In this document: positions 1-64,000 of the stretch, piece after piece
Layout of the letters: every line of letters starts with the position of its first letter
How positions within the stretch are numbered: position 1 is the stretch's first letter
Assembly: GCA_030583845.1 (NCBI GenBank)
Contig: CP129478.1
Location: forward strand, 587,686-651,685
Length of the DNA: 64,000 nt
Direction: 5' to 3'
Source of the DNA: Candidatus Dojkabacteria bacterium
GTDB lineage: Bacteria > Patescibacteriota > Dojkabacteria > SC72 > JAHDCA01
Program-made: the position numbers and the translations under genes
The notes under the pieces: model-generated
What the model saw: the letters and a program-made list of their open reading frames with translations, nothing else
Databases searched by the model: none
What the model was told of the DNA's origin: nothing

Positions 1-471
1 CAAATTGCAGCAGCTGGAGGATATGCCACCTCAGTTGGTACATATCGCAACTTTGGAGCTGCTCCTGGATGGAATGTATACAACCAGCGCGGAGATCAGG
101 CATATTCCGATGATTTCGCATTCGTGCCTAACGACGCGGTCTACATTGTGGTTCAGCAAGAGGCCACTTTGCAGTTTAGAGGCTCTACATATGTAGACCC
201 GGTCGATACATATCTAAAGCCGGGTTGGAATCTAATCGCGCTCAAGGGTAGCAACAGCCAGTACAGCATCCAGACATTGTTAGCCACGATAAATGAGCAG
301 ACAGGTGTAAATGCAAGGGTTGGAGCGATCTGGAGTCAGGGCAAGGGTAAGTACGATACATTTGTATTAGAGGTGGATGGGGATATTTATGGCGCGAATT
401 TTATTGTGCCTGATGATGTGGGTGTGTTTATATTCGTAGATTCGGGGTCGGGCTATTGGACGCCGGAGTAG
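1..471 (+). CDS. 3' fragment of a surface-protein paralog; the gene starts upstream of the window. Carries the conserved C-terminal domain shared with ORFs 23218-24399 and 24782-27853.
   Basis: Frame 1 is open from base 1 (QIAAAGGYATSVGTYRNFGAAPGWNVYNQ...). The C-terminal pattern GWNL..GSNS..YS...L....N..T...A.V...W......Y......Y..NF.V......F.F...G.G.W.P matches the tails of the two large Cys-rich proteins. Confidence 0.55.
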   Translation, partial: QIAAAGGYATSVGTYRNFGAAPGWNVYNQRGDQAYSDDFAFVPNDAVYIVVQQEATLQFRGSTYVDPVDTYLKPGWNLIALKGSNSQYSIQTLLATINEQTGVNARVGAIWSQGKGKYDTFVLEVDGDIYGANFIVPDDVGVFIFVDSGSGYWTPE

Positions 472-475
472 CCTC

Positions 476-510
476 TTGACTTACGACTATAATACGACTA
501 TAATACGACT
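476..510 (+). promoter_or_regulatory. Sigma70-like promoter for fic: TTGACT, 17-nt spacer, TATAAT, with only 6 nt between the -10 box and the ATG (likely leaderless transcript).
   Basis: TTGACT at 476-481 and TATAAT at 499-504. A second TATAAT at 488-493 is created by the tandem repeat. Confidence 0.4.
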
Positions 511-512
511 AT
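482..512 (+). repeat. Tandem 11-bp repeat TACGACTATAA x ~2.8.
   Basis: Reads tacgactataa tacgactataa tacgactatg directly in the sequence. Confidence 0.7.
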
Positions 513-1542
513 GTTTTCACCTAGGTATACGATAACTGACGCTCTTGCCACCAATATGCGCGAGATCGGTAAGATTATCGGTGAGCTTAACAGTAAAGTG
601 CTTTCAAGTACCGTTCTGACGGATATGGAGCGAGACGCACGTGTATTGTCGGCTCATTCCTCAACTCAAATAGAAGGTAATCCGTTGCCCCTCACCGACG
701 TAAAGAAGATCATCAAATCTAGGCCAGAGAATTTGCGGGATACCGAGCGAGAAATTCTGAATTACAACAAAGCAATTTTAATGCTCGATGAGGATATTAG
801 GTCCGCAAAAGTATCTGATCTATCCAACGTGTACATCTGCAAGATTCAAAGTGTTGTGATGAATGACCTAATAAGTCAGCCATACAACGGTAAATACAGA
901 ACTGAGCCTGTGTTTGTAAATGATCCAGTAAAAGGTGAGACAATCTATTTGCCTCCTGATGCCAAAGATGTAGAGCCTTTGATGAATGAATTAATTGTAT
1001 TTATAAATGAAAGTAAAAAACGAGTTGACCCTCTAATTATTGCAGGGCTATTTCATAAACAGGCAGTGATAATTCATCCGTTTATGGACGGTAATGGCCG
1101 GACTACTCGGTTGGTCACAAAAATGTTGCTAGCAGAGCTAGGTATTAACACTTTTCCACTGTTCAGCTTTGAGAATTACTATAACAAGAATGTTACAAAC
1201 TATTTTAAGAATGTTGGGGTTTTCGGTAACTACTACGAAATTGCTGAGAATATCAATTTTACAGAATGGTTGGAATATTTCGCGATTGGAATCATTGATG
1301 AATTGAATCGTGTGAAGTCGCAATTGCCACAATATGAGGAGAGAATTGAGTCTCATCACAAAAAGATACTAGAGTATATTAAAGAGCATGGCTCTATAAC
1401 GATGAGAGAGTACGAGGGTATTACGGATAGAGCAAGGGCGACGAGAATAATGGATTTTAAGAGGTTAGTAGATTTAGAGATGATTAGCTCTGTGGGTGTA
1501 GGCAAGTCAACGTACTATGTTTTAAAAAGGCATAGCTCGTGA
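511..1542 (+). CDS. fic: Fic family protein (putative AMPylase/adenylyltransferase), class II with an N-terminal inhibitory motif.
   Basis: Canonical Fic motif HPFMDGNGRTTR. An upstream STQIEGN matches the (S/T)xxxE(G/N) inhibitory helix motif. Confidence 0.85.
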   Translation: MFSPRYTITDALATNMREIGKIIGELNSKVLSSTVLTDMERDARVLSAHSSTQIEGNPLPLTDVKKIIKSRPENLRDTEREILNYNKAILMLDEDIRSAKVSDLSNVYICKIQSVVMNDLISQPYNGKYRTEPVFVNDPVKGETIYLPPDAKDVEPLMNELIVFINESKKRVDPLIIAGLFHKQAVIIHPFMDGNGRTTRLVTKMLLAELGINTFPLFSFENYYNKNVTNYFKNVGVFGNYYEIAENINFTEWLEYFAIGIIDELNRVKSQLPQYEERIESHHKKILEYIKEHGSITMREYEGITDRARATRIMDFKRLVDLEMISSVGVGKSTYYVLKRHSS

Positions 1543-1612
1543 GGTAGGGAATCGTCGTGTTATGGACATAGCGCTGTTTGCGTGCTACAATAATCTCGGA
1601 AGTTATGTAGGG

Positions 1613-1640
1613 AAGGTGAGTTTAGGCTCACCTTTTTTTT
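1613..1640 (+). terminator. Rho-independent terminator after fic.
   Basis: AAGGTGAG-tttagg-CTCACC hairpin followed by T8. Confidence 0.6.
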
Positions 1641-1761
1641 ACCCCGATGATTTGTGACCTGTTGATTGAGAGTTGAGGGTAACTTCACACTCTTAACCAC
1701 GCGGTTTACATAAATCTGTTATCATAATTCCGACAGAAATAAATTTTACATTTCATTAAAA

Positions 1762-3030
1762 ATGGCTTTAGTATCAGAATTCTTAGCTGCAATAAATCAG
1801 ATCGCATCAGAGCGAGGCATCGACCCTGAAGAGGTATTTCAGGCTCTTGAGGCTGCTGTCGCCGCTGCATACCGCAAGGAGTACGGTGGAACAGAAGAGA
1901 GCGTCAGAGTTGAATTAGACCGCGACGATGGGAAATTTAAGGTGATCGCCAACAAAGAGGTTGTGGCCAAAGTTGAAGATGAGTTCACACAGATCTCGCT
2001 CAAGCAGGCAAAAGCAATCGAGGATTCACTCGAGATTGGTGACTCGGTTGAGATCGAGCAGGAGGTAGAAGACTTCGGCCGAATCGCAGCCCAGACAGCC
2101 AAGCAGGTTATCATGCAGAAAGTACGTGACTCTGAGAAAGAGGCAGTGCTTGCAGAATATAGCGGCAAGGTTGGCGAAGTATTCGCTGCCATGATGCAGC
2201 GAATGCAGTATGGCGACGCAGTTTTTGAAATCGGCAAAGCGATGGCATTCATGCCACCAGAAGAGCAGATCTCTAGCGAATTTTACAGAATCGGTGAGAG
2301 ATACAAGGTATTGCTCAAAGATATTGCAGATACACCAAAAGGGAAGACATTGATTGTGTCAAGGAGTGCCCCTAACTTCCTGATTGAGCTTTTCAAGATG
2401 GAGGTTCCTGAAATTGAATCTGGCGTTGTTGAAGTTAAAGCATGTGCACGTGAAGCAGGCTCAAGGAGCAAGATGGCTGTCACATCACACCAGGAAGGTG
2501 TTGATCCAATCGGTTCATGTGTAGGTCAGCGAGGTGTAAGAATCGCTAACGTTATGGCCGAACTTGGTGATGAGAAGATCGATATCATCGAGTGGCGCGA
2601 AGAGCTTTCTGAATTTGTAGAGAAGGCACTTAGCCCAGCACAGGTGATCTCAGTCGAAATCAATGGCGACCTGGCAATTGTAAAGGTTGAAGAGGATCAG
2701 CTCTCACTGGCAATCGGTAAAGATGGTCAGAATGTAAGGCTTGCAGCCAAATTGACCGGTATGAAGATCGATATCCAGGGCCCCGACGGGAAACTAGAGC
2801 GAAGGCCAAAGGGTGAAGTGAAAACCGATGATTCTGCAGCAGCAGATGATGCAGTCGCTGATGATAGCGCAACTACAGATGGGTCAGCTTTGGACGCAGC
2901 ACTCGTTAAGAAATTAGAAAAGGCTGGAAAGACAGCAGATGATGTTAAGGGTTGGAGCGTTGAGCAGTTAATGGAGCTTGATGGAATTGGTAAGGCAACA
3001 GCAGAGAAGATCAACAAGGCTTTGAACTAA
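1762..3030 (+). CDS. nusA: Transcription termination/antitermination factor NusA.
   Basis: The N-terminal MALVSEFLAAINQIASERGI... matches the typical NusA N-terminus. S1 and KH regions are present, and the C-terminal LMELDGIGKATAEKI is HhH-like. Confidence 0.9.
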   Translation: MALVSEFLAAINQIASERGIDPEEVFQALEAAVAAAYRKEYGGTEESVRVELDRDDGKFKVIANKEVVAKVEDEFTQISLKQAKAIEDSLEIGDSVEIEQEVEDFGRIAAQTAKQVIMQKVRDSEKEAVLAEYSGKVGEVFAAMMQRMQYGDAVFEIGKAMAFMPPEEQISSEFYRIGERYKVLLKDIADTPKGKTLIVSRSAPNFLIELFKMEVPEIESGVVEVKACAREAGSRSKMAVTSHQEGVDPIGSCVGQRGVRIANVMAELGDEKIDIIEWREELSEFVEKALSPAQVISVEINGDLAIVKVEEDQLSLAIGKDGQNVRLAAKLTGMKIDIQGPDGKLERRPKGEVKTDDSAAADDAVADDSATTDGSALDAALVKKLEKAGKTADDVKGWSVEQLMELDGIGKATAEKINKALN

Positions 3031-3081
3031 GAAGGCGGATAAACTTAACGGAGCTACTACGTGAAAAAGGACCACGTTCCG

Positions 3082-3396
3082 ATGAGAACCTGTATCGTTA
3101 CGCGCGAGAAGGCTCCGAAAAGTGAGTTGATGCGGATTGTGGATAATGGTACGGTAATGCTCGACACAACCGGAAAGGTGCGCGGCCGAGGTGCAAGTAT
3201 GAAGAAAGACATCGATGTTTTTAACCTTGCGCTCGACAAAAACCATCTGGAGCGGGCTTTTAAGAGGAAGATCCACAAAGAAGAGAAAGAGAATCTGCGT
3301 GTAGAAGTTGAGAAATATCTGAGCAGGGAGAAACTACAGCCGGTTGAGGGGAAGCTGTCGGTAAGGGTGCAAGGGGAAAAAGTTAAGTTGAACTAA
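3082..3396 (+). CDS. ylxR: YlxR/DUF448 family RNA-binding protein encoded between nusA and infB.
   Basis: PMRTCIVTREKAPKSELMRIV motif at the conserved position. The ATG at 3082 follows an AAAAGGA SD-like sequence. An alternative GTG start lies at 3061. Confidence 0.7.
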   Translation: MRTCIVTREKAPKSELMRIVDNGTVMLDTTGKVRGRGASMKKDIDVFNLALDKNHLERAFKRKIHKEEKENLRVEVEKYLSREKLQPVEGKLSVRVQGEKVKLN

Positions 3397-3403
3397 GACA
3401 GCA

Positions 3404-5026
3404 GTGGCCAAAGCAAAGAAAACAGCAGAAGTTAAAGAAGTTCGAATCCCGATTGTTACAATTCTGGGCCATGTTGACCATGGTAAGACCTCTCTTCTCG
3501 ACAAAATCCGCGAAAGCAATGTACAGGCTGGTGAAGCCGGCGGCATCACACAGAAAGTGTCGGTATTTACCGTAGCAATCAATCAGAAAGATGAAAACGG
3601 CGCAAATAAGCAGATTACATTCATCGATACCCCAGGCCACGAGGCATTCGACTTGATGCGCTCTCGAGGTGGTCAGATCGCCGATGTAGTGTTGCTGATC
3701 GTAGCTGCAGATGATGGTCTCAAGCCACAAACTGAAGAGTCGATCGAAATTATCAAAGCATCAAAATCTCACCCGATCGTTGTAATCACCAAAGTCGACC
3801 TTCCTGATATCAATCTGGACAAGATCAAGCGCGAACTAAGCGTTAAAGGGATCATGGTAGAAGGAATGGGTGGAGATGTGCCTGTTGTAGAGGTATCTGC
3901 AAAAGATGGAACTGGAATAGACACACTTCTCGACACAATCAGCCTTGTAATTGATGTGCACAACTATATCGACCGAGCCGAGCTTCCAACAGGAGCTATT
4001 GGCAAGGCTTTCGTATTGGAATCAATCAAAGATGTGTCGAAGGGCAATGTCTCAACAGTAGTTATGCTTCAAGGAGATGCTTCAACAGGGAAATTCGTCG
4101 CATATGAGAAAGATGGCAACACTGTAGTAGAACGTATCAAGGGCTTCCTCTCTGAGGAGGGTGATAATGTTGATGCACTTAACACAGGCTCAGGAGGTAA
4201 GATCCTCGGCCTATCCAATCTGGTATCGCTCGGTTCAGAGATTTTCATAGTAGCTGATAATGACGCAAAAGTGGCAAAAGAGATTGTCGCCTCGAACAGG
4301 AAGATTGTTGCCGAAGAAGAAGCAGTAGTGCAGGCTGAAGGTGGCGAGGCCGATGATGAGGCAGCAGTGCTCCTCTCGCAGATGTTTGGTGCAGCCACAA
4401 CTACTGAGAATGAAGAAGAGGGTGGCAAGCTAAATGTGCTACTGAAATGCGGTTCAGAGGGTGCTCTCGAGGCAGTCCGATCCAACCTTCTATCAGTCGA
4501 TATTGAAGGATATAGCGTAAATATTGTGCTAGCAGGCGTTGGAGATATTACTCAAAGCGACATCGAGAAAGCCGCCGTGACCAAAGCAATTGTGCTTGGT
4601 TTTGAGGTGCAGGTTGATACCCGCGCAGAGGCAGAAGCTAAGAAAAGCAAGGTGCTCGTCCGCACATATGACATCGTGTATAAGCTGCTGGAAGAGATTA
4701 CCGATGCGTTGACATCAATGGCTACACCAAAAGAATCCGAAGAGGAGCTTGGTGAAGCCGAGATTCGCCAGATTTTCACATTGACTGATGGCTCACAGAT
4801 CCTTGGTGGTCGTGTAACTAAGGGACTAATCAAGCGTGGTGAGCGCTGCTATGTTGTCCGTGGCGACGATATTATTGTTGAGGGGAAGATTGTATCGTTG
4901 AGGCAGGGTAAGAATGCTGTGAATGAGGCACCTAAGGGTGCGGATTTTGGTGCTGGCATCGATCCGAAGTCGGATGATGTGAAAGAGGGGGATGTGATTT
5001 ATTGTTTCAAGGTGAATAAGAATTAG
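3404..5026 (+). CDS. infB: Translation initiation factor IF-2 (short form, G domain plus C-terminal domains only).
   Basis: GTG start. G1 motif [12 protein letters not shown] and DTPGHEAF are present. Only 540 aa, so the long N-terminal region is absent. Confidence 0.9.
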   Translation: MAKAKKTAEVKEVRIPIVTILGHVDHGKTSLLDKIRESNVQAGEAGGITQKVSVFTVAINQKDENGANKQITFIDTPGHEAFDLMRSRGGQIADVVLLIVAADDGLKPQTEESIEIIKASKSHPIVVITKVDLPDINLDKIKRELSVKGIMVEGMGGDVPVVEVSAKDGTGIDTLLDTISLVIDVHNYIDRAELPTGAIGKAFVLESIKDVSKGNVSTVVMLQGDASTGKFVAYEKDGNTVVERIKGFLSEEGDNVDALNTGSGGKILGLSNLVSLGSEIFIVADNDAKVAKEIVASNRKIVAEEEAVVQAEGGEADDEAAVLLSQMFGAATTTENEEEGGKLNVLLKCGSEGALEAVRSNLLSVDIEGYSVNIVLAGVGDITQSDIEKAAVTKAIVLGFEVQVDTRAEAEAKKSKVLVRTYDIVYKLLEEITDALTSMATPKESEEELGEAEIRQIFTLTDGSQILGGRVTKGLIKRGERCYVVRGDDIIVEGKIVSLRQGKNAVNEAPKGADFGAGIDPKSDDVKEGDVIYCFKVNKN

Positions 5027-5154
5027 AGAACAGTTAGTTACATTGGCAATTCATATGGCGATCATATATTTGCTGTCCAAGCTCCCGCTGAGGCTATATA
5101 ATCGCTTGTAGACTTTACCGCTGATGCGGGATCTAATCCATAATAAGGGGATAT

Positions 5155-6738
5155 ATGGCGAGCAACCACAAAACAGACACTACCAAAGAGCAAGAACGAG
5201 CAGAGTTGCATAGAGCGATCTGGCAGATTGCCAATGATTTGCGTGGTAGTGTCGATGGGTGGGATTTCAAGTCATATGTGCTAGGTATCCTTTTCTACCG
5301 GTTCATCAGCGAGAATCTAACAAACTATATCAACTCCGATGAACGGAGATCTAGTAAAGAAGATTTTGATTATGCAAAATTGTCAGATGAAGAGGCAGAG
5401 TTTGGCAGGGCCGATACAATTACGGAGAAGGGTTTCTATATACTGCCTAGCGAGCTCTTTGTAAATGTGTGCAGAAATGCCAGAAATGATTCTAATCTCA
5501 ACGAAACTCTATCGAGAGTATTCAACAATATCGAAAACTCCGCAAAGGGAGCTGTTAGTGAGGATGATCTAAAGGGTTTGTTTGATGATCTGGATGTTAA
5601 CTCCAACAAGCTGGGTAATACAGTTGAGAAACGTAATCAGAAGTTGGTTAAGCTCTTGGAAGCCGTAGGCAATCTCCAGCTTGGTAACTATGCTGATAAT
5701 ACTATCGATGCATTTGGTGACGCCTATGAGTATCTAATGATGATGTACGCCTCCAACGCAGGTAAATCTGGAGGTGAATTCTACACCCCTCAAGAGGTAA
5801 GCGAACTATTGGCTGAAATAACTACTGTGGGCAAGAAAGAGGTCAACAAAGTTTACGATCCAGCCTGCGGTTCCGGCTCGCTTCTGCTTAAATTTGCCAA
5901 GGTTTTGGGAAGAGAGAATGTGCGGCAGGGTTTTTTTGGTCAAGAGATCAATCTCACCACTTACAACTTATGTCGCATAAATATGTTCTTACACGACATT
6001 AACTACAACAATTTTGATGTCGCTCTTGGTGACACACTGAAAGATCCTAAGCATTGGGATGATGAACCATTCGATGCAATAGTCTCCAATCCGCCCTATT
6101 CTATTAAATGGGAAGGAGACGCTAACCCACTTCTTATCAATGACTCTCGTTTCTCACCTGCAGGTGTATTAGCACCGAAGAGCAAGGCAGACTTAGCATT
6201 TACAATGCATATGCTTTCCTGGCTCTCTACTAGTGGGACAGCAGCTATTGTTGAATTCCCAGGAGTCTTATATCGCGGGGGAGCAGAGCAAAAAATTAGA
6301 AAATATCTCATCGATAACAACTATGTAGACGCAGTTATCCAATTACCTCCAGATCTATTTTTTGGCACCACAATTGCTACCTGTGTCATAGTGCTAAAGA
6401 AGAGTAAGCAAGACAATAAGACTATCTTTATCGACGCCTCAAAGGAGTTTGTCAGGAATGGCAACAAGAATAAGCTGACAGAAGCTAATCGCAAGAAGAT
6501 CCTCGATGCTTTTAAAAACCGCACAGATGTTGATTATTTTTCTAAGCTGGTAGACAACAAAGATATTGCTGAGAATGGCTACAAAATTGCTGTATCTAGC
6601 TATGTTGTAGCCGAGGATACTCGTGAAGTGATAGATATCACCGAGCTAAATAGCAAAATCAGCCAGATAGTTGCTAGGCAGAGTGAGCTGCGAAAGGCAA
6701 TAGATGAGATTGTTTCTGATATTGAAGGGGGGGAATAG
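5155..6738 (+). CDS. hsdM: Type I restriction-modification system DNA methyltransferase subunit M.
   Basis: N6-adenine methyltransferase motif NPPY (SNPPYSIKW), an AdoMet-binding region DPACGSGSLL, and an HsdM-type N-terminus. Confidence 0.9.
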   Translation: MASNHKTDTTKEQERAELHRAIWQIANDLRGSVDGWDFKSYVLGILFYRFISENLTNYINSDERRSSKEDFDYAKLSDEEAEFGRADTITEKGFYILPSELFVNVCRNARNDSNLNETLSRVFNNIENSAKGAVSEDDLKGLFDDLDVNSNKLGNTVEKRNQKLVKLLEAVGNLQLGNYADNTIDAFGDAYEYLMMMYASNAGKSGGEFYTPQEVSELLAEITTVGKKEVNKVYDPACGSGSLLLKFAKVLGRENVRQGFFGQEINLTTYNLCRINMFLHDINYNNFDVALGDTLKDPKHWDDEPFDAIVSNPPYSIKWEGDANPLLINDSRFSPAGVLAPKSKADLAFTMHMLSWLSTSGTAAIVEFPGVLYRGGAEQKIRKYLIDNNYVDAVIQLPPDLFFGTTIATCVIVLKKSKQDNKTIFIDASKEFVRNGNKNKLTEANRKKILDAFKNRTDVDYFSKLVDNKDIAENGYKIAVSSYVVAEDTREVIDITELNSKISQIVARQSELRKAIDEIVSDIEGGE

Positions 6739-6859
6739 TATGGGAAAAATGCACGATCCATTTTCTGGGTTTCTGGGAACAACTAAACAACCCGGATTTT
6801 AAAGTACACGAATTCGTGTACTTTAAAGATAGTGATAGTTATGAGGAGTAAAAAGTGTT

Positions 6860-8083
6860 ATGTCAAAGGATAAAAGCAGAATTGAAAAACTTATCGAAGA
6901 GCTCTGTCCTGAGGGGGTAGAGTTTAAAGAATTAGCTGAAATCTTTTCGATGAAAAATGGGTATACCCCATCGAAATCCAAACCAGAATATTGGAAAGAT
7001 GGGGCAATACCTTGGTTTCGCATGGAAGATATTCGAGCGAATGGGCGCATTCTTAATGACTCTATACAGCACATCGCAGAAATTGCTGTGAAAGGGGGCA
7101 AACTTTTTCCAGCTCATTCAATCCTAGTCGCAACTTCGGCTACGATTGGTGAGCATGCACTGATCACTGTTAAACATCTTTCGAATCAGAGGTTCACTTC
7201 TCTTAGTCTTAAATCGGAGTATGTAGATCAACTAGACATGAAGTTTGCACATTACTATTGCTATGTACTTGATGAATGGTGCAGGAATAATGTTACTACA
7301 TCAAGTTTCGCCTCTGTTGATATGAACGGCTTTAGGAAATTCAAAATCCCCATCCCTCCTCTCGAAGTCCAGGAAGAAATTGTCAAAATCCTAGATAATT
7401 TTACAGAGCTGGAGGCAGAGCTGGAGGCAGAGCTGGAGGCAAGGAAGAAGCAGTATGAGTACTACCGTTCAAGGTTGATTGGATTTGATAAGTATTTGAG
7501 GTGGGTCACATTGAGTGAATTAGGGCAATTTAAATACGGGTTTACGGAGAAAGCAAAAGATTCTGGGAGTGCAAGATTCATACGCATTACAGATATCGGA
7601 GATAATGGACACATAAGAGATCAGGATATTAAGTATGTAGATATTACAGACCGTAACAAGGACTATCTTTTAACAGAAAATGATTTACTAATGGCGAGAA
7701 CTGGTGCGACCTTTGGTAAGACCCTTCTAGTAAAAGCTGAGCAACCCTCTATCTACGCATCATTCTTGATTAAGATCGATCTCGATAATTCAAAAATATT
7801 GAATCAGTTTTATTGGCACTTTACAAAAACAAGAGAATATTGGAATCAAGTTAACAATCTCGCTTCTGCAGGTGGACAACCACAATTTAACGCAAATGCA
7901 TTAAAGAAAATCAGAGTTCCAATTCCTGAGATCTCTGAGCAAAAAGACATAGTAGCCATCCTAGACAAATTCGACGCCCTCGTGAACGACATCACCATCG
8001 GACTCCCTGCCGAACTCAAAGCCCGACGACAACAGTATGAATACTATCGAGATAAACTACTAACATTCAAAGAATATGTCTGA
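6860..8083 (+). CDS. hsdS: Type I restriction-modification system specificity subunit S.
   Basis: Two target-recognition-domain halves, a central coiled-coil spacer with ELEAELEAELEA, and a conserved C-terminal LKARRQQYEYYRDKLL. Confidence 0.85.
   Translation: MSKDKSRIEKLIEELCPEGVEFKELAEIFSMKNGYTPSKSKPEYWKDGAIPWFRMEDIRANGRILNDSIQHIAEIAVKGGKLFPAHSILVATSATIGEHALITVKHLSNQRFTSLSLKSEYVDQLDMKFAHYYCYVLDEWCRNNVTTSSFASVDMNGFRKFKIPIPPLEVQEEIVKILDNFTELEAELEAELEARKKQYEYYRSRLIGFDKYLRWVTLSELGQFKYGFTEKAKDSGSARFIRITDIGDNGHIRDQDIKYVDITDRNKDYLLTENDLLMARTGATFGKTLLVKAEQPSIYASFLIKIDLDNSKILNQFYWHFTKTREYWNQVNNLASAGGQPQFNANALKKIRVPIPEISEQKDIVAILDKFDALVNDITIGLPAELKARRQQYEYYRDKLLTFKEYV
7406..7441 (+). repeat. 12-bp tandem repeat GAGCTGGAGGCA x3 inside the hsdS central spacer.
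   Basis: Three perfect copies encode (LEAE)n between the two target-recognition domains. Confidence 0.85.
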
Positions 8084-8693
8084 TCGTAACGAGATTATTT
8101 ACATATTAACAAACGAGGCGATGCCTGGATATATCAAAATTGGATTTACTCATGGCATTCTTGAGGACAGATTACGTCAGCTTGACACCACTAGCATGCC
8201 TCTGCCTTTTGAGATTTATTACGCTTGTGAAGTAGAGAATGCAAAGAAGGATGAACAATGGATGCACGAGATCTTCGGTGATAAGCGTGTACGAGACAGA
8301 CGAGAGTTCTTCAAGATGGATCCAGAACGTGCAGTTGTAGCTTTGCAAAGGATACAGGTGAGAGAAATTGGAATCTATGCAAGCATTGCGACCCCCGCCC
8401 AGCAAAAAGAAATCGCTCAAAAGAAAAGGAACCGTTCCCGCTTTGATTTCAAAAAATACGGTATAGCTGTTGGTACAGAGATCTATTTTTCCCGCGATGG
8501 TAATATAAAGGCGAAGGTGCTTGGGAAGAACAAGATCGAATTGAAAGGAATCGAAACAAGCCTTTCTAAATCAGCAGAACAATTACTAGGATTTGGACCT
8601 GTAGCAGGTACTTTATACTGGATGTACGAAGACGAAACCCTTGATGAGCGCCGCCGTCGTATGGATAGCGAAAATAACGAAAAATATGAATAA
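8076..8693 (+). CDS. T5orf172 / GIY-YIG-like domain protein embedded in the Type I RM locus.
   Basis: IYILTNEAMPGYIKIGFT...RLRQL....PLPFEIYYA...E..K.E...HEIF...R..RREFF fits the T5orf172 pattern. The position between hsdS and hsdR is common for accessory nuclease-like genes. Confidence 0.5.
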   Translation: MSDRNEIIYILTNEAMPGYIKIGFTHGILEDRLRQLDTTSMPLPFEIYYACEVENAKKDEQWMHEIFGDKRVRDRREFFKMDPERAVVALQRIQVREIGIYASIATPAQQKEIAQKKRNRSRFDFKKYGIAVGTEIYFSRDGNIKAKVLGKNKIELKGIETSLSKSAEQLLGFGPVAGTLYWMYEDETLDERRRRMDSENNEKYE

Positions 8694-8706
8694 CAAGAGA
8701 TACAAC

Positions 8707-11700
8707 ATGGTTACCCAAAGTGCAGAAAGCACGGTGGTGTCCGAATATACTCGTGAAGCCAACATGCTGAGAGATGCAGGATATCAAAGTGAGGCGGAGC
8801 TAGAACGAGCATTTATCCAGCAGCTACAATCACAAGCATATGAGTATATCTCAATTAGGACTGAGGCAGATCTGCTTGCCAACCTGCGGCACCAACTCGA
8901 AAAGCTGAACGAATATACTTTCACAGATGCTGAGTGGGATAGATTTTTCACAAGCGCTCTCGCCAACCCTAATCAGAGCATTGTAGAGAAAACAGTCACA
9001 ATCCAGGAAGATTACATTAAGAATCTTACTCGTGATGATGGCTCGACCAAGAACATCTACCTACTCAAAAAAGATACTATCCACGATAACAATCTCCAGG
9101 TCATCAATCAGTATGCAACTGATGATGGCCTCCGTTCTAACCGTTACGACGTCACGATTCTGGTCAATGGTCTCCCACTGGTTCATATCGAGCTTAAACG
9201 TCGCGGAGTTCCAATACAGGAGGCTTTTAATCAGATCAATCGCTATGATCGTGAAAGCTTCTGGGCCGCCTCTGGCCTTTTTGAATATGTACAGATATTT
9301 GTAATATCAAATGGCACCCATACCAAGTATTACAGCAACACAACCCGTGCTACTCATATCAAGGAAAATGGTGAAGGATCAGTTAAGCGAGGTAAACGGA
9401 CCAGTAATAGCTTTGAATTTACCAGCTGGTGGGCAGATGCAACAAATAGGCCGATTACTGATCTAGAGGATTTTGCGAAAACATTTTTTGCCAAACATAC
9501 GATTCTCAATATCCTCACCCGATACTGTATCTTTACCACCGATCGCCTTCTTCTCGTTATGCGCCCTTACCAGATTGTGGCTACTGAGAGAATCATAAAC
9601 CGTGTCGAAGTAAGTACTAACTATAAGAAGACCGGCGGTGTGGAGGCCGGCGGCTATATCTGGCATACAACCGGATCTGGTAAGACATTAACCAGTTTCA
9701 AAACTGCTCAATTGGTAAGCAAAATGGCTGATGTAGATAAGGTTGTTTTTGTAGTAGATCGTAAAGATCTGGATATCCAGACAATGCAGGAGTATGACAA
9801 GTTTGAAAAGGGCGCTGTGAATAGTAATACCAGTACGGCTATTCTCACCAGACAGCTTAGCGATCCGAACGCTCGAATAATCGTCACAACAATTCAGAAG
9901 CTTGATCGCTTTATTAGCCGAAACGAAGGGCACACCATTTTTAATGGGCATGTAGTGCTGATCTTTGATGAATGCCATCGCTCTCAATTTGGCGAGATGC
10001 ATGCTGCTATTACAAAAGCATTTAACAATTATCACATCTTCGGTTTTACAGGGACACCGATTTTTGCGATTAATGCATCTTCAGGCGGACGTCCAGATCT
10101 TAGGACCACAGAGCAGGCTTTTGGGGAGAAGCTTCACACATATACTATTGTTGACGCTATTGCTGACAAAAATGTCCTGCCATTCAAAGTTGACTATATA
10201 TCAACTATCAAGGAGGCAGAAGACATTGAAGATAAGAAAGTCAGCGATATTGATCGAGAAGCAGTACTTTCAGCTCCAGAGCGTATTGCAAATATTGTCA
10301 CTTATATTCGCGAGCACTTTGACCAGAAAACTAAAAGAAATAGCAGTTATAAGGTCAAAGATCGCAGATTGGCCGGCTTTAATTCGATCTTCGCAGTTTC
10401 TTCCATAGATGTGGCTAAGAAGTATTATGCTGAATTTAAAAAGCAGCTCGCTGACCTACCTAGCGACAAACAGCTAAAAATTGCAACCATCTACAGCTTC
10501 GGAGTGAATGATGAGGATGCTGATGGCATGATTGATGAGAACTCAGAGGATACAGCAGGACTCGATGCAAACTCTCGAGATTTCCTGGATAACGCAATTG
10601 TCGACTACAATCGAATGTTCGGCACCTCCTTTGATACCTCGTCTGACAAATTCCAGAACTACTACAAGGATGTGAGCAAACGAGTCAAAGATCGTGAAAT
10701 CGATCTATTGATCGTAGTCAATATGTTCCTTACCGGCTTTGATGCCACCACACTTAATACTCTTTGGGTAGATAAAAATCTGCGTTTACACGGATTATTA
10801 CAAGCCTACTCTCGCACGAACCGCATCTTAAATAGCGTTAAAACATTTGGGAATATAGTCTGTTTCCGCAACCTTGAAAAAGCCACCAATGAGTCGATAG
10901 CCCTGTTTGGTGACAAGGAAGCTAGTGGTATTGTTCTGTTGAAGGCCTATGGCGACTACTATCACGGATATAGAGATGATGAGAAAGAGGTTCGAGGCTA
11001 CGAGAGCTTAGTTAAGGAGCTCTTAGAACGATTCCCAGTCGGAGAGCGAATTTTGGGTGAGCAGAATCAAATGGATTTTGTAAAGCTGTACGGTGCAATT
11101 TTACGTGTACGCAATATCCTGACAACATTCGACGAGTTTTCAGGCAATGAGATTCTGTCCGAACGAGATATCCAGGATTATCATAGCGCCTACATCGATA
11201 TCTATAATGAGTTCCGTAAAGGTGTGGAAGTCGAAAAGGAGAATGTAAACGAAGACCTGCTGTTTGAGATGGAACTTATCAAGCAGGTGGATATTAACAT
11301 CGATTACATCCTAGGTCTGATAAAGATCTATCATGAGGGTCATACTGAAAACAAGGAGCTGCTTCTTGATATCAATAAAGCAATAGATTCAAGTGTTGAA
11401 CTACGCAACAAGAAAGACCTGATCAACCAGTTTATCTCATCGCTCGATATACACTCTGTGGTTGATGATGATTGGAAGGAATTTGTTGAAGGTAAGAAGG
11501 CTGAAGAACTCGAAACCATAATCAAGGTCGAGGGCTTGGATCGCGATGCCACTTATGCTTTTATCAAGAATGCATTTCGCGATGGGTCTGTGACAACAAC
11601 AGGTACCTCAATTACAAGGATTCTACCTCCGGTTTCTCGATTCTCACCAACTGGTGAGCGTACCAAGAAACGGGAGAGTGTAATTGAAAAACTCACAGAA

Positions 11701-11736
11701 TTCTTTGATAAGTTCTTCACGATTTCGAGTGAGTAA
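8707..11736 (+). CDS. hsdR: Type I restriction enzyme R subunit (helicase-nuclease).
   Basis: RPYQIVATERI, Walker A TGSGKTLTSF and DEAH-like FDECHRSQFG motifs. The start was moved to the ATG at 8707 to avoid a 53-nt overlap with the upstream gene. Confidence 0.9.
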   Translation: MVTQSAESTVVSEYTREANMLRDAGYQSEAELERAFIQQLQSQAYEYISIRTEADLLANLRHQLEKLNEYTFTDAEWDRFFTSALANPNQSIVEKTVTIQEDYIKNLTRDDGSTKNIYLLKKDTIHDNNLQVINQYATDDGLRSNRYDVTILVNGLPLVHIELKRRGVPIQEAFNQINRYDRESFWAASGLFEYVQIFVISNGTHTKYYSNTTRATHIKENGEGSVKRGKRTSNSFEFTSWWADATNRPITDLEDFAKTFFAKHTILNILTRYCIFTTDRLLLVMRPYQIVATERIINRVEVSTNYKKTGGVEAGGYIWHTTGSGKTLTSFKTAQLVSKMADVDKVVFVVDRKDLDIQTMQEYDKFEKGAVNSNTSTAILTRQLSDPNARIIVTTIQKLDRFISRNEGHTIFNGHVVLIFDECHRSQFGEMHAAITKAFNNYHIFGFTGTPIFAINASSGGRPDLRTTEQAFGEKLHTYTIVDAIADKNVLPFKVDYISTIKEAEDIEDKKVSDIDREAVLSAPERIANIVTYIREHFDQKTKRNSSYKVKDRRLAGFNSIFAVSSIDVAKKYYAEFKKQLADLPSDKQLKIATIYSFGVNDEDADGMIDENSEDTAGLDANSRDFLDNAIVDYNRMFGTSFDTSSDKFQNYYKDVSKRVKDREIDLLIVVNMFLTGFDATTLNTLWVDKNLRLHGLLQAYSRTNRILNSVKTFGNIVCFRNLEKATNESIALFGDKEASGIVLLKAYGDYYHGYRDDEKEVRGYESLVKELLERFPVGERILGEQNQMDFVKLYGAILRVRNILTTFDEFSGNEILSERDIQDYHSAYIDIYNEFRKGVEVEKENVNEDLLFEMELIKQVDINIDYILGLIKIYHEGHTENKELLLDINKAIDSSVELRNKKDLINQFISSLDIHSVVDDDWKEFVEGKKAEELETIIKVEGLDRDATYAFIKNAFRDGSVTTTGTSITRILPPVSRFSPTGERTKKRESVIEKLTEFFDKFFTISSE

Positions 11737-11903
11737 AGGTTCAACTGAATCTATAGATTTGGACGTAGTAGCTAGATCGATGAATTGCAACCCTCTCTCT
11801 TAGGCGACTGATGAGCTATCCTTCCCACCTCCCCTCATCCCTCATTTTAGTCTATAATAGACTATCCACTGTCCCATATACATTACCTATAAACCATCAA
11901 ACA

Positions 11904-13064
11904 ATGAGCGGTGAAGAATTCATTTCACAAATAAAGAAAGCCAAGAAAATTGCCCTTTGCGTGGACGAATTAACCGAAATGGACCATGTATATTTCGTCG
12001 TCGCGCTTGATAAACTTGCCAAACAGCTCGATACCAAGATTGACCTAATTCATCTTAATGAAATCAGACCTGAATTTAAGAAGAAGCTCGAGGAAAATTC
12101 AGTTTCATTCGCCTCCGACCCGAAGCCTCTAAGCTATGTAATTAGCATCGACTACTCCAAAACAGGAATTGAGAAAATTACATACGACCCAGACGAGAAA
12201 GAAGGAAAGCTGAAGTTTTTCATCATCCCAACCGACGGACAGTTTGATTTTGATAATGTGGAGTACTCGACCGAGGGTAGCAACTACGACCTCACAATGA
12301 CCATGAAGATTACAAGCTTCAAGGACATGGGTCGTGTTTACGAGAAGAATGGCTATATTTTCAAAGATAATAAAGTAATCTCATTTGCACAGGGGATTGA
12401 TTCGCTCGGCGATATGTTTATCGGCGTTGATGAGTCGGGCTACTCGGTCAAATTGTATGAATTAGTCAAAGATACAGCAGATCAGGAAGTGCTCAGCACA
12501 ATTGTCACAGGCGTAATTGAAGAGAGTGCGATAGCCGAAGGCGGAGCCAACTTCAATGTATGGATGCTACTTGGTGATGCTGCCGGTCGAAATATCAATG
12601 TGAATAACCTGATGCAGAAAGCCTACTATCAGAAAGATCCTTCACTTCTCGATGTGTATCGAAAGCAGATGTTTAATGTCGAGAATGATGATGATAACCG
12701 TGTGGTGTGGTCGATATTGGATAGCAACGACCTGGGAGAGCTTACGGTGTCTCAGACTCAGGAACTGCTCAAGGGGCGCCTCATCTTCAATGTCTCGAGC
12801 CAATACGATATTGCTTTCGCAGTGTATGAATTTACCAAGGATCGACTCAGTGTAGTGGTTGAATCAAATGCAACCGAGAAGTACTCAGCCGAGAAGATCG
12901 CCAAGGTGTTTGGTGGCGATGGCACAGCGGCGCATGCGCAATTTGTGGTTGAGGATATGCCTCCAAGTCAATTCAAGGATAGGTTCGCGAAAGTGGTAGA
13001 AGACCTGTACCAGATACGGTTTGGTGCGAAGCGGATTGAGGCAGTGCCTCAGGTACAGGGATAA
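11904..13064 (+). CDS. Hypothetical protein, possibly a degenerate DHH/DHHA1 (NrnA-like) protein.
   Basis: Long ORF with coding-like composition. The C-terminal FGGDGTAAHA resembles a DHHA1 GGGH motif, but no DHH motif is present. The ATG at 11904 is preferred over 11811. Confidence 0.45.
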   Translation: MSGEEFISQIKKAKKIALCVDELTEMDHVYFVVALDKLAKQLDTKIDLIHLNEIRPEFKKKLEENSVSFASDPKPLSYVISIDYSKTGIEKITYDPDEKEGKLKFFIIPTDGQFDFDNVEYSTEGSNYDLTMTMKITSFKDMGRVYEKNGYIFKDNKVISFAQGIDSLGDMFIGVDESGYSVKLYELVKDTADQEVLSTIVTGVIEESAIAEGGANFNVWMLLGDAAGRNINVNNLMQKAYYQKDPSLLDVYRKQMFNVENDDDNRVVWSILDSNDLGELTVSQTQELLKGRLIFNVSSQYDIAFAVYEFTKDRLSVVVESNATEKYSAEKIAKVFGGDGTAAHAQFVVEDMPPSQFKDRFAKVVEDLYQIRFGAKRIEAVPQVQG

Positions 13065-13134
13065 TCGCGGGTGTCGGCGAGCAGCTATCTGTTGGCAGCG
13101 AGAGCCGATGGACCCCCGGAGTAGCCTATAATTA

Positions 13135-13163
13135 TTGACAAAAGCTGATTTCTAGGGTATATT
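13135..13163 (+). promoter_or_regulatory. Candidate sigma70-like promoter for rpsO (TTGACA, 17-nt spacer, TATATT).
   Basis: Consensus -35 box at 13135-13140 and TATATT at 13158-13163, about 85 nt upstream of the rpsO ATG. Confidence 0.35.
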
Positions 13164-13250
13164 TTCTACGTTAATCTGTCCAATGATGAAATCTCATCTA
13201 AAGCACTGCTATTGTGCTATGTGCGAAATTTATGTTAGATTATAAGGAAT

Positions 13251-13514
13251 ATGTCACTTACCAGAGACGAGAAAAACCAGATTATTGCTAAGTATGCCCT
13301 CCACGAGGGTGACTCTGGTTCACCTGAAGTTCAGATTGCGCTCCTGAGCGAGAAGATCAACAAATTGAGCGAGCACCTAAAAGATCACAAGAAAGATAAC
13401 CATTCACGACGAGGATTGCTTCAGATGGTAGGTAAGCGCAGAAGGCTTATTGAGTATCTTAAGACATCCGATCCTGAGAGATATACAAAAATTGCGAAGG
13501 AACTAAAGCTCTAA
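13251..13514 (+). CDS. rpsO: 30S ribosomal protein S15.
   Basis: [36 protein letters not shown]...HSRRGLL is a canonical S15 sequence. Confidence 0.95.
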
Positions 13515-13560
13515 CAAGGGCTTTTTTACACTTCCCTTTATAACTTCCACCAAAGATGCA

Positions 13561-13721
13561 CCCGCCAACCTATAATGCGTGGCATTTCACGGCTCATCAA
13601 GTAAAATTAATGAGCAAGTATAATGCGGGATTTATTAAACGATGAGCCTTTGTGAGCTACACTCTGGTTGCTCGGTTAATGAAAAGTGCGTGATCTACGC
13701 GTTATAGGTTAGCGGGGGCGG
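13561..13721 (+). promoter_or_regulatory. Long imperfect inverted repeat (family B palindromic element) forming a structured rpsO-pnp intergenic leader.
   Basis: The left arm CCCGCCAACCTATAATGCGT (13561-13580) pairs with the right arm ACGCGTTATAGGTTAGCGGGGGCGG (13697-13721). An inner hairpin GGCTCATC (13591-13598) pairs with GATGAGCC (13641-13648). TATAATGCG occurs twice, at 13571-13579 and 13619-13627. Confidence 0.5.
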
Positions 13722-13752
13722 TAAAGATTAATTTATTCAAAATATTATTTAA

Positions 13753-16032
13753 ATGTTTGACGAGAAGAAATACGAATTTCAGATTGAGGGTGTAAACTGC
13801 TCATTCTCGACAGGGCTGCTAGCACGAAAGTCGCAGTCCGCAGTATTTGCCAAGATGGGCGATACTTCAATTTTAGCAACTGTAAACGTTGGCGAGGCCA
13901 AGACAGATGCAGACTTTTTCCCAATGAGCGTTGAGTACATGGAGAAAATGTACGCAGCAGGCAAGATTTCTGGCTCACGATTTGTGAAGCGAGAGAGATT
14001 CCCTACAGATGACGCGATCCTGAAGGCAAGAATGATCGACCGCACGGTTCGATCACGATTTCCTAAGGGTTATCGAAACGAAGTAAGCATCATTGTAAAG
14101 GTGCTTTCTTACGATCCTATGTACGATCCACTTATCTTGGGCATCAACGCCGTATCTGCAGCACTCTTGATCTCACCAGCTCCTATTGATGAGCCAGTTT
14201 CGGGAGTACGCGTTGGATATGTTGATGGTCAATTTACAGCATTTAACAGCAATACCGACCGAGATGACCTCGGAACCTCAACATTAAACCTCGTAGTAGG
14301 TGGTGATGGTGAGACATTCACCAACATCGACTCAAATGCATATGAGCTACCTGAAGATACAATGATCGATGCAATGAAGCACGGTTTGGAGCTGATGAAG
14401 CCATGGATTGAGGCACAGAACAAGTTCGTAGAGATGGTTGGTGAAGTTAAGAAGGCTGAATATGAGTCATTTGACTTGCCAGAAGCACTCGTAGAGAAAG
14501 CTATGGCAGTATATGGCAAAGAGATCGATGCTCTACTTGCCGATCGTGCATATGATAAGGGCGGTCCAAAAGAGCTTATGGAGAGGATGTTTGAAGAGTT
14601 CTCTGGCGAGTACTCGAAGCGACAGGTCACAGAGACCTACTTCGAGCTTGCTAAGAAGCTTACTCGAAAGGTTGTCTTGGAAACAGGCAAGCGAGTAGAT
14701 GGTCGAGCATTGGACGAGATCCGACCACTCGATACACAGGTAGGACTCTTGCCACGAACTCATGGTACAGGATTGTTCTCAAGAGGTATGACACAGGTGC
14801 TAACAGTTGCAACTCTTGGTAGCTCACGAAGTCAGATGATCGTTGACGACATGACTGGTGAGGACAGCCGCAGATATATGCACTACTATGTTGAAGCACC
14901 TTACGTTTTCGGTGAAGCCGGGCGTGTGAACTATATGCCTGGTCGACGTGAGGTTGGTCATGGTGCATTGGCTGAGAAGGCTCTGTTCCCAGTGCTTCCA
15001 TCGATGGAAGAGTTCCCATACACGATTATCCTCATGAGCGAGATCATGTCTGAAGAGGGCTCGAGCTCAATGGGCTCAACATGTGGATCGACACTTGCCC
15101 TGATGGATGCAGGCGTACCTATCAAGAAGCCTGTCGCAGGTGTCGCAGTCGGCGTTATGTTCGACGAGGAAACTCCAGAAAAATTCGTCACACTGGTAGA
15201 TATCCAGGGTGTAGAAGACTTCTATGGCTACATGGACTTCAAAGTAACAGGTACAGTTGATGGTGTAACTGCGGTGCAGATGGATACCAAGGCTAAGGGT
15301 CTCCCAATCGAGGTATTTGAGAAAGCAATTGCCGACTCAAAAGCAGCACGATTGAAGATTCTTGATCAGATTAACAGCGCAATCTCAGCTCCTAGAGAGC
15401 AGCTTTCTGAATTCGCACCTAAAGTTGAAGTGGTAAAGATCCCTGTAGCCAAGATCGGTGAATTGATCGGCCCAGGTGGCAAGAATATCAAGAAGATCGG
15501 TGAAGATACCGGCGCAGAGATCGACATTGAAGAGGATGGTACAGTAAACATCTTCGCTATGGATGCAGAATCACTGGCCAAGGCTAAAGCAGCTGTTGAG
15601 CCATTTGCATTCGTACCTGAAGTAGGGAAAACCTACATGGGTCTCGTAGAGAAATTGGCAGACTTCGGAGCATTTGTAGAGCTAGTACCAGGAGTAACCG
15701 GGTTGGTACATGTATCCGAGATGTCAGACAAGTATGTACGCGACGCAGGCGACTTCGTAAAAGAGGGCGAGCAGGTCGAAGTGCTTGTACTCGGCGTTGA
15801 AGATAATGGCAAGATCAAGCTTACAATGAAGGGCCTCGAGAGCAACAAAGATCGTGGTCCAGCAGATGATGGCAGTGGCGATAGTGGCAGTGACCGAGAT
15901 GGTCGCGGCGGAGATCGCGGAGGCCGAGGCGGATATGGTGGGTCACGTGGTGGCTCAGATAGACGTGGAGGTCGAGGCCGTGGCGGATATGGCGACCGAG
16001 ATGGTGGCCGTAGGGATTACAATAGGTATTAG
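13753..16032 (+). CDS. pnp: Polyribonucleotide nucleotidyltransferase (PNPase) with an unusual C-terminal RGG/GYG-rich tail.
   Basis: Two RNase PH-like domains, a KH domain (IGPGGKNIKKI) and an S1 domain are present. The last ~70 aa read DRGPADDGSGDSGSDRDGRGGDRGGRGGYGGSRGGSDRRGGRGRGGYGDRDGGRRDYNRY. Confidence 0.92.
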   Translation: MFDEKKYEFQIEGVNCSFSTGLLARKSQSAVFAKMGDTSILATVNVGEAKTDADFFPMSVEYMEKMYAAGKISGSRFVKRERFPTDDAILKARMIDRTVRSRFPKGYRNEVSIIVKVLSYDPMYDPLILGINAVSAALLISPAPIDEPVSGVRVGYVDGQFTAFNSNTDRDDLGTSTLNLVVGGDGETFTNIDSNAYELPEDTMIDAMKHGLELMKPWIEAQNKFVEMVGEVKKAEYESFDLPEALVEKAMAVYGKEIDALLADRAYDKGGPKELMERMFEEFSGEYSKRQVTETYFELAKKLTRKVVLETGKRVDGRALDEIRPLDTQVGLLPRTHGTGLFSRGMTQVLTVATLGSSRSQMIVDDMTGEDSRRYMHYYVEAPYVFGEAGRVNYMPGRREVGHGALAEKALFPVLPSMEEFPYTIILMSEIMSEEGSSSMGSTCGSTLALMDAGVPIKKPVAGVAVGVMFDEETPEKFVTLVDIQGVEDFYGYMDFKVTGTVDGVTAVQMDTKAKGLPIEVFEKAIADSKAARLKILDQINSAISAPREQLSEFAPKVEVVKIPVAKIGELIGPGGKNIKKIGEDTGAEIDIEEDGTVNIFAMDAESLAKAKAAVEPFAFVPEVGKTYMGLVEKLADFGAFVELVPGVTGLVHVSEMSDKYVRDAGDFVKEGEQVEVLVLGVEDNGKIKLTMKGLESNKDRGPADDGSGDSGSDRDGRGGDRGGRGGYGGSRGGSDRRGGRGRGGYGDRDGGRRDYNRY

Positions 16033-16037
16033 GCTGA

Positions 16038-16502
16038 GTGGTTGAGGTACGTGGGGATGGTAAGGGGCCAAGCTTAAGATTCGAAGAGACACCGGTGTAT
16101 AAGTACGCCGGTGTTGTTTTTTGTGATGTGGCACCCTGTGAGCGAGAGCATGGGATTGAAGTGTATGTTGACGTCGCTCGGGTTGGTTATCCGCTAAGGG
16201 AGCAGCTAGTCGATAGCATACTTACTGCCAAAGCATCACCTGGTGATCTGATTGTCGATCCTTTGCACTACCAAACATTATTACCAATGTCAGAATTATC
16301 GTGGTATGAGAAAGTGTGGAGTGGTAAAGGCTGGATTTTTCGAAGCGAACTTTGGGCATTTGGGTCCCCTTATGCTCTGTTTACAGTACGGTTTAAGGAT
16401 GGAGTAAAGCTAGAACTGTTTCAGTCAGCATATCCTGGGCTTTGCCATCAGATTCACTTGGGGTATCTTCGGTCGAATGGGTATAAAGGGGTGTATATGT
16501 AG
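16038..16502 (+). CDS. Hypothetical protein.
   Basis: 154-aa ORF directly downstream of pnp. No recognisable motif was seen, and it is followed by a strong terminator. Confidence 0.3.
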   Translation: MVEVRGDGKGPSLRFEETPVYKYAGVVFCDVAPCEREHGIEVYVDVARVGYPLREQLVDSILTAKASPGDLIVDPLHYQTLLPMSELSWYEKVWSGKGWIFRSELWAFGSPYALFTVRFKDGVKLELFQSAYPGLCHQIHLGYLRSNGYKGVYM

Positions 16503-16590
16503 AGTAGAGGATTCTTTAGCGCTTTATTAATTTGCTACAGTCTATAAGGCTTGAGAAGTAGATATTTAACTGTTAGAATTGCACAACCTA

Positions 16591-16622
16591 CCCCCAGTAC
16601 TGGTGACTGGGGGTTCTTTTTT
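16591..16622 (+). terminator. Rho-independent terminator.
   Basis: CCCCCAGT-actggtg-ACTGGGGG hairpin followed by TTCTTTTTT. Confidence 0.7.
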
Positions 16623-16872
16623 ATATCTGAATAGTCAAACCTTTAGATCTTACAGAGATACGGACTGTCCCTTTTTATACCATTAGTTGTGAAGCATACC
16701 CTTTTCCATTCTCATAAAAGCTATGTGGTAGATATAACGACAGACCTCGACGGGATAGTTGAGGCGGAATAGACTAAGAATATTATAGTTAGCTTCCGGT
16801 CAGGCTTCTGCCTAAACAGGTGGGGTGCAGTCTTATTTTAACTCTCCTGTATTGGTTTACACCCTATAGTAT

Positions 16873-16919
16873 TGACATCCGTTAAATTTGTTGCTAAATT
16901 TATGTTGTCTAGATACAAT
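16873..16919 (+). promoter_or_regulatory. Candidate promoter(s) for hicB. The -10 box lies 6 nt from the ATG, so the transcript is probably leaderless.
   Basis: TTGACA at 16873-16878. TTGCTA followed by a 17-nt spacer and TACAAT at 16914-16919. The ATG is at 16926. Confidence 0.3.
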
Positions 16920-16925
16920 AAATAG

Positions 16926-17267
16926 ATGATGGACATACCGGAAATAATAGATACAATTAAATATGGTGTCCTCAAAATGGAGTTACCCCCACTAAATATC
17001 CCTAACAGTATTAGGCTCGAGTTCAAAACGGATCGTACAACTGGGCTGACATGGGCGACATCACCCGATCTGCCAGCTTTCGTAGTAACTGGATACTCCA
17101 ATGAAGAGATTTTAAAGGAGACATATGAGACTCTTTTAGTGTACTTTGATGTACCTACATATTTCGCTAAAAGAATGAATGATTACGGGGAAATAACTCT
17201 CCAGAATGGCGAAAAAGTCAGAATCACGGATGTAAAAATTCCCGAAAATTTAAACTATGCCAAATGA
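16926..17267 (+). CDS. hicB: HicB-family antitoxin (UPF0150/RNase H-like fold).
   Basis: ATSPDLPAFVVTGYSNEEILKETYETLLVYFD matches the HicB pattern FPDLPGC.T.G.T.EEA..NA.EAL. It overlaps the downstream hicA by 11 nt. Confidence 0.6.
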   Translation: MMDIPEIIDTIKYGVLKMELPPLNIPNSIRLEFKTDRTTGLTWATSPDLPAFVVTGYSNEEILKETYETLLVYFDVPTYFAKRMNDYGEITLQNGEKVRITDVKIPENLNYAK

Positions 17268-17526
17268 TATCAAGCTCCCAAATAGCACTAAGGAGTGTAT
17301 TAGACTACTTGAATCATTAGATTTTACTAGAAAGAGGAATGTCGGGAAAGGAAAACATCAGTACAAGTATGTTCATCCAGTACGTCGGTGTAATTGTGAC
17401 AATGAAAGGCCTTTCATTATAATCCCAACCCATTTTTACAAACAGTTGGGGAAGGATATCTGCAAGAAACTTATATGTTACGGGTATTCATGGGAGGAGA
17501 TACGGGGTGCCTGCCGTTCTAATTAG
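17257..17526 (+). CDS. hicA: HicA-family mRNA interferase toxin.
   Basis: ECIRLLESLDFTRKRNVGKGKHQYKYVHP...IIIPTHF.KQLGKDICKKLI fits the HicA/YcfA pattern (L..L...GF...R..GSHH....HP......P.H). Confidence 0.6.
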   Translation: MPNDIKLPNSTKECIRLLESLDFTRKRNVGKGKHQYKYVHPVRRCNCDNERPFIIIPTHFYKQLGKDICKKLICYGYSWEEIRGACRSN

Positions 17527-17542
17527 CTATTTATAAGTAGGG

Positions 17543-18559
17543 CTATACGACCTTCTTTATTTTCACTATAAAGAATGCCTGCATCCTTGATCCAGGAATA
17601 ACCCTGATTGCCTTCCTAAGCTCTCGGTCATAGAAATTGCCGCTCCATTTCGTAATTCCTGAAGTCACAAACGATCGATAATCATCAAATTTTGCATCAC
17701 CTGTGATAGGGATCTCAAGAATCTCTACATCCTTGCGCAACCTTAGAAGCCTAGTGACAACACCCTCATTTTCATCTGGCTCCAATGTGCATGTTGAGTA
17801 CACCATCTCGCCACCAGGCTTGAGTGCATCAAATGCTGATAATATCAATCGTTCCTGTACTTTGACCATTGCCTTGATCTTCTTTATATTCCAGAATCGC
17901 AACGGCTTCTCACCTTTCAGGTAGATCATCCCTTCGCCGCTACATGGGGCGTCGAGCAAAATCTTGCTGAATTTATTCTGGTGGGTGTGGCCAAGCTTGG
18001 CTGCATCACCGATGGTTACTTTTGCATTGGTGACATGGAATTCGCTAAGAACTCGCTTCAAAGAACTAAGTCGCTGAAAATTCTCGTCGTTGGCAATAAT
18101 TTCGCCTTTGTTGTTCATCATTGCTGCGAGCTGTGTGGTCTTGCTGCCCGGTGCTGCACACATATCGAGCACATAATCGCCCTCGCTTGGGTTGAGGATC
18201 ACTCCAGGGAGCATGCTTGATAAATTCTGGATGTAGAAAAGCCCTTTGCGGTACTCCTCCATCTTTCCCAGCTCAGATTTATCTTTATTCGTGACTATAA
18301 AAGTATGCTTCGACCATGGAACTTGCTCGAGCTGTATCCCTTTGGATAGCAGCTTTTTCTCAATATCGTCTGGGTTAGCTGCGAGATTGTTCAGGCGAAT
18401 AGTGGATACCGTGCGCTGGCTAAAATGGTTGCGCACATCTTTTTTCGACATTTTTAGAATGCTTGCGAGTCGTGATAAGAAGATCTCTTCTTTTGTGAAA
18501 AATCGCTCCTCTTGCTGCTTTCCTCGCTTCTGTTTGTAGTTTGACCTAGTTCTTTTCAT
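17543..18559 (-). CDS. rsmB: rRNA cytosine-C5 methyltransferase, RsmB/RsmF (NOL1/NOP2/Sun) family.
   Basis: DMCAAPGSKT (AdoMet motif I) and DAPCSGEG (motif IV catalytic Cys). Confidence 0.8.
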   Translation of the reverse strand: MKRTRSNYKQKRGKQQEERFFTKEEIFLSRLASILKMSKKDVRNHFSQRTVSTIRLNNLAANPDDIEKKLLSKGIQLEQVPWSKHTFIVTNKDKSELGKMEEYRKGLFYIQNLSSMLPGVILNPSEGDYVLDMCAAPGSKTTQLAAMMNNKGEIIANDENFQRLSSLKRVLSEFHVTNAKVTIGDAAKLGHTHQNKFSKILLDAPCSGEGMIYLKGEKPLRFWNIKKIKAMVKVQERLILSAFDALKPGGEMVYSTCTLEPDENEGVVTRLLRLRKDVEILEIPITGDAKFDDYRSFVTSGITKWSGNFYDRELRKAIRVIPGSRMQAFFIVKIKKVV

Positions 18560-18612
18560 TGCTGTTTTACTAAATTGGGTAAGCCCAATATTATTGTTGT
18601 GATTATATTATA

Positions 18613-19356
18613 CTAGAGGGCTTTTTGCACGTACTTAATTATAGAGATTAGCATCAGTGCAGGAGTCTCGGTTCTCAGCATATTTCCCTTCAGGTTAACG
18701 AATTGAAAGCCTAGTCCTCGCAATTTCGCGATATCTGCTGCACTCCAGCCCTTTTCCGGACCAATCGCTATGGTGAAATCGGAGCTGCTGTGCTTTTCAT
18801 TGACGTATTCATATATGGAAGTGGTATCCATCGGCTCTGTGCTCAAGGCGATGCGGATCTCGCTACTAGCTTGAGGTAGGCGAAGATTTTCTAGCTTTTG
18901 CAATCGCTCTAGCTGTGGTGGAGTGGTGGTACGGCTTTGTATCACCGCATCGTTAACAATTTTCGACCAGAGGCCCTCTTTCTTCTGATACTTCTCGAAT
19001 TTCAGCAGGCAAAGCTCGGAGTGAATCGGTAAAATTTGTGTCGCCCCAAGCTCCACGGCTTTCTCTAGGAAGAAATTGAACTTGCTCTCATTTGAAGCTG
19101 CTTGCATGACAGTAATTTTGTGACTCGATCGCGGCATTTGCGAAATTTCTTTGCTAAGCTGCTTCATCACCTCTATCTCAACAGTGGCCTTGTCAATGAA
19201 AACAACAGTCGCGAGAAAACTTCCTGAGGGTGAGTCGACTTCTACTGTGTCTTCGAGTGCGACATCTTCCTGATTAATCAATATATCGCTGTCTCTATCT
19301 GATAGATTCGCAATATCCCCAGTCGAGATTTTGTGCGGTATGTAGACTTTCTTCAT
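18613..19356 (-). CDS. rsmE: 16S rRNA (uracil1498-N3)-methyltransferase RsmE.
   Basis: C-terminal GPEKGWSAADI...LGF..V.LKGNMLRTETPALMLISII matches the RsmE signature GPEGGWS...LR.ETA. Confidence 0.8.
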   Translation of the reverse strand: MKKVYIPHKISTGDIANLSDRDSDILINQEDVALEDTVEVDSPSGSFLATVVFIDKATVEIEVMKQLSKEISQMPRSSHKITVMQAASNESKFNFFLEKAVELGATQILPIHSELCLLKFEKYQKKEGLWSKIVNDAVIQSRTTTPPQLERLQKLENLRLPQASSEIRIALSTEPMDTTSIYEYVNEKHSSSDFTIAIGPEKGWSAADIAKLRGLGFQFVNLKGNMLRTETPALMLISIIKYVQKAL

Positions 19357-19376
19357 ATTCGGTCATCCCTAAGTTG

Positions 19377-19414
19377 CTCTGAGATTAAGAGCTCAGACCC
19401 GATCGGGTCTGAGC
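19377..19414. promoter_or_regulatory. Palindromic operator-like array in the divergent rsmE / membrane-protein intergenic region.
   Basis: Perfect 24-bp palindrome GCTCAGACCCGATCGGGTCTGAGC at 19391-19414. A third TCTGAG half-site lies at 19377-19382, about 20 bp from the rsmE start codon. Confidence 0.4.
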
Positions 19415-19529
19415 GATTGAGCTATTCCTTATGACTATAGCAGAAATTAAGAAACCTTTATCATTAAGGTTACGAAAAAATAAATCTGGCGTATACTTCA
19501 ACAGTAGAATATAACTTTTATTTATAAGG

Positions 19530-21692
19530 TTGCAGCATATGAACGGGAAGAATGAATCCACCAAGGCTAAAAATAGCCACGAGTCCCAGGATAAGCAGGA
19601 AGGTCGCGTAACTAAGGGTAGCGATAGTAAGGGCTCAAACATCTATGCAACTTACGCATTACTCTCTGGACTCTTTCTTGGACTTATCTCAGCATATCTA
19701 TTCTTCTGGAAGGTCCCTGGAGTATCGGTTTCACTTTTCGCACTCGTAGCAATCGGTGTTGTGCTACTTCCTCTATTAACCCTCGGTGGCAAAGAAATTA
19801 TGAAGAGAGTCGGCTGGAATGCACTTCCAGCTATGCTCGGCTTATCACTAGCCTTTGTATATCTATACCGACTTAATCCGGCAGCACTAGCACTTGGGGT
19901 GATATTTCTACCGATGGTTTACTCGATGCTTTATGTCGCAGCGTTTAACCCTGAGATGCTAAACAATCTGGGGATATTAAAGACGATGGTATTGCCGTTT
20001 GTCATGGTATTCTCCTGGTTTGTCGACATTGTTAATTTTGTTCAAAATATCAAGCTTGGTGGCATCAAATCCGAGAGGAGCAGGTCAGTCATAAGGCGTG
20101 TACTCCTGGGAACAGCTGTCGCATTGCCGTTCCTGTTGGTTTTCTTAGTAATGTTCACTGCTGCTGACCGGGTCTTTGCAAAATATGTGATGGAGTTCTT
20201 TGAGTCGATCTTTGGCGAGATATTTAAAGATTGGGAAACATTCACATCCTTTGTCGTGAAGGCTATCTTCTCGGCATTGATCGCCATCTACTTCATGGTA
20301 TTTAACTTCTCGCTGTACAATGAGAATTCCGCACTTAGAAAGTATATCCGTAAGACAGAGCAACCTAGTGTGGATATCAAGCGAAACTGGGATGGTTTCA
20401 CTGTCTCAATCTTTCTGACATTAATCAATGTCCTCTTCTTCCTCTTCGTCGCGGTGCAGTTCTACTATCTATTTGCCGGCGAGCAGAACATTCTTGGCTC
20501 GGATGCCAACTTTACATATGCGCAGTATGCTCGACGAGGGTTTGTGGAGCTGCTAATTGTCGCAGTAATCGTGTTCGGCATCGGCTATGTTTTGAATCTC
20601 AAGACAAATGCAGTCGGCAAGCTGCAGAGGATCTTTTTCACAACTAATTATGTTCTGCTTCTACTTTTCACATTCATCATCTCGATCTCGGCTCACATGC
20701 GCTTGGGATTAGTGGAATCAACTTATGGGATCACGGGACTTCGATTGACTGGACACTATATCTACCTGGTTATAGATATTTTGCTGTTACTGTTGGCTGT
20801 CGCGCTTCTGGTGAAGGAGCGAGCGAAATTTGCTGCAGCTGGGACGATTGCTGTCCTATTGGCGTCGATTGCAATCTACTTTATGACACCAATTGATCTA
20901 GTGGTAGCGCAGATGAACTATGAGCGGTTTAAGAATGACGGAAAGGTTGACCTATCATATTTGACAACTCTCTCTGATGAGGCTATCCCAGTGCTTGTGG
21001 CTATGTATTACGATGATGAGATGACTCCGCTTTCTAGAACATTGCTTGGTGCACACCTTGAGCAGAGGTATGACGAGATTAAAGACCAAAGAAAATTATG
21101 GCAGGAGTTCAACATTCTGGATAGATACAATAAGCAGGAGCTGAAGAAGATTGTCGAGGATGAATCGAGTCTTGTCGAGGATGCCGAAGAAGGTCTGCGA
21201 GAATTCTTGGATGATTACTCTGAAGCCTTGGAAGCCGGTAACTATAAAGAGGCTCACGAGAGATTCTGGTCTGAGAATACCAGAGCTATGCGCGATGAGG
21301 AGTTTGATGGTATTACAGTGACTAGTTATGAATACACCTCGATACCTGAATTTGAATACTGGTATCTGCTAGGTGACAATGCTCGCCAGCTTTGGTGGAG
21401 CGATGACAATTATGATTACTGGACTGGCATGTATGTGTATGCAAATATGCGCTATTCATTTGTCGACGACTATGGTTACAGGCAGTATGGCTGTCGAAGC
21501 GATTCGCTGCGCGTGAAGATCGAGAATGGCGAGTGGAAAATTATGTATGCCGATTCATTTAACCTTGGGCGTTTCGAGGATGCGGGTAATTCTAGCTACT
21601 ACTCGGAGAATGATAGCCTCGAGCATTTGAAGGAGTTGCCTGCCCCGGGTGAGTACGATTATGGTTACGATGATTACGACAACTGCTACTAA
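19530..21692 (+). CDS. Polytopic integral membrane protein (about 10 predicted TM helices) with a C-terminal Tyr/Asp/Trp-rich soluble domain.
   Basis: Multiple 20-25-residue hydrophobic stretches. The C-terminal ~230 aa are acidic and aromatic-rich (YDYGYDDYDNCY). Confidence 0.6.
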   Translation: MQHMNGKNESTKAKNSHESQDKQEGRVTKGSDSKGSNIYATYALLSGLFLGLISAYLFFWKVPGVSVSLFALVAIGVVLLPLLTLGGKEIMKRVGWNALPAMLGLSLAFVYLYRLNPAALALGVIFLPMVYSMLYVAAFNPEMLNNLGILKTMVLPFVMVFSWFVDIVNFVQNIKLGGIKSERSRSVIRRVLLGTAVALPFLLVFLVMFTAADRVFAKYVMEFFESIFGEIFKDWETFTSFVVKAIFSALIAIYFMVFNFSLYNENSALRKYIRKTEQPSVDIKRNWDGFTVSIFLTLINVLFFLFVAVQFYYLFAGEQNILGSDANFTYAQYARRGFVELLIVAVIVFGIGYVLNLKTNAVGKLQRIFFTTNYVLLLLFTFIISISAHMRLGLVESTYGITGLRLTGHYIYLVIDILLLLLAVALLVKERAKFAAAGTIAVLLASIAIYFMTPIDLVVAQMNYERFKNDGKVDLSYLTTLSDEAIPVLVAMYYDDEMTPLSRTLLGAHLEQRYDEIKDQRKLWQEFNILDRYNKQELKKIVEDESSLVEDAEEGLREFLDDYSEALEAGNYKEAHERFWSENTRAMRDEEFDGITVTSYEYTSIPEFEYWYLLGDNARQLWWSDDNYDYWTGMYVYANMRYSFVDDYGYRQYGCRSDSLRVKIENGEWKIMYADSFNLGRFEDAGNSSYYSENDSLEHLKELPAPGEYDYGYDDYDNCY

Positions 21693-21742
21693 AACTATGG
21701 TCTAACCAAGTCTGTCTTGCAACCACTATCGGTTTGTTGTAA

Positions 21743-21779
21743 TTTGATAATAAGAAAACATTAAGTTCTTATTATCAAA
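21743..21779 (+). promoter_or_regulatory. Perfect 14-bp inverted repeat abutting the start codon of surface paralog 1.
   Basis: TTTGATAATAAGAA-aacattaag-TTCTTATTATCAAA. It ends 2 nt before the ATG at 21782 and occupies the RBS position. Confidence 0.5.
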
Positions 21780-21781
21780 CA

Positions 21782-23071
21782 ATGCGCAATCGCAAACTTT
21801 TCAAGGTTGTTGTGGTCTCGGCACTCGTGTTATTTGGCGGGTTTGTGGCTTTTCTCGGCTACACCTACTGGCAAACAAGCCCATCCAAATTATACGTCAC
21901 CAACATCACTGACCGTTCCGCTTCCATCTCGTGGGTCAGCAATGAGGCTACAACTGGTGTAGTGATAGTAAAGGAGGGCAACTACATGCTCCCTCTTAAG
22001 CTCACGACTAATGGTAGTACCCGCGCCGGCTTCGATGATAGAGATCGTGCCCGTGCAGAGCTTGAAGCATCCGAGCAGACAGCTGAAAATCTTGCAGATG
22101 GCACAGCCGCCACAGCAGATGATGTCCAGACAGATGTAACGATCAAGAACTATGGCGAGTATTATGTGCACCACGCCACAATCACAAATCTAAAGCCCGA
22201 AACTGAGTACGACTTTATGGTAGGCAATGGCTGGTTCTTCCACAAGGAGAAGAGTGTCGTTGGTGGATCAGACAAATTTACTACTTTCGCACAGCTTGAT
22301 CAGCTTGCCACTCCAAACCCATCATATGGCAAGGTGGTTCTACCTGGTGAAGGTGATGATTACGAATCGAGCACTGACTCAGTGCTTTATATGAGAGTGG
22401 ATTTTGGCGGTAACAAAGTATCTCAGGTATTGTCTTCGGTAACTGCTGAGAATGGATCATGGTATATCGACCTTGGAAATGCTCGAGATGAATTCGGCAA
22501 TGAGGTCGGAGAGGTGACAGAGGATTTAAATGAGAAGGTATGGGTCGAGGGTGGTCCAAATGGTATGGTTGAAGAGTTCGATAACCCTACAAGTCTGGAT
22601 GCGCCGATGCAGATACTGTTCTTAGAAACTGATGAGGTTGAGGCACGAGCGCCTTTTGATTTCTTAGCAGGTGAAGTAAATGCTGAGTGCTGTGAGGCGT
22701 TTACCTGTGTTGATGCCGACGGGACTACTGTAGCTTCGTATGGTGGTGACGATGACTTTGGAGGAGGTAGTTGTGAGACAAGAAAGACAGGCATCTGTCC
22801 GAGTGGTAGTTCGCCTGTAGGTGGAGCGAAGTGTGGTGATACATCATCGACACCTGGAGCTCCTTCGCAGCCTGGTGGTAGTCCAACTGCTCCAGCAGGG
22901 GCATGTTCGAGCCCTCAGTCAGGAAATTGCCACAACAAATACAACACATCGATCCAGATAGGGTCTAATCCGTATAATGCCTGCACTTGCACATTTTTAG
23001 ACAGCTCTAATCCGGCACTGTGCGGTTGCCATTATATTCCCTCCACAGACACCATCTCCTTCCAATCCTGA
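21782..23071 (+). CDS. Surface protein paralog 1, N-terminal part. It has an N-terminal TM anchor, an FN3/purple-acid-phosphatase-N-like domain, and the start of a Cys-rich region. It is probably the 5' portion of one frameshifted gene running to 24399.
   Basis: Hydrophobic KLFKVVVVSALVLFGGFVAFLGY. Domain signature SASISWVS...YYVHHATITNLKPETEYDFMVG. The Cys/Pro-rich tail continues without stops in another frame (23001-23459). Confidence 0.6.
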   Translation: MRNRKLFKVVVVSALVLFGGFVAFLGYTYWQTSPSKLYVTNITDRSASISWVSNEATTGVVIVKEGNYMLPLKLTTNGSTRAGFDDRDRARAELEASEQTAENLADGTAATADDVQTDVTIKNYGEYYVHHATITNLKPETEYDFMVGNGWFFHKEKSVVGGSDKFTTFAQLDQLATPNPSYGKVVLPGEGDDYESSTDSVLYMRVDFGGNKVSQVLSSVTAENGSWYIDLGNARDEFGNEVGEVTEDLNEKVWVEGGPNGMVEEFDNPTSLDAPMQILFLETDEVEARAPFDFLAGEVNAECCEAFTCVDADGTTVASYGGDDDFGGGSCETRKTGICPSGSSPVGGAKCGDTSSTPGAPSQPGGSPTAPAGACSSPQSGNCHNKYNTSIQIGSNPYNACTCTFLDSSNPALCGCHYIPSTDTISFQS

Positions 23072-23217
23072 GCCATCTGAAGTCGTCGCTCAACCCGGTG
23101 TTAACTGTGGCTCGCCTAGCAGTTCTAATCCATGTCCAATAACTGGACCTGAAACAGTCGTACAGGAGCCTCCGGTAGTCACACCGCCACCACCGACAAA
23201 TGATGATCCGATAACTA

Positions 23218-24399
23218 TTGAAGATGCTACAGCAATACCCGTTTCACCTGTTACCGGTGGTGATGAACCGGGCAGGTACGATGGGGTTCAGTGGACTGGT
23301 AGTAATGCGAGGGCAGAATGTGAAAGCTTATGTGATGGTAACTGTGTCGATCACTATAAGCCAGAGACTGAGGTTGGACGGTATTCAACTCCACAGTTCG
23401 CCTCAACTGCATGTGGGAATAATAGCAATTGTTATCCTGGTACTTGCGCCGTTGAGTGAGGCTTCTACTGGTGAATATGCAGCAATCTGTAACTTGTATC
23501 AATACACCGAGTGTGAAGTTTCCGATGAAATGTTTCAGGCTCCATCAGTGGTGAAGAGTGCGTACGCCCAAACCAACCCCGAATCCCAAGAGTTCCTCTT
23601 CGATCCATCAGCAGGCGTCTACTATGTGGGTGAAGCAGGTGTTTACCAGATCGAATATGAGGGTCAAACATATGAAGCAATTGTCGGAGAAGGTGATCAG
23701 AATGTAATACTGTATATCGACGAAAATGCAAATGGTACATACGATGAGGGTACGGACATTCAGATCTCAGTTAACCCATCGGAGCTAAATGTCGCCCAGA
23801 CCGCTGAGGCACACACATATGATTTGCAAGCTGGATTCAACTTTATCCACCTGCCATTTATCCCTGAAGATTACCCGATGGCATCTGACCTGTTGGAGTA
23901 TGTCAACAACGAGTATGGCGGAATTGCTTTCTCGATTGCCAAATTTGACGACACCTGGAAAGTAGTCGGTGCAAATGGTGGCGAGTTCAATGTAAATGAT
24001 TTCCAGCTCGTGCCAGGTGCTGGCTACCTGCTCAAAATAACTCAGGATACTGAGGTTACATTTACGGGGCGGGAGATCCTTTATGAAACTGAAGGCGATA
24101 CTGCGCCAGTATTCTTCGCACCAGGATGGAACTTGGTCGGTATCTACGGTAGTAATGCAGCTGTTTACTCGGCTGAATCCATGATTGACAGCCTAAACGA
24201 GTATGAAACGACAGATTTTACAGCGGTCAACGTCACACGATGGCCACCAGAGAAGGCACGGTATGAAGGATTGCAAAAGGAGATGGGTGAAGATGGAGAG
24301 TACGATGTATATGGCTTCGACTTCCCATTAAATCAGTATACTTCATACTTTGTGAGAATCACTGAAGGTACTGGTAATTGGGAGCCGGCGATGGAGTAG
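23218..24399 (+). CDS. Surface protein paralog 1, C-terminal part with the conserved ~200-aa C-terminal domain. It is probably the 3' portion of the same frameshifted gene.
   Basis: The C-terminus aligns with the C-terminus of 24782-27853: GFNFIHLPFIPEDYPMASDLLEYVNNEY...SIAKFDDTWKVVG...LVPGAGYLLK...PGWNLVGIYGS...YSAESMIDSLNE...TAVNVTRWPPEKARYEGLQKE...YGFDFPLNQYTSYFVRITEGTGNWEP. The real coding start is probably upstream by read-through from frame 3. Confidence 0.6.
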   Translation: MKMLQQYPFHLLPVVMNRAGTMGFSGLVVMRGQNVKAYVMVTVSITISQRLRLDGIQLHSSPQLHVGIIAIVILVLAPLSEASTGEYAAICNLYQYTECEVSDEMFQAPSVVKSAYAQTNPESQEFLFDPSAGVYYVGEAGVYQIEYEGQTYEAIVGEGDQNVILYIDENANGTYDEGTDIQISVNPSELNVAQTAEAHTYDLQAGFNFIHLPFIPEDYPMASDLLEYVNNEYGGIAFSIAKFDDTWKVVGANGGEFNVNDFQLVPGAGYLLKITQDTEVTFTGREILYETEGDTAPVFFAPGWNLVGIYGSNAAVYSAESMIDSLNEYETTDFTAVNVTRWPPEKARYEGLQKEMGEDGEYDVYGFDFPLNQYTSYFVRITEGTGNWEPAME

Positions 24400-24400
24400 G

Positions 24401-24561
24401 GCGCTAACCTATAATGCGTAGAATTGTACGGCTTATTAACCACCCGACCCACTTGCTTCGCAAGTGGTCGGGTGGTCGGGTGGCTAACCTTTATGGACTG
24501 TGATACTCTGATACTATCTACAGATTACAAATAAACTATTAACGCACTATGAGTTAGCGGC
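24401..24561. repeat. Composite nested palindromic element between the two surface paralogs, with family B half-sites flanking a family A hairpin.
   Basis: GCGCTAACCTATAATGCGTAG at 24401-24421. A CCACCCGACCCACTTGC-ttc-GCAAGTGGTCGGGTGG hairpin at 24440-24475. AACGCACTATGAGTTAGCGGC at 24541-24561 is the near reverse complement of the first half-site. Confidence 0.6.
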
Positions 24562-24810
24562 ATGAATAAGAAGAAGTTATACGTAATAATTGGGATTATC
24601 GCACTTTCGCTGGGCATCGCGGCGGTCAGCTTCTGGTTTGTAAATAGCAAAGCTCCCGATGTTGTGAATGTGACCAATGTGACATCGTCATCCGCGACAA
24701 TCTCGTGGGTAAGCGATGAAGCCGAACCCGGCAAGGTAATCGTCAAACGGGGTAATTACCCATTTCCATTCCAGCCGCGTAATGCAGAGCACGCAGGTAT
24801 ATTTCGATGA
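24562..24810 (+). CDS. Surface protein paralog 2, N-terminal fragment (TM anchor plus start of the FN3/PAP-N-like domain). It is truncated by a frameshift and continues in 24782-27853.
   Basis: MNKKKLYVIIGIIALSLGIAAVSFWF then SSATISWVSDEAEPGKVIVKRGNY. The stop is created at GGT ATA TTT CGA TGA. Paralog 1 reads RAGFDDRD at the same point, and here FDDRD continues in the +1 frame. Confidence 0.6.
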   Translation: MNKKKLYVIIGIIALSLGIAAVSFWFVNSKAPDVVNVTNVTSSSATISWVSDEAEPGKVIVKRGNYPFPFQPRNAEHAGIFR

Positions 24811-27800
24811 TAGAGATGTAGCCGAGTGGGAGGTGAATAATGCAAGCAGTGAAAGCGCATCTGTTGAATTACCAGACCTGACCGACGACGAGATCGGACT
24901 ATACTATACCCATCATGTCACTGTAGTCGGTCTTGAGCCCGATACAAAGTATGACTTTATGGTTGGCACTGGCAATTTCTTTTACAGAGCAACCGACCAT
25001 GATGGTGCAAATGAATTTACCACAGCCGCAATAGCCGACGAGATTGATACACCGGACCCTGCCTACGGCAAGATAGTGGCAACCGGTGAGACCATGTCTG
25101 ACCTGATCCCAGTCGTCGATGCAAATGTTTACTTCTATGTTGAGAATTCGTTTGGAGATGTTCTCACCAATAGGATCTCAGCAACATTAAATGATGAGGG
25201 CTCATGGTATCTCGACCTCAATACACTGTATGACAGTGAGGGAGAGGTATTCTTCTCAACTATCCCGGAAGAGGAGACAGAGCTCTACAAAGAGGTTGTT
25301 GAAGTTCATGTCCCAAGTGGTGATATCTACATGAAGCGAATCTCGCCTTCAGAGGACACTCCGGCTGAAGATATGCTGCTAATTGAAGATTATAAGGTTG
25401 AGAAAGCAATTGAAGGTGAACCCCCATTAAGTGGACTAGCATCATCCGCATATGCATGGGATCTTACCTGTCCAAATGGTAAAAAATTGCATGCTGATGC
25501 AGCTGATGAAGCCAGCTTTATAGCCGTATATGGCGCATCTCAAGCCCAATCGAAGTGGGAGCAGGAGGCAAGCGGCTACTGTGGCGACCCGAACACCCCG
25601 AGCTGGCAAGAGGGCCAGCCTACTGTACAGCTTACCGACGAAGTCTGCGCTGTAACCTATACTGAGACAGGCGCATTTGGCTCTAACGATGGCTGTGAGT
25701 ATAACTGTGTAGGTATGGGGCATAGAACCATAGGTGGTGATTGTAAGAATGAATGGGGTAATGGCTCCTACTGCCAGAAGAAAGATCCAAACTGTGGAAC
25801 TGTGTGCGTAGGTGGTGAAGTATGTAAGCAGGGAGATTTCTGTATTTCTGGTGATTATCAGTGCTGCACTGCAGGATGTAATGTGAGAGGCTCCGAGGGT
25901 GGTAGCTCAGGCTCTGGAAATGGGTCTGGTACTCCTACCAATCCATCTGTGTGCCCTAACAAGAAGCCTGACAATGCAACTGAGAGGTGTGGTGAAGATA
26001 ATGTCTGTAATACTGGTGAGTGGTGTGGAGACTTGAATGGTGTTAGCTGTAAGTGCGGTGAAGGGACTGTCGAGTGTGGGATGGTGTGTACACAGTCGAT
26101 CTCCGAAGGCAAGGTAGCTGTAAAAGTATGTTGCCTGTATCATGGTGTGCCATCGCTATTGACGAACTATACAGGGGAATGTCCAATAGGCTGGCAAGAG
26201 GGAACTCAGAACCAATGCAAGACAACGGCGGGTACGTTGCCAACAGAGCCTGTGTGTTGTAAACCTCCAAGTGGCGAGGATATATGGATGTATACTCCAT
26301 CGGGACAGTGTGAAGCGCCACTGGTTTCATCAACTTGTCCAGCCAAGCCTAAGCCTGTACCTCTGCCAATCAATCAATCAACTCCTGCTCCAGTCGTGAC
26401 AAGCGGCAGTGAGTATACAAACACATGCACTGTCGAGCCTAATCAGAGATGTGGTGATTGTAAAGGGCAGGTAGGTGAGGCAAATGGCATAACTTATATG
26501 TGTACAGATATTGGAGCCGGTAGCTTCTTATATTGGTGGAAAGCTGTTGTGCCTGCTGGTGAGAGATGTCCTGATGGAAATGAGTGTATATGTGTAACTA
26601 GAGGCGGTGATGGTTCGATCGAACATTACTCTGGTGACCACAATTGCAATTCTTTAGCGCAGCCTGCTGGATCGCTTACTCCGATAGGTAACAACCAGCA
26701 GTGTCCCGCGGACAGCAACGGATGCTTCTGTGATACTCAAAATGGATACATATATCCTGGCTCATGGTGTGGATATGCCGTCTCATGTGACGCCAATAAC
26801 GTCGGAAGCGTGTGTAATAACGATGGCACAACATGTGAATTCACTGAAGGACAAACGGCTACATATACTACGTTAGGTGGAGATACCAAGACTATGCCGT
26901 GGGATGAATGTCAAAATACCCCTGAGTGTATCAACGGCTATCCACAAGTTCGTTCAGGTGAATATACATGCACTGGTCCGACAGCTTCATCTTTGGACAA
27001 CGGGTCTGACCTCATCTCAGAAGCTAGCACAGCTGTGCTTGGTGCGGGAACGGGTAGGTCGGTCAAAGTGTCTCCTCAAAACAACGCTGTAGCTATAGAT
27101 GATAGTGGAATATATTGTACCGCTGTCGATGCTCAGGAGTACTGCTTCGAATTAACCGATGCAGCAGAAAATATCCTTTACGCTGATCTAAACGGTAATA
27201 ATACCTACGAAGAAGGTACTGATTTACTGGTCTCTCAGGATGGTAGAGAGCTTGAGCTCCAACAGCAAAATACCACCTTCGACTACCAGATGGTGAAAGG
27301 ATTCAATTTCGTCTCGTTCCCATTTGTTAACGCAAGCTATATGGCTACAGCTTCTGATCTACTGACCTATCTGAATTCCGAATATAGCAATGGTTTCTAC
27401 TCCATCGCGAAATTTGAAGCCGGTCGTTGGAGAATTGTTGGGAATAGAGAAGGCGACAACTATGGCTCAGAGGACTTCCCATTGGTTCCAGGAGAGGGAT
27501 ACCTGTTTAAAGCCAATCTTGACATCTTAATTTCATTAAGTGGTCAGCGAATTACAGAGCCAGTCCCAGTGTATATAGCAACAGGCTGGAACCTAATCGG
27601 TGTTAATAGCGGTAGCGATGAATCCAAATACACAGCTGAAAGCCTAATTGACGACGTTAACTCAACCGAGGGACTCACCGCAGTGAACCTATCGCGCTGG
27701 TCAACCAGCAAAGCCCGCTACGAAGGCCTACAGAAAGAAGATGTTGATGGCACTGCACAGGTTTATGGTTTCGACTTCCCGGTCGACAACCGTAGCTCAT

Positions 27801-27853
27801 ACTTCTTGAGAATCGTTGAAGGTGAGGGACTTTGGACACCCGACGCACAATAG
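24782..27853 (+). CDS. Surface protein paralog 2, main part. It has the rest of the FN3/PAP-N-like domain, a ~550-aa Cys-rich region (more than 60 Cys) and the conserved C-terminal domain.
   Basis: YYTHHVTVVGLEPDTKYDFMVGTGNFFY completes the domain. Cys-rich repeats read CxxGxxC...CC. The C-terminus is GFNFVSFPFVNASYMATASDLLTYLNSEY...GWNLIGVNSGS...KARYEGLQKE...YGFDFPVDNRSSYFLRIVEGEGLWTP. Confidence 0.65.
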   Translation: MQSTQVYFDDRDVAEWEVNNASSESASVELPDLTDDEIGLYYTHHVTVVGLEPDTKYDFMVGTGNFFYRATDHDGANEFTTAAIADEIDTPDPAYGKIVATGETMSDLIPVVDANVYFYVENSFGDVLTNRISATLNDEGSWYLDLNTLYDSEGEVFFSTIPEEETELYKEVVEVHVPSGDIYMKRISPSEDTPAEDMLLIEDYKVEKAIEGEPPLSGLASSAYAWDLTCPNGKKLHADAADEASFIAVYGASQAQSKWEQEASGYCGDPNTPSWQEGQPTVQLTDEVCAVTYTETGAFGSNDGCEYNCVGMGHRTIGGDCKNEWGNGSYCQKKDPNCGTVCVGGEVCKQGDFCISGDYQCCTAGCNVRGSEGGSSGSGNGSGTPTNPSVCPNKKPDNATERCGEDNVCNTGEWCGDLNGVSCKCGEGTVECGMVCTQSISEGKVAVKVCCLYHGVPSLLTNYTGECPIGWQEGTQNQCKTTAGTLPTEPVCCKPPSGEDIWMYTPSGQCEAPLVSSTCPAKPKPVPLPINQSTPAPVVTSGSEYTNTCTVEPNQRCGDCKGQVGEANGITYMCTDIGAGSFLYWWKAVVPAGERCPDGNECICVTRGGDGSIEHYSGDHNCNSLAQPAGSLTPIGNNQQCPADSNGCFCDTQNGYIYPGSWCGYAVSCDANNVGSVCNNDGTTCEFTEGQTATYTTLGGDTKTMPWDECQNTPECINGYPQVRSGEYTCTGPTASSLDNGSDLISEASTAVLGAGTGRSVKVSPQNNAVAIDDSGIYCTAVDAQEYCFELTDAAENILYADLNGNNTYEEGTDLLVSQDGRELELQQQNTTFDYQMVKGFNFVSFPFVNASYMATASDLLTYLNSEYSNGFYSIAKFEAGRWRIVGNREGDNYGSEDFPLVPGEGYLFKANLDILISLSGQRITEPVPVYIATGWNLIGVNSGSDESKYTAESLIDDVNSTEGLTAVNLSRWSTSKARYEGLQKEDVDGTAQVYGFDFPVDNRSSYFLRIVEGEGLWTPDAQ

Positions 27854-27896
27854 ATTAAAATCAAGGTAGAAATAAATTATTTACATGATTAGTTAA

Positions 27897-28232
27897 ATGT
27901 TAAATCAGATTCCCGCAGAATTTTGGATGGTTATTATCTCAGTCCTGACACTGTTCCTGGTATTTATCATGTACCAAATTGCCAACCTGTTGAAGGAAAG
28001 CACCAAGACTATGGCCGAGACAACCAAAGTTGTTACAGAGCTCCAGGATACAGTGAAGAAAGCCAATCTAGTGCTAGAGGATGCAGCAGAAGTTGTCTCA
28101 ATGACAAAAACCACTGTCGAAGAGGTACAGGATAACGTGGTGACTCCAGTCATTAAGATAGCTTCGATCATCGGTATGGTCTCAGATATTGTAGATAGCT
28201 TCACTGGCGGGTTCAAGGGCACCAAGGAGTAG
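27897..28232 (+). CDS. Small membrane-anchored protein, DUF948-like.
   Basis: N-terminal TM WMVIISVLTLFLVFIMYQIANLL followed by a charged coiled-coil-like region. Confidence 0.5.
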   Translation: MLNQIPAEFWMVIISVLTLFLVFIMYQIANLLKESTKTMAETTKVVTELQDTVKKANLVLEDAAEVVSMTKTTVEEVQDNVVTPVIKIASIIGMVSDIVDSFTGGFKGTKE

Positions 28233-28303
28233 CCATATCTTGCGCTGTGAGTATCCTACACGAGTAGACAATTTCTGCTCTGTTTCCTATTATAAAAGCA
28301 GAA

Positions 28304-30214
28304 ATGTACATCACACCTAGGCAGAAAAAAAGGTATATATTCAGATTCACACTTGTCGCTTTAGCCATTCCGCTAGTGGTTTTGGCCATCTATGCTGGTG
28401 TCCAATGGTTTTCAAGCGCTGACACCGAAGCAACTCCCGAGGATGTAGTTATCAGCAACCTCACTACCAGCGCTGTCACATTGAGCTGGACCACGACGGT
28501 GGATGCTAGCTCCAGCGTGAAGATGGTCGAAAGCGGAGATGTCTTCACCGATCCGCGAGGTGCAAGCTCAAGAAGGACCCATTTTGTTGAAGTCACTGGG
28601 CTCGAGCCAGAGACAGAGTATGAGTTCAAAATCACTTCAAATGGCCAGGATTATACCGCAGAGGGTGGAGCTGCATTTAGATTTACCACTGCCCCAGTGA
28701 GCGATGAGGCCTCAGTGCCCTTCCCAGCATATGGGACAATAGAGGGTGCGAATGGAGATGATGCACTTATTTTCTTCGTGGTTGCTGGTGCCACTCAATC
28801 TCTGCCGGTCTCAGCAGTGCCGCAATCAACAGGGAACTGGATCTTGGATCTATCTTCAGTCCGATCACTGGATGGTACTTCATTAATACAGGTCAGCAGC
28901 GATAGCTCTGTTGAGCTTCTGGCAATCGGGCATGACGGGATGGGCTCGAGAGTCACAGGAAAATTTAGCGATCTTTTCGACGAAGAGGGGATGCTTATTG
29001 CGGAATTTTCTCTTCAGTCCGATACCGATGTGATGGCCTACCTACCTGGCGCGTCAAAGATTACGACGATTATTGCTGAGCAGCCACCAGGAGAGGAACC
29101 ACCACCGTCTGAAGAACCACCACCATCTGAAGAGCCGCCTCCATCTGAAGAACCACCACCATCTGAAGAGCCACCTCCTGCTGAGGAGCCGCCACCATCT
29201 AACGACTTTGACCCTGCATCAAGACAGTTCCTGATTCGCGCCGATATCGTGTGGGTTGATATGGTTGAGATAACAGGCGATGGTGCTGCTCCAGTAGTTG
29301 TGACCGGTGAGCAGTCGGTACAGCTTGTTGCACGAAATGACACCAGCTTCTCTGTCGTATGGCTTACAGAAGATGAGGTCCCGGGCTATGTAAGCTATGG
29401 AGAGGATGAAGATGATCTGATCGAAGAGGCGATCGACATTCGCGACACCTTGGTATCGCGCGGAGATTACAGATCACACCTAGTCGAGATATCTGGTCTT
29501 ACCCCTGAGACCATATACTACTTTGAGATACATTCGGGCGACGAGACATACTCGTTGAACGGAGAGCCATATCAACTAGAAACATTTGACACAGTGGTCA
29601 CTCCACCACCATTTAGTACAGCCCAAGGCACAGTATCTGGCTTAGAGAGTTATGACGATGTTGTGGTGCTTGTGCAGCTAAATGATGTTGATGGCGCAGG
29701 TACTGCAGGTGCATCACAGCTTGGAGCTGTAGTCCCTGATGAGAATGGTGCTTGGATCGCAAGCATCGGCGACCTACGAAGCGAAAGTGGCACTGAGTAC
29801 TATGTGTTAGGCGATACAGATGAGGTTACAGCTGAATTGGTTGTATACGCTAATTCTGAGCCAGTCACGATTACAGGTGATGAGATTGAGGATAGTGAGC
29901 TAGCCTTGACTGCCGATCCGCCTACAGAGGGTGGGAGCAGCTACCAGCGAATAGCCTTGCTAAATGATTATGGGGTCTCATCGACCTATGCGGAGTCTCC
30001 AACAAGTGGCGTAGGGGGTGGTGGCCCTGCCGATGTCGATACTGGGAGCGAGATTACTACACCGAAGACCGGTATTGAAGATAACTTGGTAGTGGCTTCA
30101 GCGGTTGGTGGAGGTTTGCTTACGGTTGGGGCGGCTACTTTGTTGGTCGCTTACAGTGGTCGTGGCAAGAAGAAGGGCGTAAACAAGGGCTCTTTGACTA
30201 GTCGGGTCTCATAG
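28304..30214 (+). CDS. Cell-surface protein with an N-terminal TM anchor, two FN3-like domains, (EEPPPS)6 repeats and a C-terminal LPXTG-like sorting signal.
   Basis: FN3 signatures VTLSWTT...THFVEVTGLEPETEYEFKI and SFSVVWLTEDEV...YRSHLVEISGLTPETIYYFEI. The C-terminus reads TPKTG, then a 21-residue hydrophobic stretch, then RGKKKG. Confidence 0.7.
   Translation: MYITPRQKKRYIFRFTLVALAIPLVVLAIYAGVQWFSSADTEATPEDVVISNLTTSAVTLSWTTTVDASSSVKMVESGDVFTDPRGASSRRTHFVEVTGLEPETEYEFKITSNGQDYTAEGGAAFRFTTAPVSDEASVPFPAYGTIEGANGDDALIFFVVAGATQSLPVSAVPQSTGNWILDLSSVRSLDGTSLIQVSSDSSVELLAIGHDGMGSRVTGKFSDLFDEEGMLIAEFSLQSDTDVMAYLPGASKITTIIAEQPPGEEPPPSEEPPPSEEPPPSEEPPPSEEPPPAEEPPPSNDFDPASRQFLIRADIVWVDMVEITGDGAAPVVVTGEQSVQLVARNDTSFSVVWLTEDEVPGYVSYGEDEDDLIEEAIDIRDTLVSRGDYRSHLVEISGLTPETIYYFEIHSGDETYSLNGEPYQLETFDTVVTPPPFSTAQGTVSGLESYDDVVVLVQLNDVDGAGTAGASQLGAVVPDENGAWIASIGDLRSESGTEYYVLGDTDEVTAELVVYANSEPVTITGDEIEDSELALTADPPTEGGSSYQRIALLNDYGVSSTYAESPTSGVGGGGPADVDTGSEITTPKTGIEDNLVVASAVGGGLLTVGAATLLVAYSGRGKKKGVNKGSLTSRVS
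29093..29200 (+). repeat. 18-bp tandem repeat x6 encoding (EEPPPS)6.
   Basis: gaggaaccaccaccgtct and five near-identical in-frame units follow one another. Confidence 0.85.
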
Positions 30215-30282
30215 AGGTTATAACTGATGACTCCTGCAGCTCAATCAAGGCTAATTCTTAATCGTTCCCACACCTATAGCCT

Positions 30283-30311
30283 TGTAAACTTTTTGCCTAA
30301 TCAGTACAATT
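30283..30311 (+). promoter_or_regulatory. Candidate promoter (TTGTAA, 17-nt spacer, TACAAT) for gene 30338.
   Basis: -35 box at 30283-30288 and -10 box at 30306-30311, 26 nt upstream of the ATG. Confidence 0.35.
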
Positions 30312-30337
30312 TGGCAATTTAGCTTCTGTAATATTGA

Positions 30338-31864
30338 ATGTTGAAACTCGATAAAAGCAATTCACTATTTTTTCTGTTGGGCATCTTTGCACTGCTTTTT
30401 CTCGGCTATGTAGCCCTTTTCTATGAAAGCGATGCTTTTTATAGCGATGCGAAAGCCCCGGCAGAAGCATCCACAAGTAGCGAAGAGGCTGGTGGGTCAC
30501 AGGAAGTAGTGTTGGTGGGAAATACGGTCGGAGAAAATGTGGAAGTCCCAGAGATCACCGAAGAGCAGTATCGTCTTGTAAAAGAGCTAGTAATTGCAGC
30601 CGAGCCTTCACTCGCGAGCATGAGCAATCTGGATGAGGTTATTCGGGAGCCATATCTGGCTCAAAATATTGCTAGCCTGATGGAGCAGGTGGAAGAAAAT
30701 GATCTGACAGTGACACAGGTTCGAGCATCAGTACGTGGTGCTGGTACTGGGGATTTTAGCCCGACCGGTGAAGATTGCGCGGCAGGCGCGAAGGTGATTT
30801 TGATGGATCCGGCCTGTTATATTACCGAAGAAAACACCTCAATTAACGAGAATCTAGGTAACTATGTAGGCTCAGGGTGTGACAATAACCCTGCAACCCC
30901 GTGCCAGGTGCGGGCCAGCTCAGTTATTGAGCCGTGGGAGATCAATGGCCCAGATCAGAACCAGGGCTACTCTGCTGGAACTGATGTACGAGGAAAGACC
31001 GAGAGTGAACGGATCCTGATTCAGAACAAGCAGATGAAAGATGGAGTCCTAGCCTATCACTCAGAGAGCGGTAGCTATTATGGCGATGCCTCGGATGCGG
31101 AGAAGTATGAGCAGTTCAAGCAGGTAAATATGGGCGTGGCAAATTTGCTACGTCCACAGCTAGCAAGGGAGGTTTCAGAAGACTCAGCTGATGCCAAGAG
31201 AGACTTTGCAGTAGAGATCTGCGCAGGTGGTGAAGAGGTGTGTGATCAGAACGAGAAGACATTGGCCAGATTCAAAGGTACCAACTCAGATGGTGATTAT
31301 CTTAGCCCTGCAAACAGCAATAAATTTGCCGAGGCCAGATATTTTGGGAAGGCGCTCCAGCCACCTACTGGTGAGGTCGAGACTGAGCTACGAAATGAAT
31401 GCGTTGATAACAGCTCTCCACAATATCGCAATATTAGTAAGACAGATCAGCTATGTCTTGGGTCACGCAGGGTTTCTGATGTGTATCATGGCGTAAAGCA
31501 GCTTGGCAATGAGATACTTTGCAGACTAAGGCCGAATGACAGCGATTGTCAGCTACAGGTTGTTACAGGCATCCAGGTCGGTTCGATGTTTGGCGATACT
31601 GAGTATTTTGTTGAAGGAATATCTAGCAACTATATGGCAGAAGCAATGGTTTCAGTGTATTCTTCCCCTGTTGATGACAGGAATGTGACTATGCTTAGAA
31701 CTCCGTGTACAATACGTATAGATTATTCTAAGATTGTTGACGTATACTGTTATATCAAGAATCAGAATGAGTATGCAGAGTTCTCAAGGCAGGCTGCAGA
31801 GATGACGCCCGGAGATTCATTCAAGTATGAAGCATATGGAAGCGCGCTTGAGGAGGAGTTTTAA
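30338..31864 (+). CDS. Secreted or membrane-anchored Cys-containing hypothetical protein.
   Basis: N-terminal hydrophobic anchor FFLLGIFALLFLGYVALF. About 14 Cys are scattered in the mature part. No recognisable catalytic motif was seen. Confidence 0.55.
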   Translation: MLKLDKSNSLFFLLGIFALLFLGYVALFYESDAFYSDAKAPAEASTSSEEAGGSQEVVLVGNTVGENVEVPEITEEQYRLVKELVIAAEPSLASMSNLDEVIREPYLAQNIASLMEQVEENDLTVTQVRASVRGAGTGDFSPTGEDCAAGAKVILMDPACYITEENTSINENLGNYVGSGCDNNPATPCQVRASSVIEPWEINGPDQNQGYSAGTDVRGKTESERILIQNKQMKDGVLAYHSESGSYYGDASDAEKYEQFKQVNMGVANLLRPQLAREVSEDSADAKRDFAVEICAGGEEVCDQNEKTLARFKGTNSDGDYLSPANSNKFAEARYFGKALQPPTGEVETELRNECVDNSSPQYRNISKTDQLCLGSRRVSDVYHGVKQLGNEILCRLRPNDSDCQLQVVTGIQVGSMFGDTEYFVEGISSNYMAEAMVSVYSSPVDDRNVTMLRTPCTIRIDYSKIVDVYCYIKNQNEYAEFSRQAAEMTPGDSFKYEAYGSALEEEF

Positions 31865-31882
31865 TATTAAGTAACGCCCAAA

Positions 31883-33361
31883 ATGGTAGATCGAATATAT
31901 AAGATATACAAATTCGCAGGAAAGATAGCTAGGTCGAGGGCTTTGAACAGTGCGCTGGTGCTTGTGGCGACATTCGGTCTAGGCTTGGAGGTCGTATCGC
32001 CAATTGTCTATGCACAAGACGGCGAAGGTAATGCAACCGTTGACGCAGGAGAGTCTTATACTTCTGGGACTGCTGTGATTGATACTCTGACAGAGTCAGA
32101 GGGTGTGACAGACAGTGCGAATCTGGCACAAAATCAGGCAACAGACTTCGCGATTGTTGCACTTTCGATTACATGTATGGAGTGTCTCGAGAATGCAGAT
32201 GATGTGGCTGCCAACCCAAATATCCATCCTTCTGCAAAGACAAGTCTACTGACCCTCGTTGATAATAACAATAGACAGATGCTTACAAATCCGCCTACAC
32301 AGAACCTTTACGCACATATGCAGACCCAGTGGATGCCAGGCGAGACATATGCAAATAGAAGCGTCTATGCTCAGTCTGGGTATGACTTACTCATATCGAC
32401 CGGCATTGATCAGCTCTGGGAAAATGTGAGAAATGTTGCCTACGTTATCTTCGTGCTAGTGCTTATAGTTGCCGGGTTTATGATGATGTTTAGGCAGAAA
32501 ATAGGTGGTCAACTGGCTGTGACGGTATTCAACACAATTCCTCAGGTCATAATATGCCTGATATTGGTAACATTCAGTTTCGCCATAGTCGGTTTAGTCT
32601 TAAATCTTAGCGCCACGCTTACAAATGTAGCTGCTGGTATTCTTGGCCTAGCTGATCCGACAGATGGTGTAACGGCCACGGGGCCGCTTTCAGTGTTTAG
32701 CGCATTTATTTCTGGGAATATTGTTACTGTTGGTGCGGCAAGTGTAACGACAATAGTAACTACAGTAGCAGGATCGATCTTGGCAAATAGTGGAATTGCA
32801 GCACTGGGTATAGCTGCCTCTCCATTGGCAGGTGGTACACTAGCTATTATAGGTCTTGTTGGCATCTTGATAGTGTTAGTTATCCTCGGAATCGTTCTGG
32901 TTGGATCAGTGAAGGTATGGATTACCCTTCTAAAGGCATATGTTGGTATACTTATCGATACAATATTGGCTCCACTCTATTTAACAATGTCCGCCTTGCC
33001 TGGCAGATCTCAGATGCGCGGAGATTGGTTTAGACGAATCCTCAAAAATGCATTAACTTTTACTGTTGTGTTTTTCTTCCTTAATCTTGCGGCTTTTGTA
33101 TTTAATGCAAACATTAATCTTGGATTTCCTACCTCTCTGGCAGAAGGTCAGACAGCTCCAGTTGGCTCTGGCCCCGTTTTGCTTGCGTGGCTGCTGAAAG
33201 GTGCAGTCTCGATCTATCTAGTATATGTAGCGGCTGAGGCACCTAAATTCCTTGAAGAGTTCTTGCCGCAGACTGGTGGGAAGAGTGTTGCAGGGGCACT
33301 GCAGTCAGCTGCTAAGGGTGCATTTGGCAAGCTTCCAATTGTCGGTGGCATGATGGGCTAA
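31883..33361 (+). CDS. Polytopic membrane protein with a VirB6/TrbL-like topology: a signal peptide, a ~170-aa extracytoplasmic domain, then 5-7 TM helices.
   Basis: Signal-like SALVLVATFGLGLEVVSPIVYAQ. Dense TM bundle from VAYVIFVLVLIVAGFMMMF onward, with Gly/Ala-rich helices. Confidence 0.6.
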   Translation: MVDRIYKIYKFAGKIARSRALNSALVLVATFGLGLEVVSPIVYAQDGEGNATVDAGESYTSGTAVIDTLTESEGVTDSANLAQNQATDFAIVALSITCMECLENADDVAANPNIHPSAKTSLLTLVDNNNRQMLTNPPTQNLYAHMQTQWMPGETYANRSVYAQSGYDLLISTGIDQLWENVRNVAYVIFVLVLIVAGFMMMFRQKIGGQLAVTVFNTIPQVIICLILVTFSFAIVGLVLNLSATLTNVAAGILGLADPTDGVTATGPLSVFSAFISGNIVTVGAASVTTIVTTVAGSILANSGIAALGIAASPLAGGTLAIIGLVGILIVLVILGIVLVGSVKVWITLLKAYVGILIDTILAPLYLTMSALPGRSQMRGDWFRRILKNALTFTVVFFFLNLAAFVFNANINLGFPTSLAEGQTAPVGSGPVLLAWLLKGAVSIYLVYVAAEAPKFLEEFLPQTGGKSVAGALQSAAKGAFGKLPIVGGMMG

Positions 33362-33437
33362 TGAGCTGTTTTTCGACCAATTCCCAAGCTGAGAGAATCA
33401 GGCCACTGTTCTGAAATAATTATGTGAGCATAACTTA

Positions 33438-36400
33438 ATGGCGCAAAGAAAAGACCTATACTCCAATTCGTTCTCCTCGGTGTCGAGCTTTATTTTGGGT
33501 AATAACAAGCCTAAGAAGCCTGTAAAACGCAAGCCGCCTAAGTATGATGGGATTGATTATAATGATGGTCTCGCAGGCGCGCTTGCAACCATGGCAGGTG
33601 CGCCTGGTGTGTTTCTGGGTGAATCAGCCATAAACTCGCTTAACTCCACCCTTGGAGACCCTTCTCTGATAGAGCTTTATATTGATAAAAGCGAGAAGCA
33701 AAAGATGCAGGGTCTGGATAAGAATGCTGGACGTATTAGGGTCCGTGGATCTGACCTTAACAAGTTTATACAGTCTCCAAGCTCATTTCTCGACAAGGCA
33801 CTTCAAGGTGCACGTGCTGAACGGAAGTGGGCACTTACGGTAGCGCTTCTTGGTGGTGGTGCAGAGGTAGCAAATACCTATATGTGGGCAAAGAAAAACA
33901 ACCTCAGCAATAGTGATGCAGCTCGGCTTGCAAGCTCGGTATGGGATCTGGATAAGAGTATTTACACCGATCAAGAAAGTCTTGGAATAATGACAGAAAC
34001 GGCGCTCCTTAAGAGTGGAGGCCGGTCGATCAAAGAGGCTGAGGAATTAAACGCCAAACTTGTGGCGAGCGTGGCAAAGCAGAAAGAGGGTAGGCAGACT
34101 GTATCACGTTTATGGACTGGAGCGGCATCCGATGTTTCTGATCACATAATGTCTGGTGCACTGTTTAAATCTCAAGATGAGTACTCAAAATTTCTCTTGG
34201 AGAAGGGTCTTAAAGATAAGGAACGAGACTTAGTCTTGAAGCTTAGAGCAGGTACACTTACGGAACCGGAGGAAGTTAGTTACGCCAATCGGCTTGAGAA
34301 TGATCTCAAGTCTGCCGCTGCAGCAGGATGGCCTAAAATTACGTCGCAGAAGACAAAGCTAGATGCTCTTGTTAGTCAGAGCATACCAGATCCGGCAGCT
34401 CGTGAGCGATTCTATCAAGAGTTTGCGAAAGAGTATACCTCAAGGTATGGAAAAGTTGATTATACGGCAACAGGCAACTTAACGAATTTCGGTGTCCGCG
34501 AGATGTTGAAGGATAATTATTGGGCGAAGGCACAGCTTTCGACTGGAGCTGATAAGGAGAAGTATCTGAGAACAATAGCAGCTGTAGATGTATTGCAGAG
34601 GACGAAATCGCCGGGTGATTATTCAAAGCCTGATTACGATAAAGCAAGAGAGGCTGTTACATCACTCAAAGGACAGCCAGGTGTATCTCAGTCGGATATA
34701 GATGGCCTCTTGGGACAGATAAATAAAGCGGAGTCAATGTACGCAAAACGGTATGTTAAGCATCGTGCGCATAATGAGGTTGAAACTAAGTGGCTAAAGC
34801 CACTTAATAATCCGATGATGTCCTATGAAAATGCTCCTGAGGCCAAGCTTTTGCTTGAGGCCAAGCTGAAAACAAGCAGATATAGTCTTATATCACGAGG
34901 TTTAGCAGTGGATGACCCACGGGTACAAGAGATCGATTATGCGTTGGAGACGTTAAAAAGTGGGTTCAACCCGTTTGGTGGTGGTCGTCCACGTATGGCA
35001 AATATGATAATGATGTACCGCTCAAGGGGTAGCATGGCAAATTTTGTACCTGGGCTGTTTACTGGTGCTTCCTATGCCGATGGTGTGATGTCACCAGGGG
35101 ATTGGGGAGGGATCACTATGAAATATAGGATGAAAGATCGTTGGGGGGTTGATAAGAACGGTAACCCGAAGTTACAGGTCGGAGAAGCTAAAGGATTTAT
35201 CCTGCAAGGCCGCTCGCACCTTCCAACTGCATATCAAGGGCTAGTGAACTACTACTATCTGACTCCAGGCAGTTTGATCAAGAGTACATTGTGGAATGGT
35301 GAGGGTCTTTACTACCTTGCAGAGCAACGAAGGCGCCGAGGGATTACCAAGATGCTTTCTGAGCTCGATCCCGATAAAATCCAGAATCCAACAGGCTCCC
35401 TGGCGAAGTACTTCGAAGCGTTGAAGGATGATGCGGGCAATGTAACGGGGCATAGGTTTATGTGGGAAAAGGTGGATGGGGATTTTCTTGGGATTCTGGA
35501 AGCGCTAAAAGATTCTGGCTACGCTGAACTATACAGGAAGTATGACAAAGTATTTAGAGGATATGAGTCTACTGTCGCGTGGGCGCATAGATTCGCAATG
35601 CCTGAAAGATTTTTCGGAAATAAGGGGGTAATCGGAGCGCAAAGACTTAAACTTCAAGGTAAAGTTGTACAATTCTTTGGTGCATTGTCAAAAAATAAAG
35701 AATGGAATGCTGCACTTAAGCTGTTCGGAGCAGGTGAGATCGGGCTCTATCAGCTGGTCGAGGCTGGTGTGAAGATTGTATTTGGCACAGTACTTAAGGC
35801 TCTCGGCCCAGTCGGTACCGTACTCTCATTTGTCATCACGGATGTAATTGTCTCAGCCCTTGTCAAAATAAGCAAACCAATCCTCGATATGAGCGTATTT
35901 GCCCTAATGGCAACGGTCGCTCTCTTCTTCCTACTTCTCTGTACAGTAATCTCAAGCCCATTCACTCTTGCCAACCGCCTCAAGACACATGCAGTCCAGC
36001 CGCCAGTCGAGGGAGTCGAGCTCGAGCCATTGCCAGGTGAATTCCCGGATGATCCAGATGCAGTAGTTATTGACCCAACCAAAGATGCGATCTGTCCAAT
36101 AAATGCAGGTGCAATCTGTACGCAGGGACCACGCGGCTCCTACTCACACGCCAGGATGGGTACATATGCAATCGATGTGAGCACAGGTGCAGGTCCATTC
36201 AGAGCGCCAACCGATGGTGTAGTTGTGAGTGTGAGATCGTCAAACTCTTGCCCATGGGGACCAAACCGTGGAGCAAATTATGGTGGATCTGTTGTTTTCC
36301 GATCGTCGGATAATATCTACTATGAAGTGATGCACGCAAATCCAACAGTAGGCACTGGTCCTGTTGAGCAGGGCACAGTGTTAGCGACAATGGCTTACGG

Positions 36401-36554
36401 ATTGCCACGAAGCGGGTGCTGGACTGGGGCACACTACCATATCGATACCTGCTTCGGCAGCCAGTCTGCTTGTGTAGCTCGAAGCCGAAGTGCCAGATGG
36501 CTTAACTCTAAAGATTGGTATAACGAGTTGAAATGTAATATCCGCGGATGTTAG
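33438..36554 (+). CDS. Large (1038 aa) protein with a ~760-aa N-terminal domain, an internal TM hairpin and a C-terminal M23 (LytM-type) peptidase domain.
   Basis: M23 motifs HARMGTYAIDV...GAGPFRAPTDGVVV (HxxxD and active-site region) and GAHYHID (HxH). TM segments at aa ~770-840 (IVFGTVLKALGPVGTVLSFVITDVIVSALV and VFALMATVALFFLLLCTVI). Confidence 0.7.
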   Translation: MAQRKDLYSNSFSSVSSFILGNNKPKKPVKRKPPKYDGIDYNDGLAGALATMAGAPGVFLGESAINSLNSTLGDPSLIELYIDKSEKQKMQGLDKNAGRIRVRGSDLNKFIQSPSSFLDKALQGARAERKWALTVALLGGGAEVANTYMWAKKNNLSNSDAARLASSVWDLDKSIYTDQESLGIMTETALLKSGGRSIKEAEELNAKLVASVAKQKEGRQTVSRLWTGAASDVSDHIMSGALFKSQDEYSKFLLEKGLKDKERDLVLKLRAGTLTEPEEVSYANRLENDLKSAAAAGWPKITSQKTKLDALVSQSIPDPAARERFYQEFAKEYTSRYGKVDYTATGNLTNFGVREMLKDNYWAKAQLSTGADKEKYLRTIAAVDVLQRTKSPGDYSKPDYDKAREAVTSLKGQPGVSQSDIDGLLGQINKAESMYAKRYVKHRAHNEVETKWLKPLNNPMMSYENAPEAKLLLEAKLKTSRYSLISRGLAVDDPRVQEIDYALETLKSGFNPFGGGRPRMANMIMMYRSRGSMANFVPGLFTGASYADGVMSPGDWGGITMKYRMKDRWGVDKNGNPKLQVGEAKGFILQGRSHLPTAYQGLVNYYYLTPGSLIKSTLWNGEGLYYLAEQRRRRGITKMLSELDPDKIQNPTGSLAKYFEALKDDAGNVTGHRFMWEKVDGDFLGILEALKDSGYAELYRKYDKVFRGYESTVAWAHRFAMPERFFGNKGVIGAQRLKLQGKVVQFFGALSKNKEWNAALKLFGAGEIGLYQLVEAGVKIVFGTVLKALGPVGTVLSFVITDVIVSALVKISKPILDMSVFALMATVALFFLLLCTVISSPFTLANRLKTHAVQPPVEGVELEPLPGEFPDDPDAVVIDPTKDAICPINAGAICTQGPRGSYSHARMGTYAIDVSTGAGPFRAPTDGVVVSVRSSNSCPWGPNRGANYGGSVVFRSSDNIYYEVMHANPTVGTGPVEQGTVLATMAYGLPRSGCWTGAHYHIDTCFGSQSACVARSRSARWLNSKDWYNELKCNIRGC

Positions 36555-36567
36555 TTAGGAATCAAAT

Positions 36568-37659
36568 ATGGACAAGCTGCTCAACATAATAAAAAAGAAT
36601 AAAGTCGTGGTGCTTGGAGCTCTAGGGCTGTTGCTGGTAATTGCTATTGCACTAATTGTTATGCAGCTAATTGGTGGTGAAGAGACAGAAATCCCGAAAG
36701 GGAGTGTTGACCAGCCTTTTACATATGAGACGGGCAAGCAGTTGGAGATACCGGAAACAGTTGAGTACACAAATTTCGACCCAGGTGATGATACGACTGC
36801 GCCAATTTACGAATTTGCACTTGAGAATAAAGTCGATCTTGTGAAATCGTTCCTGGGTAGCATCGGTAAACGCTCGATGGAGCTCGAGGAGTATGAGGAT
36901 GTTGTGTATTACTGGAGAGATGACCCGAGCGATGATTTCTATGTGGTTGAGTACAACGCGTTGACCGACCGTGTATTCTTTAGATTTGAGAGCGCTGTAG
37001 ATCCAGACCTGAATGCTGGTGGATATCTGAGCAGAGAGGATCTCGAACAGTATTTTACTGCTTTTGTTCATGAGTATTGGGATCAGTCGTACAGCTACAC
37101 TGATTTCAATGTGACTAGGGATGGATCGACTTATCGAATTGAGGCGAGCAGGCTGATTGGGAAGTATCCTTTGCACATCTCTGGCTTTGAAGAGTATTCG
37201 GATTATCTGGTTGTTGAAGATGATGGAGATATACTCGAGGGGCAGATCTATCTGATGAATTACGATCTCTCTACAGCACAGAATGTTGATCTTATTACGA
37301 CAGTTGGTCTCGGATCAGTGATCGGGCGAGATGATTATCCGAAGGATTTCTATCAATTGGAGCCTCAAGATCTTGATGGTACCTTATTATATGGTGAGCC
37401 ATACACACCTGCACAATCAGCAGGTGATCCTCCTCCAACGCCTGATGGTGAGATCCCAGAATTGACCGAGTGCACAGCTGAAGAGATATCGTTGGTGTAC
37501 CTCTACATGAGCGGTACATATCAGATGCTTACCCCAGCGTATAAGATCAGGTGTGCTGGAAATGTCGTCGTAGAAGGTAGGAGCTATAGAACAGAGGCGC
37601 TTGTTTTTGCCAATGCGATCGATCCGGAGCTTGTGTATGTGCCGGCAACGACGGAGTAG
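36568..37659 (+). CDS. Membrane-anchored extracytoplasmic hypothetical protein.
   Basis: N-terminal TM VVVLGALGLLLVIAIALIVMQLI. Acidic, aromatic-rich body with C-terminal Cys residues. Confidence 0.55.
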   Translation: MDKLLNIIKKNKVVVLGALGLLLVIAIALIVMQLIGGEETEIPKGSVDQPFTYETGKQLEIPETVEYTNFDPGDDTTAPIYEFALENKVDLVKSFLGSIGKRSMELEEYEDVVYYWRDDPSDDFYVVEYNALTDRVFFRFESAVDPDLNAGGYLSREDLEQYFTAFVHEYWDQSYSYTDFNVTRDGSTYRIEASRLIGKYPLHISGFEEYSDYLVVEDDGDILEGQIYLMNYDLSTAQNVDLITTVGLGSVIGRDDYPKDFYQLEPQDLDGTLLYGEPYTPAQSAGDPPPTPDGEIPELTECTAEEISLVYLYMSGTYQMLTPAYKIRCAGNVVVEGRSYRTEALVFANAIDPELVYVPATTE

Positions 37660-37779
37660 CTTACGGATGGGTTATGTAAGAAATTCATTAACTCTTAATG
37701 GGAGATTCTGTATATAATAGTGCCGCTACTGACTAATTTTGTAGTTGCGGATTTAATCTTTGCCCGATAAGATATAGGT

Positions 37780-38976
37780 ATGAAAATTTTGACCAAGATT
37801 GTAAATATTCTGCTTGTTGTTGCCGCGTTTGTGGTGGTTGTGCCTCAGGTTCCAGGATATCAAGCTGTCAAAAGAGAAGATCTTGGTTTTGATGAAGGTC
37901 TCTCAAGCAAAGACGCTGCACTATATGCATTTCCAGGTAAGATATTAATAACACAGGTCGAAGCTCCAAATACCGCGATGGAATCTGACCCGGAATCATG
38001 GATCGATCTGCTCTACTACTACTACATCACAAGACTCGGTTTTGGCGACCTACCATACACCTATCTGGTTGATAAGTCGGGCACAGTGTACGAAGGCCGC
38101 TCGAATTATGAGGGAGTTGTGCCAGAGCTGCTGGATGCAGAAGGTGCTGTGCTAATTGGCTATCTATCAAATGGTGCCGATGTTACCTCTGCAGCAGCAG
38201 ATTCAATCAACGAGCTGGTCGAAGAGGTCTCATATAAATATGGAATCACTCGTGAAAATGTAGAGGCCGTTGACCTTGAAGTATCTCAGCAGACTGCTGA
38301 AGGTGAGCTGAGCAAGCTCGAGTATAAGAGTACTGATTCAATGTTTGCAGATGAGCTTGATCAGATCCTTTCAAAGGTTACATATTCCGATAGAGAAAAT
38401 TTGAGCTTTAAGGCAGCTGTCAGCGAGGTAAGCTTCGAAGAGAAGGTGCCGATCGGCGGGAAGCTAACTGTGAAATTCAAACTGAAGAATGATGGCGATA
38501 CTCCATGGTTTACACTGAACGATTTTGTCTATGTGGTCACATCAAGCAACGAAGATAGTCAATTTGCGGTAAATGGTGAGTGGGATAGCTTCGATACACC
38601 AACCCATGTTGAGGGCAAGACTGTGTTGCCTGGCGAGAGCGTAGATATTGAGTTCCAGATGGCAGCCAATACAATGCCTGGTGAGTACTCTGAGAGCTTC
38701 AAATTTAGCCGTACTGGTGGTAAAGATCTGCAGGGTGGTGAGTTTGAAGTTAAGTTCACAATCGAGCAGGGCGATGTCCAACTGATTGAGATCACAGAAA
38801 CTGAGACCGGTAATCTAAATGTCCGCAAAGACCCAAATCTTGGGGCACAGGTGGTTGGACAGGTTGATTCCGGCGCAATCTTTGTAGTTAAAGAATCGCA
38901 AAATAACTGGTATAAGATTGAATATGAGCCTGGCGCAGATGGCTGGGTGATCGGTAGATATATAAAGCGGCTTTGA
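37780..38976 (+). CDS. Secreted amidase_2/PGRP-like domain protein with a C-terminal bacterial SH3 (SH3b) domain. The catalytic Zn ligands are possibly substituted.
   Basis: Signal/TM ILLVVAAFVVVVP. LGFGDLPYTYLVDKSGTVYEGR resembles the amidase_2 GYHFLI..DG.I..GR block but lacks the His residues. The C-terminus TGNLNVRKDPNLGAQVVGQVDSGAIFVV...NNWYKIEY..GADGWVIGRYI has an SH3b signature. Confidence 0.55.
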   Translation: MKILTKIVNILLVVAAFVVVVPQVPGYQAVKREDLGFDEGLSSKDAALYAFPGKILITQVEAPNTAMESDPESWIDLLYYYYITRLGFGDLPYTYLVDKSGTVYEGRSNYEGVVPELLDAEGAVLIGYLSNGADVTSAAADSINELVEEVSYKYGITRENVEAVDLEVSQQTAEGELSKLEYKSTDSMFADELDQILSKVTYSDRENLSFKAAVSEVSFEEKVPIGGKLTVKFKLKNDGDTPWFTLNDFVYVVTSSNEDSQFAVNGEWDSFDTPTHVEGKTVLPGESVDIEFQMAANTMPGEYSESFKFSRTGGKDLQGGEFEVKFTIEQGDVQLIEITETETGNLNVRKDPNLGAQVVGQVDSGAIFVVKESQNNWYKIEYEPGADGWVIGRYIKRL

Positions 38977-39049
38977 ACTACCCGACCACTTGGCGTTTAT
39001 CGTATAGTGAGCAGCACTTTGCCACCTAGCCAAGTGGTCGGGTAGTTTT
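38976..39049 (+). repeat. Family A palindromic element, likely the terminator after gene 37780-38976.
   Basis: Perfect 19-bp stem AACTACCCGACCACTTGGC / GCCAAGTGGTCGGGTAGTT with a 34-nt loop and a TTTT tail. Confidence 0.6.
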
Positions 39050-39059
39050 ACCAATAAAG

Positions 39060-41078
39060 ATGAAAGACAATACCTTCCTTGAACAATTAAACACGCCTCA
39101 GAGAGAGGCTGCAGAGCATGTTGATGGCCCGTTGCTTATTTTTGCTGGTGCAGGGTCGGGGAAAACTCGCGTTCTTACCTACCGAGTCGCGAACCTAGTT
39201 ATCAACCACGATGTGAAGCCGCACAATATCCTCGCTGTAACGTTCACCAAGAAAGCTGCACAGGAAATGCTTGAGCGTATCAACAATATCTTGCTTGAGA
39301 AAAGTCCAGACATCTCTGAGCGACCACACATAGGAACATTTCACTCGATATCTGCCCAAATCTTGCGGCGCGAGGGGAAATATCTTGGATTTGATAGCAA
39401 TTTCTCAATTTATGATACGAGCGATTCAGAGGGACTGATCAAGGAGCTGATGCTCGCTGCAAACCTTGATGTGAAGCAGTTTAAGCCGGCGGTGATAATG
39501 CATATGATAGGTGCAGCGAAAAACGATATGGTGAGTCCTGATCAATTTGCATTTCATTATGCTGGTTTTATAGAGGATATTGCAGGTCAGATATACCCTG
39601 AATATCAGAAGCAGCTGCTTGAGATGAATGCAATGGACTTCTCGGATCTGCTCTACTATGTAGCCGAGCTTTTTACAAAACAGCCAGACATCCTCGAGAA
39701 GTATAAGAATCTTTATAAGTACATCATGGTCGACGAGTATCAAGATACCAATAAGGTTCAGTACACCATAATAAAGAAGCTTTCAGAGGCGAGCAAAAAC
39801 CTATGCGTGGTTGGTGACGATGATCAAAGCATCTATAAATGGCGTGGGGCAGACATCCACAATATCATATCTTTTGAACGCGATTTCGATAATGTAAAGA
39901 TCGTCAAGCTTGAGCAGAACTATCGCTCAACAGACAACATAATTAAAGCTGCAGTTGCAGTTATCCAGCAAAATAACGAGCGTGTTGAGAAAGAGCTTTG
40001 GACCGATAAGGGCGAGGGTGACAAAATAACGGTATACCAGGCTAGAGATGAGAAAGGCGAGGCGCAATTCATTGTGGATGAGATTACTCAGCTCAAGAAT
40101 AACCGCTACTACAAGCTTGGTGATTTTGCCGTCCTATACCGCACCAACTACCAGTCGCGTGTAATCGAGGAAGAGCTGCTCAAGCGGGGCATCCCTTACA
40201 AATTGGTTGGGGGCTTCAGATTTTATGATCGCAAAGAGATCAAAGACCTTCTCTCCTACCTGCGCGTCGCCAATAACCTGAAAGACGACATCAACCTATA
40301 CCGAGTTATCAATGTGCCCGCCCGCAAGATGGGCCCAACCTCGCTCGCCAAACTGGTGCAAACTGCTCGTAAATGCAAGACATCCGCGGCAGAAATGTTG
40401 GCAATTGCCTATATTCTTGGGCGAAACGACTTAAACATTAGCGACTACGAATTCGACCAGACCAAGGTCGACGCTGTGGATAAGTCTCTCGACGAGCTGC
40501 TTAAATTTCAGAAAGTTGTGGATATCTTCGGTGGTCTATACGCAGCTGCGCAAGATATGAATGTGATGGAGCTGCTAACAGAGCTGCTCAATAGGTCGAA
40601 GTATATTGAATCGTTTGACGACGGTAGTGAGCTTGCCGAATCGCGCAAAGAAAACGTGCAGGAGTTAAGAAACCTTGCAGCCAGCTATGCCGAAAAGTAT
40701 GGCGCAAAATCGCTAAATAAATTCCTGCAAGATATCGCACTTATTGAGGAGGAGCAGGAGAAGAGCAAGAAAGAAAGCTCAGCTGGGGCTGTTACATTGA
40801 TGACGCTTCACTCTTCGAAGGGGCTGGAGTTCCCAGGTGTATTTATGATCGGAATGGAAGAAGGAATAATGCCTCACTCAAGGTCTTTTACCGATCCTAC
40901 CGAATTAGAAGAGGAGCGTAGACTCTGTTATGTAGGGATTACGCGTGCACAGGAGAGGCTTTGGATGACCTTCTCAGAAGCGAGGACGCAGATGGGTGGC
41001 TACAGCGATCAGATACCGTCAAGATTCCTGGGTGAAGTGCCACAGGAGCTGTGTGAATATTACAGCTGGAATATCTAG
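39060..41078 (+). CDS. pcrA: ATP-dependent DNA helicase, UvrD/PcrA/Rep family.
   Basis: Walker A GAGSGKTRVLTYR, DEYQDTN (motif II) and the helicase motifs of SF1A. Length is 672 aa. Confidence 0.9.
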   Translation: MKDNTFLEQLNTPQREAAEHVDGPLLIFAGAGSGKTRVLTYRVANLVINHDVKPHNILAVTFTKKAAQEMLERINNILLEKSPDISERPHIGTFHSISAQILRREGKYLGFDSNFSIYDTSDSEGLIKELMLAANLDVKQFKPAVIMHMIGAAKNDMVSPDQFAFHYAGFIEDIAGQIYPEYQKQLLEMNAMDFSDLLYYVAELFTKQPDILEKYKNLYKYIMVDEYQDTNKVQYTIIKKLSEASKNLCVVGDDDQSIYKWRGADIHNIISFERDFDNVKIVKLEQNYRSTDNIIKAAVAVIQQNNERVEKELWTDKGEGDKITVYQARDEKGEAQFIVDEITQLKNNRYYKLGDFAVLYRTNYQSRVIEEELLKRGIPYKLVGGFRFYDRKEIKDLLSYLRVANNLKDDINLYRVINVPARKMGPTSLAKLVQTARKCKTSAAEMLAIAYILGRNDLNISDYEFDQTKVDAVDKSLDELLKFQKVVDIFGGLYAAAQDMNVMELLTELLNRSKYIESFDDGSELAESRKENVQELRNLAASYAEKYGAKSLNKFLQDIALIEEEQEKSKKESSAGAVTLMTLHSSKGLEFPGVFMIGMEEGIMPHSRSFTDPTELEEERRLCYVGITRAQERLWMTFSEARTQMGGYSDQIPSRFLGEVPQELCEYYSWNI

Positions 41079-41144
41079 CCCGACCACCCGACTACTTGCG
41101 AAGCAAGTGGGTCGGGCAAGTGGTCGGGTGGTCGGGCTAGTTTA
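41075..41144. repeat. Family A palindromic element with an internal duplication, shared by the convergent pcrA and rpfB-like genes (bidirectional terminator candidate).
   Basis: The left arm CTAGCCCGACCACCCGACTACTTGC pairs with GCAAGTGGTCGGGTGGTCGGGCTAG (1 mismatch). An extra GCAAGTGGGTCGGG copy sits in the loop. Both stop codons lie inside the element. Confidence 0.6.
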
Positions 41145-42126
41145 CCAGTCGTGTGCAGGCAGGCCAATGGTGTGCAGCACCACCTGAACGATAAATTGTG
41201 AGGGAGATTCTAAGCTGCTGATAACCATCCCAAATATTGGTACCGCCATATCCAGCGAAAGTCCTTTCGGAGAACTGCATTAAGCCTTTGTAGAGCCCTC
41301 CATTATTAGCACCTGCATAGCAGCCAGACTCACACCTCATCACAGATTTGAGCCAGTATCGTTCTGCATCGCTGCCAGTGATCTGGTCAATATAGCTATC
41401 CCACTGTACACAGCTGTTATTCAACCCTGGGACTGTGCTGAAATCAATTCTTTCTCTAGTTCCGACTTTGGTGATCTTGTTTACGACAGGTGTGACCATT
41501 TTCTGGTCAGTGACTTTCTCTTCAACCATCTGGCCATCATGGAATGTCCTTAAGATTGTTATCTCTTTCACACCATTCTGCCCTTCTTGTGTTACAAGTG
41601 ATGTGCCAACATACATGCTCGAGTCATTTACCTGCTCAGACCTGAATGGGACTATCTCTGTAACTGTCTCAAATGTTTTCTCAACTTTAACCAGTTTTAC
41701 GAGGAGGTTGTCGCTGATCTTAGTATCAAGATCTGGGGTGATAATATAGTCATCGACGTTGATCCCTAATGTTTTGACCACATCTCCGACAGTTGCTCCG
41801 TATATAAGCTCGGTAGTTACACCATCTACATTTTCTACTTTTACCATTACAATATTCTCTCCGTCGATAACTAGACGGTCATCATCCTCAAATTTGCTTG
41901 AGAAAGTGTGTGAGAAACGTTCGCTTGAGAGTTCTGATGCTCCGAGTACTGCCTGCTCATAAGCAGAAACAGAACGGCCTGTAGAAATAAAGCTGTGGAA
42001 AAGTGACGATAACACGAGAAAGGTCAAGACGTAGGCAGTAAAGGAAAAGATTCGCTTACTTCTTCTGCGTCTGTTTGAGGCTCTCAGGAGTCTACTATAA
42101 CTGCGATTGTGCAGCGGTATACTCAC
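41137..42126 (-). CDS. rpfB: Resuscitation-promoting factor RpfB-like protein: membrane anchor, DUF348-like region, G5 domain and a C-terminal Rpf-type transglycosylase-like domain.
   Basis: The C-terminal CESGCYAGANNGGLYKGLMQFSERTFAGYGG...HHWPAC fits the Rpf domain pattern (CESGGNW...GYYGGLQFS..TW...GG...W..C). The G5-like block is GQNGVKEITILRTFHDGQMVEEKVTDQKMVTPVVNKITKVGT. Confidence 0.7.
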   Translation of the reverse strand: MSIPLHNRSYSRLLRASNRRRRSKRIFSFTAYVLTFLVLSSLFHSFISTGRSVSAYEQAVLGASELSSERFSHTFSSKFEDDDRLVIDGENIVMVKVENVDGVTTELIYGATVGDVVKTLGINVDDYIITPDLDTKISDNLLVKLVKVEKTFETVTEIVPFRSEQVNDSSMYVGTSLVTQEGQNGVKEITILRTFHDGQMVEEKVTDQKMVTPVVNKITKVGTRERIDFSTVPGLNNSCVQWDSYIDQITGSDAERYWLKSVMRCESGCYAGANNGGLYKGLMQFSERTFAGYGGTNIWDGYQQLRISLTIYRSGGAAHHWPACTRLVN

Positions 42127-42389
42127 TTTTTCTTTAATTAATATCTTAATTCCATCGCTACATCTAATCTCAAGAACTAGAAGTAACTCATGTTGCTTTT
42201 ACTCACTCTAGCCGTCTGAATAATAACAGTCTGACCAGTGGTGCAACTTATGAGGCTACCATGCGGCAAACTTCGTATTTGCCCGTTGGTACGCTGTTTT
42301 TGATGGAACGGTGCATACTAACATATATTTGACAAGAAGTCACATAAGTAACTAGTATGTAGGTAGCACAATTAAGAAATAGTATTCTC

Positions 42390-43820
42390 GTGGAAGAAAA
42401 ATTTCAAGAGGGCGAAATCTCAAAGATTTCATTAAAAGATAATGAAGTGTCTGCCCAAGAACAGAAAAATAAGAAAGGTAGTAAGAATATGCCGGGTAAG
42501 CCTAAGAACAAAAAGTGGCTAACACTCCTTATGGTTGTGACAGGTATACTGCTTCTCGTACTAGTCGGGCTTATCGGTTATCGATTTTTCGCAAGATCTT
42601 CATCGAAAGATAAGTATGAGGCTCTTATGCTTGAGGCTGCCGGGCAGCACGACGATCAGGAGTACTCGCTTGCACTTGCTACATATAATGAGGCTCTCGC
42701 ACTTGATCCCACATTCCCTTCTGCATATATAGGTGTATTAAATATATTGCTCGAAAAGAACCTCGCTGATGATGCCGAAGAATTTGTAGCCGGTGCCGAA
42801 GAGATAATCGGTGGTGGAGATATGGCCGAGCTATATCTGCTTATGGCTGACTATTACTATGATGCTAAGGCTTGGGACAAAGCATATGCTTACTATGCAA
42901 AGGTCGGCAATCTCGAGGGAGAATCAATCGATCGATTTGCTATCGCCTCTGTAAACTCGCAAGAAGAGGATTGGAAATCACTTACCAGCCAGGTAAGCGA
43001 TGAGAAATTGCAGACTGTACTTCAGCAATATTCAGACATAAGCACCCAAAGTGATACAGATCTTTATGATCGAGCCAAGTTGGCTCAATTGGCCATCAAC
43101 GCCAAGGCTTACTACTTTGCGGTGAATCTGCTAAAGGATGATCAAGATCTGCCAGATTATTGGGATGGGCTCTACTATGTTGGGCGGGCCTACTACGAGC
43201 TGGGTGAGTATGAAAGAGCCGCCGACTACCTTGACCAGGCAGTACAGATTGCCCCTGAAGATCCAGCCTTACAGCTACTTGCTGCTCGTAACAGCGTACA
43301 AGATGGAAATCGTGATCTAGCATTCAGTCATTACGATCAGTACATCTCCTATTCAAAAGGTGATGGAGCTGACCAGGCAGTACTCATTGAATATATTGAG
43401 CTCTTGATTGAGGCGGAGAGATATTCGAAAGCGCTCGAGGTAATTTCTGAGCAAGAGACATCAACAGATGAGCTTGAGCTTCTAAAATTGCAGGTCTATA
43501 TCGCTCAGAAGGATAGCTCTGAGGTTATCCAGCTACTTGATAGGATGGAGTCGACCGTGGCTCCTGGGTCAGATAGCTATTATATGTATATCTGGTTAGC
43601 TGCTCTTTGGTATATCGAAGAGGGCCAATTCACAAAAGCAGAGGGATTGCTCTCACCAGTTGAGGAAGCGACTGCACAAGATCCGTACTATTTCTATGTA
43701 ATGGGCAGGCTAGTCGATGCAAAGGGTGACGAAAAAGGTGCTGATGAGTACTTTAAACTTGCTGTGGAGAAAGACCTGGAGGGTGAGGTGTCAAAATTGG
43801 CACTCAACTATATCCAGTAG
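42390..43820 (+). CDS. Membrane-anchored TPR-repeat protein.
   Basis: N-terminal TM WLTLLMVVTGILLLVLVGLIGY. Repeated A/L/Y-rich 34-residue TPR-like units (LALATYNEALALDP..., YYVGRAYYELGEYERAADYLDQAVQIAP...). Confidence 0.6.
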   Translation: MEEKFQEGEISKISLKDNEVSAQEQKNKKGSKNMPGKPKNKKWLTLLMVVTGILLLVLVGLIGYRFFARSSSKDKYEALMLEAAGQHDDQEYSLALATYNEALALDPTFPSAYIGVLNILLEKNLADDAEEFVAGAEEIIGGGDMAELYLLMADYYYDAKAWDKAYAYYAKVGNLEGESIDRFAIASVNSQEEDWKSLTSQVSDEKLQTVLQQYSDISTQSDTDLYDRAKLAQLAINAKAYYFAVNLLKDDQDLPDYWDGLYYVGRAYYELGEYERAADYLDQAVQIAPEDPALQLLAARNSVQDGNRDLAFSHYDQYISYSKGDGADQAVLIEYIELLIEAERYSKALEVISEQETSTDELELLKLQVYIAQKDSSEVIQLLDRMESTVAPGSDSYYMYIWLAALWYIEEGQFTKAEGLLSPVEEATAQDPYYFYVMGRLVDAKGDEKGADEYFKLAVEKDLEGEVSKLALNYIQ

Positions 43821-43947
43821 CCGCCCCGTTAACTTATAGTACGTGCATCAATAGTGTATTCATAGCCTTCCTTTCAATTTATGAATTCTAAATAAGTGAA
43901 ACTGCTGCAGCAATTAAGACTTGACGCACTATAAGTTAGCGGGGCGG
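43821..43947 (+). repeat. Family B palindromic element (long-loop version) immediately after the TPR gene stop.
   Basis: CCGCCCCGTTAACTTATAGTACGTGC (43821-43846) pairs with GACGCACTATAAGTTAGCGGGGCGG (43923-43947), separated by a 76-nt loop. Confidence 0.55.
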
Positions 43948-43957
43948 CAGGCGGTAC

Positions 43958-43986
43958 TTGCATTAGTTGCTCGCCGCATATATACT
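43958..43986 (+). promoter_or_regulatory. Candidate fusA promoter (TTGCAT, 17-nt spacer, TATACT).
   Basis: -35 box at 43958-43963 and -10 box at 43981-43986. The leader is about 125 nt. Confidence 0.35.
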
Positions 43987-44114
43987 CCACAGCAGCCAAT
44001 CACCCCGTTAGTTCGCAGCCAACCTATCAGCTGATATCTTGAGTATCCACCTGATTTATTGCGAGCTGACGAGATGGTCGGAAGCGACTATATATTAATT
44101 AATGTATTAAAAAT

Positions 44115-46205
44115 ATGGCGAACATATCTTATAACGTAAAGTTCGATCTTAAAAAGATTCGAAATATTGGTATCATCGCACACATCGACGCTGGTAAGAC
44201 TACAACTACCGAGCGATTGCTATTCTTCACTGGACAGATCCACAAGATCGGTGAGGTTCATGAAGGTGCAGCGACCACTGACTTCATGGAGCAGGAGAAG
44301 GAGCGTGGTATCACCATTATGTCAGCAGCTGTAACATGCTTCTGGAAATATAAGGGAGAGGATTACCGAATCAACATCATCGATACACCAGGCCACGTAG
44401 ACTTCACTGCAGAGGTAGAGAGGTCACTCCGAGTATTGGACGGTGCGGTTGTAATCTTCGACGGTAAGATGGGTGTTGAGCCACAGTCTGAGACAGTATG
44501 GAGGCAGGCAAACAAGTATAAGGTTCCTCGCATGTGCTTTGTAAACAAGTTGAACCTACTCGGTGGAGACTTCGAGATGTCACTTGCTTCTATTAAGGAG
44601 CGACTCACTCCAAATGCAGTTGCAATTACACTTCCAATGGGACGTGAGCAGCAGCTATATGGAACTATCGACCTGATCGAGATGAAAGCATATAAGTACG
44701 AGACAGTAGATGACCTCGATATGAAAGAGGTTGAGATCCCTGCTGAGTATAAGGATAAGGCCGAAAAATTAAGAGCAGAGCTTATTGAGAAGCTTGTTGA
44801 GCAGGATAATGCACTTATGGAGAAATACTTTGCTGGCGAGGAGATCAAAGAAGAAGAAATGCTTGAAGCATTGAGAAAGGGTACATTGAGCATGAATATC
44901 TTCCCAGTAATGGGTGGAGACTCACGAACAGCTATTGTAAAGAGGTTGTTAGACAAGGTTGTGACATGCCTCCCATCACCAATTGATGACGGTGGTGCAG
45001 ATGGTACACACCCAAAGACAGGTGAAGAGATGCATCGTGATCCAGCTGAGACCGAGCCATTCTCCTCGTTGGTATTCAAGATTGTAAATGACCCACACGT
45101 TGGAAACCTATCCTACTTCAGAATCTACTCTGGAAAGGTAAGTGCAGGTACATATGTATACAACTCAACACAGGGTGCACGAGAAAGAATCGGTCGATTG
45201 GTGTTGATGCATGCTGAAGATCGAGAAGAGGTAAGTGAGCTACGTGCTGGAGATATTGGAGCGATAGTTGGTCTAAAAGACTCAAACACTGGTGATACTC
45301 TCTGTGAAGAGGGTAATCAGATAGTGCTTGAAAAGATCCAGTTCTCAGAGCCGGTTGTATCGCAGGCTATCGAGCCGAAGTCGAACGCCGATGAAGAGAA
45401 GATGGGTATGGCTCTCGCAAGATTGGTCAAGGAAGATCCTACATTTAAAGTATCTTCAAACCATGAGACAGGCCAGACGATTATCTCAGGAATGGGTGAG
45501 CTTCACCTCGAGATCAAGGTAGATATCATGAAGAGAGACTTCGGCGTCGAGGTAAATGTAGGTAAGCCACAGGTTGCATACCGAGAGACAATCAAGGCGG
45601 TACGTGAGCAGGAAGGTAAGTATGTGAAGCAGTCAGGTGGTAAGGGTCAATATGGACACTGCTGGTTGAGGCTTGAGCCAAATGAAGTTGGAAAAGGCTT
45701 TGAGTTCCTGAATGAGCTAAAGGGTGGGTCGATCCCACGTGAGTATGTGCCTGCTATTCAGAAGGGCGTTGAAGAGGCTATGAAGTCAGGTGTCGTTGCA
45801 GGATACCCAATGGTTGATGTTAAGGTCGCAGTATACGATGGCTCATACCACGAGGTTGACTCTTCGGAGGCAGCATTCAAAGTGGCAGGATCGATGGCCT
45901 TGCGCGAAGGTGCCAGAAATGCAAACCCAGTTCTTCTTGAGCCAGTCATGAAGTTGGAAGTAACTGTGCCTCATGAGTACCAGGGTGATATCACAGGTGC
46001 GATCAGCAGCAAGCGTGGTGAGATCCGCGAGACTGAGGCAGCACACAACCTGCATATTGTGCATGCGTTTGTGCCTCTTGCAGAGCTTTTCGGATTCACA
46101 TCGGAGTTGCGATCGATCACAAGTGGTCGTGGTAACTCGAGCATGGAGTTCTCACACTATGCAGAGGTTCCAAGGCATATTGCCGAGGAAGTTGCTAAGA
46201 AATAG
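44115..46205 (+). CDS. fusA: Elongation factor G.
   Basis: [27 protein letters not shown] and the full five-domain length (696 aa). Confidence 0.95.
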
Positions 46206-46228
46206 CGTTTGGTCAAGGTTTAAGGCCG

Positions 46229-46285
46229 CCGCCCCGCTAACTTACAGTGAAGTTCTCACTATAAGTTAGCGGGGCGGTTTCATTT
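46229..46285 (+). terminator. Family B palindromic element acting as a probable intrinsic terminator after fusA.
   Basis: 22-bp stem CCGCCCCGCTAACTTACAGTGA / TCACTATAAGTTAGCGGGGCGG (1 mismatch), loop agttc, then TTTCATTT. Confidence 0.7.
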
Positions 46286-46328
46286 AATACCGCTCGCGAA
46301 AAATAGTGAAAAATATTGTGTAAAACGC

Positions 46329-46357
46329 TTGCATACCTCTGATCTTTTTGATAAGAT
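46329..46357 (+). promoter_or_regulatory. Candidate tuf promoter (TTGCAT, 17-nt spacer, TAAGAT).
   Basis: -35 box at 46329-46334 and -10 box at 46352-46357. An AT-rich leader follows. No tRNA was seen in the 270-nt spacer. Confidence 0.35.
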
Positions 46358-46478
46358 CCATTCGACGCCGACCACGGTAGGCAAAGCCGTAGCGGTAGTG
46401 CAATTGTGTGGTTATACAATAGAAAATCTGGTATAAACACATAATTGGGAAATTTTTAATTTTTTAATAATTAAGTAA

Positions 46479-47645
46479 ATGGCAGACTATCAAAGAGATC
46501 TACCACACGCCAATATTGGTACACTCGGTCACGTTGACCACGGTAAGACCACATTGGTTAGAGGTATCCTCCGAGCATTCTCAGAGGAAGCCGATAAGTT
46601 TATTGATAAGCTAGACAAGGATCCTATTGCCCGTGCAAAGGCAATCACGATCTCTGTTGCTCACGTTGAGGTAACTACACCTAACAGACACTACGCACTC
46701 GTAGACTGTCCAGGTCACAAGGACTACATCAAGAACATGATCACAGGTGCCGCACAGATGGACGGCGCAATCTTGGTTGTTTCTTCATCTGACGGAGCAA
46801 TGCCTCAGACAAGAGAGCACTTGCTACTCGCTCGACAGGTTGGTGTGCAGCATTTGGTTGTTGCTATCAACAAGTTCGGTGAAGTTGATCCTGAAATTAT
46901 GGAATTGATCAAGGCCGACATCCAGGGCTTGCTCGAGAAATATGGATACGACGCAAGTACACCTATTGTTGAGGTTGATGCACTCAAGGCATTCAATGGT
47001 GAAGCAGAGGGTATCGAGAGCGTTAAGAACCTTATGGCAGTAGTCGACGAGAAGATCCCTCTCCCAGAGAGACCTCTTGATCAGCCATTCTTGATGCCAG
47101 TTGAGGATGTATTCTCAATTGAGGGTCGAGGTACAGTTGTAACAGGAAGAATCGAGAGAGGTGTAATCGCACTTAACGGTGAAGTAGACATCCTCGGAAT
47201 GGGTCGAAAAGACCAGAAGACAGCTGTAACTGGAATCGAGACATTCAACAAGCCAATGAAGGAAGGTCAGGCAGGCGACAACGCAGGTCTCCTCCTCCGT
47301 GGTTTGAAGAGAGAAGATGTAGAGCGAGGTCAGGTTCTTGCAGCTGCAGGCTCAGTAAAGACACACACAGACTTCAAGGCTGAGGTTTATGTACTTAGCA
47401 AGGAAGAGGGTGGTCGACACTCACCATTCACATCAGGATATAAGCCACAGTTCTATGTAAGAACTGCAGATGTGACAGGTGAAGTTAAGCTCCCTGATGG
47501 AGTAGAGATGGTAATGCCAGGAGAGAATGTTGAGCTCCAGGTTACATTGATCGCTCCTGTGGTTGTTGAGCAGGGAATGAAGTTTGCTATCCGTGAGGGT
47601 GGTAGCACAGTAGGTCACGGGGTTGTAACAGAGATTACTAACTAG
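46479..47645 (+). CDS. tuf: Elongation factor Tu.
   Basis: [10 protein letters not shown] and DCPGHKDY motifs. Length is 388 aa. Confidence 0.95.
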
Positions 47646-47653
47646 TCAGTAAA

Positions 47654-47702
47654 CTCCCCCGCTAACTTATAGTGAGAAGCTCACCATAAGTTAGCGGGGG
47701 AG
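47654..47702 (+). repeat. Family B palindromic element after tuf (hairpin or attenuator between tuf and the S10 operon).
   Basis: CTCCCCCGCTAACTTATAGTGA-gaagc-TCACCATAAGTTAGCGGGGGAG, a 22-bp stem with 1 mismatch and no clean T-tract. Confidence 0.65.
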
Positions 47703-47740
47703 AACTAAGAATTATTTTATTTGCTCTTTGATTAAAGGAA

Positions 47741-48061
47741 ATGGCAAACAAACTACCAAAAATTCGAGTCAAACTTGAAGGTTATGACCCGGTTGTTGTT
47801 GATAAGTCCGTAAAAAGTCTTGTTGAAGCTGCTGTAGGTACAGGTGCAAAAGTCGCGGGACCGGTTCCACTCCCGACTCGAAGCCAGAAGTTTGCCGTAA
47901 ACCGATCGCCTCATGTGTATAAGAGCTCTATGGAGCACTTTGTAGTGAGGAAGCATAAGAGACTGGTCGATATTGTGGAACCAACTGCCAAGACTATAGA
48001 TGCATTACAGCATCTCCAGATGCCTTCTGGTGTGGGTATTGAAATTCAGCAAGTGAATTAG
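47741..48061 (+). CDS. rpsJ: 30S ribosomal protein S10.
   Basis: KIRVKLEGYDPVVVDKSVKSLVEAAVGTGAKVAGPVPLPT is a canonical S10 sequence. Confidence 0.95.
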   Translation: MANKLPKIRVKLEGYDPVVVDKSVKSLVEAAVGTGAKVAGPVPLPTRSQKFAVNRSPHVYKSSMEHFVVRKHKRLVDIVEPTAKTIDALQHLQMPSGVGIEIQQVN

Positions 48062-48113
48062 ATTTGGGTGGCCACTTAAGAAAAGGCTGCTAAATGGTTA
48101 ACTAACGAAAGAT

Positions 48114-48698
48114 ATGAAATACATTCTAGGTATTAAAAAGGGAATGACAAGGGTATTTGATGGTGACCACTCTGTCGCTGTCACAGTTGTTGACGTTGAT
48201 GGCTGTAAAGTCTCTTTTGCTGATGATAAGGGCTACGAGCTTGGAATTGGCAGCAAAAAGGGTAATGGCGCAGCAGTCGGCAAGTATAAGAAATATGGCT
48301 CTGTCCCGAGATATACACAATGGGTTTCGACAAAGCTTGATGATGGCATGGAGGTAGGTAGTGATGTAAGTACAGATGGATTTGAGAAAGGCGTTAAGGT
48401 AAATGTAAAGGCTACAACAAAGGGTAAGGGTTTTGCAGGTGTAGTTAAGAGATGGGGTTTCCATGGTGGTCCTAAGACCCACGGTCAGTCAGATAGGCAT
48501 AGAGCTCCTGGCTCGATCGGTGCAGGTACAGACCCAGGTAGGGTATTGAAGGGTAAGAGAATGGCTGGAAGAATGGGTGGTGATCAGATTACTGTTAAGA
48601 ATAAGATGATTGTTGATAAGAAAGAGAATTATCTATTGGTATCTGGGGCAATCCCAGGATCAAAGGGAAGCAAAGTTTTAATTGCAGTAGCCGAATAA
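48114..48698 (+). CDS. rplC: 50S ribosomal protein L3.
   Basis: ILGIKKGMTRVFD and FAGVVKRWGFHGGPKTHGQSDRHRAPGSIG are L3 signatures. Confidence 0.95.
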   Translation: MKYILGIKKGMTRVFDGDHSVAVTVVDVDGCKVSFADDKGYELGIGSKKGNGAAVGKYKKYGSVPRYTQWVSTKLDDGMEVGSDVSTDGFEKGVKVNVKATTKGKGFAGVVKRWGFHGGPKTHGQSDRHRAPGSIGAGTDPGRVLKGKRMAGRMGGDQITVKNKMIVDKKENYLLVSGAIPGSKGSKVLIAVAE

Positions 48699-48703
48699 TT
48701 GAC

Positions 48704-49291
48704 ATGAATTACGAAGTAGTAGACCTAAAAGGAAAGAAGACAGGTGACAAGGTAGAGCTAAATGATGCTGTATGGGCAGCACCTTTTAACGCGGATCTTG
48801 TTGCACAGGTTGTAAACGTGTTTAGGTCTAACCAGAGGTCAGGTACAGCACATGCAAAAGGCAAGGGTGATGTAAGCGGTGGTGGTAAGAAGCCATGGAG
48901 ACAGAAGGGTACCGGTCGTGCAAGACATGGATCGATCCGCTCCCCTCTATGGGTTGGTGGTGGTGTAACATTCCTCCCTAACTACCGAAATTGGAAGCGC
49001 GGCATCAATAAGAAAATGAAGGTAAACTCGCTCAAGTCAATTCTATCGAAGAGACTTGGAGATAACGAATTGATGATTGTAGATTTTGGCAAGGCAGATC
49101 GAAAATCATTTGAAGAGAAAGGAAAGGTGCTTTTCGTGACTTCAGATAAGGATACATATATGAAATTTAGAAATGTCGGAAATGTGCAGCTTGTATCAGG
49201 TATGGATCTGCACACCTACGATATCTCTATATGTAGAAAGATCTATGTTGATAAAGAGGATTTAAGTAAGTTGGAGGGTAGGCTCTCATGA
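48704..49291 (+). CDS. rplD: 50S ribosomal protein L4.
   Basis: KKPWRQKGTGRARHGSIRSPLWVGGGVTF is the L4 signature. Confidence 0.95.
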   Translation: MNYEVVDLKGKKTGDKVELNDAVWAAPFNADLVAQVVNVFRSNQRSGTAHAKGKGDVSGGGKKPWRQKGTGRARHGSIRSPLWVGGGVTFLPNYRNWKRGINKKMKVNSLKSILSKRLGDNELMIVDFGKADRKSFEEKGKVLFVTSDKDTYMKFRNVGNVQLVSGMDLHTYDISICRKIYVDKEDLSKLEGRLS

Positions 49292-49578
49292 AAAGAAATG
49301 CTATAATACAGCCCGTTATTTCGGAGAAGAGCTACGACATGGCAAACGCTCAGAACAAGTATGTTTTCTATGTCGATCCTGCAGCTTCTAAAGTAGAAAT
49401 TGCCAAGGCGATAGAGGGTGAATACAAGGTCAAGGTTGTATCAGTAAATACAACAGTCCGACCTGGCAAGATTAGGAGAGACTGGAGATACTCTAAGTCT
49501 ACCCGAATCTCTGACCGCAAGAAGGCAGTTGTGAAATTGAAAGATGGAGATAAGATTGATGATTTCTTTAACTTCTAG
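49288..49578 (+). CDS. rplW: 50S ribosomal protein L23.
   Basis: IQPVISEKSYDMANAQNKYVFYVDPAASKVEIAKAIE is L23-like, and the gene sits at the conserved L4/L2 position. Confidence 0.9.
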   Translation: MKRNAIIQPVISEKSYDMANAQNKYVFYVDPAASKVEIAKAIEGEYKVKVVSVNTTVRPGKIRRDWRYSKSTRISDRKKAVVKLKDGDKIDDFFNF

Positions 49579-49580
49579 AG

Positions 49581-50432
49581 ATGGCAACAAGGAAATTTAA
49601 ACCAACAACCGCATCAATGAGAGGTACAAGGCTTGAAGATAGGTCTTACCTCGCCAAGGAGAAGGGTCCAAGGTCATTGACAACATCGAAGAGGAAAATT
49701 ACCGGTCGAAACAACCAGGGTAGGATCACTGTACGCCATAGAGGTGGTGCACAGAAGCGAAGATTGAGGATTATTGACTTCAAGAGAGATAAATTTGATA
49801 TCCCTGGAGAGATTGTAAACTTCTACTTCGACCCTAACCGATCTGCAAACCTAGCATTGGTACAGTATACCGATGGCGAGAAGCGATATATAATCGCACC
49901 TCGAGGGATGTCAGTTGGAGATAGTGTTGTCTCTGGTGAGAAGACAGACGTGCTTGTAGGAAATGCAATGAAATTGAAGAATATTCCTTCAGGTACTGAA
50001 GTGCACTGTGTTGAGCTTACACCTGGCAAGGGTGCAAAGCTTGGACGGGCAGCAGGCCAGGTGATTGTTGTTCTGGGTGTTGATTCAACAGGTAAATATG
50101 TGCAGCTAAGGATGTCATCGGGCGAGGTACGATTAGTACATGGTGAGGCTATGGCTGTAATTGGACAGGTTGGAAACGAAGATCGAATGAATATGAAGCT
50201 TGGTAAGGCTGGACGAAAGAGAAGGCTTGGCTGGAGACCAGAGGTACGAGGAATGGTGATGCATCCTGCACAGCACCCACATGGTGGTGGTGAAGGTAAG
50301 GGTGTAATCGGTGGACCAGCAAAGGATATTTATGGAAACAGAGTTGGCGTGAAGACAAGAAAGAATAAGAGAACTGATAGATTTATTGTAAGGATGAGAA
50401 GGTCTAAGACAAGGCCTTACGCGAAGAAGTAA
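49581..50432 (+). CDS. rplB: 50S ribosomal protein L2.
   Basis: The L2 motifs MHPAQHPHGGGEGK and KTRKNKRTDRFIV are present. Confidence 0.95.
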   Translation: MATRKFKPTTASMRGTRLEDRSYLAKEKGPRSLTTSKRKITGRNNQGRITVRHRGGAQKRRLRIIDFKRDKFDIPGEIVNFYFDPNRSANLALVQYTDGEKRYIIAPRGMSVGDSVVSGEKTDVLVGNAMKLKNIPSGTEVHCVELTPGKGAKLGRAAGQVIVVLGVDSTGKYVQLRMSSGEVRLVHGEAMAVIGQVGNEDRMNMKLGKAGRKRRLGWRPEVRGMVMHPAQHPHGGGEGKGVIGGPAKDIYGNRVGVKTRKNKRTDRFIVRMRRSKTRPYAKK

Positions 50433-50452
50433 TTATTTTAAAGTAGATTTCG

Positions 50453-50755
50453 ATGTCACGATCAGTAAAAAAAGGTCCGTATGTAGACGAGAAGTTAATG
50501 AAAAAGGTTCGAAAGGCTCTGGAAACAGGTGAGAGGTCTCCTATTAAGACATGGAGCCGAGCTTCTGTTATAACTCCAGAGATGGTTGGATTGACTTTTG
50601 GTGTGCACAACGGTAAAGATCATGTTTCAGTACTGGTCTCAGAGAGCATGGTTGGACATAGACTTGGTGAGTTCTCCCCTACAAGGAAATTCAAGGGTCA
50701 TGCTAAGAAGGGTAAGCTCTCTAAGGTTTACGGTAGCTCAGGTAGATTCGAATAA
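50453..50755 (+). CDS. rpsS: 30S ribosomal protein S19.
   Basis: [11 protein letters not shown]...[21 protein letters not shown] is S19. Confidence 0.95.
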
Positions 50756-51099
50756 TGGAAAACAGAACAGTCAAAACACAAGTAAAAAATATCGCGCAGT
50801 CTCCTCTAAAGTTGAGGTTGGTTGCAAATATGGTTCGAGGAAAGAACGCAGCAGAGGCTATGGAGATGATGAAATTTGTAAACAAGAAGGGCGCAAATTT
50901 TGTGTATAAAGCACTGAAGGGTGCGCTCGCCGATGCTGAGAATAATTACAACATGGACGGAAAAGATCTTTTTGTAAGTCATATCTCTGTAGATGGTGCG
51001 ACCCCTTATAAGAGAGGTCGATATGCATCACGAGGTAGGGCATCAAGAATTTTGAAGAGAAGGTCGCATTTAAATTTAGAGCTGAGTGTTAAGAGCTAA
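50755..51099 (+). CDS. rplV: 50S ribosomal protein L22.
   Basis: SPLKLRLVANMVRGKNAAEAMEMMKF is the L22 signature. The start overlaps the S19 stop (TAATG). Confidence 0.95.
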   Translation: MENRTVKTQVKNIAQSPLKLRLVANMVRGKNAAEAMEMMKFVNKKGANFVYKALKGALADAENNYNMDGKDLFVSHISVDGATPYKRGRYASRGRASRILKRRSHLNLELSVKS

Positions 51100-51741
51100 A
51101 TGTCACACAAAATCAACTCCAATGCGATGCGCATGGGGATAAGTAAAACTTGGAAGTCAAAGTGGTATGCCGAAGGTGATGCATACAAAGAGCAGCTCCA
51201 CCAGGATCTAAAGATCAAAAAATTTGTGGCAGAGAATCTTGATGCAGCAGGCTTGGACAGTATCGAAGTAAGTAGGTCAGCTGGCAAGGTATCGGTTGAT
51301 GCATTTGTGGCAAGGCCAGGTGTAGCAATTGGACGAGGTGGCACAGGAATTGAAGATCTTAACAAGAAGCTGAAGCAGATGTTGAAGCTAGAGGTTGATG
51401 TAAAGGTAAAAGAGGTTCAGAAGCCCGACCTTTCAGCAAATATTCTAGCTAGCGAGATTGTAAGTGGTTTGAAGAGGAGGATGCCTGCAAAAATGTTGGC
51501 TCAGGCCGCAATTGAGAAGGCAATGGGTGCAGGTGCAAAAGGAATCAGAGTGTGGATAGCCGGACGAATCAATGGTGCACAGCAGGCTAGAACTGTAAAG
51601 TTCTCTCAGGGTGCTGTCCCACTTCACACATTGAAGGCAAACATTGAGTTCTGCTCTGCTGTTGCGCAGACAGGTGACTTGGGCAAATTTGGTGTAAAGG
51701 TGTGGGTATATCGAGAGAGCAAATTAGATGATCAGGAATAG
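51100..51741 (+). CDS. rpsC: 30S ribosomal protein S3.
   Basis: KH-domain-containing S3 with HKINSNAMRMGISKTWKSKWYA and the conserved downstream core. Confidence 0.95.
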   Translation: MSHKINSNAMRMGISKTWKSKWYAEGDAYKEQLHQDLKIKKFVAENLDAAGLDSIEVSRSAGKVSVDAFVARPGVAIGRGGTGIEDLNKKLKQMLKLEVDVKVKEVQKPDLSANILASEIVSGLKRRMPAKMLAQAAIEKAMGAGAKGIRVWIAGRINGAQQARTVKFSQGAVPLHTLKANIEFCSAVAQTGDLGKFGVKVWVYRESKLDDQE

Positions 51742-51750
51742 TTAAAAATT

Positions 51751-52164
51751 ATGATGCAGCCAAAGAAGACAAAATATAGGAAAGAGTTCAGAGGCAAGAG
51801 GGGTGGAATTGCTTCAGCAAACAATGAGGTACAGTTCGGACAGTATGGTCTGAAGGCTGTAGATCGAGGCTGGGTAGAATCAAGAGAGATTGAAGCTGCA
51901 CGTAGAGCTATCGTTGGTCATATCAAGCGAAAGGGAAAGGTATGGATCAAGATCTTCCCACACAAGCCTTATACATCGAAGCCAGTAAACTCGAAAATGA
52001 CTGCAGGTAAGGGTGATCTTGAAGGCTATGTAGCAGTAGTAAAGCCAGGGACAATGCTTTTTGAGATGAGTGGTACTACCGAGGAGATCGCACGCGAGGC
52101 ATTCAGACTTGGAGCACACAAGCTTTCAGTAAAAACTAAGTTTGTATACCGAAGCGAGATCTAA
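51751..52164 (+). CDS. rplP: 50S ribosomal protein L16.
   Basis: MQPKKTKYRKEFRGK...VWIKIFPHKPYTSKP is L16. Confidence 0.95.
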   Translation: MMQPKKTKYRKEFRGKRGGIASANNEVQFGQYGLKAVDRGWVESREIEAARRAIVGHIKRKGKVWIKIFPHKPYTSKPVNSKMTAGKGDLEGYVAVVKPGTMLFEMSGTTEEIAREAFRLGAHKLSVKTKFVYRSEI

Positions 52165-52218
52165 AAATAGTTGAATATATGAAGGAATATTGATACAATC
52201 CTTCAGCGCAAAACAGTT

Positions 52219-52476
52219 ATGGATAAAGCAAACAAGAAGAAAAATAGAAAGAGATTAGAAGGTGTAGTGCTAAGCAATAAGATGCAGGGCACCGTAAAAG
52301 TACGCGTTGAGAAGCCTGTACAGCACGCACAGTACTACAAGATCGTGTCTTACAGGAAAGCTTTCTTTGCCAGTACAACCAAGGAGATTGAAGTCGGTGC
52401 AAGAGTTGTAATTGAAGAGACCCGACCAGTTGCCAAGAACGTGAACTGGAAAGTTGTGCAAGTTCTAGAAGCATAA
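52219..52476 (+). CDS. rpsQ: 30S ribosomal protein S17.
   Basis: RKRLEGVVLSNKMQGTVKVRVEK...ETRPVAKNVNWKV is S17. No L29 gene precedes it. Confidence 0.9.
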   Translation: MDKANKKKNRKRLEGVVLSNKMQGTVKVRVEKPVQHAQYYKIVSYRKAFFASTTKEIEVGARVVIEETRPVAKNVNWKVVQVLEA

Positions 52477-52559
52477 ATAGGTCTAGCGACTTTGATTAAG
52501 TCCTCAACTTTATTGTTAAGGATTTAACAGAAGAATTGTTAGATTAATAGGAGCTTTAA

Positions 52560-52928
52560 ATGGTTCAGAGAGAATCGAAGCTAAAAGTTACGGATAACTC
52601 AGGAGGAAAAGTAGCCAAGGTTATTGGTATTCCTGGCGCATCTAAGAAAAGATGGGCAAGAGTTGGAGAGATCGTTAAGGTCTCTATTGTGCAGGCAGCA
52701 CCAAATGCTGCTATTGAAGCACATGAGGTACATAGCGCAGTGATCGTACGAACCAGAAAAGAGAAGCGAAGATCCGGTGGATCTTACATCCGATTTGATG
52801 ACAATGCTTGTGTATTGATCGACGCAAAGAAGGCTCCTAAGGGTACCCGCGTGTTTGGCCCAGTTGCTCGTGAATTGAAGGATAACGGATTCGACAAGAT
52901 AATCTCGTTGGCACCGGAGGTACTATGA
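52560..52928 (+). CDS. rplN: 50S ribosomal protein L14.
   Basis: MVQRESKLKVTDNSGGK is the L14 N-terminus. Confidence 0.95.
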   Translation: MVQRESKLKVTDNSGGKVAKVIGIPGASKKRWARVGEIVKVSIVQAAPNAAIEAHEVHSAVIVRTRKEKRRSGGSYIRFDDNACVLIDAKKAPKGTRVFGPVARELKDNGFDKIISLAPEVL

Positions 52929-53350
52929 GAATAAAGAAAGGTGATACAGTAAAGGTTTTGTACGGAGTAAATCGAGGCAAGACAGGCGTAGTTGTACGAG
53001 TTTTGCCAAAGAAAGGTACTGTTGTAGTTGATGGTGTTAATGTCTTTAAGAAGCACCTAAAAGGTGACGGACAGCGAAGGCAGTCAGAGATCATCGATGT
53101 AGTAAAGCCAATGCCAGTATCAAAAGTACAGCTTATTGACCCATCTACATCTAAGCCATCAAGGGTTGGATATACAGTAGAGGGCGGCAATAAAGTAAGA
53201 GTAGCAAAGCGATCAGGCAAGGCATTGAGCAGTGTAAAGGAAGAGAAGAAAGCAGATAGCAAACCAGAAACGAAAAAGAAGACGACAAAAGATAAAACAA
53301 AGAAGACAGTAGCTAAGAAGAGCACAAAAACTAAGAAAGCTGATAAATAG
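52925..53350 (+). CDS. rplX: 50S ribosomal protein L24 with a Lys-rich C-terminal extension.
   Basis: MRIKKGDTVKVLYGVNRGKTGVV is L24 (KOW). The tail is a 40-aa K/T-rich stretch. Confidence 0.9.
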   Translation: MRIKKGDTVKVLYGVNRGKTGVVVRVLPKKGTVVVDGVNVFKKHLKGDGQRRQSEIIDVVKPMPVSKVQLIDPSTSKPSRVGYTVEGGNKVRVAKRSGKALSSVKEEKKADSKPETKKKTTKDKTKKTVAKKSTKTKKADK

Positions 53351-53352
53351 AT

Positions 53353-53907
53353 ATGGCACGACTAAAGGAATTATACGACAAACAGTACAGACAGGAATTG
53401 CTCAAAGAGGGTGGATTCAACAATATTATGGAGGTCCCTCGAATTGAGAAGATCGTTATAAACACAGGAGTAGGTGATGCTACAAAGAACTCGGCGGCGA
53501 TTGATGAAGCAGTAGAGATTCTTACCCTGATCAGCGGGCAGAAGCCAGTTGTATCTAAGGCAAAGAAAGCTGTATCTTCATTCAAAGTGAGAGAGAATAT
53601 GGATATTGGAGTACATGTTACACTGCGAGGTGAGAAGATGTGGGAGTTTTTGGACAAGCTGATTAGCGTTGTATTCCCAAGAACCACAGACTTCCGTGGA
53701 CTTTCACCAAAGGCTTTTGATGGAAGTGGTAACTACTCTGTAGGTATCCCTGAGCATACAGTGTTTATAGAGATTGACGCGAATAAGGTACAGAAATTGA
53801 GAGGCTTGCAGGTAAACATTGCAACTTCTGCGAAGAATGACAAAGCAGCGAAGATGTTGTTGGATAAATTTGGTTTCCCATTCAAGAAAGATGGCAAAGA
53901 AGTCTAA
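53353..53907 (+). CDS. rplE: 50S ribosomal protein L5.
   Basis: [36 protein letters not shown] is L5. Confidence 0.95.
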
Positions 53908-54085
53908 GGTAGCACAAGCGAAAAGATACAAGAAGTCACAGAAGCACAGTACCAAAGTGTATAATAGGTGCGAAATTTGTGGCAGGCCAAGGGGATATAT
54001 TCGAAAGTTTGGTATGTGCAGAATCTGTTTTAGAAAATTGGCACACGAGGGTGAAATCCCGGGTGTTAAGAAATTAGTTTGGTAG
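53891..54085 (+). CDS. rpsZ: 30S ribosomal protein S14, type Z (zinc-binding).
   Basis: [15 protein letters not shown]...[35 protein letters not shown] carries the C4 zinc ribbon. The start was moved to the ATG at 53891. Confidence 0.9.
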
Positions 54086-54093
54086 GAAGAAAA

Positions 54094-54471
54094 ATGAGCG
54101 ATATAGTTGCAGACACATTGGCAAGAATTAAAAATGCAGTAATGAGGAGACACGAGAGTGTTAACGTCACTAACTCAAAGATTTCTGCATCGATCGTTGA
54201 GATCTTGAAGCAAGAGAACTTTGTTGAGGGTTATGAGATTGATGGGAACGATATTGTTGTAAGTTTGAAATATGCTGCTGGCGAGCCAATGGTTGAGAAT
54301 TTTGTAAAGGTAAGCAAGCCAGGTCAGAGAATATATGTTGGTTATAAGGATATCTTGCCAGTGATGAACGGACGAGGTATTGCTATAATCAGCACTTCGA
54401 ATGGCTTGATGACTGGTGCGCAAGCAAAATCAAAGAAGCTTGGTGGAGAATATATCTGTAAAATCTGGTAA
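54094..54471 (+). CDS. rpsH: 30S ribosomal protein S8.
   Basis: MSDIVADTLARIKNA is the S8 N-terminus. The start was moved to 54094. Confidence 0.9.
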   Translation: MSDIVADTLARIKNAVMRRHESVNVTNSKISASIVEILKQENFVEGYEIDGNDIVVSLKYAAGEPMVENFVKVSKPGQRIYVGYKDILPVMNGRGIAIISTSNGLMTGAQAKSKKLGGEYICKIW

Positions 54472-54473
54472 TT

Positions 54474-55013
54474 ATGTCGAGAGTAGGGATAAACCCAATC
54501 AAAATTGAAGAAGGTGTAGATGTAAACATTAATGGAAACGTTGTGTCAGTAAAAGGCCCAAAGGGCGAAATTGTTCACACACTACCTGCAGAGCTTACTG
54601 TAGAAGTTAAAGACGGTCAGATTGTAGTTGGTAGGAAAGATGATGAGAGATTCTCAAGGTCGATCCACGGTACATTCAGAGCTCTTCTGGCTGGTGCGGT
54701 AGCAGGTGTCAAAGATGGATTTGAGAAGAAGCTTGAATTGGTAGGCGTTGGATACAGAGTCAGGATGGAAGGTGCAAACCTATCACTCTCACTTGGGCTG
54801 ACTCATCCAGTAGTAGTCGAGCCAGTTGAGGGTATTCAGTACGAGGTTCCAGATGAGGTTACAATAATTGTTAAAGGACATGATAAGCAAAAAGTTGGTG
54901 AAGTTGCAGCAAGAATCAGAGAGATAAAGAAGCCTGAGCCTTATAAAGGCAAGGGAATCCGATATGAGGGTGAGTATGTACGTAGAAAGAGTGCTAAAGC
55001 AGTAACTGCATAA
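54474..55013 (+). CDS. rplF: 50S ribosomal protein L6.
   Basis: SRVGINPIKIEEGVDVNINGNVVSVKGPKGE is L6. Confidence 0.95.
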   Translation: MSRVGINPIKIEEGVDVNINGNVVSVKGPKGEIVHTLPAELTVEVKDGQIVVGRKDDERFSRSIHGTFRALLAGAVAGVKDGFEKKLELVGVGYRVRMEGANLSLSLGLTHPVVVEPVEGIQYEVPDEVTIIVKGHDKQKVGEVAARIREIKKPEPYKGKGIRYEGEYVRRKSAKAVTA

Positions 55014-55033
55014 TAATTTTGAGATCTGTTGAA

Positions 55034-55363
55034 ATGAAGGCTAGTAAGAAAGTAAGAAGAGAAAAAAGAAAGAGACATATCAGGAAGAATCTGCATGGTA
55101 GTGCAGCAATTCCTCGAGTCTTCGTCTTCAAGAGCAATAGCTACCTCTATGCTGGCGCTGCTGATGATGATGCTCACAAGGTAATTGCTTCAGCAATGTC
55201 TGACAAGGGCATGGATAATGCGGCAAAGATGGGTGAGGAATTGGGAAAGAAGCTTGTTAAGGCAAAGTATGAGAAAATTGTGTTTGACAGAAGCGGATAT
55301 AAGTATCATGGCAATGTCAAAGCAATAGCAGATGGAATCAGAAAAGCTGGTCTTAAGTTCTAA
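55034..55363 (+). CDS. rplR: 50S ribosomal protein L18.
   Basis: RVFVFKSNSYLYAGAADD is the L18 core. The ATG at 55034 is preferred over the TTG at 55019. Confidence 0.85.
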   Translation: MKASKKVRREKRKRHIRKNLHGSAAIPRVFVFKSNSYLYAGAADDDAHKVIASAMSDKGMDNAAKMGEELGKKLVKAKYEKIVFDRSGYKYHGNVKAIADGIRKAGLKF

Positions 55364-55387
55364 AGAAATTAAATATTTAAGCACGAT

Positions 55388-56110
55388 ATGAGAGAAGGAA
55401 ATAACAGGAACAATAGAAGAGATCGAAGAGAATCAAAGTACGAGTCAAAGACCGTAGCTATTCGACGCGTTGCCAAGGTAACCGCCGGTGGTAAGAGGCT
55501 TAGATTCAGTGCCATGGTTGTATCAGGAGATAAGAGCGGTTCTGTAGGCGTAGGTCTTGGACGTGGTCTTGATACCCGAAATGCAGTAGAGAAGGGCTCA
55601 CGTAAGGCAGAAAAGAACATGACAAAGATCCAGTTGGTTGGAGATACCATCCCACATGAAGTTATCTACAAGAGTGGAGCATGCAAAGTGATGCTTCGTC
55701 CTGCCAAGCCAGGTACAGGAATCATCGCAGGCTCTTCAGTACGAACAGTGCTTGAGGTGTGTGGTATTGATAATGTTTATGGTAAAATCTTGGGCTCGAA
55801 CGACCTGATCGGAAACACCTACTGCACATTTGAGGCTTTGAAGTCACTTCGAAATGAAAGAGTGCTCGCAAAGATGAAGAATATGCAGGCAAGAATTGGT
55901 CTCAAAGAAGAGATTGAGCGGGAGAGAAAGAAGAAAGAGCTCGCCGCAAGGAAATTGAGACAGCAGAATGATAAGCGTGGTGATAACCGAGGAAGAAAAG
56001 GTGGAAGATTCGGTGGAAAGCGACATGATAGAAGGAAGCCAGAGGCAGCTGTTGAGGTTGCAAAAGTAGACAAACCAGAAGTTAAAGTTGAAACTGAGGT
56101 AAAAGAATAA
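55388..56110 (+). CDS. rpsE: 30S ribosomal protein S5 with a ~70-aa basic C-terminal extension.
   Basis: S5 core VAKVTAGGKRLRFSAMVVSGD...GTGIIAGSSVR, then a KR/E-rich tail. rplO follows directly, so L30 is absent. Confidence 0.9.
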   Translation: MREGNNRNNRRDRRESKYESKTVAIRRVAKVTAGGKRLRFSAMVVSGDKSGSVGVGLGRGLDTRNAVEKGSRKAEKNMTKIQLVGDTIPHEVIYKSGACKVMLRPAKPGTGIIAGSSVRTVLEVCGIDNVYGKILGSNDLIGNTYCTFEALKSLRNERVLAKMKNMQARIGLKEEIERERKKKELAARKLRQQNDKRGDNRGRKGGRFGGKRHDRRKPEAAVEVAKVDKPEVKVETEVKE

Positions 56111-56112
56111 GT

Positions 56113-56568
56113 ATGAAACTCGAAAATCTACCAAAAAGAAAAAATAGAACATTCAAGGGAAAGAGAATCGGCCGCGGTTATGGTAGCGGTGTTGGTGGAC
56201 ATACCGCAACTCGAGGTTCGAAGGGTCAGAAATCACGATCAGGCCACAAGTCACTCGTAATGTTTGAAGGTGGTAATGTGCCTTTCTACCGCAGAATGCC
56301 TAAGTACAAGGGATTCAGCCGACCATTCAAGATTGAGTATGAAGTTGTAAATGTCGCAGTGCTTAACGAAGAGTTTAAAACAGGTGAGACAGTAAATCTT
56401 GATACATTGAGAGAGAAAGCATTGATTCAGAAAAGGACTACACATGTGAAGATCCTCGGATCAGGAGATTTGGATAAGAAGCTTACTATAGAGGGTCTAG
56501 CGCTGTCTGAGAGCGCACGAGACAAAGTGCTTGGAGCAAAGGGTGTAATTAAGGAAGTTAAAGAGTAG
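56113..56568 (+). CDS. rplO: 50S ribosomal protein L15.
   Basis: KLENLPKRKNRTFKGKRIGRGYGSGVGGHTATRGSKGQKSRSG is L15. Confidence 0.95.
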   Translation: MKLENLPKRKNRTFKGKRIGRGYGSGVGGHTATRGSKGQKSRSGHKSLVMFEGGNVPFYRRMPKYKGFSRPFKIEYEVVNVAVLNEEFKTGETVNLDTLREKALIQKRTTHVKILGSGDLDKKLTIEGLALSESARDKVLGAKGVIKEVKE

Positions 56569-56576
56569 CATTTCTT

Positions 56577-57857
56577 ATGTTTATAGACGGCCTACAAAGA
56601 TTCCTGACCTCTCTAAGGTCAACGGAGATCAGAGATAAGATTTTTTTCTCTTTGTTAGTCATAGTTGTATTTAGGGCACTCGCTGCTGTGCCTGTTGTCG
56701 GCATTACCGCCGATACGATGGCTCAATTGAGTGGAATTATCGGCGCAGGTGGCACAATCTCAGCTGTCACAGGAGGTGTGCTAGAAACTGCATCGGTAAT
56801 TGCGCTAGGGGTTGGTCCATATATCTCAGCATCGATCATACTTCAGCTACTTGGAACGATAGTCCCGAGGCTTGAAGAGCTTAAGAAAGAAGGCTCATCA
56901 GGCAGAAGGGTTATCTCAATGTACACCCGATATCTTGCTGTGCCTCTTGCGATAATGCAGGCAATCTTGATCTACTCGACTCTACGAGGGTACGGCTTGA
57001 TGGGCGAGCTTGAGCTCCTGCCATTGGTTACAATGATTGCCACGCTTACAGCTGGAGCTATGTTGATGATGTGGATCGGCGAGCTTGTGACTGAGTCTGG
57101 ATTAGGAAATGGCTCTTCGTATATTATCTTCTTAGGAATTGTGGCGACCATTCCTGGTATATTTTCGGCAAACCTCCAGTCGGCAGATGCGCTGCAGATG
57201 GTTTGGTTCTTCCTGATCATATTGGGGATGATTGCAGTTGTTATCTTTATTACCGAGGGTGAACGAAGGCTTCCTGTGACATATTCAAGAAGGGTGCGGG
57301 CGACTGGGAATCAAGACAGCTATATCCCGGTAAAATTGACCCAGTTCGGTGTAATGCCGGTGATCTTTGCGTCGTATGTGCTTGCGTTGCCTACCGCGAT
57401 TGCCTCATTCATCGTGAGTCCGAATCGTGAGAATGTAGTCTCCGATAGGATGGTTGATTTCGCAAACCAGGTGCTTGAATGGAGCAATGATCCGTGGGTT
57501 CAGGTTGTAGTGACCTTTGTGCTTGTGATACTTTTCTGCTTCTTCTATGTGACAATTGTATTCAACACCGACGAGTATGCCGAGAACCTCCAGAAGCAGG
57601 GCGCATTCATCCCGGGTATCAGGCCTGGTGCACAAACTGCTAGATATCTCAGGATGGTCTCTTTCAGGCTAACTACGGCAGGTGCGCTTTTCCTCGCAAT
57701 TTTGGCTGTATTGCCAACTGTTTTGGTGGCTGGAGGGGTACTGGTAGCCGCAATATTCACAGGTACGGGGCTGCTCATCATGGTTAACGTGGCATTGGAT
57801 ATGAGAAGGCAATATAACTCACTGGTAGTAGTCAGAAGTTACGAGAAGTATATCTAA
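56577..57857 (+). CDS. secY: Preprotein translocase subunit SecY.
   Basis: Ten-TM topology, conserved IRDKIFFSLLVIVVFR...GISASIILQLL, and position after rplO. Confidence 0.95.
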   Translation: MFIDGLQRFLTSLRSTEIRDKIFFSLLVIVVFRALAAVPVVGITADTMAQLSGIIGAGGTISAVTGGVLETASVIALGVGPYISASIILQLLGTIVPRLEELKKEGSSGRRVISMYTRYLAVPLAIMQAILIYSTLRGYGLMGELELLPLVTMIATLTAGAMLMMWIGELVTESGLGNGSSYIIFLGIVATIPGIFSANLQSADALQMVWFFLIILGMIAVVIFITEGERRLPVTYSRRVRATGNQDSYIPVKLTQFGVMPVIFASYVLALPTAIASFIVSPNRENVVSDRMVDFANQVLEWSNDPWVQVVVTFVLVILFCFFYVTIVFNTDEYAENLQKQGAFIPGIRPGAQTARYLRMVSFRLTTAGALFLAILAVLPTVLVAGGVLVAAIFTGTGLLIMVNVALDMRRQYNSLVVVRSYEKYI

Positions 57858-57923
57858 TGTCCGACCACTTGGCGGCACTAGAAGAATAAATATCCAAAGC
57901 TATGGTCGCCAAGTGGTCGGACA
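57858..57923 (+). repeat. Family A palindromic element after secY (likely terminator).
   Basis: Perfect 17-bp stem TGTCCGACCACTTGGCG / CGCCAAGTGGTCGGACA with a 32-nt loop, starting at the base after the secY stop codon. Confidence 0.6.
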
Positions 57924-57949
57924 GTTGATAACTTTAGCCCTAGCTATTC

Positions 57950-58600
57950 ATGAGGACAGTTCTCTTTCATGGTCCTTCCGGTTCCGGAAAGGATACGCAG
58001 GTAGATCTTATTTGCGAGAAGTTTGGATTCACCAAGATCGGGACGGGTGAGGCGATGAGGAAGCTGTATGAAGAGGGTGATCCGGACGCCGTGAGGGCAC
58101 ATGATGATTATGCGGTGAAGGGGATATTTGTCGAGTCGGAATTGATCTACAAGATTGCGGCGAAATATATCACCCGCTTCGATCAGAATAGTGACTGGGC
58201 ATTTGTATCGCTTGTCCGCAAGGCAGACCAGATCCCGATGTTTGACGAGCTCTTGAAAAATTGTAATAGAACACTGGATAAGTTTATTCACTTCACCCTA
58301 TCTGAAGAAGAGGCTGTATTAAGGCGATCTTTGAGGTGGTACTGTCCTACCTGTCAGGCTACATATCACGAGCAGTTTAAGCCAGAGAAGGTAAAAGGTG
58401 TATGTGACAAGGATGGGACAAAGTTGACCCAGCGAGACGACGACAGCAAGGAAACGACATTGAGTTTATTGCGAGAATACAATAAAGATATCGAGCCGAT
58501 ACTTGCTGAGTATCGAAATCGAGGAGTGCTCGCAGAGATTGATGCTTCGCCTTCGATTGAGGAGATACATGCAGAGGTGGTGAAGCAGCTCGGTTATTAA
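57950..58600 (+). CDS. adk: Adenylate kinase (long form with a Zn-binding lid).
   Basis: P-loop GPSGSGKDTQ and lid cysteines CPTC...C.KDG. Confidence 0.9.
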   Translation: MRTVLFHGPSGSGKDTQVDLICEKFGFTKIGTGEAMRKLYEEGDPDAVRAHDDYAVKGIFVESELIYKIAAKYITRFDQNSDWAFVSLVRKADQIPMFDELLKNCNRTLDKFIHFTLSEEEAVLRRSLRWYCPTCQATYHEQFKPEKVKGVCDKDGTKLTQRDDDSKETTLSLLREYNKDIEPILAEYRNRGVLAEIDASPSIEEIHAEVVKQLGY

Positions 58601-58603
58601 ATA

Positions 58604-59368
58604 TTGAGAAAGTTAATGAAAAAATACGATCGCGAAAAAATTAAAAAAATGGAGGATGCCGGCAAAATCTGCTCGGATATTATGGAAAGGCTTGTCGAGA
58701 AGGCAAAGGCCGGTGTATCGCTGCTAGAAATTGACGACCTCGCTTTTGATCTGGCCAAGAAAAATAACGTCCAATCAGCTTTTCTAGGCTACGAGGGCTT
58801 TCCTGCCAATGCCTGTATAGGTGTAAATGATGTAGTTGTACATGGCATCCCTACCGATTACGAGCTAAAGGATGGCGATATTGTAAGCATTGACTATGGA
58901 ATTCGGTATAAGGATGTGTTTTCAGATATGTCTGTGACCCTCCCAATTGGTGGGGTCCCGAAGGAGGTTATAAGCCTTATAAATACAACAAAAGAAGCCA
59001 CTCTTGCTGGTATAATGGCTGCAACCCCAGGTAGCACGAGTGGAGATATTGGCTATGCAATGCAAAATGTGATCGAATCCAACGGTTTCTCGGTAGTGAA
59101 AGAGTTTGTGGGGCATGGTATTGGCTACTCGTTGCATGAAGACCCATATGTGCCAGGATATGGCCAGCCAGGAGCCGGAAGTAAGCTTCATGTGGGTCAA
59201 ACTTTGGCTATTGAGGCGATAGTCAATCAAGGCTCGCCAGAAGTGGTGATTGATGCCGACGATAACTGGACAACCTATACAAAAGATGGTATGCTGTCAG
59301 CACTTTTCGAACACACCATAGTCGTTGAGGAGAACCCCAAGATTTTGACGGATTGGCGATTGCTATAA
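58604..59368 (+). CDS. map: Methionine aminopeptidase type I.
   Basis: Pita-bread fold motifs: ...VHGIP..., metal ligands D, D, H, E, E, and FVGHGIG. Confidence 0.9.
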   Translation: MRKLMKKYDREKIKKMEDAGKICSDIMERLVEKAKAGVSLLEIDDLAFDLAKKNNVQSAFLGYEGFPANACIGVNDVVVHGIPTDYELKDGDIVSIDYGIRYKDVFSDMSVTLPIGGVPKEVISLINTTKEATLAGIMAATPGSTSGDIGYAMQNVIESNGFSVVKEFVGHGIGYSLHEDPYVPGYGQPGAGSKLHVGQTLAIEAIVNQGSPEVVIDADDNWTTYTKDGMLSALFEHTIVVEENPKILTDWRLL

Positions 59369-59428
59369 CCACATCTGTCTGATATAATCCGAAGGATTTC
59401 TAAGAAGTATAGGTGAAATAGCGAATTT

Positions 59429-59662
59429 ATGGCTAACGAAACGAAAAAAGTAGTCGAGGTCGAAGGCGTTGTCAAAGAGTGCCTCCCGAATACTAAGTTC
59501 GTAGTAGAGATAGAGGTGAATGGTGCAAAGCATGAGATTATAGGATACCTATCGGGTAGGATGAGGATGCACTATATCCGAATTCTGGAGGGCGATAAGG
59601 TGAGGATGGAAATCTCGCCGTACGACCCAACCCAAGGACGAATTACTTATAGATACAAGTAG
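59429..59662 (+). CDS. infA: Translation initiation factor IF-1.
   Basis: [56 protein letters not shown] is an S1-like IF-1 sequence. Confidence 0.95.
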
Positions 59663-59664
59663 AA

Positions 59665-59781
59665 ATGAAGGTTAAGGCTTCGGTTAAAAAGAGATGTAGA
59701 GATTGTTATGTTGTCCGAAGGAAAGGGCGCATTTATGTTTATTGCAAGAAAGATCCTAAGCACAAGCAAAAGCAAGGATAA
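59665..59781 (+). CDS. rpmJ: 50S ribosomal protein L36 (below the ORF-track size cutoff).
   Basis: Hand-translated as [38 protein letters not shown], with the C-x2-C...C...H zinc ribbon, at the conserved position between infA and rpsM. Confidence 0.85.
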
Positions 59782-59801
59782 ATTTATATTTATTGAACCA
59801 G

Positions 59802-60185
59802 ATGGCGAGAGTCTCAGGAGTTGAAATACCAGATAACAAGAAGTTGAAGATTGCACTCACATATATCTATGGAATTGGGCAGACAACTGCAGAGCAGATT
59901 GTCGACGAATTGAACCTTGATGGTGATGTACGGTTGAAAGAGCTCTCAGAGAGCGATATCACAAAGCTTCGAACCCATATTGATGCGAACTATGAAGTAG
60001 AGGGTGAGTTGAAGCAGAAAGTTTTCCGAAATGTTAAGAGATTGAAGGACACAAGAAGCTACCGAGGTATTAGGCATAAGCTTGGTCTTCCAGTAAGAGG
60101 ACAACGAACAAGAGTAAATGCTAGAACACGAAAGGGTAGAGCTTTGCCAGTTGGTGGATTGAAGATCAAGGTCTCAAAGACCTAA
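59802..60185 (+). CDS. rpsM: 30S ribosomal protein S13.
   Basis: MARVSGVEIPDNKKLKIALTYIYGIG is the S13 N-terminus. The ATG at 59802 is preferred over the TTG at 59793. Confidence 0.9.
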   Translation: MARVSGVEIPDNKKLKIALTYIYGIGQTTAEQIVDELNLDGDVRLKELSESDITKLRTHIDANYEVEGELKQKVFRNVKRLKDTRSYRGIRHKLGLPVRGQRTRVNARTRKGRALPVGGLKIKVSKT

Positions 60186-60212
60186 ATATATTACTTATTA
60201 CTCGTAGGTTAA

Positions 60213-60608
60213 GTGGCTACAGAAGAGAAGAAGACAGTATCAAAGAAGAAGAAACAGAATGTAAGTTCTGGGGTTGTTACTGTACAGTCAACTTTCAACA
60301 ATACAGTTATCACTATTAGCGATCAGGAAGGCAATACTCTAGTACAGGGAAGCCCAAAAAGCGTTGGCTTTGTTGGCTCAAAGAGAAGCACAGCTTTCGC
60401 AGCAACCAAGGCAGCAACAGATGCAGCATTAAAAGCAATTAAGAAATATAACCTACAAGATGTAAAAGTATATGTAGCAGGTCCTGGCGCAGGTAGAAAT
60501 GCCGCTGTTAAGGGTCTCGACGCTGCAGGCTTAAAGATCACTATGCTTGTAGACCGCACACCTCTTCCACACAACGGATGCAGGCCAAGAAAGAAGCCAA
60601 GGAAATAG
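60213..60608 (+). CDS. rpsK: 30S ribosomal protein S11.
   Basis: GTV.VQSTFNNTVITISD..GN.L...S.G..GFKGS.K.T.FAA is S11. GTG start. Confidence 0.9.
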   Translation: MATEEKKTVSKKKKQNVSSGVVTVQSTFNNTVITISDQEGNTLVQGSPKSVGFVGSKRSTAFAATKAATDAALKAIKKYNLQDVKVYVAGPGAGRNAAVKGLDAAGLKITMLVDRTPLPHNGCRPRKKPRK

Positions 60609-60640
60609 TAATTTTATTCTTTATTATCTAATTATTAGCT

Positions 60641-61252
60641 ATGGGAAGATATACCGGACCAAAAGGAAAACTAAGTAGGAGAGAAGGAATTAACCTATTC
60701 CTTAAAGGTTCGCGATCGCACTCAGAGAAGGATGCACTTGCACGCAAGCCTTATGCACCTGGACAGCACGGCAATGCGCGAAAGCCAAGATTGTCTCAGT
60801 ATGGTATCCAGTTGCGTGAGAAGCAGAGAGTAAAGAGGACTTATGGAATGCGTGAAAAGCAGTTCAATAACCTCTATACCGAGGCTAACCGAAGATCAAA
60901 GGTAAACAAGAGTGATAAGGGTCTTGAGCTTCTAAGGTTGCTCGAAACACGATTGGACAACGTAATCTATCTCGCAGGCTTGGCACCTTCAAGATCGGCA
61001 GCCCGCCAGTTTGTAACACATAAGCATGTAGAGGTTAATGGAAAAGTAATGAACATCCCATCTTATGAGGTAAAAGTTGGTGACGAGGTGAAATTGAAGA
61101 ATGAGAAACTGAAGCCAGCTGAAAGCTTGATTCCAAAGCCAGTATGGATTGAGGGTGAAAAGTCGGTAGTGAAAGTTGGAAGGTTGCCTGAGCGAGATGA
61201 GATCGATCAGGGAATCAAAGAGCACTATATTATTGAGTTTTACTCTAGATAA
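60641..61252 (+). CDS. rpsD: 30S ribosomal protein S4.
   Basis: MGRYTGPKGKLSRREG and the S4 domain RLDNVIYLAGLAPSRSAARQFVTHKHVEVNGK are present. Confidence 0.95.
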   Translation: MGRYTGPKGKLSRREGINLFLKGSRSHSEKDALARKPYAPGQHGNARKPRLSQYGIQLREKQRVKRTYGMREKQFNNLYTEANRRSKVNKSDKGLELLRLLETRLDNVIYLAGLAPSRSAARQFVTHKHVEVNGKVMNIPSYEVKVGDEVKLKNEKLKPAESLIPKPVWIEGEKSVVKVGRLPERDEIDQGIKEHYIIEFYSR

Positions 61253-61274
61253 CATTAATTTATTCATTAATATA

Positions 61275-62240
61275 ATGGTCGATTTTAAAGATATAAAGGT
61301 AAAAGTGGTAAAGGATGAGGGCAATGCAGCCCAGTTCGAGATCTCACCTCTCCCACGAGGATATGGTCATACACTCGCAAACTCATTGAGAAGGGTTCTT
61401 CTCTCAAGCCTAGAGGGAGCAGCAATCACAAGCTTGAAGGTTGCAGGGATTGATCATGAGTACACAACAATTGAGGGTGTAAAAGAGGATGTAGTTGAGA
61501 TTATCTTGAATTTGAAAGCATTGAAATTTAGCTCAACATCAGATGAGCCACAGATTGTTTCGCTCGATGTATCAGGCGAGAAAGAAGTCACAACTGGCGA
61601 CTTGATGCTCCCAGGTGGTGTTGAAGTAAGTGATAATAAGGCACATATCGCAACCCTCACAAATAAGAAAGCTTCATTAAGCATGGAGCTCGTTGTTGAG
61701 CGGGGTGTTGGATATAGGACAGCTGATGAAGCAGGTCGATCAGAGATGGGAAGAATCCCTCTTGATGCAGACTTCTCACCAATCAAGAATGTTAGCTTCG
61801 ATGTAACCAGCGCACGTAAGGGTCAGAAGACCAACTTGGACGCTGTAATCGTAGAGATTGAGACAGATGGTTCAATCAAGCCTATTGATGCTCTCTTAGA
61901 ATCTGCTAAAATCATCCAGGATTTTGCAGGCAAGGTAATGGTCGCACTTGGTGTGCCTGTTACTGAGGTTGAGGAGATGGCACAGGCAGCAAGAGAGTCC
62001 GACACAGCCGCAGAAGCAGCTGGTGAAGGGATGGACGATGAAGTTAGCGGATGGAGAGTTGAAGATCTTCCAATTTCAAAGAGATCAAAGTCAGGATTGT
62101 TGGCAGGAGGATATGAGACAGTTGGCGACCTTCGAGGGGTAACAGCAAGTGACCTTTTGGCACTTCCTGGATTTGGCAACAAGTCACTCAACGAGGTTTT
62201 GGATCTGATGAGCCAGTATGGCATTGAGATCGAGGCATAA
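61275..62240 (+). CDS. rpoA: DNA-directed RNA polymerase subunit alpha.
   Basis: The N-terminal domain PLPRGYGHTLANSLRRVLLSSLEGAAIT and the C-terminal domain LPISKRSKSGLLAGGYETVGDL are present. The start was moved to the ATG at 61275. Confidence 0.9.
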   Translation: MVDFKDIKVKVVKDEGNAAQFEISPLPRGYGHTLANSLRRVLLSSLEGAAITSLKVAGIDHEYTTIEGVKEDVVEIILNLKALKFSSTSDEPQIVSLDVSGEKEVTTGDLMLPGGVEVSDNKAHIATLTNKKASLSMELVVERGVGYRTADEAGRSEMGRIPLDADFSPIKNVSFDVTSARKGQKTNLDAVIVEIETDGSIKPIDALLESAKIIQDFAGKVMVALGVPVTEVEEMAQAARESDTAAEAAGEGMDDEVSGWRVEDLPISKRSKSGLLAGGYETVGDLRGVTASDLLALPGFGNKSLNEVLDLMSQYGIEIEA

Positions 62241-62265
62241 GATTTATTATTAACTGATTAGTTAG

Positions 62266-62823
62266 ATGTTTAAGAGGACAGGACAAAAAAAATTAGGAAG
62301 AAAGCAGTCACACAGGCATGCGTTGGTTAAGAACCAGGTTCGATCGCTTTTTGTTGACGGTAGAGTTACAACTACAACCCCTAAAGCAAAGGTGTTGAAG
62401 GCCAATGCTGAGAGTCTGCTCAAGAAGGCAGAAAAGGGTGCAGATGAGCTCGCAACAGTTAGATACCTCAACATGATGCTCGGAGATGCAAGACTTGTTA
62501 AAGCAGTTCAGGAGTATGTTGCAGCAGGTAATACAGGTGTAACAATCATGAAAGTGGGATTTAGAGCTGGTGACAACAGTGAGAAATCAAAGGTACAGGT
62601 AACTGGATATGCTGGCGTTAAGAAGCATGTAAAGAGGAAGAAAGTCACAGCAGACAGCAAGAAGAAAGAGGCTGAAGTGAAAGAAGCAACCAAGCAGCAG
62701 ACAGAGTTAGCCGCACAAGAGGGTGCCAAGGATGACAAGATCGGCAGCAAGATTGCCAAGTCATTCAGAAGCCGAATCGGTGGTAGCAACAAGGGTAAGT
62801 CAACAGTAAGATCAGGAATTTAA
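62266..62823 (+). CDS. rplQ: 50S ribosomal protein L17 with a Lys/Ala-rich C-terminal extension.
   Basis: HRHALVKNQVRSLFVDGRVTTTTPKAK is L17. About 70 extra C-terminal residues follow. Confidence 0.9.
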   Translation: MFKRTGQKKLGRKQSHRHALVKNQVRSLFVDGRVTTTTPKAKVLKANAESLLKKAEKGADELATVRYLNMMLGDARLVKAVQEYVAAGNTGVTIMKVGFRAGDNSEKSKVQVTGYAGVKKHVKRKKVTADSKKKEAEVKEATKQQTELAAQEGAKDDKIGSKIAKSFRSRIGGSNKGKSTVRSGI

Positions 62824-62845
62824 GCATTAATTTAGATAGACTCGG

Positions 62846-63292
62846 ATGAAATATAAGACAGATTGGGTAAAACCAGAAAACATTGAGCGAAATTGGCACC
62901 TAGTGGATGTTGGTGACCAGGTACTTGGCCGTGTAGCTACTCAGATTGCATCGCTGCTTATTGGAAAGCATAAAGTAAACAAGTCACCAAACCTCGACTC
63001 AGGAGACTATGTTGTAGTTATCAATAGCGACAATGTTAAGGTTACCGGTCGAAAAGCTACACAGAAGATGTATAGGCGACATAGCGGTTATCCTGGTGGT
63101 TTCAAGGAGATCACTTTTGATAAGCAGATGAAGAAGGACTCAACATTCGTAATTGCAGAAGCTGTCAAAAATATGATCCCAAAGAACAAGCTTCGAGATG
63201 GTAGAATGCTGAGATTGTTTGTGTACCCAGGTGCGACACATAAGCACGACGCACAGAAGCCCGTTGAATATAAATTGTTATCTGCTAAGTAG
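62846..63292 (+). CDS. rplM: 50S ribosomal protein L13.
   Basis: WHLVDVGDQVLGRVATQIASLLIGKHK is L13. Confidence 0.95.
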   Translation: MKYKTDWVKPENIERNWHLVDVGDQVLGRVATQIASLLIGKHKVNKSPNLDSGDYVVVINSDNVKVTGRKATQKMYRRHSGYPGGFKEITFDKQMKKDSTFVIAEAVKNMIPKNKLRDGRMLRLFVYPGATHKHDAQKPVEYKLLSAK

Positions 63293-63684
63293 TGGCTGAG
63301 AAGTATTTTGAAGGTGTAGGTCGAAGAAAAACATCAACCGCACGAGTAAGAATTTACAAAGGAAAAGATACAAGCATCGTAAACGAGAAGCCATTGGACG
63401 GCTACTTCCCTACAAAGGCAGATGTTTCTATCGTTTTGGAGCCACTAAAGACTGTAGGTCTCGAGGGTGAGTACTACTTCACAGCTAAGGTAAGCGGTGG
63501 TGGTATGACTGGCCAACGAGAAGCTGTTCAGCTTGGACTAGCCCGAGCGCTTTACAGCATGGATAGCGAGCTCAAGCCAAAGCTACGAAGCAAGGGCTTG
63601 GTAACCCGCGACCCAAGGATGGTTGAGCGAAAGAAGTACAATCTTCGCAAAGCTCGAAAGAAGGCACAGTTCTCAAAGCGTTAG
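63292..63684 (+). CDS. rpsI: 30S ribosomal protein S9.
   Basis: GVGRRKTSTARVRI...ARKKAQFSKR is S9. GTG start overlapping the rplM stop. Confidence 0.95.
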   Translation: MAEKYFEGVGRRKTSTARVRIYKGKDTSIVNEKPLDGYFPTKADVSIVLEPLKTVGLEGEYYFTAKVSGGGMTGQREAVQLGLARALYSMDSELKPKLRSKGLVTRDPRMVERKKYNLRKARKKAQFSKR

Positions 63685-63694
63685 TCTTACGCTT

Positions 63695-64000
63695 TTATCG
63701 AAGTCCTCTGGCCTCGAGCATATTTTCAACTGTTACAAGTTCATTCCCGTCTATATCGGCTATTGTTCGCGCGACCCTAGCAATGCTGAGGCAGTCTCTC
63801 AATGGCACTCTTTCGCGTGACCTAATCGTACTTAGTTGATCGAGCGCCTCGCTGCTGTAAATTGTCTGATCTATATCGGTAACCTCGAGCTGGCTGTTGA
63901 GCATACCTCCTCTCTCTCGCTGTAGATTCCATAGCAGCCGGATGCTTTTGCTAATCTGCTCGGGCTCGTTCTGCTTGCTTGAGCTCTGGCTACCCTCAGA
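63695..64000 (-). CDS. comM: 3' end of a ComM/YifB-family (Mg-chelatase-like AAA+) gene. The gene continues beyond the window end.
   Basis: The C-terminus RDCLSIARVARTIADIDGNELVTVENMLEA matches the ComM tail (R..LRVARTIADL.G.E.V...HL.EA). The reverse frame is open up to position 64000. Confidence 0.6.
   Translation of the reverse strand, partial: SEGSQSSSKQNEPEQISKSIRLLWNLQRERGGMLNSQLEVTDIDQTIYSSEALDQLSTIRSRERVPLRDCLSIARVARTIADIDGNELVTVENMLEARGLR

Follow-up and report, generated by a model that had tools for sequence, protein, structure and literature searches.

The frame break that divides the 82-aa ORF at the head of this region from the 1023-aa ORF behind it is an ordinary one: at a locus that varies between strains, it marks either a lesion of the assembly or a young pseudogene. 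The break lies in a 64-kb window (the whole 64,000-nt stretch of DNA that was analyzed) of a metagenome-assembled Candidatus Dojkabacteria contig of 1,036,382 bp, a 1.04-Mb contig that represents a near-complete genome. The ORFs at 24562-24810 and 24782-27853 are the two halves of a single gene of ~1096 aa, which we refer to as paralog 2. The explanation that we tentatively put first, without great confidence, is that the consensus or the joining of contigs went wrong at a locus that varies among co-occurring strains; we infer, in other words, that the assembly rather than the cell is the cause of the breaks. The consensus would have been called over mixed haplotypes, or contigs would have been put together with a one-base offset where the assembly graph branches, and the cells would carry an intact ~1096-aa gene for a membrane-anchored surface protein. 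The break in paralog 2 (site A) is a net one-base insertion, one of three in tandem surface-protein genes, and on this reading it is not a programmed event. Read literally, the record would instead encode an anchored 82-aa stub with half a beta-sandwich, followed by 1023 aa without an export signal, for which the surface would be out of reach. The coordinates of the features discussed below are collected in Table 1.

Table 1. Gene pieces, break sites, same-strain contigs and downstream genes, in window coordinates
Feature	Position	Strand	Description
Contig L009	19410 back to 7543		Same-strain Logan contig, beyond 19410
Contig L011	19410 back to 13156		Same-strain Logan contig, beyond 19410
Contig L005	19385-23028		Same-strain Logan contig, left side
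Contig L006	19385-22251		Same-strain Logan contig, left side
Contig L007	19385-21866		Same-strain Logan contig, left side
Paralog 1, N-terminal piece	21782-23071	+	429 aa, WKZ30740.1; anchor, FN3-like domain, start of Cys-rich region
Paralog 1, middle piece	23001-23459	+	Open in the third frame, no start codon; about ortholog residues 402-548
Site B	23029-23070	+	First +1 break of paralog 1; Pro/Ser/Thr linker just past the conserved CGC motif
Paralog 1, C-terminal piece	23224-24399	+	391 aa, WKZ30741.1; from ~23461 homologous to the orthologs' conserved C-terminal domain
Site C	23448-23459	+	Second +1 break of paralog 1; context TGC GCC GTT GAG TGA; outside homopolymer
Paralog 2, upstream piece	24562-24810	+	82 aa, WKZ30742.1, "hypothetical protein"
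Site A	24763-24804	+	Interval of the net one-base insertion, from ortholog comparison and contig boundary
Paralog 2, downstream piece	24782-27853	+	1023 aa, +1 frame, WKZ30743.1
Contig L008/L012	24803-38232 and onward		Same-strain Logan contig, right side, within a 16.3-kb contig
Downstream cluster, first genes	27897-37659		DUF948 protein of 111 aa; 636-aa protein
636-aa protein			Two FN3-like domains, five EEPPPS repeats (29078-29203), C-terminal hydrophobic anchor
Downstream cluster, further genes	27897-37659		508-aa protein; 492-aa multi-pass protein with weak TrbC/VirB2 match; 1038-aa protein; 363-aa protein

The 82-aa piece comprises a Lys-rich N-terminus with a hydrophobic membrane anchor and the first three or four FN3-like strands, and it overlaps the 1023-aa ORF by 29 nt. 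The latter completes the FN3-like domain and continues with a second beta-rich domain, a middle that is variable and Cys-rich, and a C-terminal domain (~270 aa) that is conserved; it lacks both a signal and an anchor. Removal of one base yields a repaired protein of 1096 aa with 50 Cys, in which the Pfam family PF16656 (Pur_ac_phosph_N, FN3-like) covers residues 35-138 on both sides of the break with a score of 34.5 bits (gathering cut-off, 30 bits); the same family matches the N-terminal piece of paralog 1 at 37.6 bits. In an AlphaFold (AF2) model of the N-terminus of the ortholog P0002 (mean pLDDT 68), a transmembrane helix at residues 2-30 is followed by strands at 35-82, a disordered insert at 97-113 and the remaining sandwich strands at 115-153. 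By this model, a break at about residues 72-81 would cut the beta-sandwich mid-way. The N-terminal hydrophobic anchor is present in every homolog and absent from the 1023-aa product. With its 50 Cys, the paralog 2 protein looks extracellular, and its architecture would run from an N-terminal transmembrane helix through an FN3-like domain, a second beta domain and a disulfide-rich variable middle to the conserved C-terminal domain; its putative function is cell-surface or adhesion-related.

So far, the family is confined to Dojkabacteria, with 15 matches among 5.8 billion clusters, and its conserved C-terminal domain measures ~190-270 aa. A confident AlphaFold model of this domain (27002-27850, and 23548-24396) is mostly beta, with pLDDT mostly above 90 over residues 90-283 (~190 residues). 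The domain has no Pfam family and no PDB match by Foldseek better than E = 0.07, and may represent an undescribed fold or family restricted to Dojkabacteria. A third family member is seen at window positions 1-471, where an ORF open to the window's left edge encodes the last ~138-145 residues of the same domain.

The earlier note on this DNA had read the codons at 24793-24810 as GGT ATA TTT CGA TGA (AGIFR, then stop) and the continuation in the +1 frame as FDDRDVA, and had proposed that a single-base frameshift truncates one gene after 82 aa. Both readings are correct (the codons are GCA GGT ATA TTT CGA TGA, in which the stop is the TGA at 24808-24810 with a TAG directly next, and TTC GAT GAT AGA GAT GTA GCC in the +1 frame), and the proposal is upheld by the Pfam domain that spans the break and by the frame shift of the orthologs in tblastn. 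Residues 1-72 of the orthologs match in frame 1 (24562-24777), with E = 9e-24 for P0002 and 1e-24 for P0003, and the matches resume in frame 2 with residues 77-1114 of P0002 from 24791 and residues 80-1097 of P0003 from 24800; the resemblance is not due to chance. Between the Tyr66 codon and DDRD there are 46 nt in the window vs 45 nt in both orthologs, and the lesion is therefore a net one-base insertion.

ORF logic alone permits this insertion anywhere in about 24740-24807. For a finer placement, each base was deleted in turn and the repaired peptide was scored against the orthologs. The best deletions lie at 24777-24790, scoring 42-46 against P0002, and against P0003 the best score, 42, is reached at 24777-24778. 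The extra base had been taken earlier to be a T in 24799-24804, which this comparison does not bear out: repair in the T-run (…HAGIFDDRD) scores 20 and 25, among the lowest of the positions tried. At the DNA level, identity to the ortholog-bearing contig L001 is 37/60 for an indel up to 24788 and 27/60 for one in the T-run, with L002 giving a flat profile, and the T-run (TTT, 24802-24804) is favored solely by the contig boundary between 24802 and 24803. Site A lies somewhere within about 24763-24804, with the orthologs favoring 24777-24790; the location first proposed is correct to within ~25 nt, although the T-run is not its best-supported placement. Two similarities compete at this point, namely the RAGFDDRD of paralog 1 and the resemblance of the frame-2 sequence TQVYFDDRD to the orthologs' TQLYYDDRD. 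The likeness to RAGFDDRD, to which the earlier note had pointed, is real, but paralog 1 is not the intact reference for which it was taken, as it carries two further +1 breaks.

The paralog 2 orthologs P0002 (1114 aa, 58% identity) and P0003 (1097 aa, 57%) are single intact ORFs. Five orthologs of paralog 1 were found as well (860-881 aa, all intact), so that 7/7 of the orthologs found for both paralogs are intact single ORFs in conserved synteny. The loci of P0002 and P0003 share the gene order of the window, which runs from a DUF4153 protein through paralogs 1 and 2 to a ~110-aa protein and a ~630-aa FN3 protein; in L001, the contig of which is long enough, the order continues with proteins of ~510, ~495 and ~1030 aa. 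A more distant relative has one intact gene copy (1165 aa) at the equivalent locus, and a scan of GTDB species genomes and JGI metagenomes with an N-terminal alignment found no relative. The cluster downstream of the paralogs (27897-37659) keeps its gene order across several Dojkabacteria (also in L001 and L003), and is probably a surface or pilus-like apparatus. The spacer between the paralogs (24400-24561) is 162 nt long vs 18-27 nt in the relatives L001 and L002; it contains a hairpin with a strong 16-bp stem (24440-24475; fold z-score -5.9), the sequence of which occurs once in the window, and then a short GTCGGGTG duplication.

Paralog 1 (21782-24399) falls into three frame segments separated by two net +1 breaks, sites B and C. 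In tblastn, frame 2 matches residues 1 to ~400 of its orthologs and runs to about 23029-23047, frame 3 (23070-23465) matches residues ~402-548, and frame 1 (from 23461) matches the remainder from ~550 to the end. The frame at site B is restored by the removal of any one base within 23029-23069, and this removal together with that of one base at ~23448-23459 gives a protein of 871 aa. The middle piece appears to be unannotated in GenBank, where the recovered accessions WKZ30740-30743 cover the flanking pieces only. The hexamer TATATT is found ahead of sites A and B but not at site C; as it occurs 28 times per strand in the window, we ascribe this to chance.

Sites A, B and C thus constitute three net +1 breaks inside 1.78 kb, all in the same direction; the chance of three random sites falling this close is p of about 0.002. 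A whole-window gene map with three-frame checks of suspicious spots found no other split gene in the 64-kb window, in which L14 and L24, among others, are intact. Both paralogs are otherwise clean: they have no in-frame stops and no large deletions, keep all family-invariant residues, and reach repaired lengths of 1096 and 871 aa vs 1097-1114 and 860-881 aa in their respective orthologs. Considering that all of the 88 homopolymers of 5-8 nt inside intact genes (88/88) are in frame, the breaks are not generic long-read errors, and their cause must be local. The site A interval contains nothing longer than T3, homopolymers of more than 3 are absent from all three sites, and the longest runs in the two paralogs (A6, C5 and T5) are at none of the break sites. 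No tandem repeats were found in either paralog. A diversity-generating retroelement or cassette repeats were considered and set aside, as a search for repeats of the template/variable type gave none. The paralogs have in common only short stretches of 71-77% DNA identity, which makes cross-mapping or gene conversion between them unlikely as well. Elsewhere in the window, at 16926-17526, two overlapping ORFs in different frames (113 and 89 aa; the pair 16926/17257) are two small genes rather than a split gene, and by eye they resemble an antitoxin-toxin pair of the HicB/HicA type.

Contigs from the same strain could be identified in public read sets. The upstream DUF4153 protein is 100% identical in the Logan assemblies of DRR779145, DRR779146 and SRR24881069, and the Logan contigs match the window at 100% without gaps over 6-16 kb on both flanks, while the paralog 1/paralog 2 interval (21866-24803) is fragmented in all three runs. 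L005 ends one base before site B, and the first base of the right-hand contig is the second T in the TTT of site A. In total, 2/4 contig ends lie at break intervals, with p = 0.007 when the intervals are defined by homology and p = 0.09 when they are the broad ones given by ORF logic; the contig ends of the three runs lie at different places, and some may merely reflect low coverage. A contig from a k-mer graph stops where the next base is ambiguous. The base to the left of TTCGATG… is T in the record and would be A in an allele one T shorter, and we infer that a diverged haplotype would have an equal effect. A sister strain of 97.5% identity is present in DRR779146, so that at least this run contains mixed haplotypes; the paralog locus itself appears to differ between co-occurring strains. 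The mixed population for which the earlier note had suggested a check is indirectly supported by the failure of the same-strain contigs to cross the break sites. Exact look-ups found nothing beyond this NCBI record for the 82-aa stub and the 1023-aa piece of paralog 2, the 391-aa and 152-aa pieces of paralog 1, six versions with alternative starts and the two repaired proteins, an absence that is weak evidence, as the one product of a contig-end-cut gene that we tested was absent from the protein collection too. The homology search missed two proteins known to be in the collection, making its negatives unreliable.

Two further features of the left flank emerged from these contigs. At 19382-19423, between divergent genes, lies a near-perfect palindrome of two adjacent 21-nt arms. 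All three same-strain contigs on one side of it share the start 19385, and the two across from them share the end 19410; the assembly break at this palindrome is consistent and structural in cause. Further to the left, at 5020-11852, the window carries a type I restriction-modification island with hsdM, hsdS, a 205-aa T5orf172/MUG113-like ORF and hsdR. The island is missing from the 97.5% sister strain in DRR779146, which has ~0.84 kb with a 153-aa ORF instead (L010:6942-7784), and is a strain-variable defence island.

Weighing these observations, we prefer an error in consensus or joining because the insertions all run in the same direction, are confined to the stretch that does not assemble and lie in genes that are otherwise undamaged and intact in the relatives. 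A fixed clonal lesion should be spanned by same-strain contigs; these stop instead, which is a further reason for our preference. Three breaks that are all +1 fit a repeated procedural error, and the loss of both copies here, with the rest of the cluster intact, would be odd. Against an error count the p = 0.09 that the contig-end coincidence has under the broad intervals, and the fact that the placement favored by the orthologs (24777-24790) differs from the contig boundary at site A, for which a pure joining-error model does not account. Surface-protein genes are, moreover, a classic place for real loss-of-function mutations. Since surface proteins accumulate such mutations, we consider it a close second, and quite possible, that genuine recent one-base insertions (two in paralog 1 and one in paralog 2) have inactivated both genes, which would then be young pseudogenes, maybe alongside intact alleles. 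The frames are indeed broken relative to intact orthologs, and the damage is limited to two functionally linked, fast-evolving surface-protein genes among more than 60 other window genes that are intact, a pattern that relaxed or negative selection on a surface antigen would be expected to produce. The homopolymers elsewhere are right and the assembly is generally accurate, and there is at least one further family member, at the left edge of the window, so that the function may be redundant. Yet three independent +1 insertions, with no nonsense change, no larger deletion and no loss of an invariant residue, would require a very short and lucky history. The locus is, in addition, conserved and intact in every relative examined, the same-strain contigs stop at the sites instead of crossing them, and the stub ORF is called in no other assembly on record. 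Of the three origins offered in the earlier note, sequencing error and recent pseudogenization are both viable and jointly hold most of the probability, while the third, an on/off switch, has no tract to act on.

We consider it unlikely that in-frame and out-of-frame alleles of both paralogs coexist in natural populations of the strain (e.g., TT/TTT at 24802-24804) and create on/off heterogeneity at the population level without a classical repeat tract. Slightly less likely again is a true phase-variable switch, in which the T-run at 24802-24804 flips between TT and TTT, with the surface protein made in one state and not in the other. In its favor are the nature of the target, a surface protein, and the same-strain contig that starts exactly at 24803, at the branch point that a TT/TTT difference would be expected to leave in a k-mer graph, by our reasoning on such graphs; but assemblers normally collapse a one-base bubble, which does not end a contig. 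Slipped-strand switching at contingency loci is frequent from a tract length of about 7 or more, and T3 falls far short of that. Furthermore, the orthologs read TAC TAC GAT GAC or TAT TAT GAC GAC at this point and conserve no tract, their comparison places the insertion upstream of the T-run, and the breaks in paralog 1 are outside any repeat. A programmed +1 ribosomal frameshift of the prfB type, by which tRNA-Phe would slip from UUU to UUC at UUU CGA and the recorded sequence would yield the full-length protein, is very improbable. UUU-C does re-pair perfectly in the +1 frame, AGGU lies 3 nt upstream, and the CCC-U at site B can also re-pair. Nevertheless, the break recurs in no ortholog (two of paralog 2 and five of paralog 1 are single ORFs), and CGA, the codon in the A site, ranks second in use among the Arg codons (168/14760, or 11.4 per thousand), leaving no hungry-codon pause; Shine-Dalgarno pairing seems to be barely used in the genome, site C has no slippery codon, and by inspection no codon in 24777-24790 is able to re-pair in the +1 frame. 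We give just as little credence to two separate functional genes with independent translation of the 82-aa and 1023-aa ORFs, even though GenBank annotates two CDSs and an ATG is available at 24782. This layout would split one Pfam domain and one beta-sandwich, was found in no ortholog, and would leave a long product with 50 Cys yet without the anchor found in every homolog. A conserved start of the downstream ORF had been named earlier as evidence for its independence; the ATG is not conserved, its Met aligning with Ser in P0002 and with Ile in P0003. An RBS test of this ORF is uninformative in a genome that hardly uses Shine-Dalgarno sites, and a promoter and terminator scan near the break gave nothing above shuffled expectation.

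Several observations on the decoding of the window were made alongside. The leaders of 39 gene starts are mostly AT-rich and without Shine-Dalgarno sequences, with ~4/39 binding the anti-SD better than -6 kcal/mol. Among 36 confident genes, the stop codons are TAA (16), TAG (16) and TGA (4). An alternative genetic code was rejected: the TGA at site A is followed by TAG, TGA ends 4/36 of the confident genes, and the code is the standard one. Quadruplet decoding was rejected too, as GAGC/GAGT fits sites A and C only and the invariant DDRD would be lost if the site A stop were read through.

With regard to annotation, the four CDSs in GenBank (WKZ30740-30743) are pieces of two genes, and counts of gene content, pseudogenes and surface proteins are misled by them. 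If the breaks are artefacts, they illustrate how a cluster of frame breaks in a metagenome genome that is otherwise complete flags a region of mixed haplotypes. The biology of use here lies in the locus rather than in the frameshift: its apparent variation among co-occurring strains suits tandem surface proteins exposed to diversifying pressure in members of the candidate phyla radiation (CPR). Real and polymorphic out-of-frame alleles would amount to a modest but genuine on/off heterogeneity at the surface of a CPR bacterium. Should in-frame and out-of-frame alleles coexist, this would be surface variation in an ultra-small, probably host-dependent bacterium, in which a lineage-specific disulfide-rich protein varies beside a conserved cluster with a TrbC/VirB2-like protein.

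Compared with known systems, the locus resembles the indel errors made in the consensus or joining of metagenome assemblies: single-base breaks are clustered in genes that are otherwise intact, independent assemblies of the same strain fragment there, and at least one run also contains a sister strain. It differs from plain errors of this type in that one break position, as inferred from the orthologs, is 15-25 nt off the contig boundary. The frameshifted surface or adhesin-like genes, with their intact orthologs and their ORFs in two or three pieces, are also reminiscent of the young surface-protein pseudogenes of host-dependent bacteria with reduced genomes, but no other decay is seen here, all lesions are insertions and the flanking apparatus genes are fully intact. 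With the contingency loci of Neisseria, Haemophilus and Campylobacter, site A shares a difference in length that changes the frame close to the 5' end of a surface gene and hints of population heterogeneity; unlike these loci, it has a T3 only, with nothing comparable in the orthologs, and the other two breaks are outside repeats. Finally, the +1 shift, the possible P-site slip from UUU to UUC and the nearby zero-frame stop recall the +1 frameshifting of prfB, from which site A departs in that it is not conserved, has no slow A-site codon and lies in a genome that seems to make little functional use of a Shine-Dalgarno context.

Follow-up and report, generated by a model that had tools for sequence, protein, structure and literature searches.

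Our results point to a sortase-dependent cell wall protein in Dojkabacteria. We put at roughly 0.78 the probability that the product of the gene at 28304..30214 is a secreted surface protein that is processed by a sortase to the cell wall. The gene lies on the + strand of the 64,000-nucleotide stretch of DNA analyzed here (the window), which belongs to a closed 1,036,382-bp genome of Candidatus Dojkabacteria (WS6), a member of the candidate phyla radiation (CPR). According to the list of open reading frames, the gene is complete, starts with ATG, and encodes a surface protein precursor of 636 aa. The ATG at 28304 is supported by the orthologues, all of which open with MY[IV]TP. The precursor has a beads-on-a-string layout, with a signal peptide, a duplicated pair of [FN3 + beta-sandwich] modules, and a sorting tail; all features of the gene given below are on the + strand. 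About 45 full-length orthologues were found (46 in the motif count), and no homologue exceeded 47-49% identity. A scan of GTDB genomes returned only four related loci, and since these were labeled inconsistently (Saccharibacteria, Nomurabacteria, and WS6), their organism names were set aside.

The signal peptide and its cleavage site were assigned by inspection. Residues 1-39 (28304..28420) have the appearance of an N-terminal Sec signal peptide, with a basic n-region (MYITPRQKKRY), a hydrophobic core, and FSSA followed by DTE as the predicted signal peptidase site; the AlphaFold2 model places a helix at residues 5-36. Ala39, the predicted -1 position, is invariant (36/36 orthologues), and most orthologues keep K8.

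The two FN3 domains proposed in the first-pass annotation were both confirmed by Pfam, the AlphaFold2 model, and Foldseek. FN3 domain 1 (residues 44-128, 28433..28687) matches Pfam fn3 at residues 44-114 with 39.8 bits (cutoff, 25). FN3 domain 2 (residues 340-426, 29321..29581) matches the FN3-like family Pur_ac_phosph_N with 59.3 bits (cutoff, 30), the best stretch being residues 340-415. Both profiles thus score above their gathering thresholds, and both regions adopt a beta-sandwich fold in the model; multi-FN3 proteins are the top Foldseek matches (E about 1e-8). Each FN3 domain is followed by a further beta-sandwich domain in the model, at residues 141-258 (28724..29077, pLDDT about 75-89) and 439-538 (29618..29917). 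These two domains correspond to each other as parts of an internal duplication, and a BLASTP comparison of the first half of the protein with the second gave an E value of 1e-11 at 34% identity. Beta-sandwich domain 1 is also paralogous to a module in neighboring genes and is similar to the open reading frame at 21782-23071.

Between the two modules lie six EEPPP(S/A) units (residues 264-299, 29093..29200), identified with Tandem Repeats Finder and by in-frame reading. The array had been described as (EEPPPS)6; the number of units is correct, but only five end in Ser and one ends in Ala, the order being EEPPPS four times, EEPPPA once, and EEPPPS once. Tandem Repeats Finder reported a period of 18 bp and 5.8 copies at 29096-29200, with 81% matches and zero indels, and the units differ from each other by synonymous changes, so that DNA identity is only 81%. 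The array is disordered in the AlphaFold2 model (pLDDT below 40) and is an acidic, proline-rich interdomain linker between the modules. It had been regarded as a wall-spanning stalk, an interpretation that we abandon because the array sits mid-protein between two folded modules and approximately 285 residues ahead of TPKTG, a distance that spans one FN3 and one beta-sandwich domain. The wall-crossing part of the protein is likely to be the disordered G/S/P/T-rich segment at residues 539-585 (29918..30058, pLDDT 24-32), which is poorly conserved except for LLxDYG and GGGGP. The expectation that the repeat is a site of length variation holds in part: between orthologues, the corresponding linker is hypervariable both in length (20-148 aa across 36 orthologues) and in composition, but no copy number variant of the strain's own gene was found. 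The only other copy of this gene that was found, on a Logan contig of SRR24881069, is identical to 28304-30214, and exact-flank searches of JGI metagenome contigs for repeat-length variants gave zero matches.

The wall-proximal segment leads into EITTPKTG, IEDN, LVVASAVGGGLLTVGAATLLVAYSG, and RGKKKGVNKGSLTSRVS, in this order. The candidate sortase recognition motif TPKTG (residues 586-590, 30059..30073) is assigned on the basis of conservation among the orthologues and of TIGR01167, whose alignment begins at TPKTG; the sortase cut is predicted between T589 and G590. It is followed by a hydrophobic membrane retention segment (residues 595-619, 30086..30160), evident in the sequence and modeled by AlphaFold2 as a helix at 594-618, and by a positively charged cytoplasmic tail (residues 620-636, 30161..30211) that opens with RGKKKGVNKG and has basic counterparts in the orthologues. 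A pentapeptide, a hydrophobic stretch within the usual range of about 15-25 residues, and a basic extreme C terminus are therefore all present. The anatomy described in the first-pass annotation agrees with this, except that the uncharged run is 23-25 residues rather than 21. No other real gene of the window has a hydrophobic and basic tail preceded by PxT[GAS]; four other rows of the tail scan were antisense open reading frames in the ribosomal operon and SecY and were discarded.

Against the curated LPXTG_anchor model (TIGR01167), the tail scores 14.0-15.1 bits (E values of 0.027-0.063), just under the cutoff of 15.9; position 1 of the motif is Thr in this protein and not the canonical Leu. 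LPXTG_anchor is nevertheless the only curated C-terminal sorting signal model in NCBIfam that matches the protein. The same model matches 14 of the 36 orthologue tails at an E value of 1 or less, the best being 5.7e-4, and a few orthologue tails match other sortase-type models (NPXTG, LPxTATN, and LAVTG). Single orthologue tails also match Loki-CTERM, Heimdall-CTERM, and CoaP, once each.

The motif is retained widely in the family. In approximately 35 of the 46 full-length orthologues, xPxT[G/A/S] precedes a transmembrane segment by 0-8 residues, and a basic tail follows. The first position is occupied by T, I, V, S, or the canonical L, and the P and T of the motif are invariant in 36 orthologue tails. 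We also examined a set of 153 sequences, compiled from the best 150 matches among 1.84 billion representative proteins, six homologues from the first search, and the window protein. Fifty-two of these carry xPxT[GAS] together with a transmembrane segment and a charged tail. Position 1 of these 52 is T in 19, L in 18, I in 7, V in 5, and S in 3, and position 5 is G in 23, A in 17, and S in 12; canonical LPxT[GAS] is carried by the more distant relatives. The motif is conserved far beyond chance, in a linker that is otherwise not conserved. Together with the near-threshold match to TIGR01167, this supports the proposal of a sortase-type cell wall sorting signal. About 11 of the 46 full-length orthologues, including that of a WS6 GW2011 genome, stop directly after LLxDYG and have no anchor, suggesting that anchoring is dispensable in some lineages. 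A frameshift as the cause in the GW2011 genome was rejected, as the downstream sequence encodes no anchor in any frame.

The first-pass annotation had predicted that the organism encodes a sortase, and this proved correct. Inside the 64-kb window, a Pfam search of the nonribosomal open reading frames of at least 150 aa detected no sortase, nor did phmmer searches with Staphylococcus aureus SrtA and SrtB and a TLxTC pattern search, which covered the window and 12 loci. The sortase, of 270 aa, is encoded 4.9-5.7 kb before window base 1, on the - strand of a locus that is 100% identical to window positions 1-6826 and extends the window upstream (L010:3795-4607; identical to P0162). This is approximately 33 kb upstream of the FN3 gene. 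The protein scores 90.9 bits with Pfam Sortase (PF04203; cutoff, 26.6) and 78.6 bits with TIGR01076 (cutoff, 39.35). The identical protein at NCBI, "MAG: sortase [Candidatus Dojkabacteria bacterium]," is from the 1,036,382-bp contig that also holds the EF-Tu, EF-G, SecY, PNPase, and UvrD of the window. Its catalytic residues, His179, Cys250, and Arg259, are intact and invariant in 11 orthologues. With this enzyme in the genome, the objection that there might be no sortase homologue falls away.

The class of this enzyme is less clear. Its best class score is with the NCBIfam class C model NF033745 (100.2 bits; cutoff, 160), and its best solved relatives are also of class C (e.g., 8t28_A, E value of 2.6e-16). 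Scores are lower with the LPxTATN-specific class D model (68.5 bits), a class D subfamily (66.4), class E (52.4), and class F (36.2), and the class A and B NCBIfam models gave zero matches. None of the class A-F cutoffs (about 140-166 bits) is reached, and specificity can therefore not be deduced from class. The linkage of the two genes is also seen in relatives: on ERZ25072999 ctg318031, a record whose name was checked, orthologues of the sortase and the FN3 protein are approximately 16 kb apart, and the two apparently share a contig in three more genomes. The contigs that carry the sortase orthologues agree in length with those that carry orthologues of the FN3 protein (54,313, 81,868, 114,294, and 230,490 bp). 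The operon of the sortase includes a solute-binding protein. Its Big_7 protein was considered as a substrate and rejected, being a type I membrane protein whose tail is long and of low complexity, and a pattern scan of roughly 90 kb of this genome revealed no second protein in which xPxT[GAS] precedes a transmembrane segment and basic tail.

Based on these features, Sec would export the precursor by way of the N-terminal signal peptide, with cleavage probably after Ala39, and the hydrophobic segment near the C terminus, together with the tail of Lys and Arg residues, would keep the precursor in the membrane. The membrane-anchored sortase, with His179, Cys250, and Arg259, would then cut TPKT|G and transfer Thr589 to the amine of a peptidoglycan precursor. 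The mature protein may thus be held covalently on the wall via the flexible segment of approximately 47 residues, with the two duplicated [FN3 + beta-sandwich] modules projecting outward and spaced by the extended acidic, proline-rich linker. As the protein contains no catalytic domain, its most likely role would be to bind or to act as a spacer on the cell surface. It plausibly contacts a host cell or particle, as would be expected of an epibiotic ultrasmall bacterium, and the term adhesin is used here in this putative sense.

The protein could instead be an ordinary type I membrane protein, in which the C-terminal helix is a permanent anchor and TPKTG is left uncleaved. The helix at 594-618 with its basic tail has the look of any stop-transfer anchor, and the score is narrowly below the curated LPXTG cutoff. 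We nevertheless regard this as unlikely, as the pentapeptide, with its invariant Pro and Thr, is kept close to the helix in approximately 35 orthologues while its flanks drift, distant relatives have the canonical motif, and the genome encodes a sortase that is syntenically linked. The resemblance of the sortase to class C, whose members polymerize pili, and the pilin-like chain of Ig-like beta-sandwich domains in its substrate raise the question of whether the FN3 protein is a pilin, copies of which are joined head to tail into a covalent fiber. This appears improbable. The mature part of the protein has no Lys that is conserved among 36 orthologues (K8 belongs to the signal peptide), and the nucleophile of a pilin motif is therefore missing. 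Moreover, the class C score of 100 bits is far under the cutoff of 160, Pfam returned zero CnaB or pilin matches, and the sortase gene, at a distance of 16-33 kb, is part of an operon that includes a solute-binding protein rather than of an adjacent pilus island. The probability is slighter still that the tail belongs to another sorting system, such as PEP-CTERM/exosortase, PGF-CTERM/archaeosortase, or GlyGly-CTERM/rhombosortase, a point that the first-pass annotation had marked for checking. The layout of motif, transmembrane segment, and basic tail is common to all such systems, but the NCBIfam PEP-, PGF-, and GlyGly-CTERM models match neither this tail nor the 36 orthologue tails, the motifs themselves are absent, and no exosortase-type protein is found among the large open reading frames of the window.

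The FN3 gene is the first in a six-gene cluster, the order of which is identical in all six related genomes examined. The downstream genes encode a Cys-rich secreted protein, a polytopic protein of 492 aa, proteins of 1038 and 363 aa, and a PGRP/SH3 wall-binding protein. Further peptidoglycan-related genes are found nearby, encoding LytR_cpsA_psr, YceG, a G5/transglycosylase-like (Rpf-like) protein, and an SH3_3 protein, and lend indirect support to the proposed wall linkage. The constant gene order of the cluster would fit an adhesin on the cell surface that serves a type IV secretion-like machine formed by the downstream genes, comparable to PrgB, the LPXTG adhesin of enterococcal conjugation systems, as would the weak TrbC/VirB2 match of the 492-aa protein (E value of 1e-4; 22.9 bits, below the cutoff of 27.9; 2/6 orthologues match) and the sub-threshold M23/LECT2-like domain at the C terminus of the 1038-aa protein, a class of wall hydrolase present in such machines. 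We consider this very improbable and rejected a type IV secretion reading of the cluster, as no VirB4 or VirD4 ATPase is present in the 64-kb window or its flanks, the 363-aa protein has a YycI/YpeB-like (PepSY-like) fold and not a VirB8-like one, no PrgB-type polymer adhesin domain is present, and the type IV-like matches are all below threshold. A more particular form of the sortase reading, which we advance only tentatively and think rather unlikely, is that the Dojkabacteria sortase and [T/I/V/S]PxT[G/A/S] form a distinct CPR pair and that the FN3 protein is the outward part of a lineage-specific envelope module. If this were true, the envelope module of the downstream genes could serve host cell attachment and wall opening in epibiotic growth.

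Gram-positive LPXTG wall proteins that depend on sortase include FN3-containing examples such as the streptococcal C5a peptidase. The protein studied here resembles them in its signal peptide, its modular beta-sandwich ectodomain, its tail of pentapeptide, hydrophobic segment, and basic residues, and the presence of a sortase with a His/Cys/Arg triad in the genome. It differs in having Thr at position 1 and a score just under the curated cutoff, and in belonging to a CPR bacterium with a 1.04-Mb genome and a sortase outside the curated classes A-F. A closer counterpart of the motif is known from Clostridioides difficile, whose sortase uses (S/P)PXTG; SrtB cleaves SPKTG and PPKTG experimentally (PMC4155245), and I/TPKTG occurs in transposon-borne predicted substrates beside an extra sortase (PMC6814731). 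Position 1 is not Leu in either case and the xPKTG core is the same, although neither the protein families nor the organisms are related, the fifth position in the Dojkabacteria FN3 family is G, A, or S, and the Dojkabacteria sortase is nearest to classes C and D, with no class B model among its matches. Sortase-assembled pilins share with our pair the chain of Ig-like domains, the sorting signal, and a sortase nearest to class C, but not their conserved Lys nucleophile, pilin/CnaB domains, or adjacent pilus island. Within the CPR, sortases are encoded in more than half of the genomes (PMC6744442), the CPR sortase family being fam000526, and most CPR bacteria have surface proteins in which FN3, lectin, beta-propeller, and sortase motifs occur (PMC5220378). 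Our finding is an instance of the same phenomenon, which those surveys treat at survey level; this orthologue family, its TPxT[GA] motif, the duplicated architecture, and the fixed gene neighborhood are not among what they describe.

The FN3 protein is therefore a well-supported and fairly ordinary predicted wall-anchored protein, and our understanding of sortase biology is unchanged by it. The result is useful for annotation, as the curated LPXTG model narrowly misses the protein. CPR/Patescibacteria are mostly uncultured epibionts, and little is known about how they bind other cells. In a closed 1.04-Mb Dojkabacteria genome, one sortase and a single conserved TPKTG substrate provide a concrete, testable pair, which may aid the choice of surface antigens or bait proteins in host finding. 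This suggests that the predicted Gram-positive wall-anchoring route is intact in Dojkabacteria, with a motif that has drifted from LPXTG within a single protein family.

The gene under study, at 28304-30214 on the forward strand, is an ORF of 636 codons with an ATG start codon, which we take to be correct because every orthologue begins with MY[IV]TP[KR]QK... Its product ends in ...GGGGPADVDTGSEITTPKTG-IEDN-LVVASAVGGGLLTVGAATLLVAYSG-RGKKKGVNKGSLTSRVS, with TPKTG at residues 586-590. The first-pass annotation had described this tail as an LPXTG-like sorting signal; its tripartite layout is correct, but the uncharged stretch spans 23-25 residues, not 21. The first 11 residues of the protein (MYITPRQKKRY; 28304-28336) are nearly invariant among close orthologues, a degree of conservation seldom seen in signal-peptide n-regions, and neither the YSIRK nor the KxYKxGKxW model matches the N terminus. 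A promoter-like site at 28265-28293 stops just 11 nt upstream of the ATG and hints at a very short leader.

An initial search identified six orthologues (41-49% identity), five of which retain TP[KVN]T[AGS], a hydrophobic segment and a basic tail, while the flanking linker is unconserved. When 1.84 billion representative proteins were searched exhaustively with HMMER, 2319 matched at E <= 1e-3, about 45 of them full-length orthologues. The tail pattern xPxT[GAS], followed by 0-12 residues, an uncharged stretch of 15-32 residues and a charged tail, was present in 52 of the 153 sequences examined. In these 52 tails, position 1 is Thr (19), Leu (18), Ile (7), Val (5) or Ser (3), position 3 is mostly Lys or Asn, and position 5 is Gly (23), Ala (17) or Ser (12); across 36 aligned orthologue tails, no column other than Pro and Thr is invariant. 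Judged by this shared pattern, with its variable first position and invariant Pro and Thr, TPKTG is a lineage-specific derivative of LPXTG inside one family. The only NCBIfam model matching the isolated tail was TIGR01167 LPXTG_anchor (14.0-15.1 bits versus a cut-off of 15.9), which also matched 14 of the 36 orthologue tails at E <= 1 (best, 5.7e-4); models for NPXTG, LPxTATN and LAVTG sortase-type signals matched a few of them. Assignment to a PEP-CTERM or PGF-CTERM system was also considered, and no PEP-, PGF- or GlyGly-CTERM model in the NCBIfam scan matched the target tail or any of the 36.

The anchor is absent from about 11 of 46 full-length orthologues, which end just past a conserved LLxDYG (for example, locus L009 10001-11665 and homologous proteins P0006, P0019, P0028, P0029, P0031 and P0038, among others). 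In the orthologue from WS6 GW2011_GWF2_39_15, no downstream anchor is found in any reading frame. As roughly a quarter of the full-length orthologues stop at this point, the family has both anchored members and members without an anchor, which are presumably released.

No sortase gene is encoded within the window. Upstream extension by lookup of the window's first gene led to locus L010, which is 100% identical to window 1-6826 and encodes a 270-aa sortase at L010 3795-4607 on the reverse strand. This places the gene 4.9-5.7 kb upstream of window base 1 and some 33 kb from the target. The protein scores 90.9 bits with Pfam Sortase (cut-off, 26.6) and 78.6 bits with TIGR01076 (cut-off, 39.35). 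Among solved structures it is closest to class C sortases (8t28_A, E 2.6e-16), and it reaches none of the NCBIfam subclass cut-offs (class C, 100 bits versus 160). His179 (IYGHS), Cys250 (TLMTC) and Arg259 do not vary among 11 orthologues. It is identical to the NCBI entry 'MAG: sortase [Candidatus Dojkabacteria bacterium]', on the same 1,036,382-bp contig as the window. The sortase that had been predicted for this organism is therefore present, and the objection that the genome might harbor none does not apply. Contigs with sortase orthologues (54,313, 81,868, 114,294 and 230,490 bp) have the same sizes as those with target orthologues P0001, P0003, P0002 and P0005, respectively, and for ERZ25072999 ctg318031 the record name confirms that both orthologues share the contig, about 16 kb apart. 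Organism labels of related contigs (L002/L008, L006 and L007) conflict: JACKFR010000003.1 is Nomurabacteria in its own record and in the target orthologue, unlike a sortase labelled Dojkabacteria whose longest contig is also 81,868 bp, and two further MAGs with related contigs are labelled Saccharibacteria.

The sortase heads a conserved operon, followed by a solute-binding protein and a large membrane protein. Upstream of the window, at L013 10001-15270, the sortase and SBP_bac_1 solute-binding genes overlap, and the 1001-aa Big_7 membrane protein that follows has a very long Pro/Thr/Ser/Ala-rich C-terminal tail; this order, with dnaJ divergent, is kept in other Dojkabacteria contigs. The large protein, with an Ig-like Big_7 domain in this genome, was rejected as a sortase substrate. 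Peptidoglycan-related genes nearby encode LytR_cpsA_psr, YceG, a G5/transglycosylase-like protein and an SH3_3 protein.

The target is best explained as a sortase-processed, wall-anchored surface protein. Sec would export the precursor, the hydrophobic segment and basic tail would retain it, and the sortase would cleave at T589/G590 and transfer the product to peptidoglycan, displaying two beta-sandwich modules on a flexible tether. The tail could instead serve as a permanent membrane anchor, which conservation of the sorting motif makes unlikely, and a role as a pilin is likewise improbable, as the mature protein has no conserved lysine.

No catalytic domain is detectable in the target. The two FN3 domains proposed earlier are supported by two Pfam matches: fn3 scores 39.8 bits over residues 44-114, and Pur_ac_phosph_N, an FN3-like domain, scores 59.3 bits with its best stretch at 340-415. 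The AlphaFold2 model, for which the alignment was shallow (seven sequences), has a mean pLDDT of 64.5, with 70-90 in the folded parts, and consists of a helix (5-36), FN3 (45-128), a beta-sandwich (141-258), a disordered segment (260-330), a second FN3 (340-426) and beta-sandwich (439-538), a disordered segment (540-593) and a helix (594-618). Against PDB, Foldseek retrieved solely multi-FN3/Ig-like chains (anosmin, contactins, fibronectin; E about 1e-8). The two halves align with each other (BLASTP E 1e-11, 34% identity), indicating internal duplication, and the FN3-plus-beta-sandwich module also occurs in the neighbouring ORF 21782-23071 (E 5e-11).

The Pro/Glu repeat, annotated as (EEPPPS)6, is present, with Ala in one unit: residues 264-299 read EEPPPS four times, EEPPPA and EEPPPS, the units being distinguished by synonymous changes. 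Tandem Repeats Finder reports an 18-bp period and 5.8 copies at 29096-29200 (81% matches, zero indels). The repeat cannot be the wall-spanning stalk it was taken for, because it sits between modules 1 and 2, with two folded domains in the roughly 285 residues from there to TPKTG; what fits the stalk role is segment 539-585, which is disordered and rich in G/S/P/T. The corresponding linker is anywhere between 20 and 148 residues long in the 36 orthologues aligned and consists of unrelated low-complexity repeats (PE, PD, PT, GT/S, (GGGNN)n and Cys-rich units), and thus this linker is an evolutionary hotspot for repeat expansion. The suggested length variation therefore holds between orthologues; the sole other copy of the target found is identical, and two flank searches of metagenome contigs gave no second copy-number variant.

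Two large paralogous surface-protein genes upstream of the target look interrupted (21782-24399 and about 24540-27853). ORFs 21782-23071 and 23218-24399, in different frames, jointly match one 853-aa gene in a related genome, and ORF 24782-27853 lacks its signal peptide and the first half of its FN3 domain, both of which are encoded just upstream in another frame. Pseudogenes, slippage sites and assembly errors are all possible explanations. Three giant Cys-rich paralogues (23218-24399, 24782-27853 and L010 5897-9961) lack a sortase signal and share a C-terminal domain of ~190 residues (...GFNF[IV]S.PF...GWNL[IV]G...Y(G)FDFP...W(T/E)P) without a Pfam family.

The target is the first of six genes whose order is identical in all six related genomes examined, in a housekeeping region with rRNA methyltransferase genes on one side and uvrD on the other. 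The five downstream genes (30338-38976) all encode signal or transmembrane segments, and most match no Pfam family. Gene 2 encodes a Cys-rich secreted protein of 508 aa. It is followed by a polytopic membrane protein of 492 aa (31883-33361), in which residues 160-237 weakly match TrbC/VirB2 pilin (E 1e-4; 22.9 bits versus a cut-off of 27.9, hence sub-threshold). A 1038-aa protein (33438-36554) has an N-terminal part of ~760 residues without a signal peptide, hydrophobic segments and a Cys-rich, M23/LECT2-like C-terminal domain with invariant D913, H966, H999 and H1001; matches in this family are weak (Peptidase_M23 in 2 of 6 orthologues, E 0.004; LECT2, E 0.006). The membrane-anchored 363-aa protein (36568-37659) has a confident AlphaFold2 model (pLDDT 81.4), whose best fold matches in the PDB are to YycI (2o3o, E 3e-7) and to the C-terminal PepSY domains of YpeB (5boi, E 2e-4). 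The protein may regulate a wall hydrolase encoded nearby. Gene 6 encodes a 398-aa protein with a weak PGRP-like (peptidoglycan-recognition-protein) match and Ig-like and SH3 domains. A type IV secretion system was considered and rejected, as no secretion ATPase is found nearby and VirB4/VirD4 are absent from the window; the cluster looks like a wall-associated surface module instead.

EF-Tu, EF-G, SecY, PNPase and UvrD of the window are identical to NCBI WKZ30734-WKZ30774, annotated 'MAG: ... [Candidatus Dojkabacteria bacterium]' and all on one 1,036,382-bp contig, and thus the window belongs to the closed genome of a candidate phyla radiation (CPR) bacterium of the WS6/Dojkabacteria lineage. 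Its housekeeping genes include nusA, infB, pnp, fusA, tuf and a ribosomal protein operon. Across 1-64000 nearly all genes lie on the forward strand and GC skew is positive throughout; the 64-kb window has no tRNA genes. A Fic-domain gene lies at 511-1542. A type I restriction-modification system occupies 5155-11736, between infB and pnp; it comprises hsdM, hsdS and hsdR, with a T5orf172/MUG113 gene separating the last two. Because the relative in L004 lacks a system of this type at the same place, this one looks like an inserted island.

Surveys have reported sortases in more than half of CPR genomes (PMC6744442) and FN3 domains with sortase motifs on CPR surface proteins (PMC5220378). Motifs without Leu at position 1, as in the target, are established in Clostridioides difficile, whose sortase uses (S/P)PXTG (PMC4155245) and whose predicted substrates include I/TPKTG (PMC6814731). 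The system is therefore of a known kind, and the target as a sortase-anchored CPR surface protein is well supported. Its novelty is modest, and lies in a motif family that begins with Thr, a sortase below all NCBIfam subclass cut-offs and a fixed gene neighbourhood.

Follow-up and report, generated by a model that had tools for sequence, protein, structure and literature searches.

A divergent VirB6-like membrane protein and an adjacent M23 peptidase in a conserved Dojkabacteria operon, probable envelope-spanning parts of a Patescibacteria T4SS

This study analyzed a 64-kb stretch of DNA (hereafter the window) from a 1.04-Mb Candidatus Dojkabacteria contig. Two open reading frames that the original prediction had singled out were confirmed at exactly the positions given for them, 31883-33361 (492 aa) and 33438-36554 (1038 aa), both on the + strand and with 77 nt between them. 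The NCBI annotation labels both products as "hypothetical protein". The two genes lie within an envelope operon of eight genes, the features of which are as follows.

24782-27853, + strand: operon gene 1, a 1023-aa Cys-rich protein (50 Cys) with an fn3/PhoD_N-like beta-sandwich domain (weak match to Pfam Pur_ac_phosph_N)
27897-28232, + strand: small 111-aa protein combining a coiled coil with an N-terminal TM helix
28304-30214, + strand: 636-aa anchored protein with two fn3-type domains (Pfam fn3, 5.4e-10; Pur_ac_phosph_N, 5.6e-16)
30338-31864, + strand: 508-aa N-terminally anchored protein with 12 Cys, directly upstream of the VirB6-like gene
31883-33361, + strand: VirB6-like polytopic membrane protein, 492 aa
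33438-35732, + strand: N-terminal ~765 aa of the 1038-aa protein, helical, Lys-rich and Cys-free
35733-35975, + strand: membrane-spanning region of the 1038-aa protein (residues ~766-846), its only hydrophobic segment according to the sequence and a hydropathy scan
36093-36554, + strand: Cys-rich M23 (LytM-type) metallopeptidase domain of the 1038-aa protein (residues 886-1038), following a Pro/Asp-rich linker (847-885)
36568-37659, + strand: 363-aa N-terminally anchored protein, starting 14 nt past the M23 gene
37780-38976, + strand: 398-aa secreted or anchored protein with Ig-like and SH3_3 (cell-wall-binding) domains, the final operon gene before pcrA

The eight genes were collinear and orthologous in four further loci (L001-L004; 22-46% identity), flanked by rsmB/rsmE and pcrA. 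At all Dojkabacteria-type loci studied, namely the window, L001-L004 and L090, the 492-aa and 1038-aa genes were neighbors in the same order, and for this reason the pairing of the VirB6-like and M23 genes is no coincidence. In L008, a 956-aa gene of similar size, a putative counterpart, occupied the place of the M23 gene. The absence of an ATPase, a pilin, a relaxase and an integrase from the eight genes indicates that the operon is chromosomal rather than a mobile element, and it is vertically inherited. In line with the earlier remark that the window holds no ATPase, no gene for VirB4, VirB3, VirD4 or a pilin was found in the 64 kb; all four were also absent from the 10 kb on either side of the operon at the Dojkabacteria-type loci. 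Promoter and terminator scans gave counts at or below the shuffled expectation and did not reveal the operon boundaries.

Among the six neighbors of the pair, the 636-aa and 398-aa proteins had orthologues in L001-L004 at 30-43% and 32-46% identity, respectively, and the 111-aa and 363-aa proteins also had orthologues in these four loci. The 1023-aa protein, which had orthologues at the equivalent position in L001-L003, is probably a surface component, and the 508-aa protein had weak positional orthologues in L001 and L002. The 398-aa protein matched Pfam SH3_3 (7.1e-13), N_BRCA1_IG (2.1e-6) and a PHROG amidase C-terminal region (1.5e-10). The 363-aa and 508-aa proteins had no match in Pfam or PDB, and profile searches of PDB with their families were likewise empty, so that no VirB8-like assignment was possible. 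The 111-aa protein showed only faint matches, to DUF948 and ICE-TM; its candidacy as a VirB2-type pilin was rejected on an hhalign probability of 0.8% against T4SS pilins. An Amidase_2 protein was observed in L004.

The 492-aa protein begins with a basic N-terminus and a hydrophobic stretch (residues ~20-44) that ends in VYAQD and resembles a signal peptide or anchor. Residues ~45-170 are helical and non-hydrophobic and were read as an extracytoplasmic domain, and the hydropathy scan placed at least five hydrophobic helices in a Gly/Ala-rich bundle at residues ~175-460. The AF2 model contained helices at 175-206, 209-230, 232-253, 314-361, 377-408 and 432-451. The signal peptide or anchor and the helix bundle had been described correctly in the original prediction, but the extracytoplasmic part comprises ~125 aa instead of ~170. 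A polytopic protein with at least five hydrophobic helices and a hydrophilic extracytoplasmic part has the topology of VirB6/TrbL.

Single-sequence searches of Pfam, NCBIfam, PHROGs and PDB with the 492-aa and 1038-aa proteins yielded nothing usable; the sole results were a faint TrbC/VirB2 match (E 1e-4) and one PHROG of unknown function. Pfam TrbL (PF04610) matched one of 41 members of the VirB6-like family (E 0.0088) and did not match the window protein, and family profiles of 41 and 47 sequences retrieved neither VirB6 nor DotA from the PDB sequences. Although the sequence methods were silent, two independent programs identified DotA and TrwI/VirB6 as the best matches of the predicted structure, and TrwI chains occupied the top four places in Foldseek (probability 0.63-1.00). 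Homology of the 492-aa protein to a different transporter family was looked for, and none was found. The family comprised 131 homologues from Dojkabacteria and Microgenomates, none of which was annotated. The structural matches suggest that the 492-aa protein is a highly divergent polytopic membrane protein of the VirB6/DotA type.

The N-terminal ~765 residues of the 1038-aa protein had no match in Pfam, PDB, PHROG or NCBIfam; the N-terminus itself carries a motif conserved in the family (consensus MAxxKxxxYxxALxSIFDFIF). In the hydropathy scan, the sequence up to residue 766 was free of signal peptides and TM segments; one or two weaker hydrophobic helices and then a strong TM helix at ~819-846 came after it. 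A low-confidence AF2 model (3 sequences, pLDDT 40.6) contained helices at 770-787, 791-811 and 819-847. Among 74 family members, the median number of Cys was 0 before the TM segment versus 8 after it, and the charge about this segment was +4 just before it versus -6. This partition suggests that the ~765-aa part is cytoplasmic and that the M23 domain is extracytoplasmic.

The strings HARMGTYAIDV, APTDGVVV and GAHYHID, which had been quoted in favor of a LytM/M23 domain, were all present within residues 904-1003, and the domain assignment held. Pfam Peptidase_M23 matched the window protein at an E of 0.0037 (17.9 bits, below the 28.7-bit gathering cut-off) and six of seven syntenic orthologues, the best at an E of 5.4e-8. 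The profile of the 74-sequence family retrieved M23 peptidases from PDB (E 2.6e-12), including LytM (3.7e-7) and ShyA (3e-7), and its top 14 matches were all M23. Judged by its sequence, the M23 domain is genuine but divergent. Pfam and NCBIfam gave no match to SLT/lysozyme, CHAP or NlpC/P60 domains in the 1038-aa protein. An exhaustive HMMER search confined the M23 family to Dojkabacteria-type genomes (~180 clusters at 50% identity), and a word-indexed homologue search with a 7-orthologue profile returned the same three proteins only.

The catalytic residues were conserved in this family: D913, H966 and H999 in 74/74 members and H1001 in 73/74, which gives the HxH motif and the additional catalytic His. 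The canonical HxxxD zinc motif was absent, with position 4 before the Asp being T909 in the window protein and a His in only 3/74 members. However, a conserved "SH" His (H904 in the window) stood 5-11 residues ahead of D913 in 72 of the 74, and the HMMER alignment, which spans a 5-residue insertion, pairs H904 with the canonical His of 9gy1. The alignment indicates that H904 is probably the functional equivalent of the canonical His in a non-canonical spacing (Hx5-11D). Six Cys were kept in at least 69 members. The domain is predicted to be catalytically competent.

The homologues from Microgenomates were located in T4SS clusters with pilin, PrgI/VirB3, TrsD-like and VirB4 genes. The relationship between the Dojkabacteria and Microgenomates VirB6-like families was evident in hhalign (probability 100%, E 3e-38). 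The homologues P0112, P0114, P0116 and P0119 adjoin arrays of 5-8 PF18895 T4SS pilins together with PrgI, TraC-like and VirB4 genes, and in 33 of the 42 Microgenomates loci with a full upstream flank the VirB6-like member lay upstream of virB4 (median 4.2 kb). Directly downstream of virB4, 45 Microgenomates loci encoded proteins with a Cys-free N-terminal part, a TM segment and a Cys-rich C-terminal part, which were related to the M23 family in hhalign (97.5%, E 8e-12); Pfam M23 is recorded on those of L006 and L007. The N-terminal, middle and pre-TM segments of the M23 family had no detectable Microgenomates counterpart, and hhalign detected no relationship between the other six operon families and the Microgenomates T4SS cluster proteins, the detectable kinship being limited to the VirB6-like family and the M23 domain. 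A VirB4 search of the genome contigs identified Microgenomates loci only. The proposal of a VirB6-like protein beside a membrane-anchored wall peptidase gained support from the structural matches, the M23 homology with its conserved catalytic residues and these T4SS-linked relatives.

The T4SS of Patescibacteria is an essential, relaxase-less system with pilins that is akin to those of Gram-positive bacteria; the peptidase and lysozyme genes downstream of its virB4 are essential as well (PMC10633639, PMC12102498). A published survey described VirB6 as "scarce" in Microgenomatia, "suggesting extreme sequence divergence", and as "scarce or absent" in whole classes, which was also ascribed to extreme divergence; in a published table, two Dojkabacteria assemblies are VirB4-positive. 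On the basis of these findings, we consider it likely that the products of both genes span the envelope as parts of the Patescibacteria (CPR) T4SS, in a gene arrangement specific to Dojkabacteria, and the locus is most likely a divergent variant of the system already described (PMC10633639, PMC12102498). The link of the operon to a T4SS ATPase is drawn from other lineages and from the published table.

The machine would have the 492-aa protein as its platform or channel in the membrane, and an oligomer of this protein may bear an extracellular stalk or pilus, by analogy with VirB6 of R388. The 1038-aa protein would be anchored in the same membrane, with its N-terminal domain inside and the disulfide-rich M23 domain outside on a short Pro-rich tether. 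At the assembly site, the endopeptidase may cut the peptide cross-links of the cell's own peptidoglycan and allow the apparatus to cross the wall, which would be a VirB1/PrgK/CwlT role. The six neighbors, presumably co-transcribed, may contribute their fn3, Ig, SH3 and Cys-rich anchored proteins to the wall-associated or surface portion of the same structure, with the VirB4 ATPase and pilins encoded elsewhere in the genome and cooperating from a distant virB4 locus.

[quoted passage not shown] The present analysis adds a divergent VirB6-type family for Dojkabacteria and Microgenomates and a recurrent partner peptidase, in which a predicted cytoplasmic domain and a TM segment precede an M23 domain bearing the atypical Hx5-11D zinc motif. 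It also reveals that in Dojkabacteria both genes are inherited within a conserved envelope operon of eight genes, separate from the ATPase. Taken together, these findings provide a concrete list of candidate extracellular components.

The content of the operon would also accommodate an autonomous envelope machine specific to Dojkabacteria, serving attachment, host-wall attack or surface-protein export, in which a co-opted VirB6-type channel and the M23 protein operate independently of VirB4. In such a machine, the cytoplasmic function could come from the ~765-aa predicted cytoplasmic domain of the M23 protein. The operon is self-contained, consisting always of the same eight genes and never having an ATPase, pilin or VirB3 gene within 10 kb; surface-type domains (fn3, Ig, SH3 and Cys-rich) predominate in it, six of its genes lack a counterpart in the Microgenomates T4SS clusters, and the M23 protein has a lineage-specific N-terminal domain. 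We nevertheless regard this explanation as doubtful. All other contexts found for the VirB6-like family are T4SS clusters, the published data include VirB4-positive Dojkabacteria assemblies, the operon encodes no energy source, and the distribution of T4SS genes over separate loci has precedents such as Rickettsia. In its strongest form, Dojkabacteria would have detached the VirB6 channel and M23 protein from VirB4 and rebuilt them with six lineage-specific envelope proteins as a separate, ATPase-independent surface organelle, a scenario we consider rather improbable. Such an organelle could be, for example, the host-attachment or feeding port of an episymbiont.

A module for cell-wall growth or division appears quite unlikely; in it, the M23 protein would be an endopeptidase with a housekeeping role or a regulator of the EnvC/NlpD type, and its polytopic partner would be an unrelated transporter or scaffold. 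The surroundings are conserved housekeeping genes (rsmB, rsmE, pcrA and an Rpf-like transglycosylase, then EF-G/EF-Tu and ribosomal genes), and wall-directed proteins occur in the form of the SH3 wall-binding protein of the operon and the Amidase_2 protein of L004. However, the M23 family retains invariant catalytic residues, unlike EnvC/NlpD, and its Cys-free N-terminal part is predicted to be cytoplasmic and not a periplasmic coiled coil; no ftsEX is present in the window. Its restriction to Dojkabacteria-type genomes also sets it apart from an EnvC-like division factor common to unrelated bacteria, and the best structural matches of its partner are T4SS proteins, with homologues that are T4SS-linked. 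The M23 protein had earlier been likened to hydrolases of Gram-positive conjugation systems and to tape-measure-associated M23 domains of phages. Gram-positive conjugative elements typically combine VirB6 with a wall hydrolase, and the 111-aa protein faintly matches Mycoplasma ICE TM proteins (E 0.002-0.008) and Rz-like spanins. Neither a conjugative element nor a phage was borne out as the origin, the operon being chromosomal and vertically inherited in a conserved position, and a remnant of an integrated element or prophage is effectively refuted by synteny: the genes occupy the same site between the same housekeeping genes although the orthologues are only 22-46% identical. The locus also lacks an integrase, a relaxase, a coupling protein, phage structural genes and any significant PHROG match; no tRNA gene was found as a possible integration site, and the GC content of the operon is uniform (0.46-0.50) and near the window range (0.40-0.50).

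Regarded as probable T4SS parts, the two proteins were compared with known systems. The Patescibacteria/CPR T4SS (Southlakia epibionticum SEML1_0006-0019; the MPF_FATA-like CPR clade; Wang et al. 2023, PMC10633639; Quinonero-Coronel et al. 2025, PMC12102498) is likewise monoderm, chromosomal and relaxase-less and also combines a VirB6-type membrane protein with a peptidoglycan peptidase. Both components are essential in Southlakia, where the peptidase is encoded downstream of virB4. Clusters of this type, with VirB2-like pilin arrays and PrgI, TrsD-like and VirB4 genes, also house the Microgenomates homologues of the VirB6-like family. In Dojkabacteria, by contrast, the pair stands apart from virB4 and the pilin genes and is embedded in the eight-gene fn3/Ig/SH3/Cys-rich operon, and the VirB6-like family is recognized by neither the TrbL nor the TrbC profile of Pfam. 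VirB6/TrwI of R388 (PDB 7o3v, 8rt9) and DotA of Legionella Dot/Icm (PDB 9ngy) are also polytopic helical proteins with an extracytoplasmic helical part. The 492-aa protein differs from them in its 8-13% identity and lack of a sequence-profile match, in its monoderm host without a VirB5/VirB7/9/10 context and in the N-terminal position of its extracytoplasmic domain, after the signal peptide or anchor.

PrgK (pCF10), TcpG (pCW3), CwlT (ICEBs1) and TraG (pIP501) are similarly anchored peptidoglycan hydrolases encoded with T4SS channel genes, and PrgK likewise has a LytM-type domain. In contrast to these proteins, the 1038-aa protein has M23 as its sole catalytic module, with no SLT/lysozyme, CHAP or NlpC/P60 domain; its anchor is internal and preceded by the ~765-aa predicted cytoplasmic domain, and Hx5-11D replaces HxxxD. 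The catalytic domain is homologous to those of the M23 family members LytM, lysostaphin, ShyA and LytU (E 2.6e-12 to 3.7e-7), with the Asp, the HxH pair and the additional catalytic His all kept, whereas the first zinc-ligand His is shifted by the ~5-residue insertion and six to eight Cys are conserved.

The two open reading frames (ORFs) at 31883–33361 and 33438–36554, both on the plus strand, were present exactly as given in the original prediction, which read them as a VirB6/TrbL-like membrane protein adjoining a transmembrane (TM) M23 peptidase. Their products, of 492 and 1038 aa, were identical to NCBI QY318_02765 and QY318_02770, both of which are named 'hypothetical protein'. The pair is located in a chromosomal segment of Candidatus Dojkabacteria (WS6; Patescibacteria/CPR) on a 1,036,382-bp contig, inside a same-strand gene run spanning approximately 21.8 to 39.0 kb of the window. 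This run is flanked on one side by rsmB, rsmE, and a DUF4153 gene and on the other by pcrA/uvrD, an Rpf-like G5-transglycosylase gene, a TPR gene, fusA, tuf, and a ribosomal-protein operon, and the GC content is even over the operon region. The G5 and transglycosylase-like (Rpf-type) wall hydrolase gene (41137–42126, minus strand) retains its synteny beside pcrA in other Dojkabacteria genomes, which adds a second conserved wall-active gene to the vicinity of the operon.

The VirB6-like orthologues in four other genomes (loci L001–L004) exhibited only 31–38% identity to the window protein; the operon genes at these loci were in the same order and bounded by rsmB/rsmE (or DUF4153) and pcrA.

Genes of the Dojkabacteria operon, in order
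Gene 1: fn3-like protein, approximately 1000–1160 aa
Gene 2: TM/coiled-coil protein, approximately 90–110 aa
Gene 3: fn3 protein, approximately 550–640 aa
Gene 4: anchored protein, approximately 450–510 aa
Gene 5: VirB6-like protein
Gene 6: TM-M23 protein
Gene 7: anchored protein, approximately 320–377 aa
Gene 8: Ig and SH3_3 protein, approximately 392–415 aa

At L004, the large first protein was absent, and the 508-aa slot was filled by an Amidase_2 protein of 765 aa. The Dojkabacteria-type locus L090 contained genes 2–7 in operon order and a gene 8 with no recorded domain, and L008 contained the VirB6-like gene and the next two genes only. L004 also carried a tandem duplication of the VirB6-like gene and, within the cluster, a DsbA-like thioredoxin gene that is consistent with disulfide-rich extracytoplasmic components; together with the Amidase_2 protein, these peculiarities of L004 map to 5069–5932, 7684–9981, and 10001–13506. 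In the window, the 1023-aa protein (24782–27853) contains 50 Cys residues and lacks an N-terminal signal. Two ORFs upstream of its gene, 21782–23071 and 23218–24399, resemble the N-terminal piece (signal and fn3-like) and the C-terminal piece (sharing 43% identity with the end of the 1023-aa protein) of one orthologue, which in L001 and L003 is a single protein of approximately 1000–1160 aa, suggesting that the first operon gene was locally duplicated or split. Profile searches of the PDB revealed no solved relatives of the 363-aa and 508-aa operon families, and the 111-aa operon protein was ruled out as a pilin by hhalign against pilins of type IV secretion systems (T4SSs).

The 492-aa protein comprises a signal/anchor at residues ~20–44, a helical, non-hydrophobic region at residues ~45–170, and, at residues ~175–460, a bundle of hydrophobic helices rich in Gly and Ala. 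Its sole Pfam match was a sub-threshold one to TrbC/VirB2 (residues 160–237, E 1e-4), and NCBIfam, PHROGs, and PDB searches yielded no match. None of its 131 homologues carried a Pfam domain, profiles of 41 or 47 members found no solved relative, and PF04610 (TrbL/VirB6) matched one of 41 members (E 0.0088). Sequence methods thus assign the protein to no family, whereas the predicted structure does place it. In an independent Foldseek search with the AlphaFold2 model (41 sequences, mean pLDDT 75), TrwI chains occupied ranks 1–4 with probabilities of 0.63–1.00, matches that were weak by E-value (0.03–0.15) and TM-score (≤0.43). The first TM hairpin (window 32390–32600, residues ~170–240) weakly resembled VirB2-type pilins: Pfam TrbC matched it in 3/41 members (E 1e-4), and hhalign against 26 PF18895-type pilins from L005–L009 yielded E 3.7e-3 with the Dojkabacteria family and 3.6e-4 with that of Microgenomates. 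This likeness could be compositional, or it could point to common ancestry or to a site where pilins dock.

The most remote homologues detected (P0112, P0114, P0116, and P0119; E 1e-21 to 1e-25) were encoded in Microgenomates clusters holding 5–8 tandem PF18895 'T4SS_pilin' genes together with PrgI-like (VirB3), TraC/TrsD-like, and VirB4 ATPase genes; among these clusters, a Peptidase_M23 protein directly followed virB4 in L006 and L007 only. Alignment by hhalign (probability 100%, E 3e-38) confirmed that the Dojkabacteria and T4SS-cluster-linked proteins form one family. We then scanned one genome per GTDB species with the VirB4 of these clusters. The scan returned 80 loci, and every informatively named one belonged to Microgenomates (Woese-, Ames-, Roizman-, Shapiro-, and Levybacteria). 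Of the 42 virB4 loci whose 10-kb upstream flank was complete, 33 had an upstream ORF that the VirB6-like family HMM identified (median 4.2 kb, E 1e-37 to 1e-78). This linkage matters given that a survey of Patescibacteria T4SSs described VirB6 as 'scarce' in the class Microgenomatia, with extreme divergence as the suspected reason (PMC12102498); the family is the obvious candidate to fill the place of this subunit. The VirB4 genes of L006 (15632–19204) and L007 (12758–16504) are split by an intein (Intein_splicing and LAGLIDADG_3), which raises the VirB4 length to 1190–1248 aa.

Word-indexed searches with the 1038-aa protein revealed two relatives only. All Dojkabacteria-type loci examined contained a syntenic orthologue (in L001, 27% identical along its entire length), and an exhaustive HMMER search identified 180 cluster representatives of 750–1270 aa, all of the Dojkabacteria type. 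The predicted M23 domain was borne out by Pfam on the orthologues and by the family profile against the PDB, which located it in the C-terminal ~150 residues. PF01551 matched six of seven orthologues (best E 5.4e-8) and the window copy below the gathering score (E 0.0037), and a 74-sequence profile matched the solved M23 peptidases 9gy1 (E 2.6e-12), LytU (1e-9), LytM (3.7e-7), and ShyA (3e-7). Residues D913, H966, and H999 were invariant, and H1001 was conserved in 73/74 members. The canonical HxxxD His occurred in only 3/74, and an 'SH' His lay 5–11 residues ahead of the Asp in 72/74; HMMER pairs this His with the canonical one over a 5-residue insertion. Judged by these residues, the domain therefore looks catalytically competent, with a non-canonical Hx5-11D motif.

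Hydropathy revealed no N-terminal signal in the 1038-aa protein and a sole hydrophobic segment at residues 766–846, with a net charge of +4 before and −6 after it. The family has a median of 0 Cys in the N-terminal part (median length 708 aa) and 8, six of them conserved, in the C-terminal part (median ~200 aa). Because of the missing signal, the charge split, and the Cys partition, we infer that the N-terminus is inside and the C-terminus outside. The N-terminal ~765 aa had no detectable relative outside the family, and the AlphaFold model of the full protein, from three sequences, reached a pLDDT of only 40.6. Residues 1–21 (window 33438–33500; consensus MAxxKxxxYxxALxSIFDFIF, followed by a Lys/Pro-rich stretch) are the most conserved motif of this otherwise fast-evolving cytoplasmic domain and may be a peptide through which it docks to a partner in the cytoplasm.

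In 45 Microgenomates loci, virB4 is immediately followed by an ORF of ≥500 aa that shares the layout of the 1038-aa protein, with no Cys in the N-terminal part, TM segments in the interior, and Cys residues in the C-terminal part. The two families matched in hhalign (97.5% probability, E 8e-12), and segment-wise testing demonstrated homology for the M23 domain only. The peptidase and lysozyme genes that directly follow virB4 in Southlakia are essential (PMC12102498, citing PMC10633639).

The best-supported reading is that the pair probably constitutes the membrane channel or platform and the wall-opening enzyme of a Patescibacteria T4SS. The fn3, Ig, SH3, and Cys-rich operon proteins would be its wall or surface components, and the genes for VirB4, VirB3, and the pilins would lie at other sites in the genome; the latter proposal rests on two other Dojkabacteria assemblies listed as VirB4-positive (published Table S1) and the split T4SS loci known in other bacteria. 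The absence of an ATPase from the window, which the original prediction had noted, held, and no ATPase, VirB3, or pilin gene lay within 10 kb of the operon; the six other operon proteins had no hhalign match among Microgenomates T4SS cluster proteins. The main rival, that Dojkabacteria turned the channel protein and M23 peptidase into an autonomous surface machine, is rather unlikely. A housekeeping role in wall remodelling fits the data poorly and is improbable. The operon locus contained no integrase, relaxase, coupling protein, phage gene, or tRNA, which excludes a mobile element; a mobile-element remnant also fits poorly and is highly improbable.

Patescibacteria T4SSs as a kind have been described by Wang et al. 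2023 (PMC10633639) and Quinonero-Coronel et al. 2025 (PMC12102498) and reviewed (PMC12857230). What is new is the identification of an unannotated family as a candidate divergent VirB6-type subunit in Dojkabacteria and Microgenomates, the recurrence of the cytoplasmic-domain/TM/M23 architecture, the atypical M23 zinc motif, and the detached eight-gene operon in Dojkabacteria.

Among the VirB4-scan records (L010–L089), many whose virB4 locus is of the Microgenomates type carry the title 'uncultured Gammaproteobacteria bacterium'; a few others are named 'Bathyarchaeia archaeon', 'Clostridia', 'Alphaproteobacteria', or 'Nevskiaceae'. Such MAG titles are evidently mislabelled. The window also carries a Fic-domain gene at its start (511–1542) and a complete type I restriction-modification system (hsdM, hsdS, and hsdR; 5155–11736) with a T5orf172/MUG113-domain gene between hsdS and hsdR.

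Follow-up and report, generated by a model that had tools for sequence, protein, structure and literature searches.

Stop-proximal palindromic repeats in a Candidatus Dojkabacteria genome: a young, species-specific family, probably of the REP type

The DNA analysed here (the window) is a 64,000-nt stretch of a Candidatus Dojkabacteria (WS6, Patescibacteria) MAG of 1,036,382 bp with the locus-tag prefix QY318. The coding share of this genome is 93%, and about 7% of the window is non-coding. Together with contigs L085 and L107, the window makes up 79 kb of readable DNA of the host species out of a 1.04-Mb genome. Four hairpins of one sequence family, designated family A (A1–A4), were found behind an SH3-domain gene, between the convergent pcrA and rpfB-like genes, between secY and adk, and amid two paralogous surface-protein genes. 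All four elements lie where the original prediction had placed them, except that its right ends for A1 and A2 (39049 and 41144) were 2–4 nt too far and are corrected here to 39047 and 41140.

As determined by sequence inspection and folding, A1 (38976–39047) consists of two 19-nt arms, AACTACCCGACCACTTGGC and its complement (38976–38994 and 39029–39047), which are 100% complementary and have 34 nt between them (−46.1 kcal/mol, z −8.1). The element starts at the last base of the TGA stop codon of the SH3-domain gene and ends 13 nt before the ATG of pcrA, a gap from which any promoter-like site is absent. The earlier label amidase-like for the upstream gene finds no support in Pfam, the matches being confined to SH3_3, SH3_4 and an Ig-like domain. 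A2 (41075–41140, minus strand) takes up all of the DNA between the convergent genes pcrA and rpfB-like, with 25-nt arms (41075–41099 and 41116–41140) that are 96% complementary. Its CTAG ends include the TAG stops of both genes, and within its 16-nt interior the core of the right arm occurs once more (GCAAGTGGGTCGG); the overlap with both stops and the internal duplication had been noticed before. On its minus strand, A2 comprises a 38-nt unit common with A4, an extra copy of the left arm, and the octamer CCCGACCA in tandem, which both arms carry as mirror images. Folds of −61.5 and −53.5 kcal/mol were obtained for A2, the former listed with a z of −10.4. The TAG stops at A2 were considered as a possible insertion signature and rejected, since 28 out of 64 genes use TAG.

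A3 (57858–57923), likewise recognised by sequence and folding, lies between secY and adk, two genes of one row that are 92 nt apart. It starts right behind the TAA stop of secY, and adk begins 27 nt past its end. Its core arms, CCGACCACTTGGCG(G/A)C (57861–57873 and 57908–57920), are 13 nt long and 34 nt apart, the stem has about 19 bp including one G-T pair (−43.2 kcal/mol, z −9.2), and a weaker symmetry extends over 57851–57930. A4 (24436–24487, plus strand) is a short form that reads TTAACCA CCCGACCCACTTGC TTCG GCAAGTGGTCGGG TGGTCGGG TGGCTAA and folds into a hairpin with a stem of about 17 bp, in which a C is bulged and TTCG forms the tetraloop (−35.7 kcal/mol, z −4.7). It is located downstream of the gene at 23218–24399. 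A search with the surface-protein paralogues recovered the query alone from the host genome. The tetraloop of A4 falls outside the range previously given for the loops (16–34 nt). A1 was found to be identical in L082, L083 and L084, and A3 in L001, L002 and L003; as A1–A3 are identical across contigs of four sequencing runs, they are not assembly artefacts.

The common core CCGACCACTTG(G)C is present on both arms of all four hairpins. With up to two mismatches allowed, the 13-mer core gave 7 matches against 0.83 expected, a number reached in none of 100 shuffles, and GGTCGGG occurred 14 times instead of the expected 2.8. Each of the four copies is an inverted pair, and each is situated in the roughly 7% of DNA that is non-coding (P about 2.5e-5). 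The offsets from the upstream stop codon are −1 (A1), −4 (A2), 0 (A3) and +36 nt (A4). Three of the copies touch a stop codon. No single arms and no intragenic copies of family A were found, and outside the hairpins an 11-mer with up to one mismatch gave three matches, compared with an estimated expectation of about one. Likewise, no copy lies in the 9.5 kb that precede the window or in the 5.7 kb that follow it. As an extrapolation only, the four copies in 79 kb, spaced about 16–20 kb apart, would correspond to roughly 15–130 genome-wide. At the gathering score, Rfam 15 has no matches in the window, and the hairpins themselves give only generic hairpin matches to miRNA precursor models, far below threshold.

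Comparison of the copies revealed that A4 (plus strand) and A2 (minus strand) share a 38-nt unit with a single mismatch, including the TTCG loop, the bulged C and the one-sided octamer. Since the loop and the asymmetries belong to what is shared, this unit was copied and did not arise by convergence. A1 and A3 have in common only the 13–14-nt arms and the equal 34-nt spacing, and their spacers are no closer to each other than shuffled sequences. Changes mirrored on both arms were observed, namely a G:C indel (CTTGGC versus CTTGC) and the CCCGACCA duplication. In all four copies, pairing continues outward for 3–7 bp past the core with copy-specific sequence. The tetranucleotide at the position of a REP tag is GTAG in A1, CTAG in A2 and ACAG in A3, and none is present in A4; AGTT, which is not a canonical REP tag, occurs 1–2 nt past the stem in three copies.

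For comparison with relatives, two congeners (L080 and L081, about 40 kb together) and two more distant Dojkabacteria (L108 and L110, 44 kb together) were used. In L080 and L081, the PcrA proteins of which are 85–86% identical to that of the host, family A occurs neither at the sites orthologous to A1 and A2 nor elsewhere, and the 44 kb of L108 and L110 do not contain it either. No family A copy is found at the corresponding sites of relatives with 85–86% and with about 65% PcrA identity, which makes the family specific at the species level, in agreement with the predicted lineage specificity. Hairpins are also found right behind the same stop codons in the relatives; their sequences are unrelated to family A. 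In the region compared, the DNA identity of the relatives is 71–80% in conserved genes and 65–69% in others, and an empty-site proof of insertion was rejected because their intergenic DNA is too diverged. As to insertion polymorphism, no presence/absence difference of copies was seen among four samples of the host species. Toward the A3 and A4 sites in relatives, IF-1 and L36 proved to be either non-identical there or not on record, and look-ups with P0241 and with 24782–27853 returned no match. A hairpin pattern scan of a genome contig collection without the host MAG returned 76 loci, none of them from the host species and most of them unrelated palindromes, including a Planctomycetaceae family. 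A metagenome scan gave no Dojkabacteria copies of family A; it did give look-alikes from Treponema-like contigs. The viral contigs scanned gave no match.

Taken together, family A looks like a young and species-specific set of copied palindromes, probably of the REP type, rather than ordinary terminators, and our preferred reading, of modest confidence, places them with REPs and REPINs among short interspersed palindromic repeats. The key unit would be the complementary arm pair, (C)CCGACCACTTG(G)C with its complement, which as single-stranded DNA may form a long hairpin. In the literature, REPs are reported to lie for the most part behind ORFs, in unidirectional as well as convergent gene pairs, with G-T pairs in their stems (Di Nocera et al., PMC3733652). 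REPINs are described as inverted pairs of conserved REPs whose spacers always differ from copy to copy (Bertels and Rainey, PMC3337134). Family A resembles the REP/REPIN and RAYT systems of Pseudomonas, Enterobacteria and others in being short, GC-rich, extragenic and mostly downstream of ORFs in unidirectional or convergent arrangement, in its restriction to a species or genus, in the presence of more than one family in the genome, and in its G-T stem pairs and clustered or nested arrangements. The layout of inverted conserved arms with a variable spacer, folding into a hairpin, is that of A1 and A3. On the other hand, the arm of family A is not itself a small palindrome, as is a REP within a REPIN, and its stems of 17–25 bp and spacers of up to 34 nt contrast with the 6–13-bp stems and, in most families, 2–3-nt loops of classical REPs (PMC3733652). 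The canonical GTAG or CGTC tag (PMC3733652) is not conserved either. The earlier assignment to a REP-type family is therefore plausible, given the extragenic, palindromic, copied units, the arms with unrelated spacers and the RAYT of a sister species, but the GTAG tag is present in one copy only. Published descriptions of REPs in Patescibacteria were searched for and none was found.

If family A is of this kind, copies would have been inserted at the few sites where a 93%-coding genome tolerates them, namely short gaps behind stop codons, often in or beside other hairpins, and the symmetry of the arms would then be maintained by selection on the hairpin or by one arm templating the other. The likeliest driver may be a Y1 HUH transposase of the RAYT type that uses single-stranded hairpins as its substrate. 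No Y1 transposase was detected in the window by tblastn, and none of any kind in the 79 kb, so the mobilisation of family A by such an enzyme is inferred. In the sister species L081, a PF01797 gene encodes 209 aa in which an HUH motif (HYH) and YIHLNP are present; its homologues are named RayT. As in REP/RAYT systems, this gene is flanked by palindromes: AATCCCGGGGAT..ATCCCCGGGATT, which differs from family A, is present on both sides. The gene is situated between fusA and tuf, a site that is occupied in the window by a palindrome of another family (family B). Among its best 120 homologues, none is on the 1,036,382-bp contig of the host; a cognate RAYT of family A, as expected of a REP/RAYT system, was found neither among these homologues nor in the window. 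A short RAYT contig (L111) carries a different repeat. Family A is also similar to the TIRtrons and TIRYTs described by Di Nocera et al. (2013, PMC3733652), which are long inverted repeats of moderate abundance, have no relation to GTAG REPs, are sometimes self-complementary, form dimers or clusters and flank Y1 transposase genes (PMC3733652), but no transposase is seen beside a family A copy, and the GGGGWSAS motif of many TIRs is absent.

Further palindromes of the host genome belong to family B, a family D and a hybrid. One family B palindrome lies within the P3 loop of the RNase P RNA, on a CCCGACCA stem, which equals the family A octamer. In addition, a diverged left arm of family B was read from the sequence at 24402–24419 (GCGCTAACCTATAATGCG) and a right arm, directly 5' of the ATG at 24562, lies at 24543–24560 (CGCACTATGAGTTAGCGG). 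These two arms are complementary at about 15 of 19 positions, and A4 is nested between them. The occurrence of families B, D and the hybrid, one of them in P3, points to hairpin-directed insertion in this lineage. The spacers of A1 and A3 are faintly B-like.

An unlikely alternative is that the elements are functional RNA hairpins, such as intrinsic terminators, 3'-end stabilisers or RNase III-type sites, kept alike by selection or gene conversion rather than transposition, one good or protein-recognised stem being reused. The position of three of the four copies against stop codons fits this explanation, as do the location of A2 in a convergent gap, the TTTT tail of A1, the covarying outer pairs, and the presence of unrelated hairpins behind the same stops in the relatives. 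Like Rho-independent terminators, family A has a GC-rich stem directly behind the stop. The prediction that some copies have T-runs and others do not was correct: A1 is followed by TTTT and A2, on its plus strand alone, by TTT, and there is no T-run behind A3 or A4. However, the 34-nt loops of A1 and A3 are atypical, as intrinsic terminators have a short loop and a direct T-run, and a consensus terminator scan of 23000–42900 called none of A1, A2 and A4. Unlike that of ordinary terminators, the stem sequence of family A recurs at several sites. Efficient termination at A1 or A3 would, moreover, silence the essential genes downstream, pcrA, adk and those behind them, and since there is too little space for these genes to have separate promoters, transcription must largely pass through A1 and A3; inspection and scanning of the A1 and A3 spacers did not reveal a sigma-70-like promoter arrangement. 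Both stem imperfections, in A2 and A3, are G-U pairs on the sense strand, as selection on RNA would predict, but the family B arm sequences have G-U on the antisense strand in three of four cases, so there is no overall strand signal, and the count over both families (3 versus 3) is uninformative. Selection on a stem also does not explain the 38-nt unit with its loop and asymmetries.

A general terminator role of family A is thus poorly supported. The proposed co-option as terminators fits well only for A2, between convergent genes, where a terminator or insulator would be in place; it is weakened by the 13 nt left between A1 and pcrA, by the position of A3 within the secY–adk row, and by the negative scan. 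As inserted REP-type copies, the hairpins would be transcribed at mRNA 3' ends, which they may protect or at which they may partly terminate, and A2 is a likely two-way terminator.

Transposition of another type appears quite improbable: family A could be a MITE moved by a DDE transposase, with the arms as terminal inverted repeats. Correia/NEMIS elements of Neisseria and similar MITEs are small, have terminal inverted repeats, lie near genes and are co-transcribed, and their RNA stems may be processed, with possible effects on mRNA stability. Correia elements measure 100–155 bp, their interior is conserved and they duplicate a TA target. The small size of family A (52–72 bp in total, with repeats of 13–25 bp), its extragenic location beside genes and the TA that flanks the CCCGACC..GGTCGGG body in A1 and A2 agree with such an origin. 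In contrast, A3 and A4 have no TA flanks, and a target-site duplication cannot be claimed because TA is palindromic and belongs to the extended stem. The interiors of A1 and A3 are unrelated, only A2 and A4 having a common one, and the sole transposase seen in the lineage is of the Y1/RAYT type.

Slightly less probable still is that family A consists of hairpin-directed mobile palindromes that insert in or beside other hairpins and move between phyla. The nested modules (A4 within family B arms, family B within P3) and a core shared with Treponema allow this reading. Terminator-like hairpins with the same core were found at about six loci of Treponema-like (spirochaete) contigs; the tandem octamer of family A and an identical stretch of 22 nt are among what is shared. 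These look-alikes are flanked by A-runs and T-runs and resemble two-way terminators, which also agrees with a function at the RNA level. If the match is not due to chance, it would indicate horizontal spread of a non-coding hairpin element and its transposase between a patescibacterial symbiont and spirochaetes, and might trace a physical symbiont–host association.

Binding of a dimeric protein (operator, nucleoid or partition protein) to the arms as half-sites is very unlikely: A1 and A3 have identical half-sites at identical 34-nt spacing, and A1, A3 and A4 are upstream of genes, but A2 lies between two gene ends with nothing to regulate, the spacing ranges from 3–4 nt to 34 nt, and copy-specific pairing past the core is expected of a hairpin, not of an operator. 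Least credible is a species-specific DNA-uptake motif, a 12–13-mer for the competence machinery as in Neisseria, with inverted pairs doubling as terminators. Patescibacteria are presumed to rely on DNA uptake. A species-specific 13-mer in inverted pairs with unrelated spacers directly behind genes has the appearance of the terminator pairs often made by neisserial DUS, or by the USS of Pasteurellaceae, from motifs of 10–13 nt (PMC2397512). Yet family A, at about one copy per 16–20 kb, is ten-fold sparser than DUS, which are spaced 1.1–1.5 kb apart (PMC2397512), it has no singletons or intragenic copies, and a uniform uptake motif explains neither the longer common unit of 38 nt with its loop nor the octamer duplications. 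Integron attC sites were rejected on reading, as the R''/R' consensus ends are missing and the context is one of housekeeping genes.

As a set of REP-type repeats, family A would add modestly to a kind of bacterial repeat that is already well known, and it opens no new category. If driven by a RAYT, it would show that REP/RAYT systems are active in a candidate phylum. In the window of this small, streamlined genome, GC-rich palindromes of several families account for a noticeable part of what little intergenic DNA there is, and, with intergenic gaps of only tens of bases, they would allow the effects of inserted hairpins on termination and mRNA stability to be tested in a natural setting. The repeats would also serve as species- or strain-level markers in metagenomes. 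Logan contigs were observed to end within A2, within the family B palindrome of the RNase P P3 loop and at a palindrome at 6798–6827, and such contig breaks are explained by palindromic repeats.

All four GC-rich hairpins of family A (inverted arms CCGACCACTTG, core CCGACCACTTGGC) that the original prediction had placed in the window were found at their positions. Hairpin A1 (38976–39047), located between an SH3-domain gene and pcrA, has perfect 19-nt arms and a 34-nt spacer, and A3 (57858–57923), between secY and adk, has core arms of 13–14 nt that are the same as the core arms of A1, with the same 34-nt spacing. A2 (41075–41140) possesses 25-nt arms, and most of its 16-nt "loop" duplicates the right-arm core; A4 (24436–24487), found between two surface-protein paralogues, is shorter and closed by a TTCG tetraloop. 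When up to two mismatches are allowed, the core has seven matches in the window against 0.83 expected, a number reached in none of 100 shuffles, and the predicted folds of A1–A4 are much more stable than those of shuffled sequences (z from −4.7 to −10.4). The coding share of the window is 92.8%, and all four copies lie within the non-coding ~7% (P ~2.5 × 10−5). Relative to the preceding stop codon, they start at −1, −4, 0 and +36 nt. The convergent gap between pcrA and the rpfB-like gene is wholly taken up by A2, and both TAG stop codons are found inside its CTAG ends, which confirms the predicted overlap with the two stops. The sequences of A1, A2 and A3 are unchanged across independently assembled contigs from four sequencing runs; thus, these three hairpins are not artefacts.

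Comparison of the copies revealed that the minus strand of A2 holds a 38-nt unit (CCCGACCCACTTGC TTCG CAAGT(A/G)GTCGGG TGGTCGGG) with a single mismatch to the plus strand of A4, 16.6 kb away, the loop, a bulged C and a one-sided octamer all being shared. Since this asymmetric unit is common to both sites, A2 and A4 must, as judged from their sequences, be related by copying. A1 and A3 have the arms alone in common, and the similarity between their 34-nt spacers does not exceed that of shuffled sequences. In this combination of conserved arms and unrelated spacers they resemble REPINs, which consist of two conserved inverted REP units around a spacer that differs in every copy (PMC3337134). Among the family A copies, a G:C pair difference (CTTGGC versus CTTGC) is mirrored on both arms, as is the tandem CCCGACCA octamer of A2, and in each of the four copies pairing runs 3–7 bp outward past the shared core in copy-specific sequence. 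These mirrored differences and the copy-specific outward pairing indicate that the hairpin itself is maintained, which would be achieved either by selection or by one arm templating the other.

The PcrA encoded in the window shares 100% identity with a protein from a Candidatus Dojkabacteria (WS6, Patescibacteria) MAG. Based on PcrA identity, the nearest relatives of the window are the congeners L080 (86%) and L081 (85%), followed by the more distant Dojkabacteria L108 and L110 (~65%). Both congeners have the same gene order, with unrelated small hairpins occupying the sites of A1 and A2, and the family A core is absent throughout 40 kb of L080 and L081. No long GC-rich palindromes were found in the syntenic 22 kb of L108 and L110, and the pcrA–rpfB gap of L108 is 9 nt long. 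Absence from the compared regions of all four relatives restricts family A to the species level, in agreement with the predicted lineage specificity. Coding DNA of the congeners is 71–80% identical in the conserved genes of the region and 65–69% identical in the others, and the intergenic DNA is unalignable, which makes a classical empty-site proof of insertion impossible. Two blocks, one upstream of fusA (43940–43990, ACTTGCATT...ATATATACTCC) and one upstream of tuf (46320–46365, GCTTGCATACCT..ATCTTTTTGATAAGATCCATTCGAC), are conserved in the window and both congeners amid non-conserved intergenic DNA, and are probably promoters or leaders. A hairpin found after fusA in L080 (17053–17087, TTCCCGACCTCCTCGC gaa GCGTGGAGGTCGGGAA) has only the outer CCCGACC/GGTCGGG in common with family A.

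The best available reading of family A, held with modest confidence, is that of a lineage-specific REP-type repeat family. This part of the original prediction agrees with the REPIN-like arms and spacers, but a conserved GTAG tag, as in REPs, is missing, with GTAG present in A1 only. The family A hairpins have no Rfam match at gathering score. A motif resembling a DNA uptake sequence would account for the conserved arms, the arbitrary spacers and the position after genes (PMC2397512), but the density of family A is ten-fold too low for it, and neither single nor intragenic arms are found. Family A is unlikely to be a DDE-type MITE: the copies have no conserved interior, and because the TA flanks belong to the palindrome itself, a target duplication cannot be demonstrated. 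Neither the position of A2 nor the extension of pairing beyond the core accords with an operator-type protein site. No published description of REP-type repeats in Patescibacteria was found in the literature; on the REP-type reading, family A is thus an addition to an already known kind of repeat.

A gene for a RAYT-type Y1 transposase (209 aa; PF01797, Y1_Tnp) is located between fusA and tuf in L081 (16852–17599). The encoded protein contains an HUH motif (HYH) and the tyrosine motif YIHLNP, and has homologues that bear the annotation REP element-mobilizing transposase RayT. A palindrome of a third family (AATCCCGGGGAT..ATCCCCGGGATT) stands on each side of the gene, an arrangement usual for RAYT genes (PMC3733652). 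This third family has no copy in the window, where the fusA–tuf gap contains a palindrome of another family (family B) in place of the RAYT gene. Because the 64-kb window lacks a gene for a Y1 transposase, and no further family A copies are present in the same-species flanks (9.5 kb upstream in L107 and 5.7 kb downstream in L085), the mobilisation of family A by a RAYT can only be inferred.

The family A hairpins had also been proposed to be co-opted as terminators. A terminator consensus scan of 23000–42900 called none of A1, A2 and A4 terminator-like, the 34-nt loops are atypical of terminators, and the T-runs, predicted to follow some copies and not others, are missing at A3 and A4. A1 ends 13 nt before the start codon of pcrA, with no promoter-like site, and A3 lies within the 92-nt spacing of secY and adk, which belong to one gene row. 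Since efficient termination would silence the genes behind, A1 and A3 must be largely read through. The proposal therefore holds at most for A2, which, lying between convergent genes, could well serve as an insulator or as a terminator working in both directions. REPs have been proposed to form RNA hairpins that protect 3' ends or are processed (PMC3733652), and by analogy the same is possible for family A. As read from the arms, the G-U pairs that result from stem mismatches fall on the sense strand for family A (2/2) and mostly on the antisense strand for family B (3/4); these opposite sides give no consistent RNA-strand signal. Just downstream of A4, an 82-aa ORF (24562–24810) and an overlapping 1023-aa ORF (24782–27853) correspond to consecutive parts of the paralogue at 21782–23071. 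Judging by these ORFs, the gene looks split by a frameshift, which could be due to pseudogene formation, programmed slippage or a sequence error.

In pattern scans of metagenomes and genomes, the family A core (TCCGACCACTTGC) also turned up in hairpins of Treponema sp. UBA937 and of Treponema-like metagenome contigs, which represent about six distinct loci (L017, L034, L087, L092, L094, L097, L101, L102 and L103). The proteins predicted on the Treponema-like contigs look like lipoproteins. These hairpins have variable interiors and carry A-runs and T-runs on either side, as in two-way terminators, and unit duplications are found in L092 and L097. L092 and A2 have 22 consecutive identical bases, tandem octamer included, which is the longest exact match to the window among 96 foreign loci (background maxima, 14–19 nt); of these 22, the search pattern itself dictated 11, and another 8 repeat part of it in tandem, so the match may have arisen by chance. 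The likeness of L092 and A2 may equally reflect a slippage-prone sequence or a mobile element common to both. The hairpin-pattern genome scan also revealed a multi-copy palindrome family (CCAAGCCGACGACTTGTCGTCG...CGACGACAAGTCGTCGGCTTGG) in many MAGs of Planctomycetaceae, Pirellulaceae and Lacipirellulaceae (loci L005, L006, L009, L013, L022, L025, L032, L035, L041, L043–L045, L056, L062, L063, L073–L075 and L079); beyond the degenerate search pattern, this family is unrelated to family A.

Family B (core CCGCTAACTTATAGTG) is represented in the window by palindromes after the TPR gene, fusA and tuf (43820–43948, 46229–46277 and 47654–47702) with loop lengths between 1 and 79 nt. In contrast to family A, family B is common to the window and both congeners (L080, 18459–18524; L081, 18922–18966 and 19329–19373), despite the otherwise unalignable intergenic DNA, and was not found in L108 and L110. 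Two diverged family B arms bracket A4. An RNase P RNA gene (Rfam RF00010, 129 bits) is located in L085 (11431–11870), ~2.3–2.8 kb past the end of the window, and its helix P3, as assigned by Rfam, is a perfect hairpin with 28-bp arms (11450–11508). The base of this hairpin (CCCGACCA/TGGTCGGG) is the family A octamer; its inner part belongs to family B and adds 35 nt to the P3 loop as an insertion. Marginal similarity to family B is also shown by the spacers of A1 and A3 (p ~0.04 each). These observations suggest, as a lead with weak statistics, that palindromic elements may insert into or next to hairpins that are already present.

A fourth palindrome family (GCTCAGACCCGA/TCGGGTCTGAGC) has one copy at 19382–19423, in the divergent gap 19357–19529, and a second downstream of the window (L085, 14048–14079). 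A perfect 30-nt AT-rich palindrome (TTTAAAGTACACGAA/TTCGTGTACTTTAAA) is found after an HsdM-like gene (6798–6827). A 47-kb Logan contig from the same species stops exactly at this palindrome, and others are cut off within A2 and within the P3 palindrome of RNase P; thus, these palindromes break assemblies.
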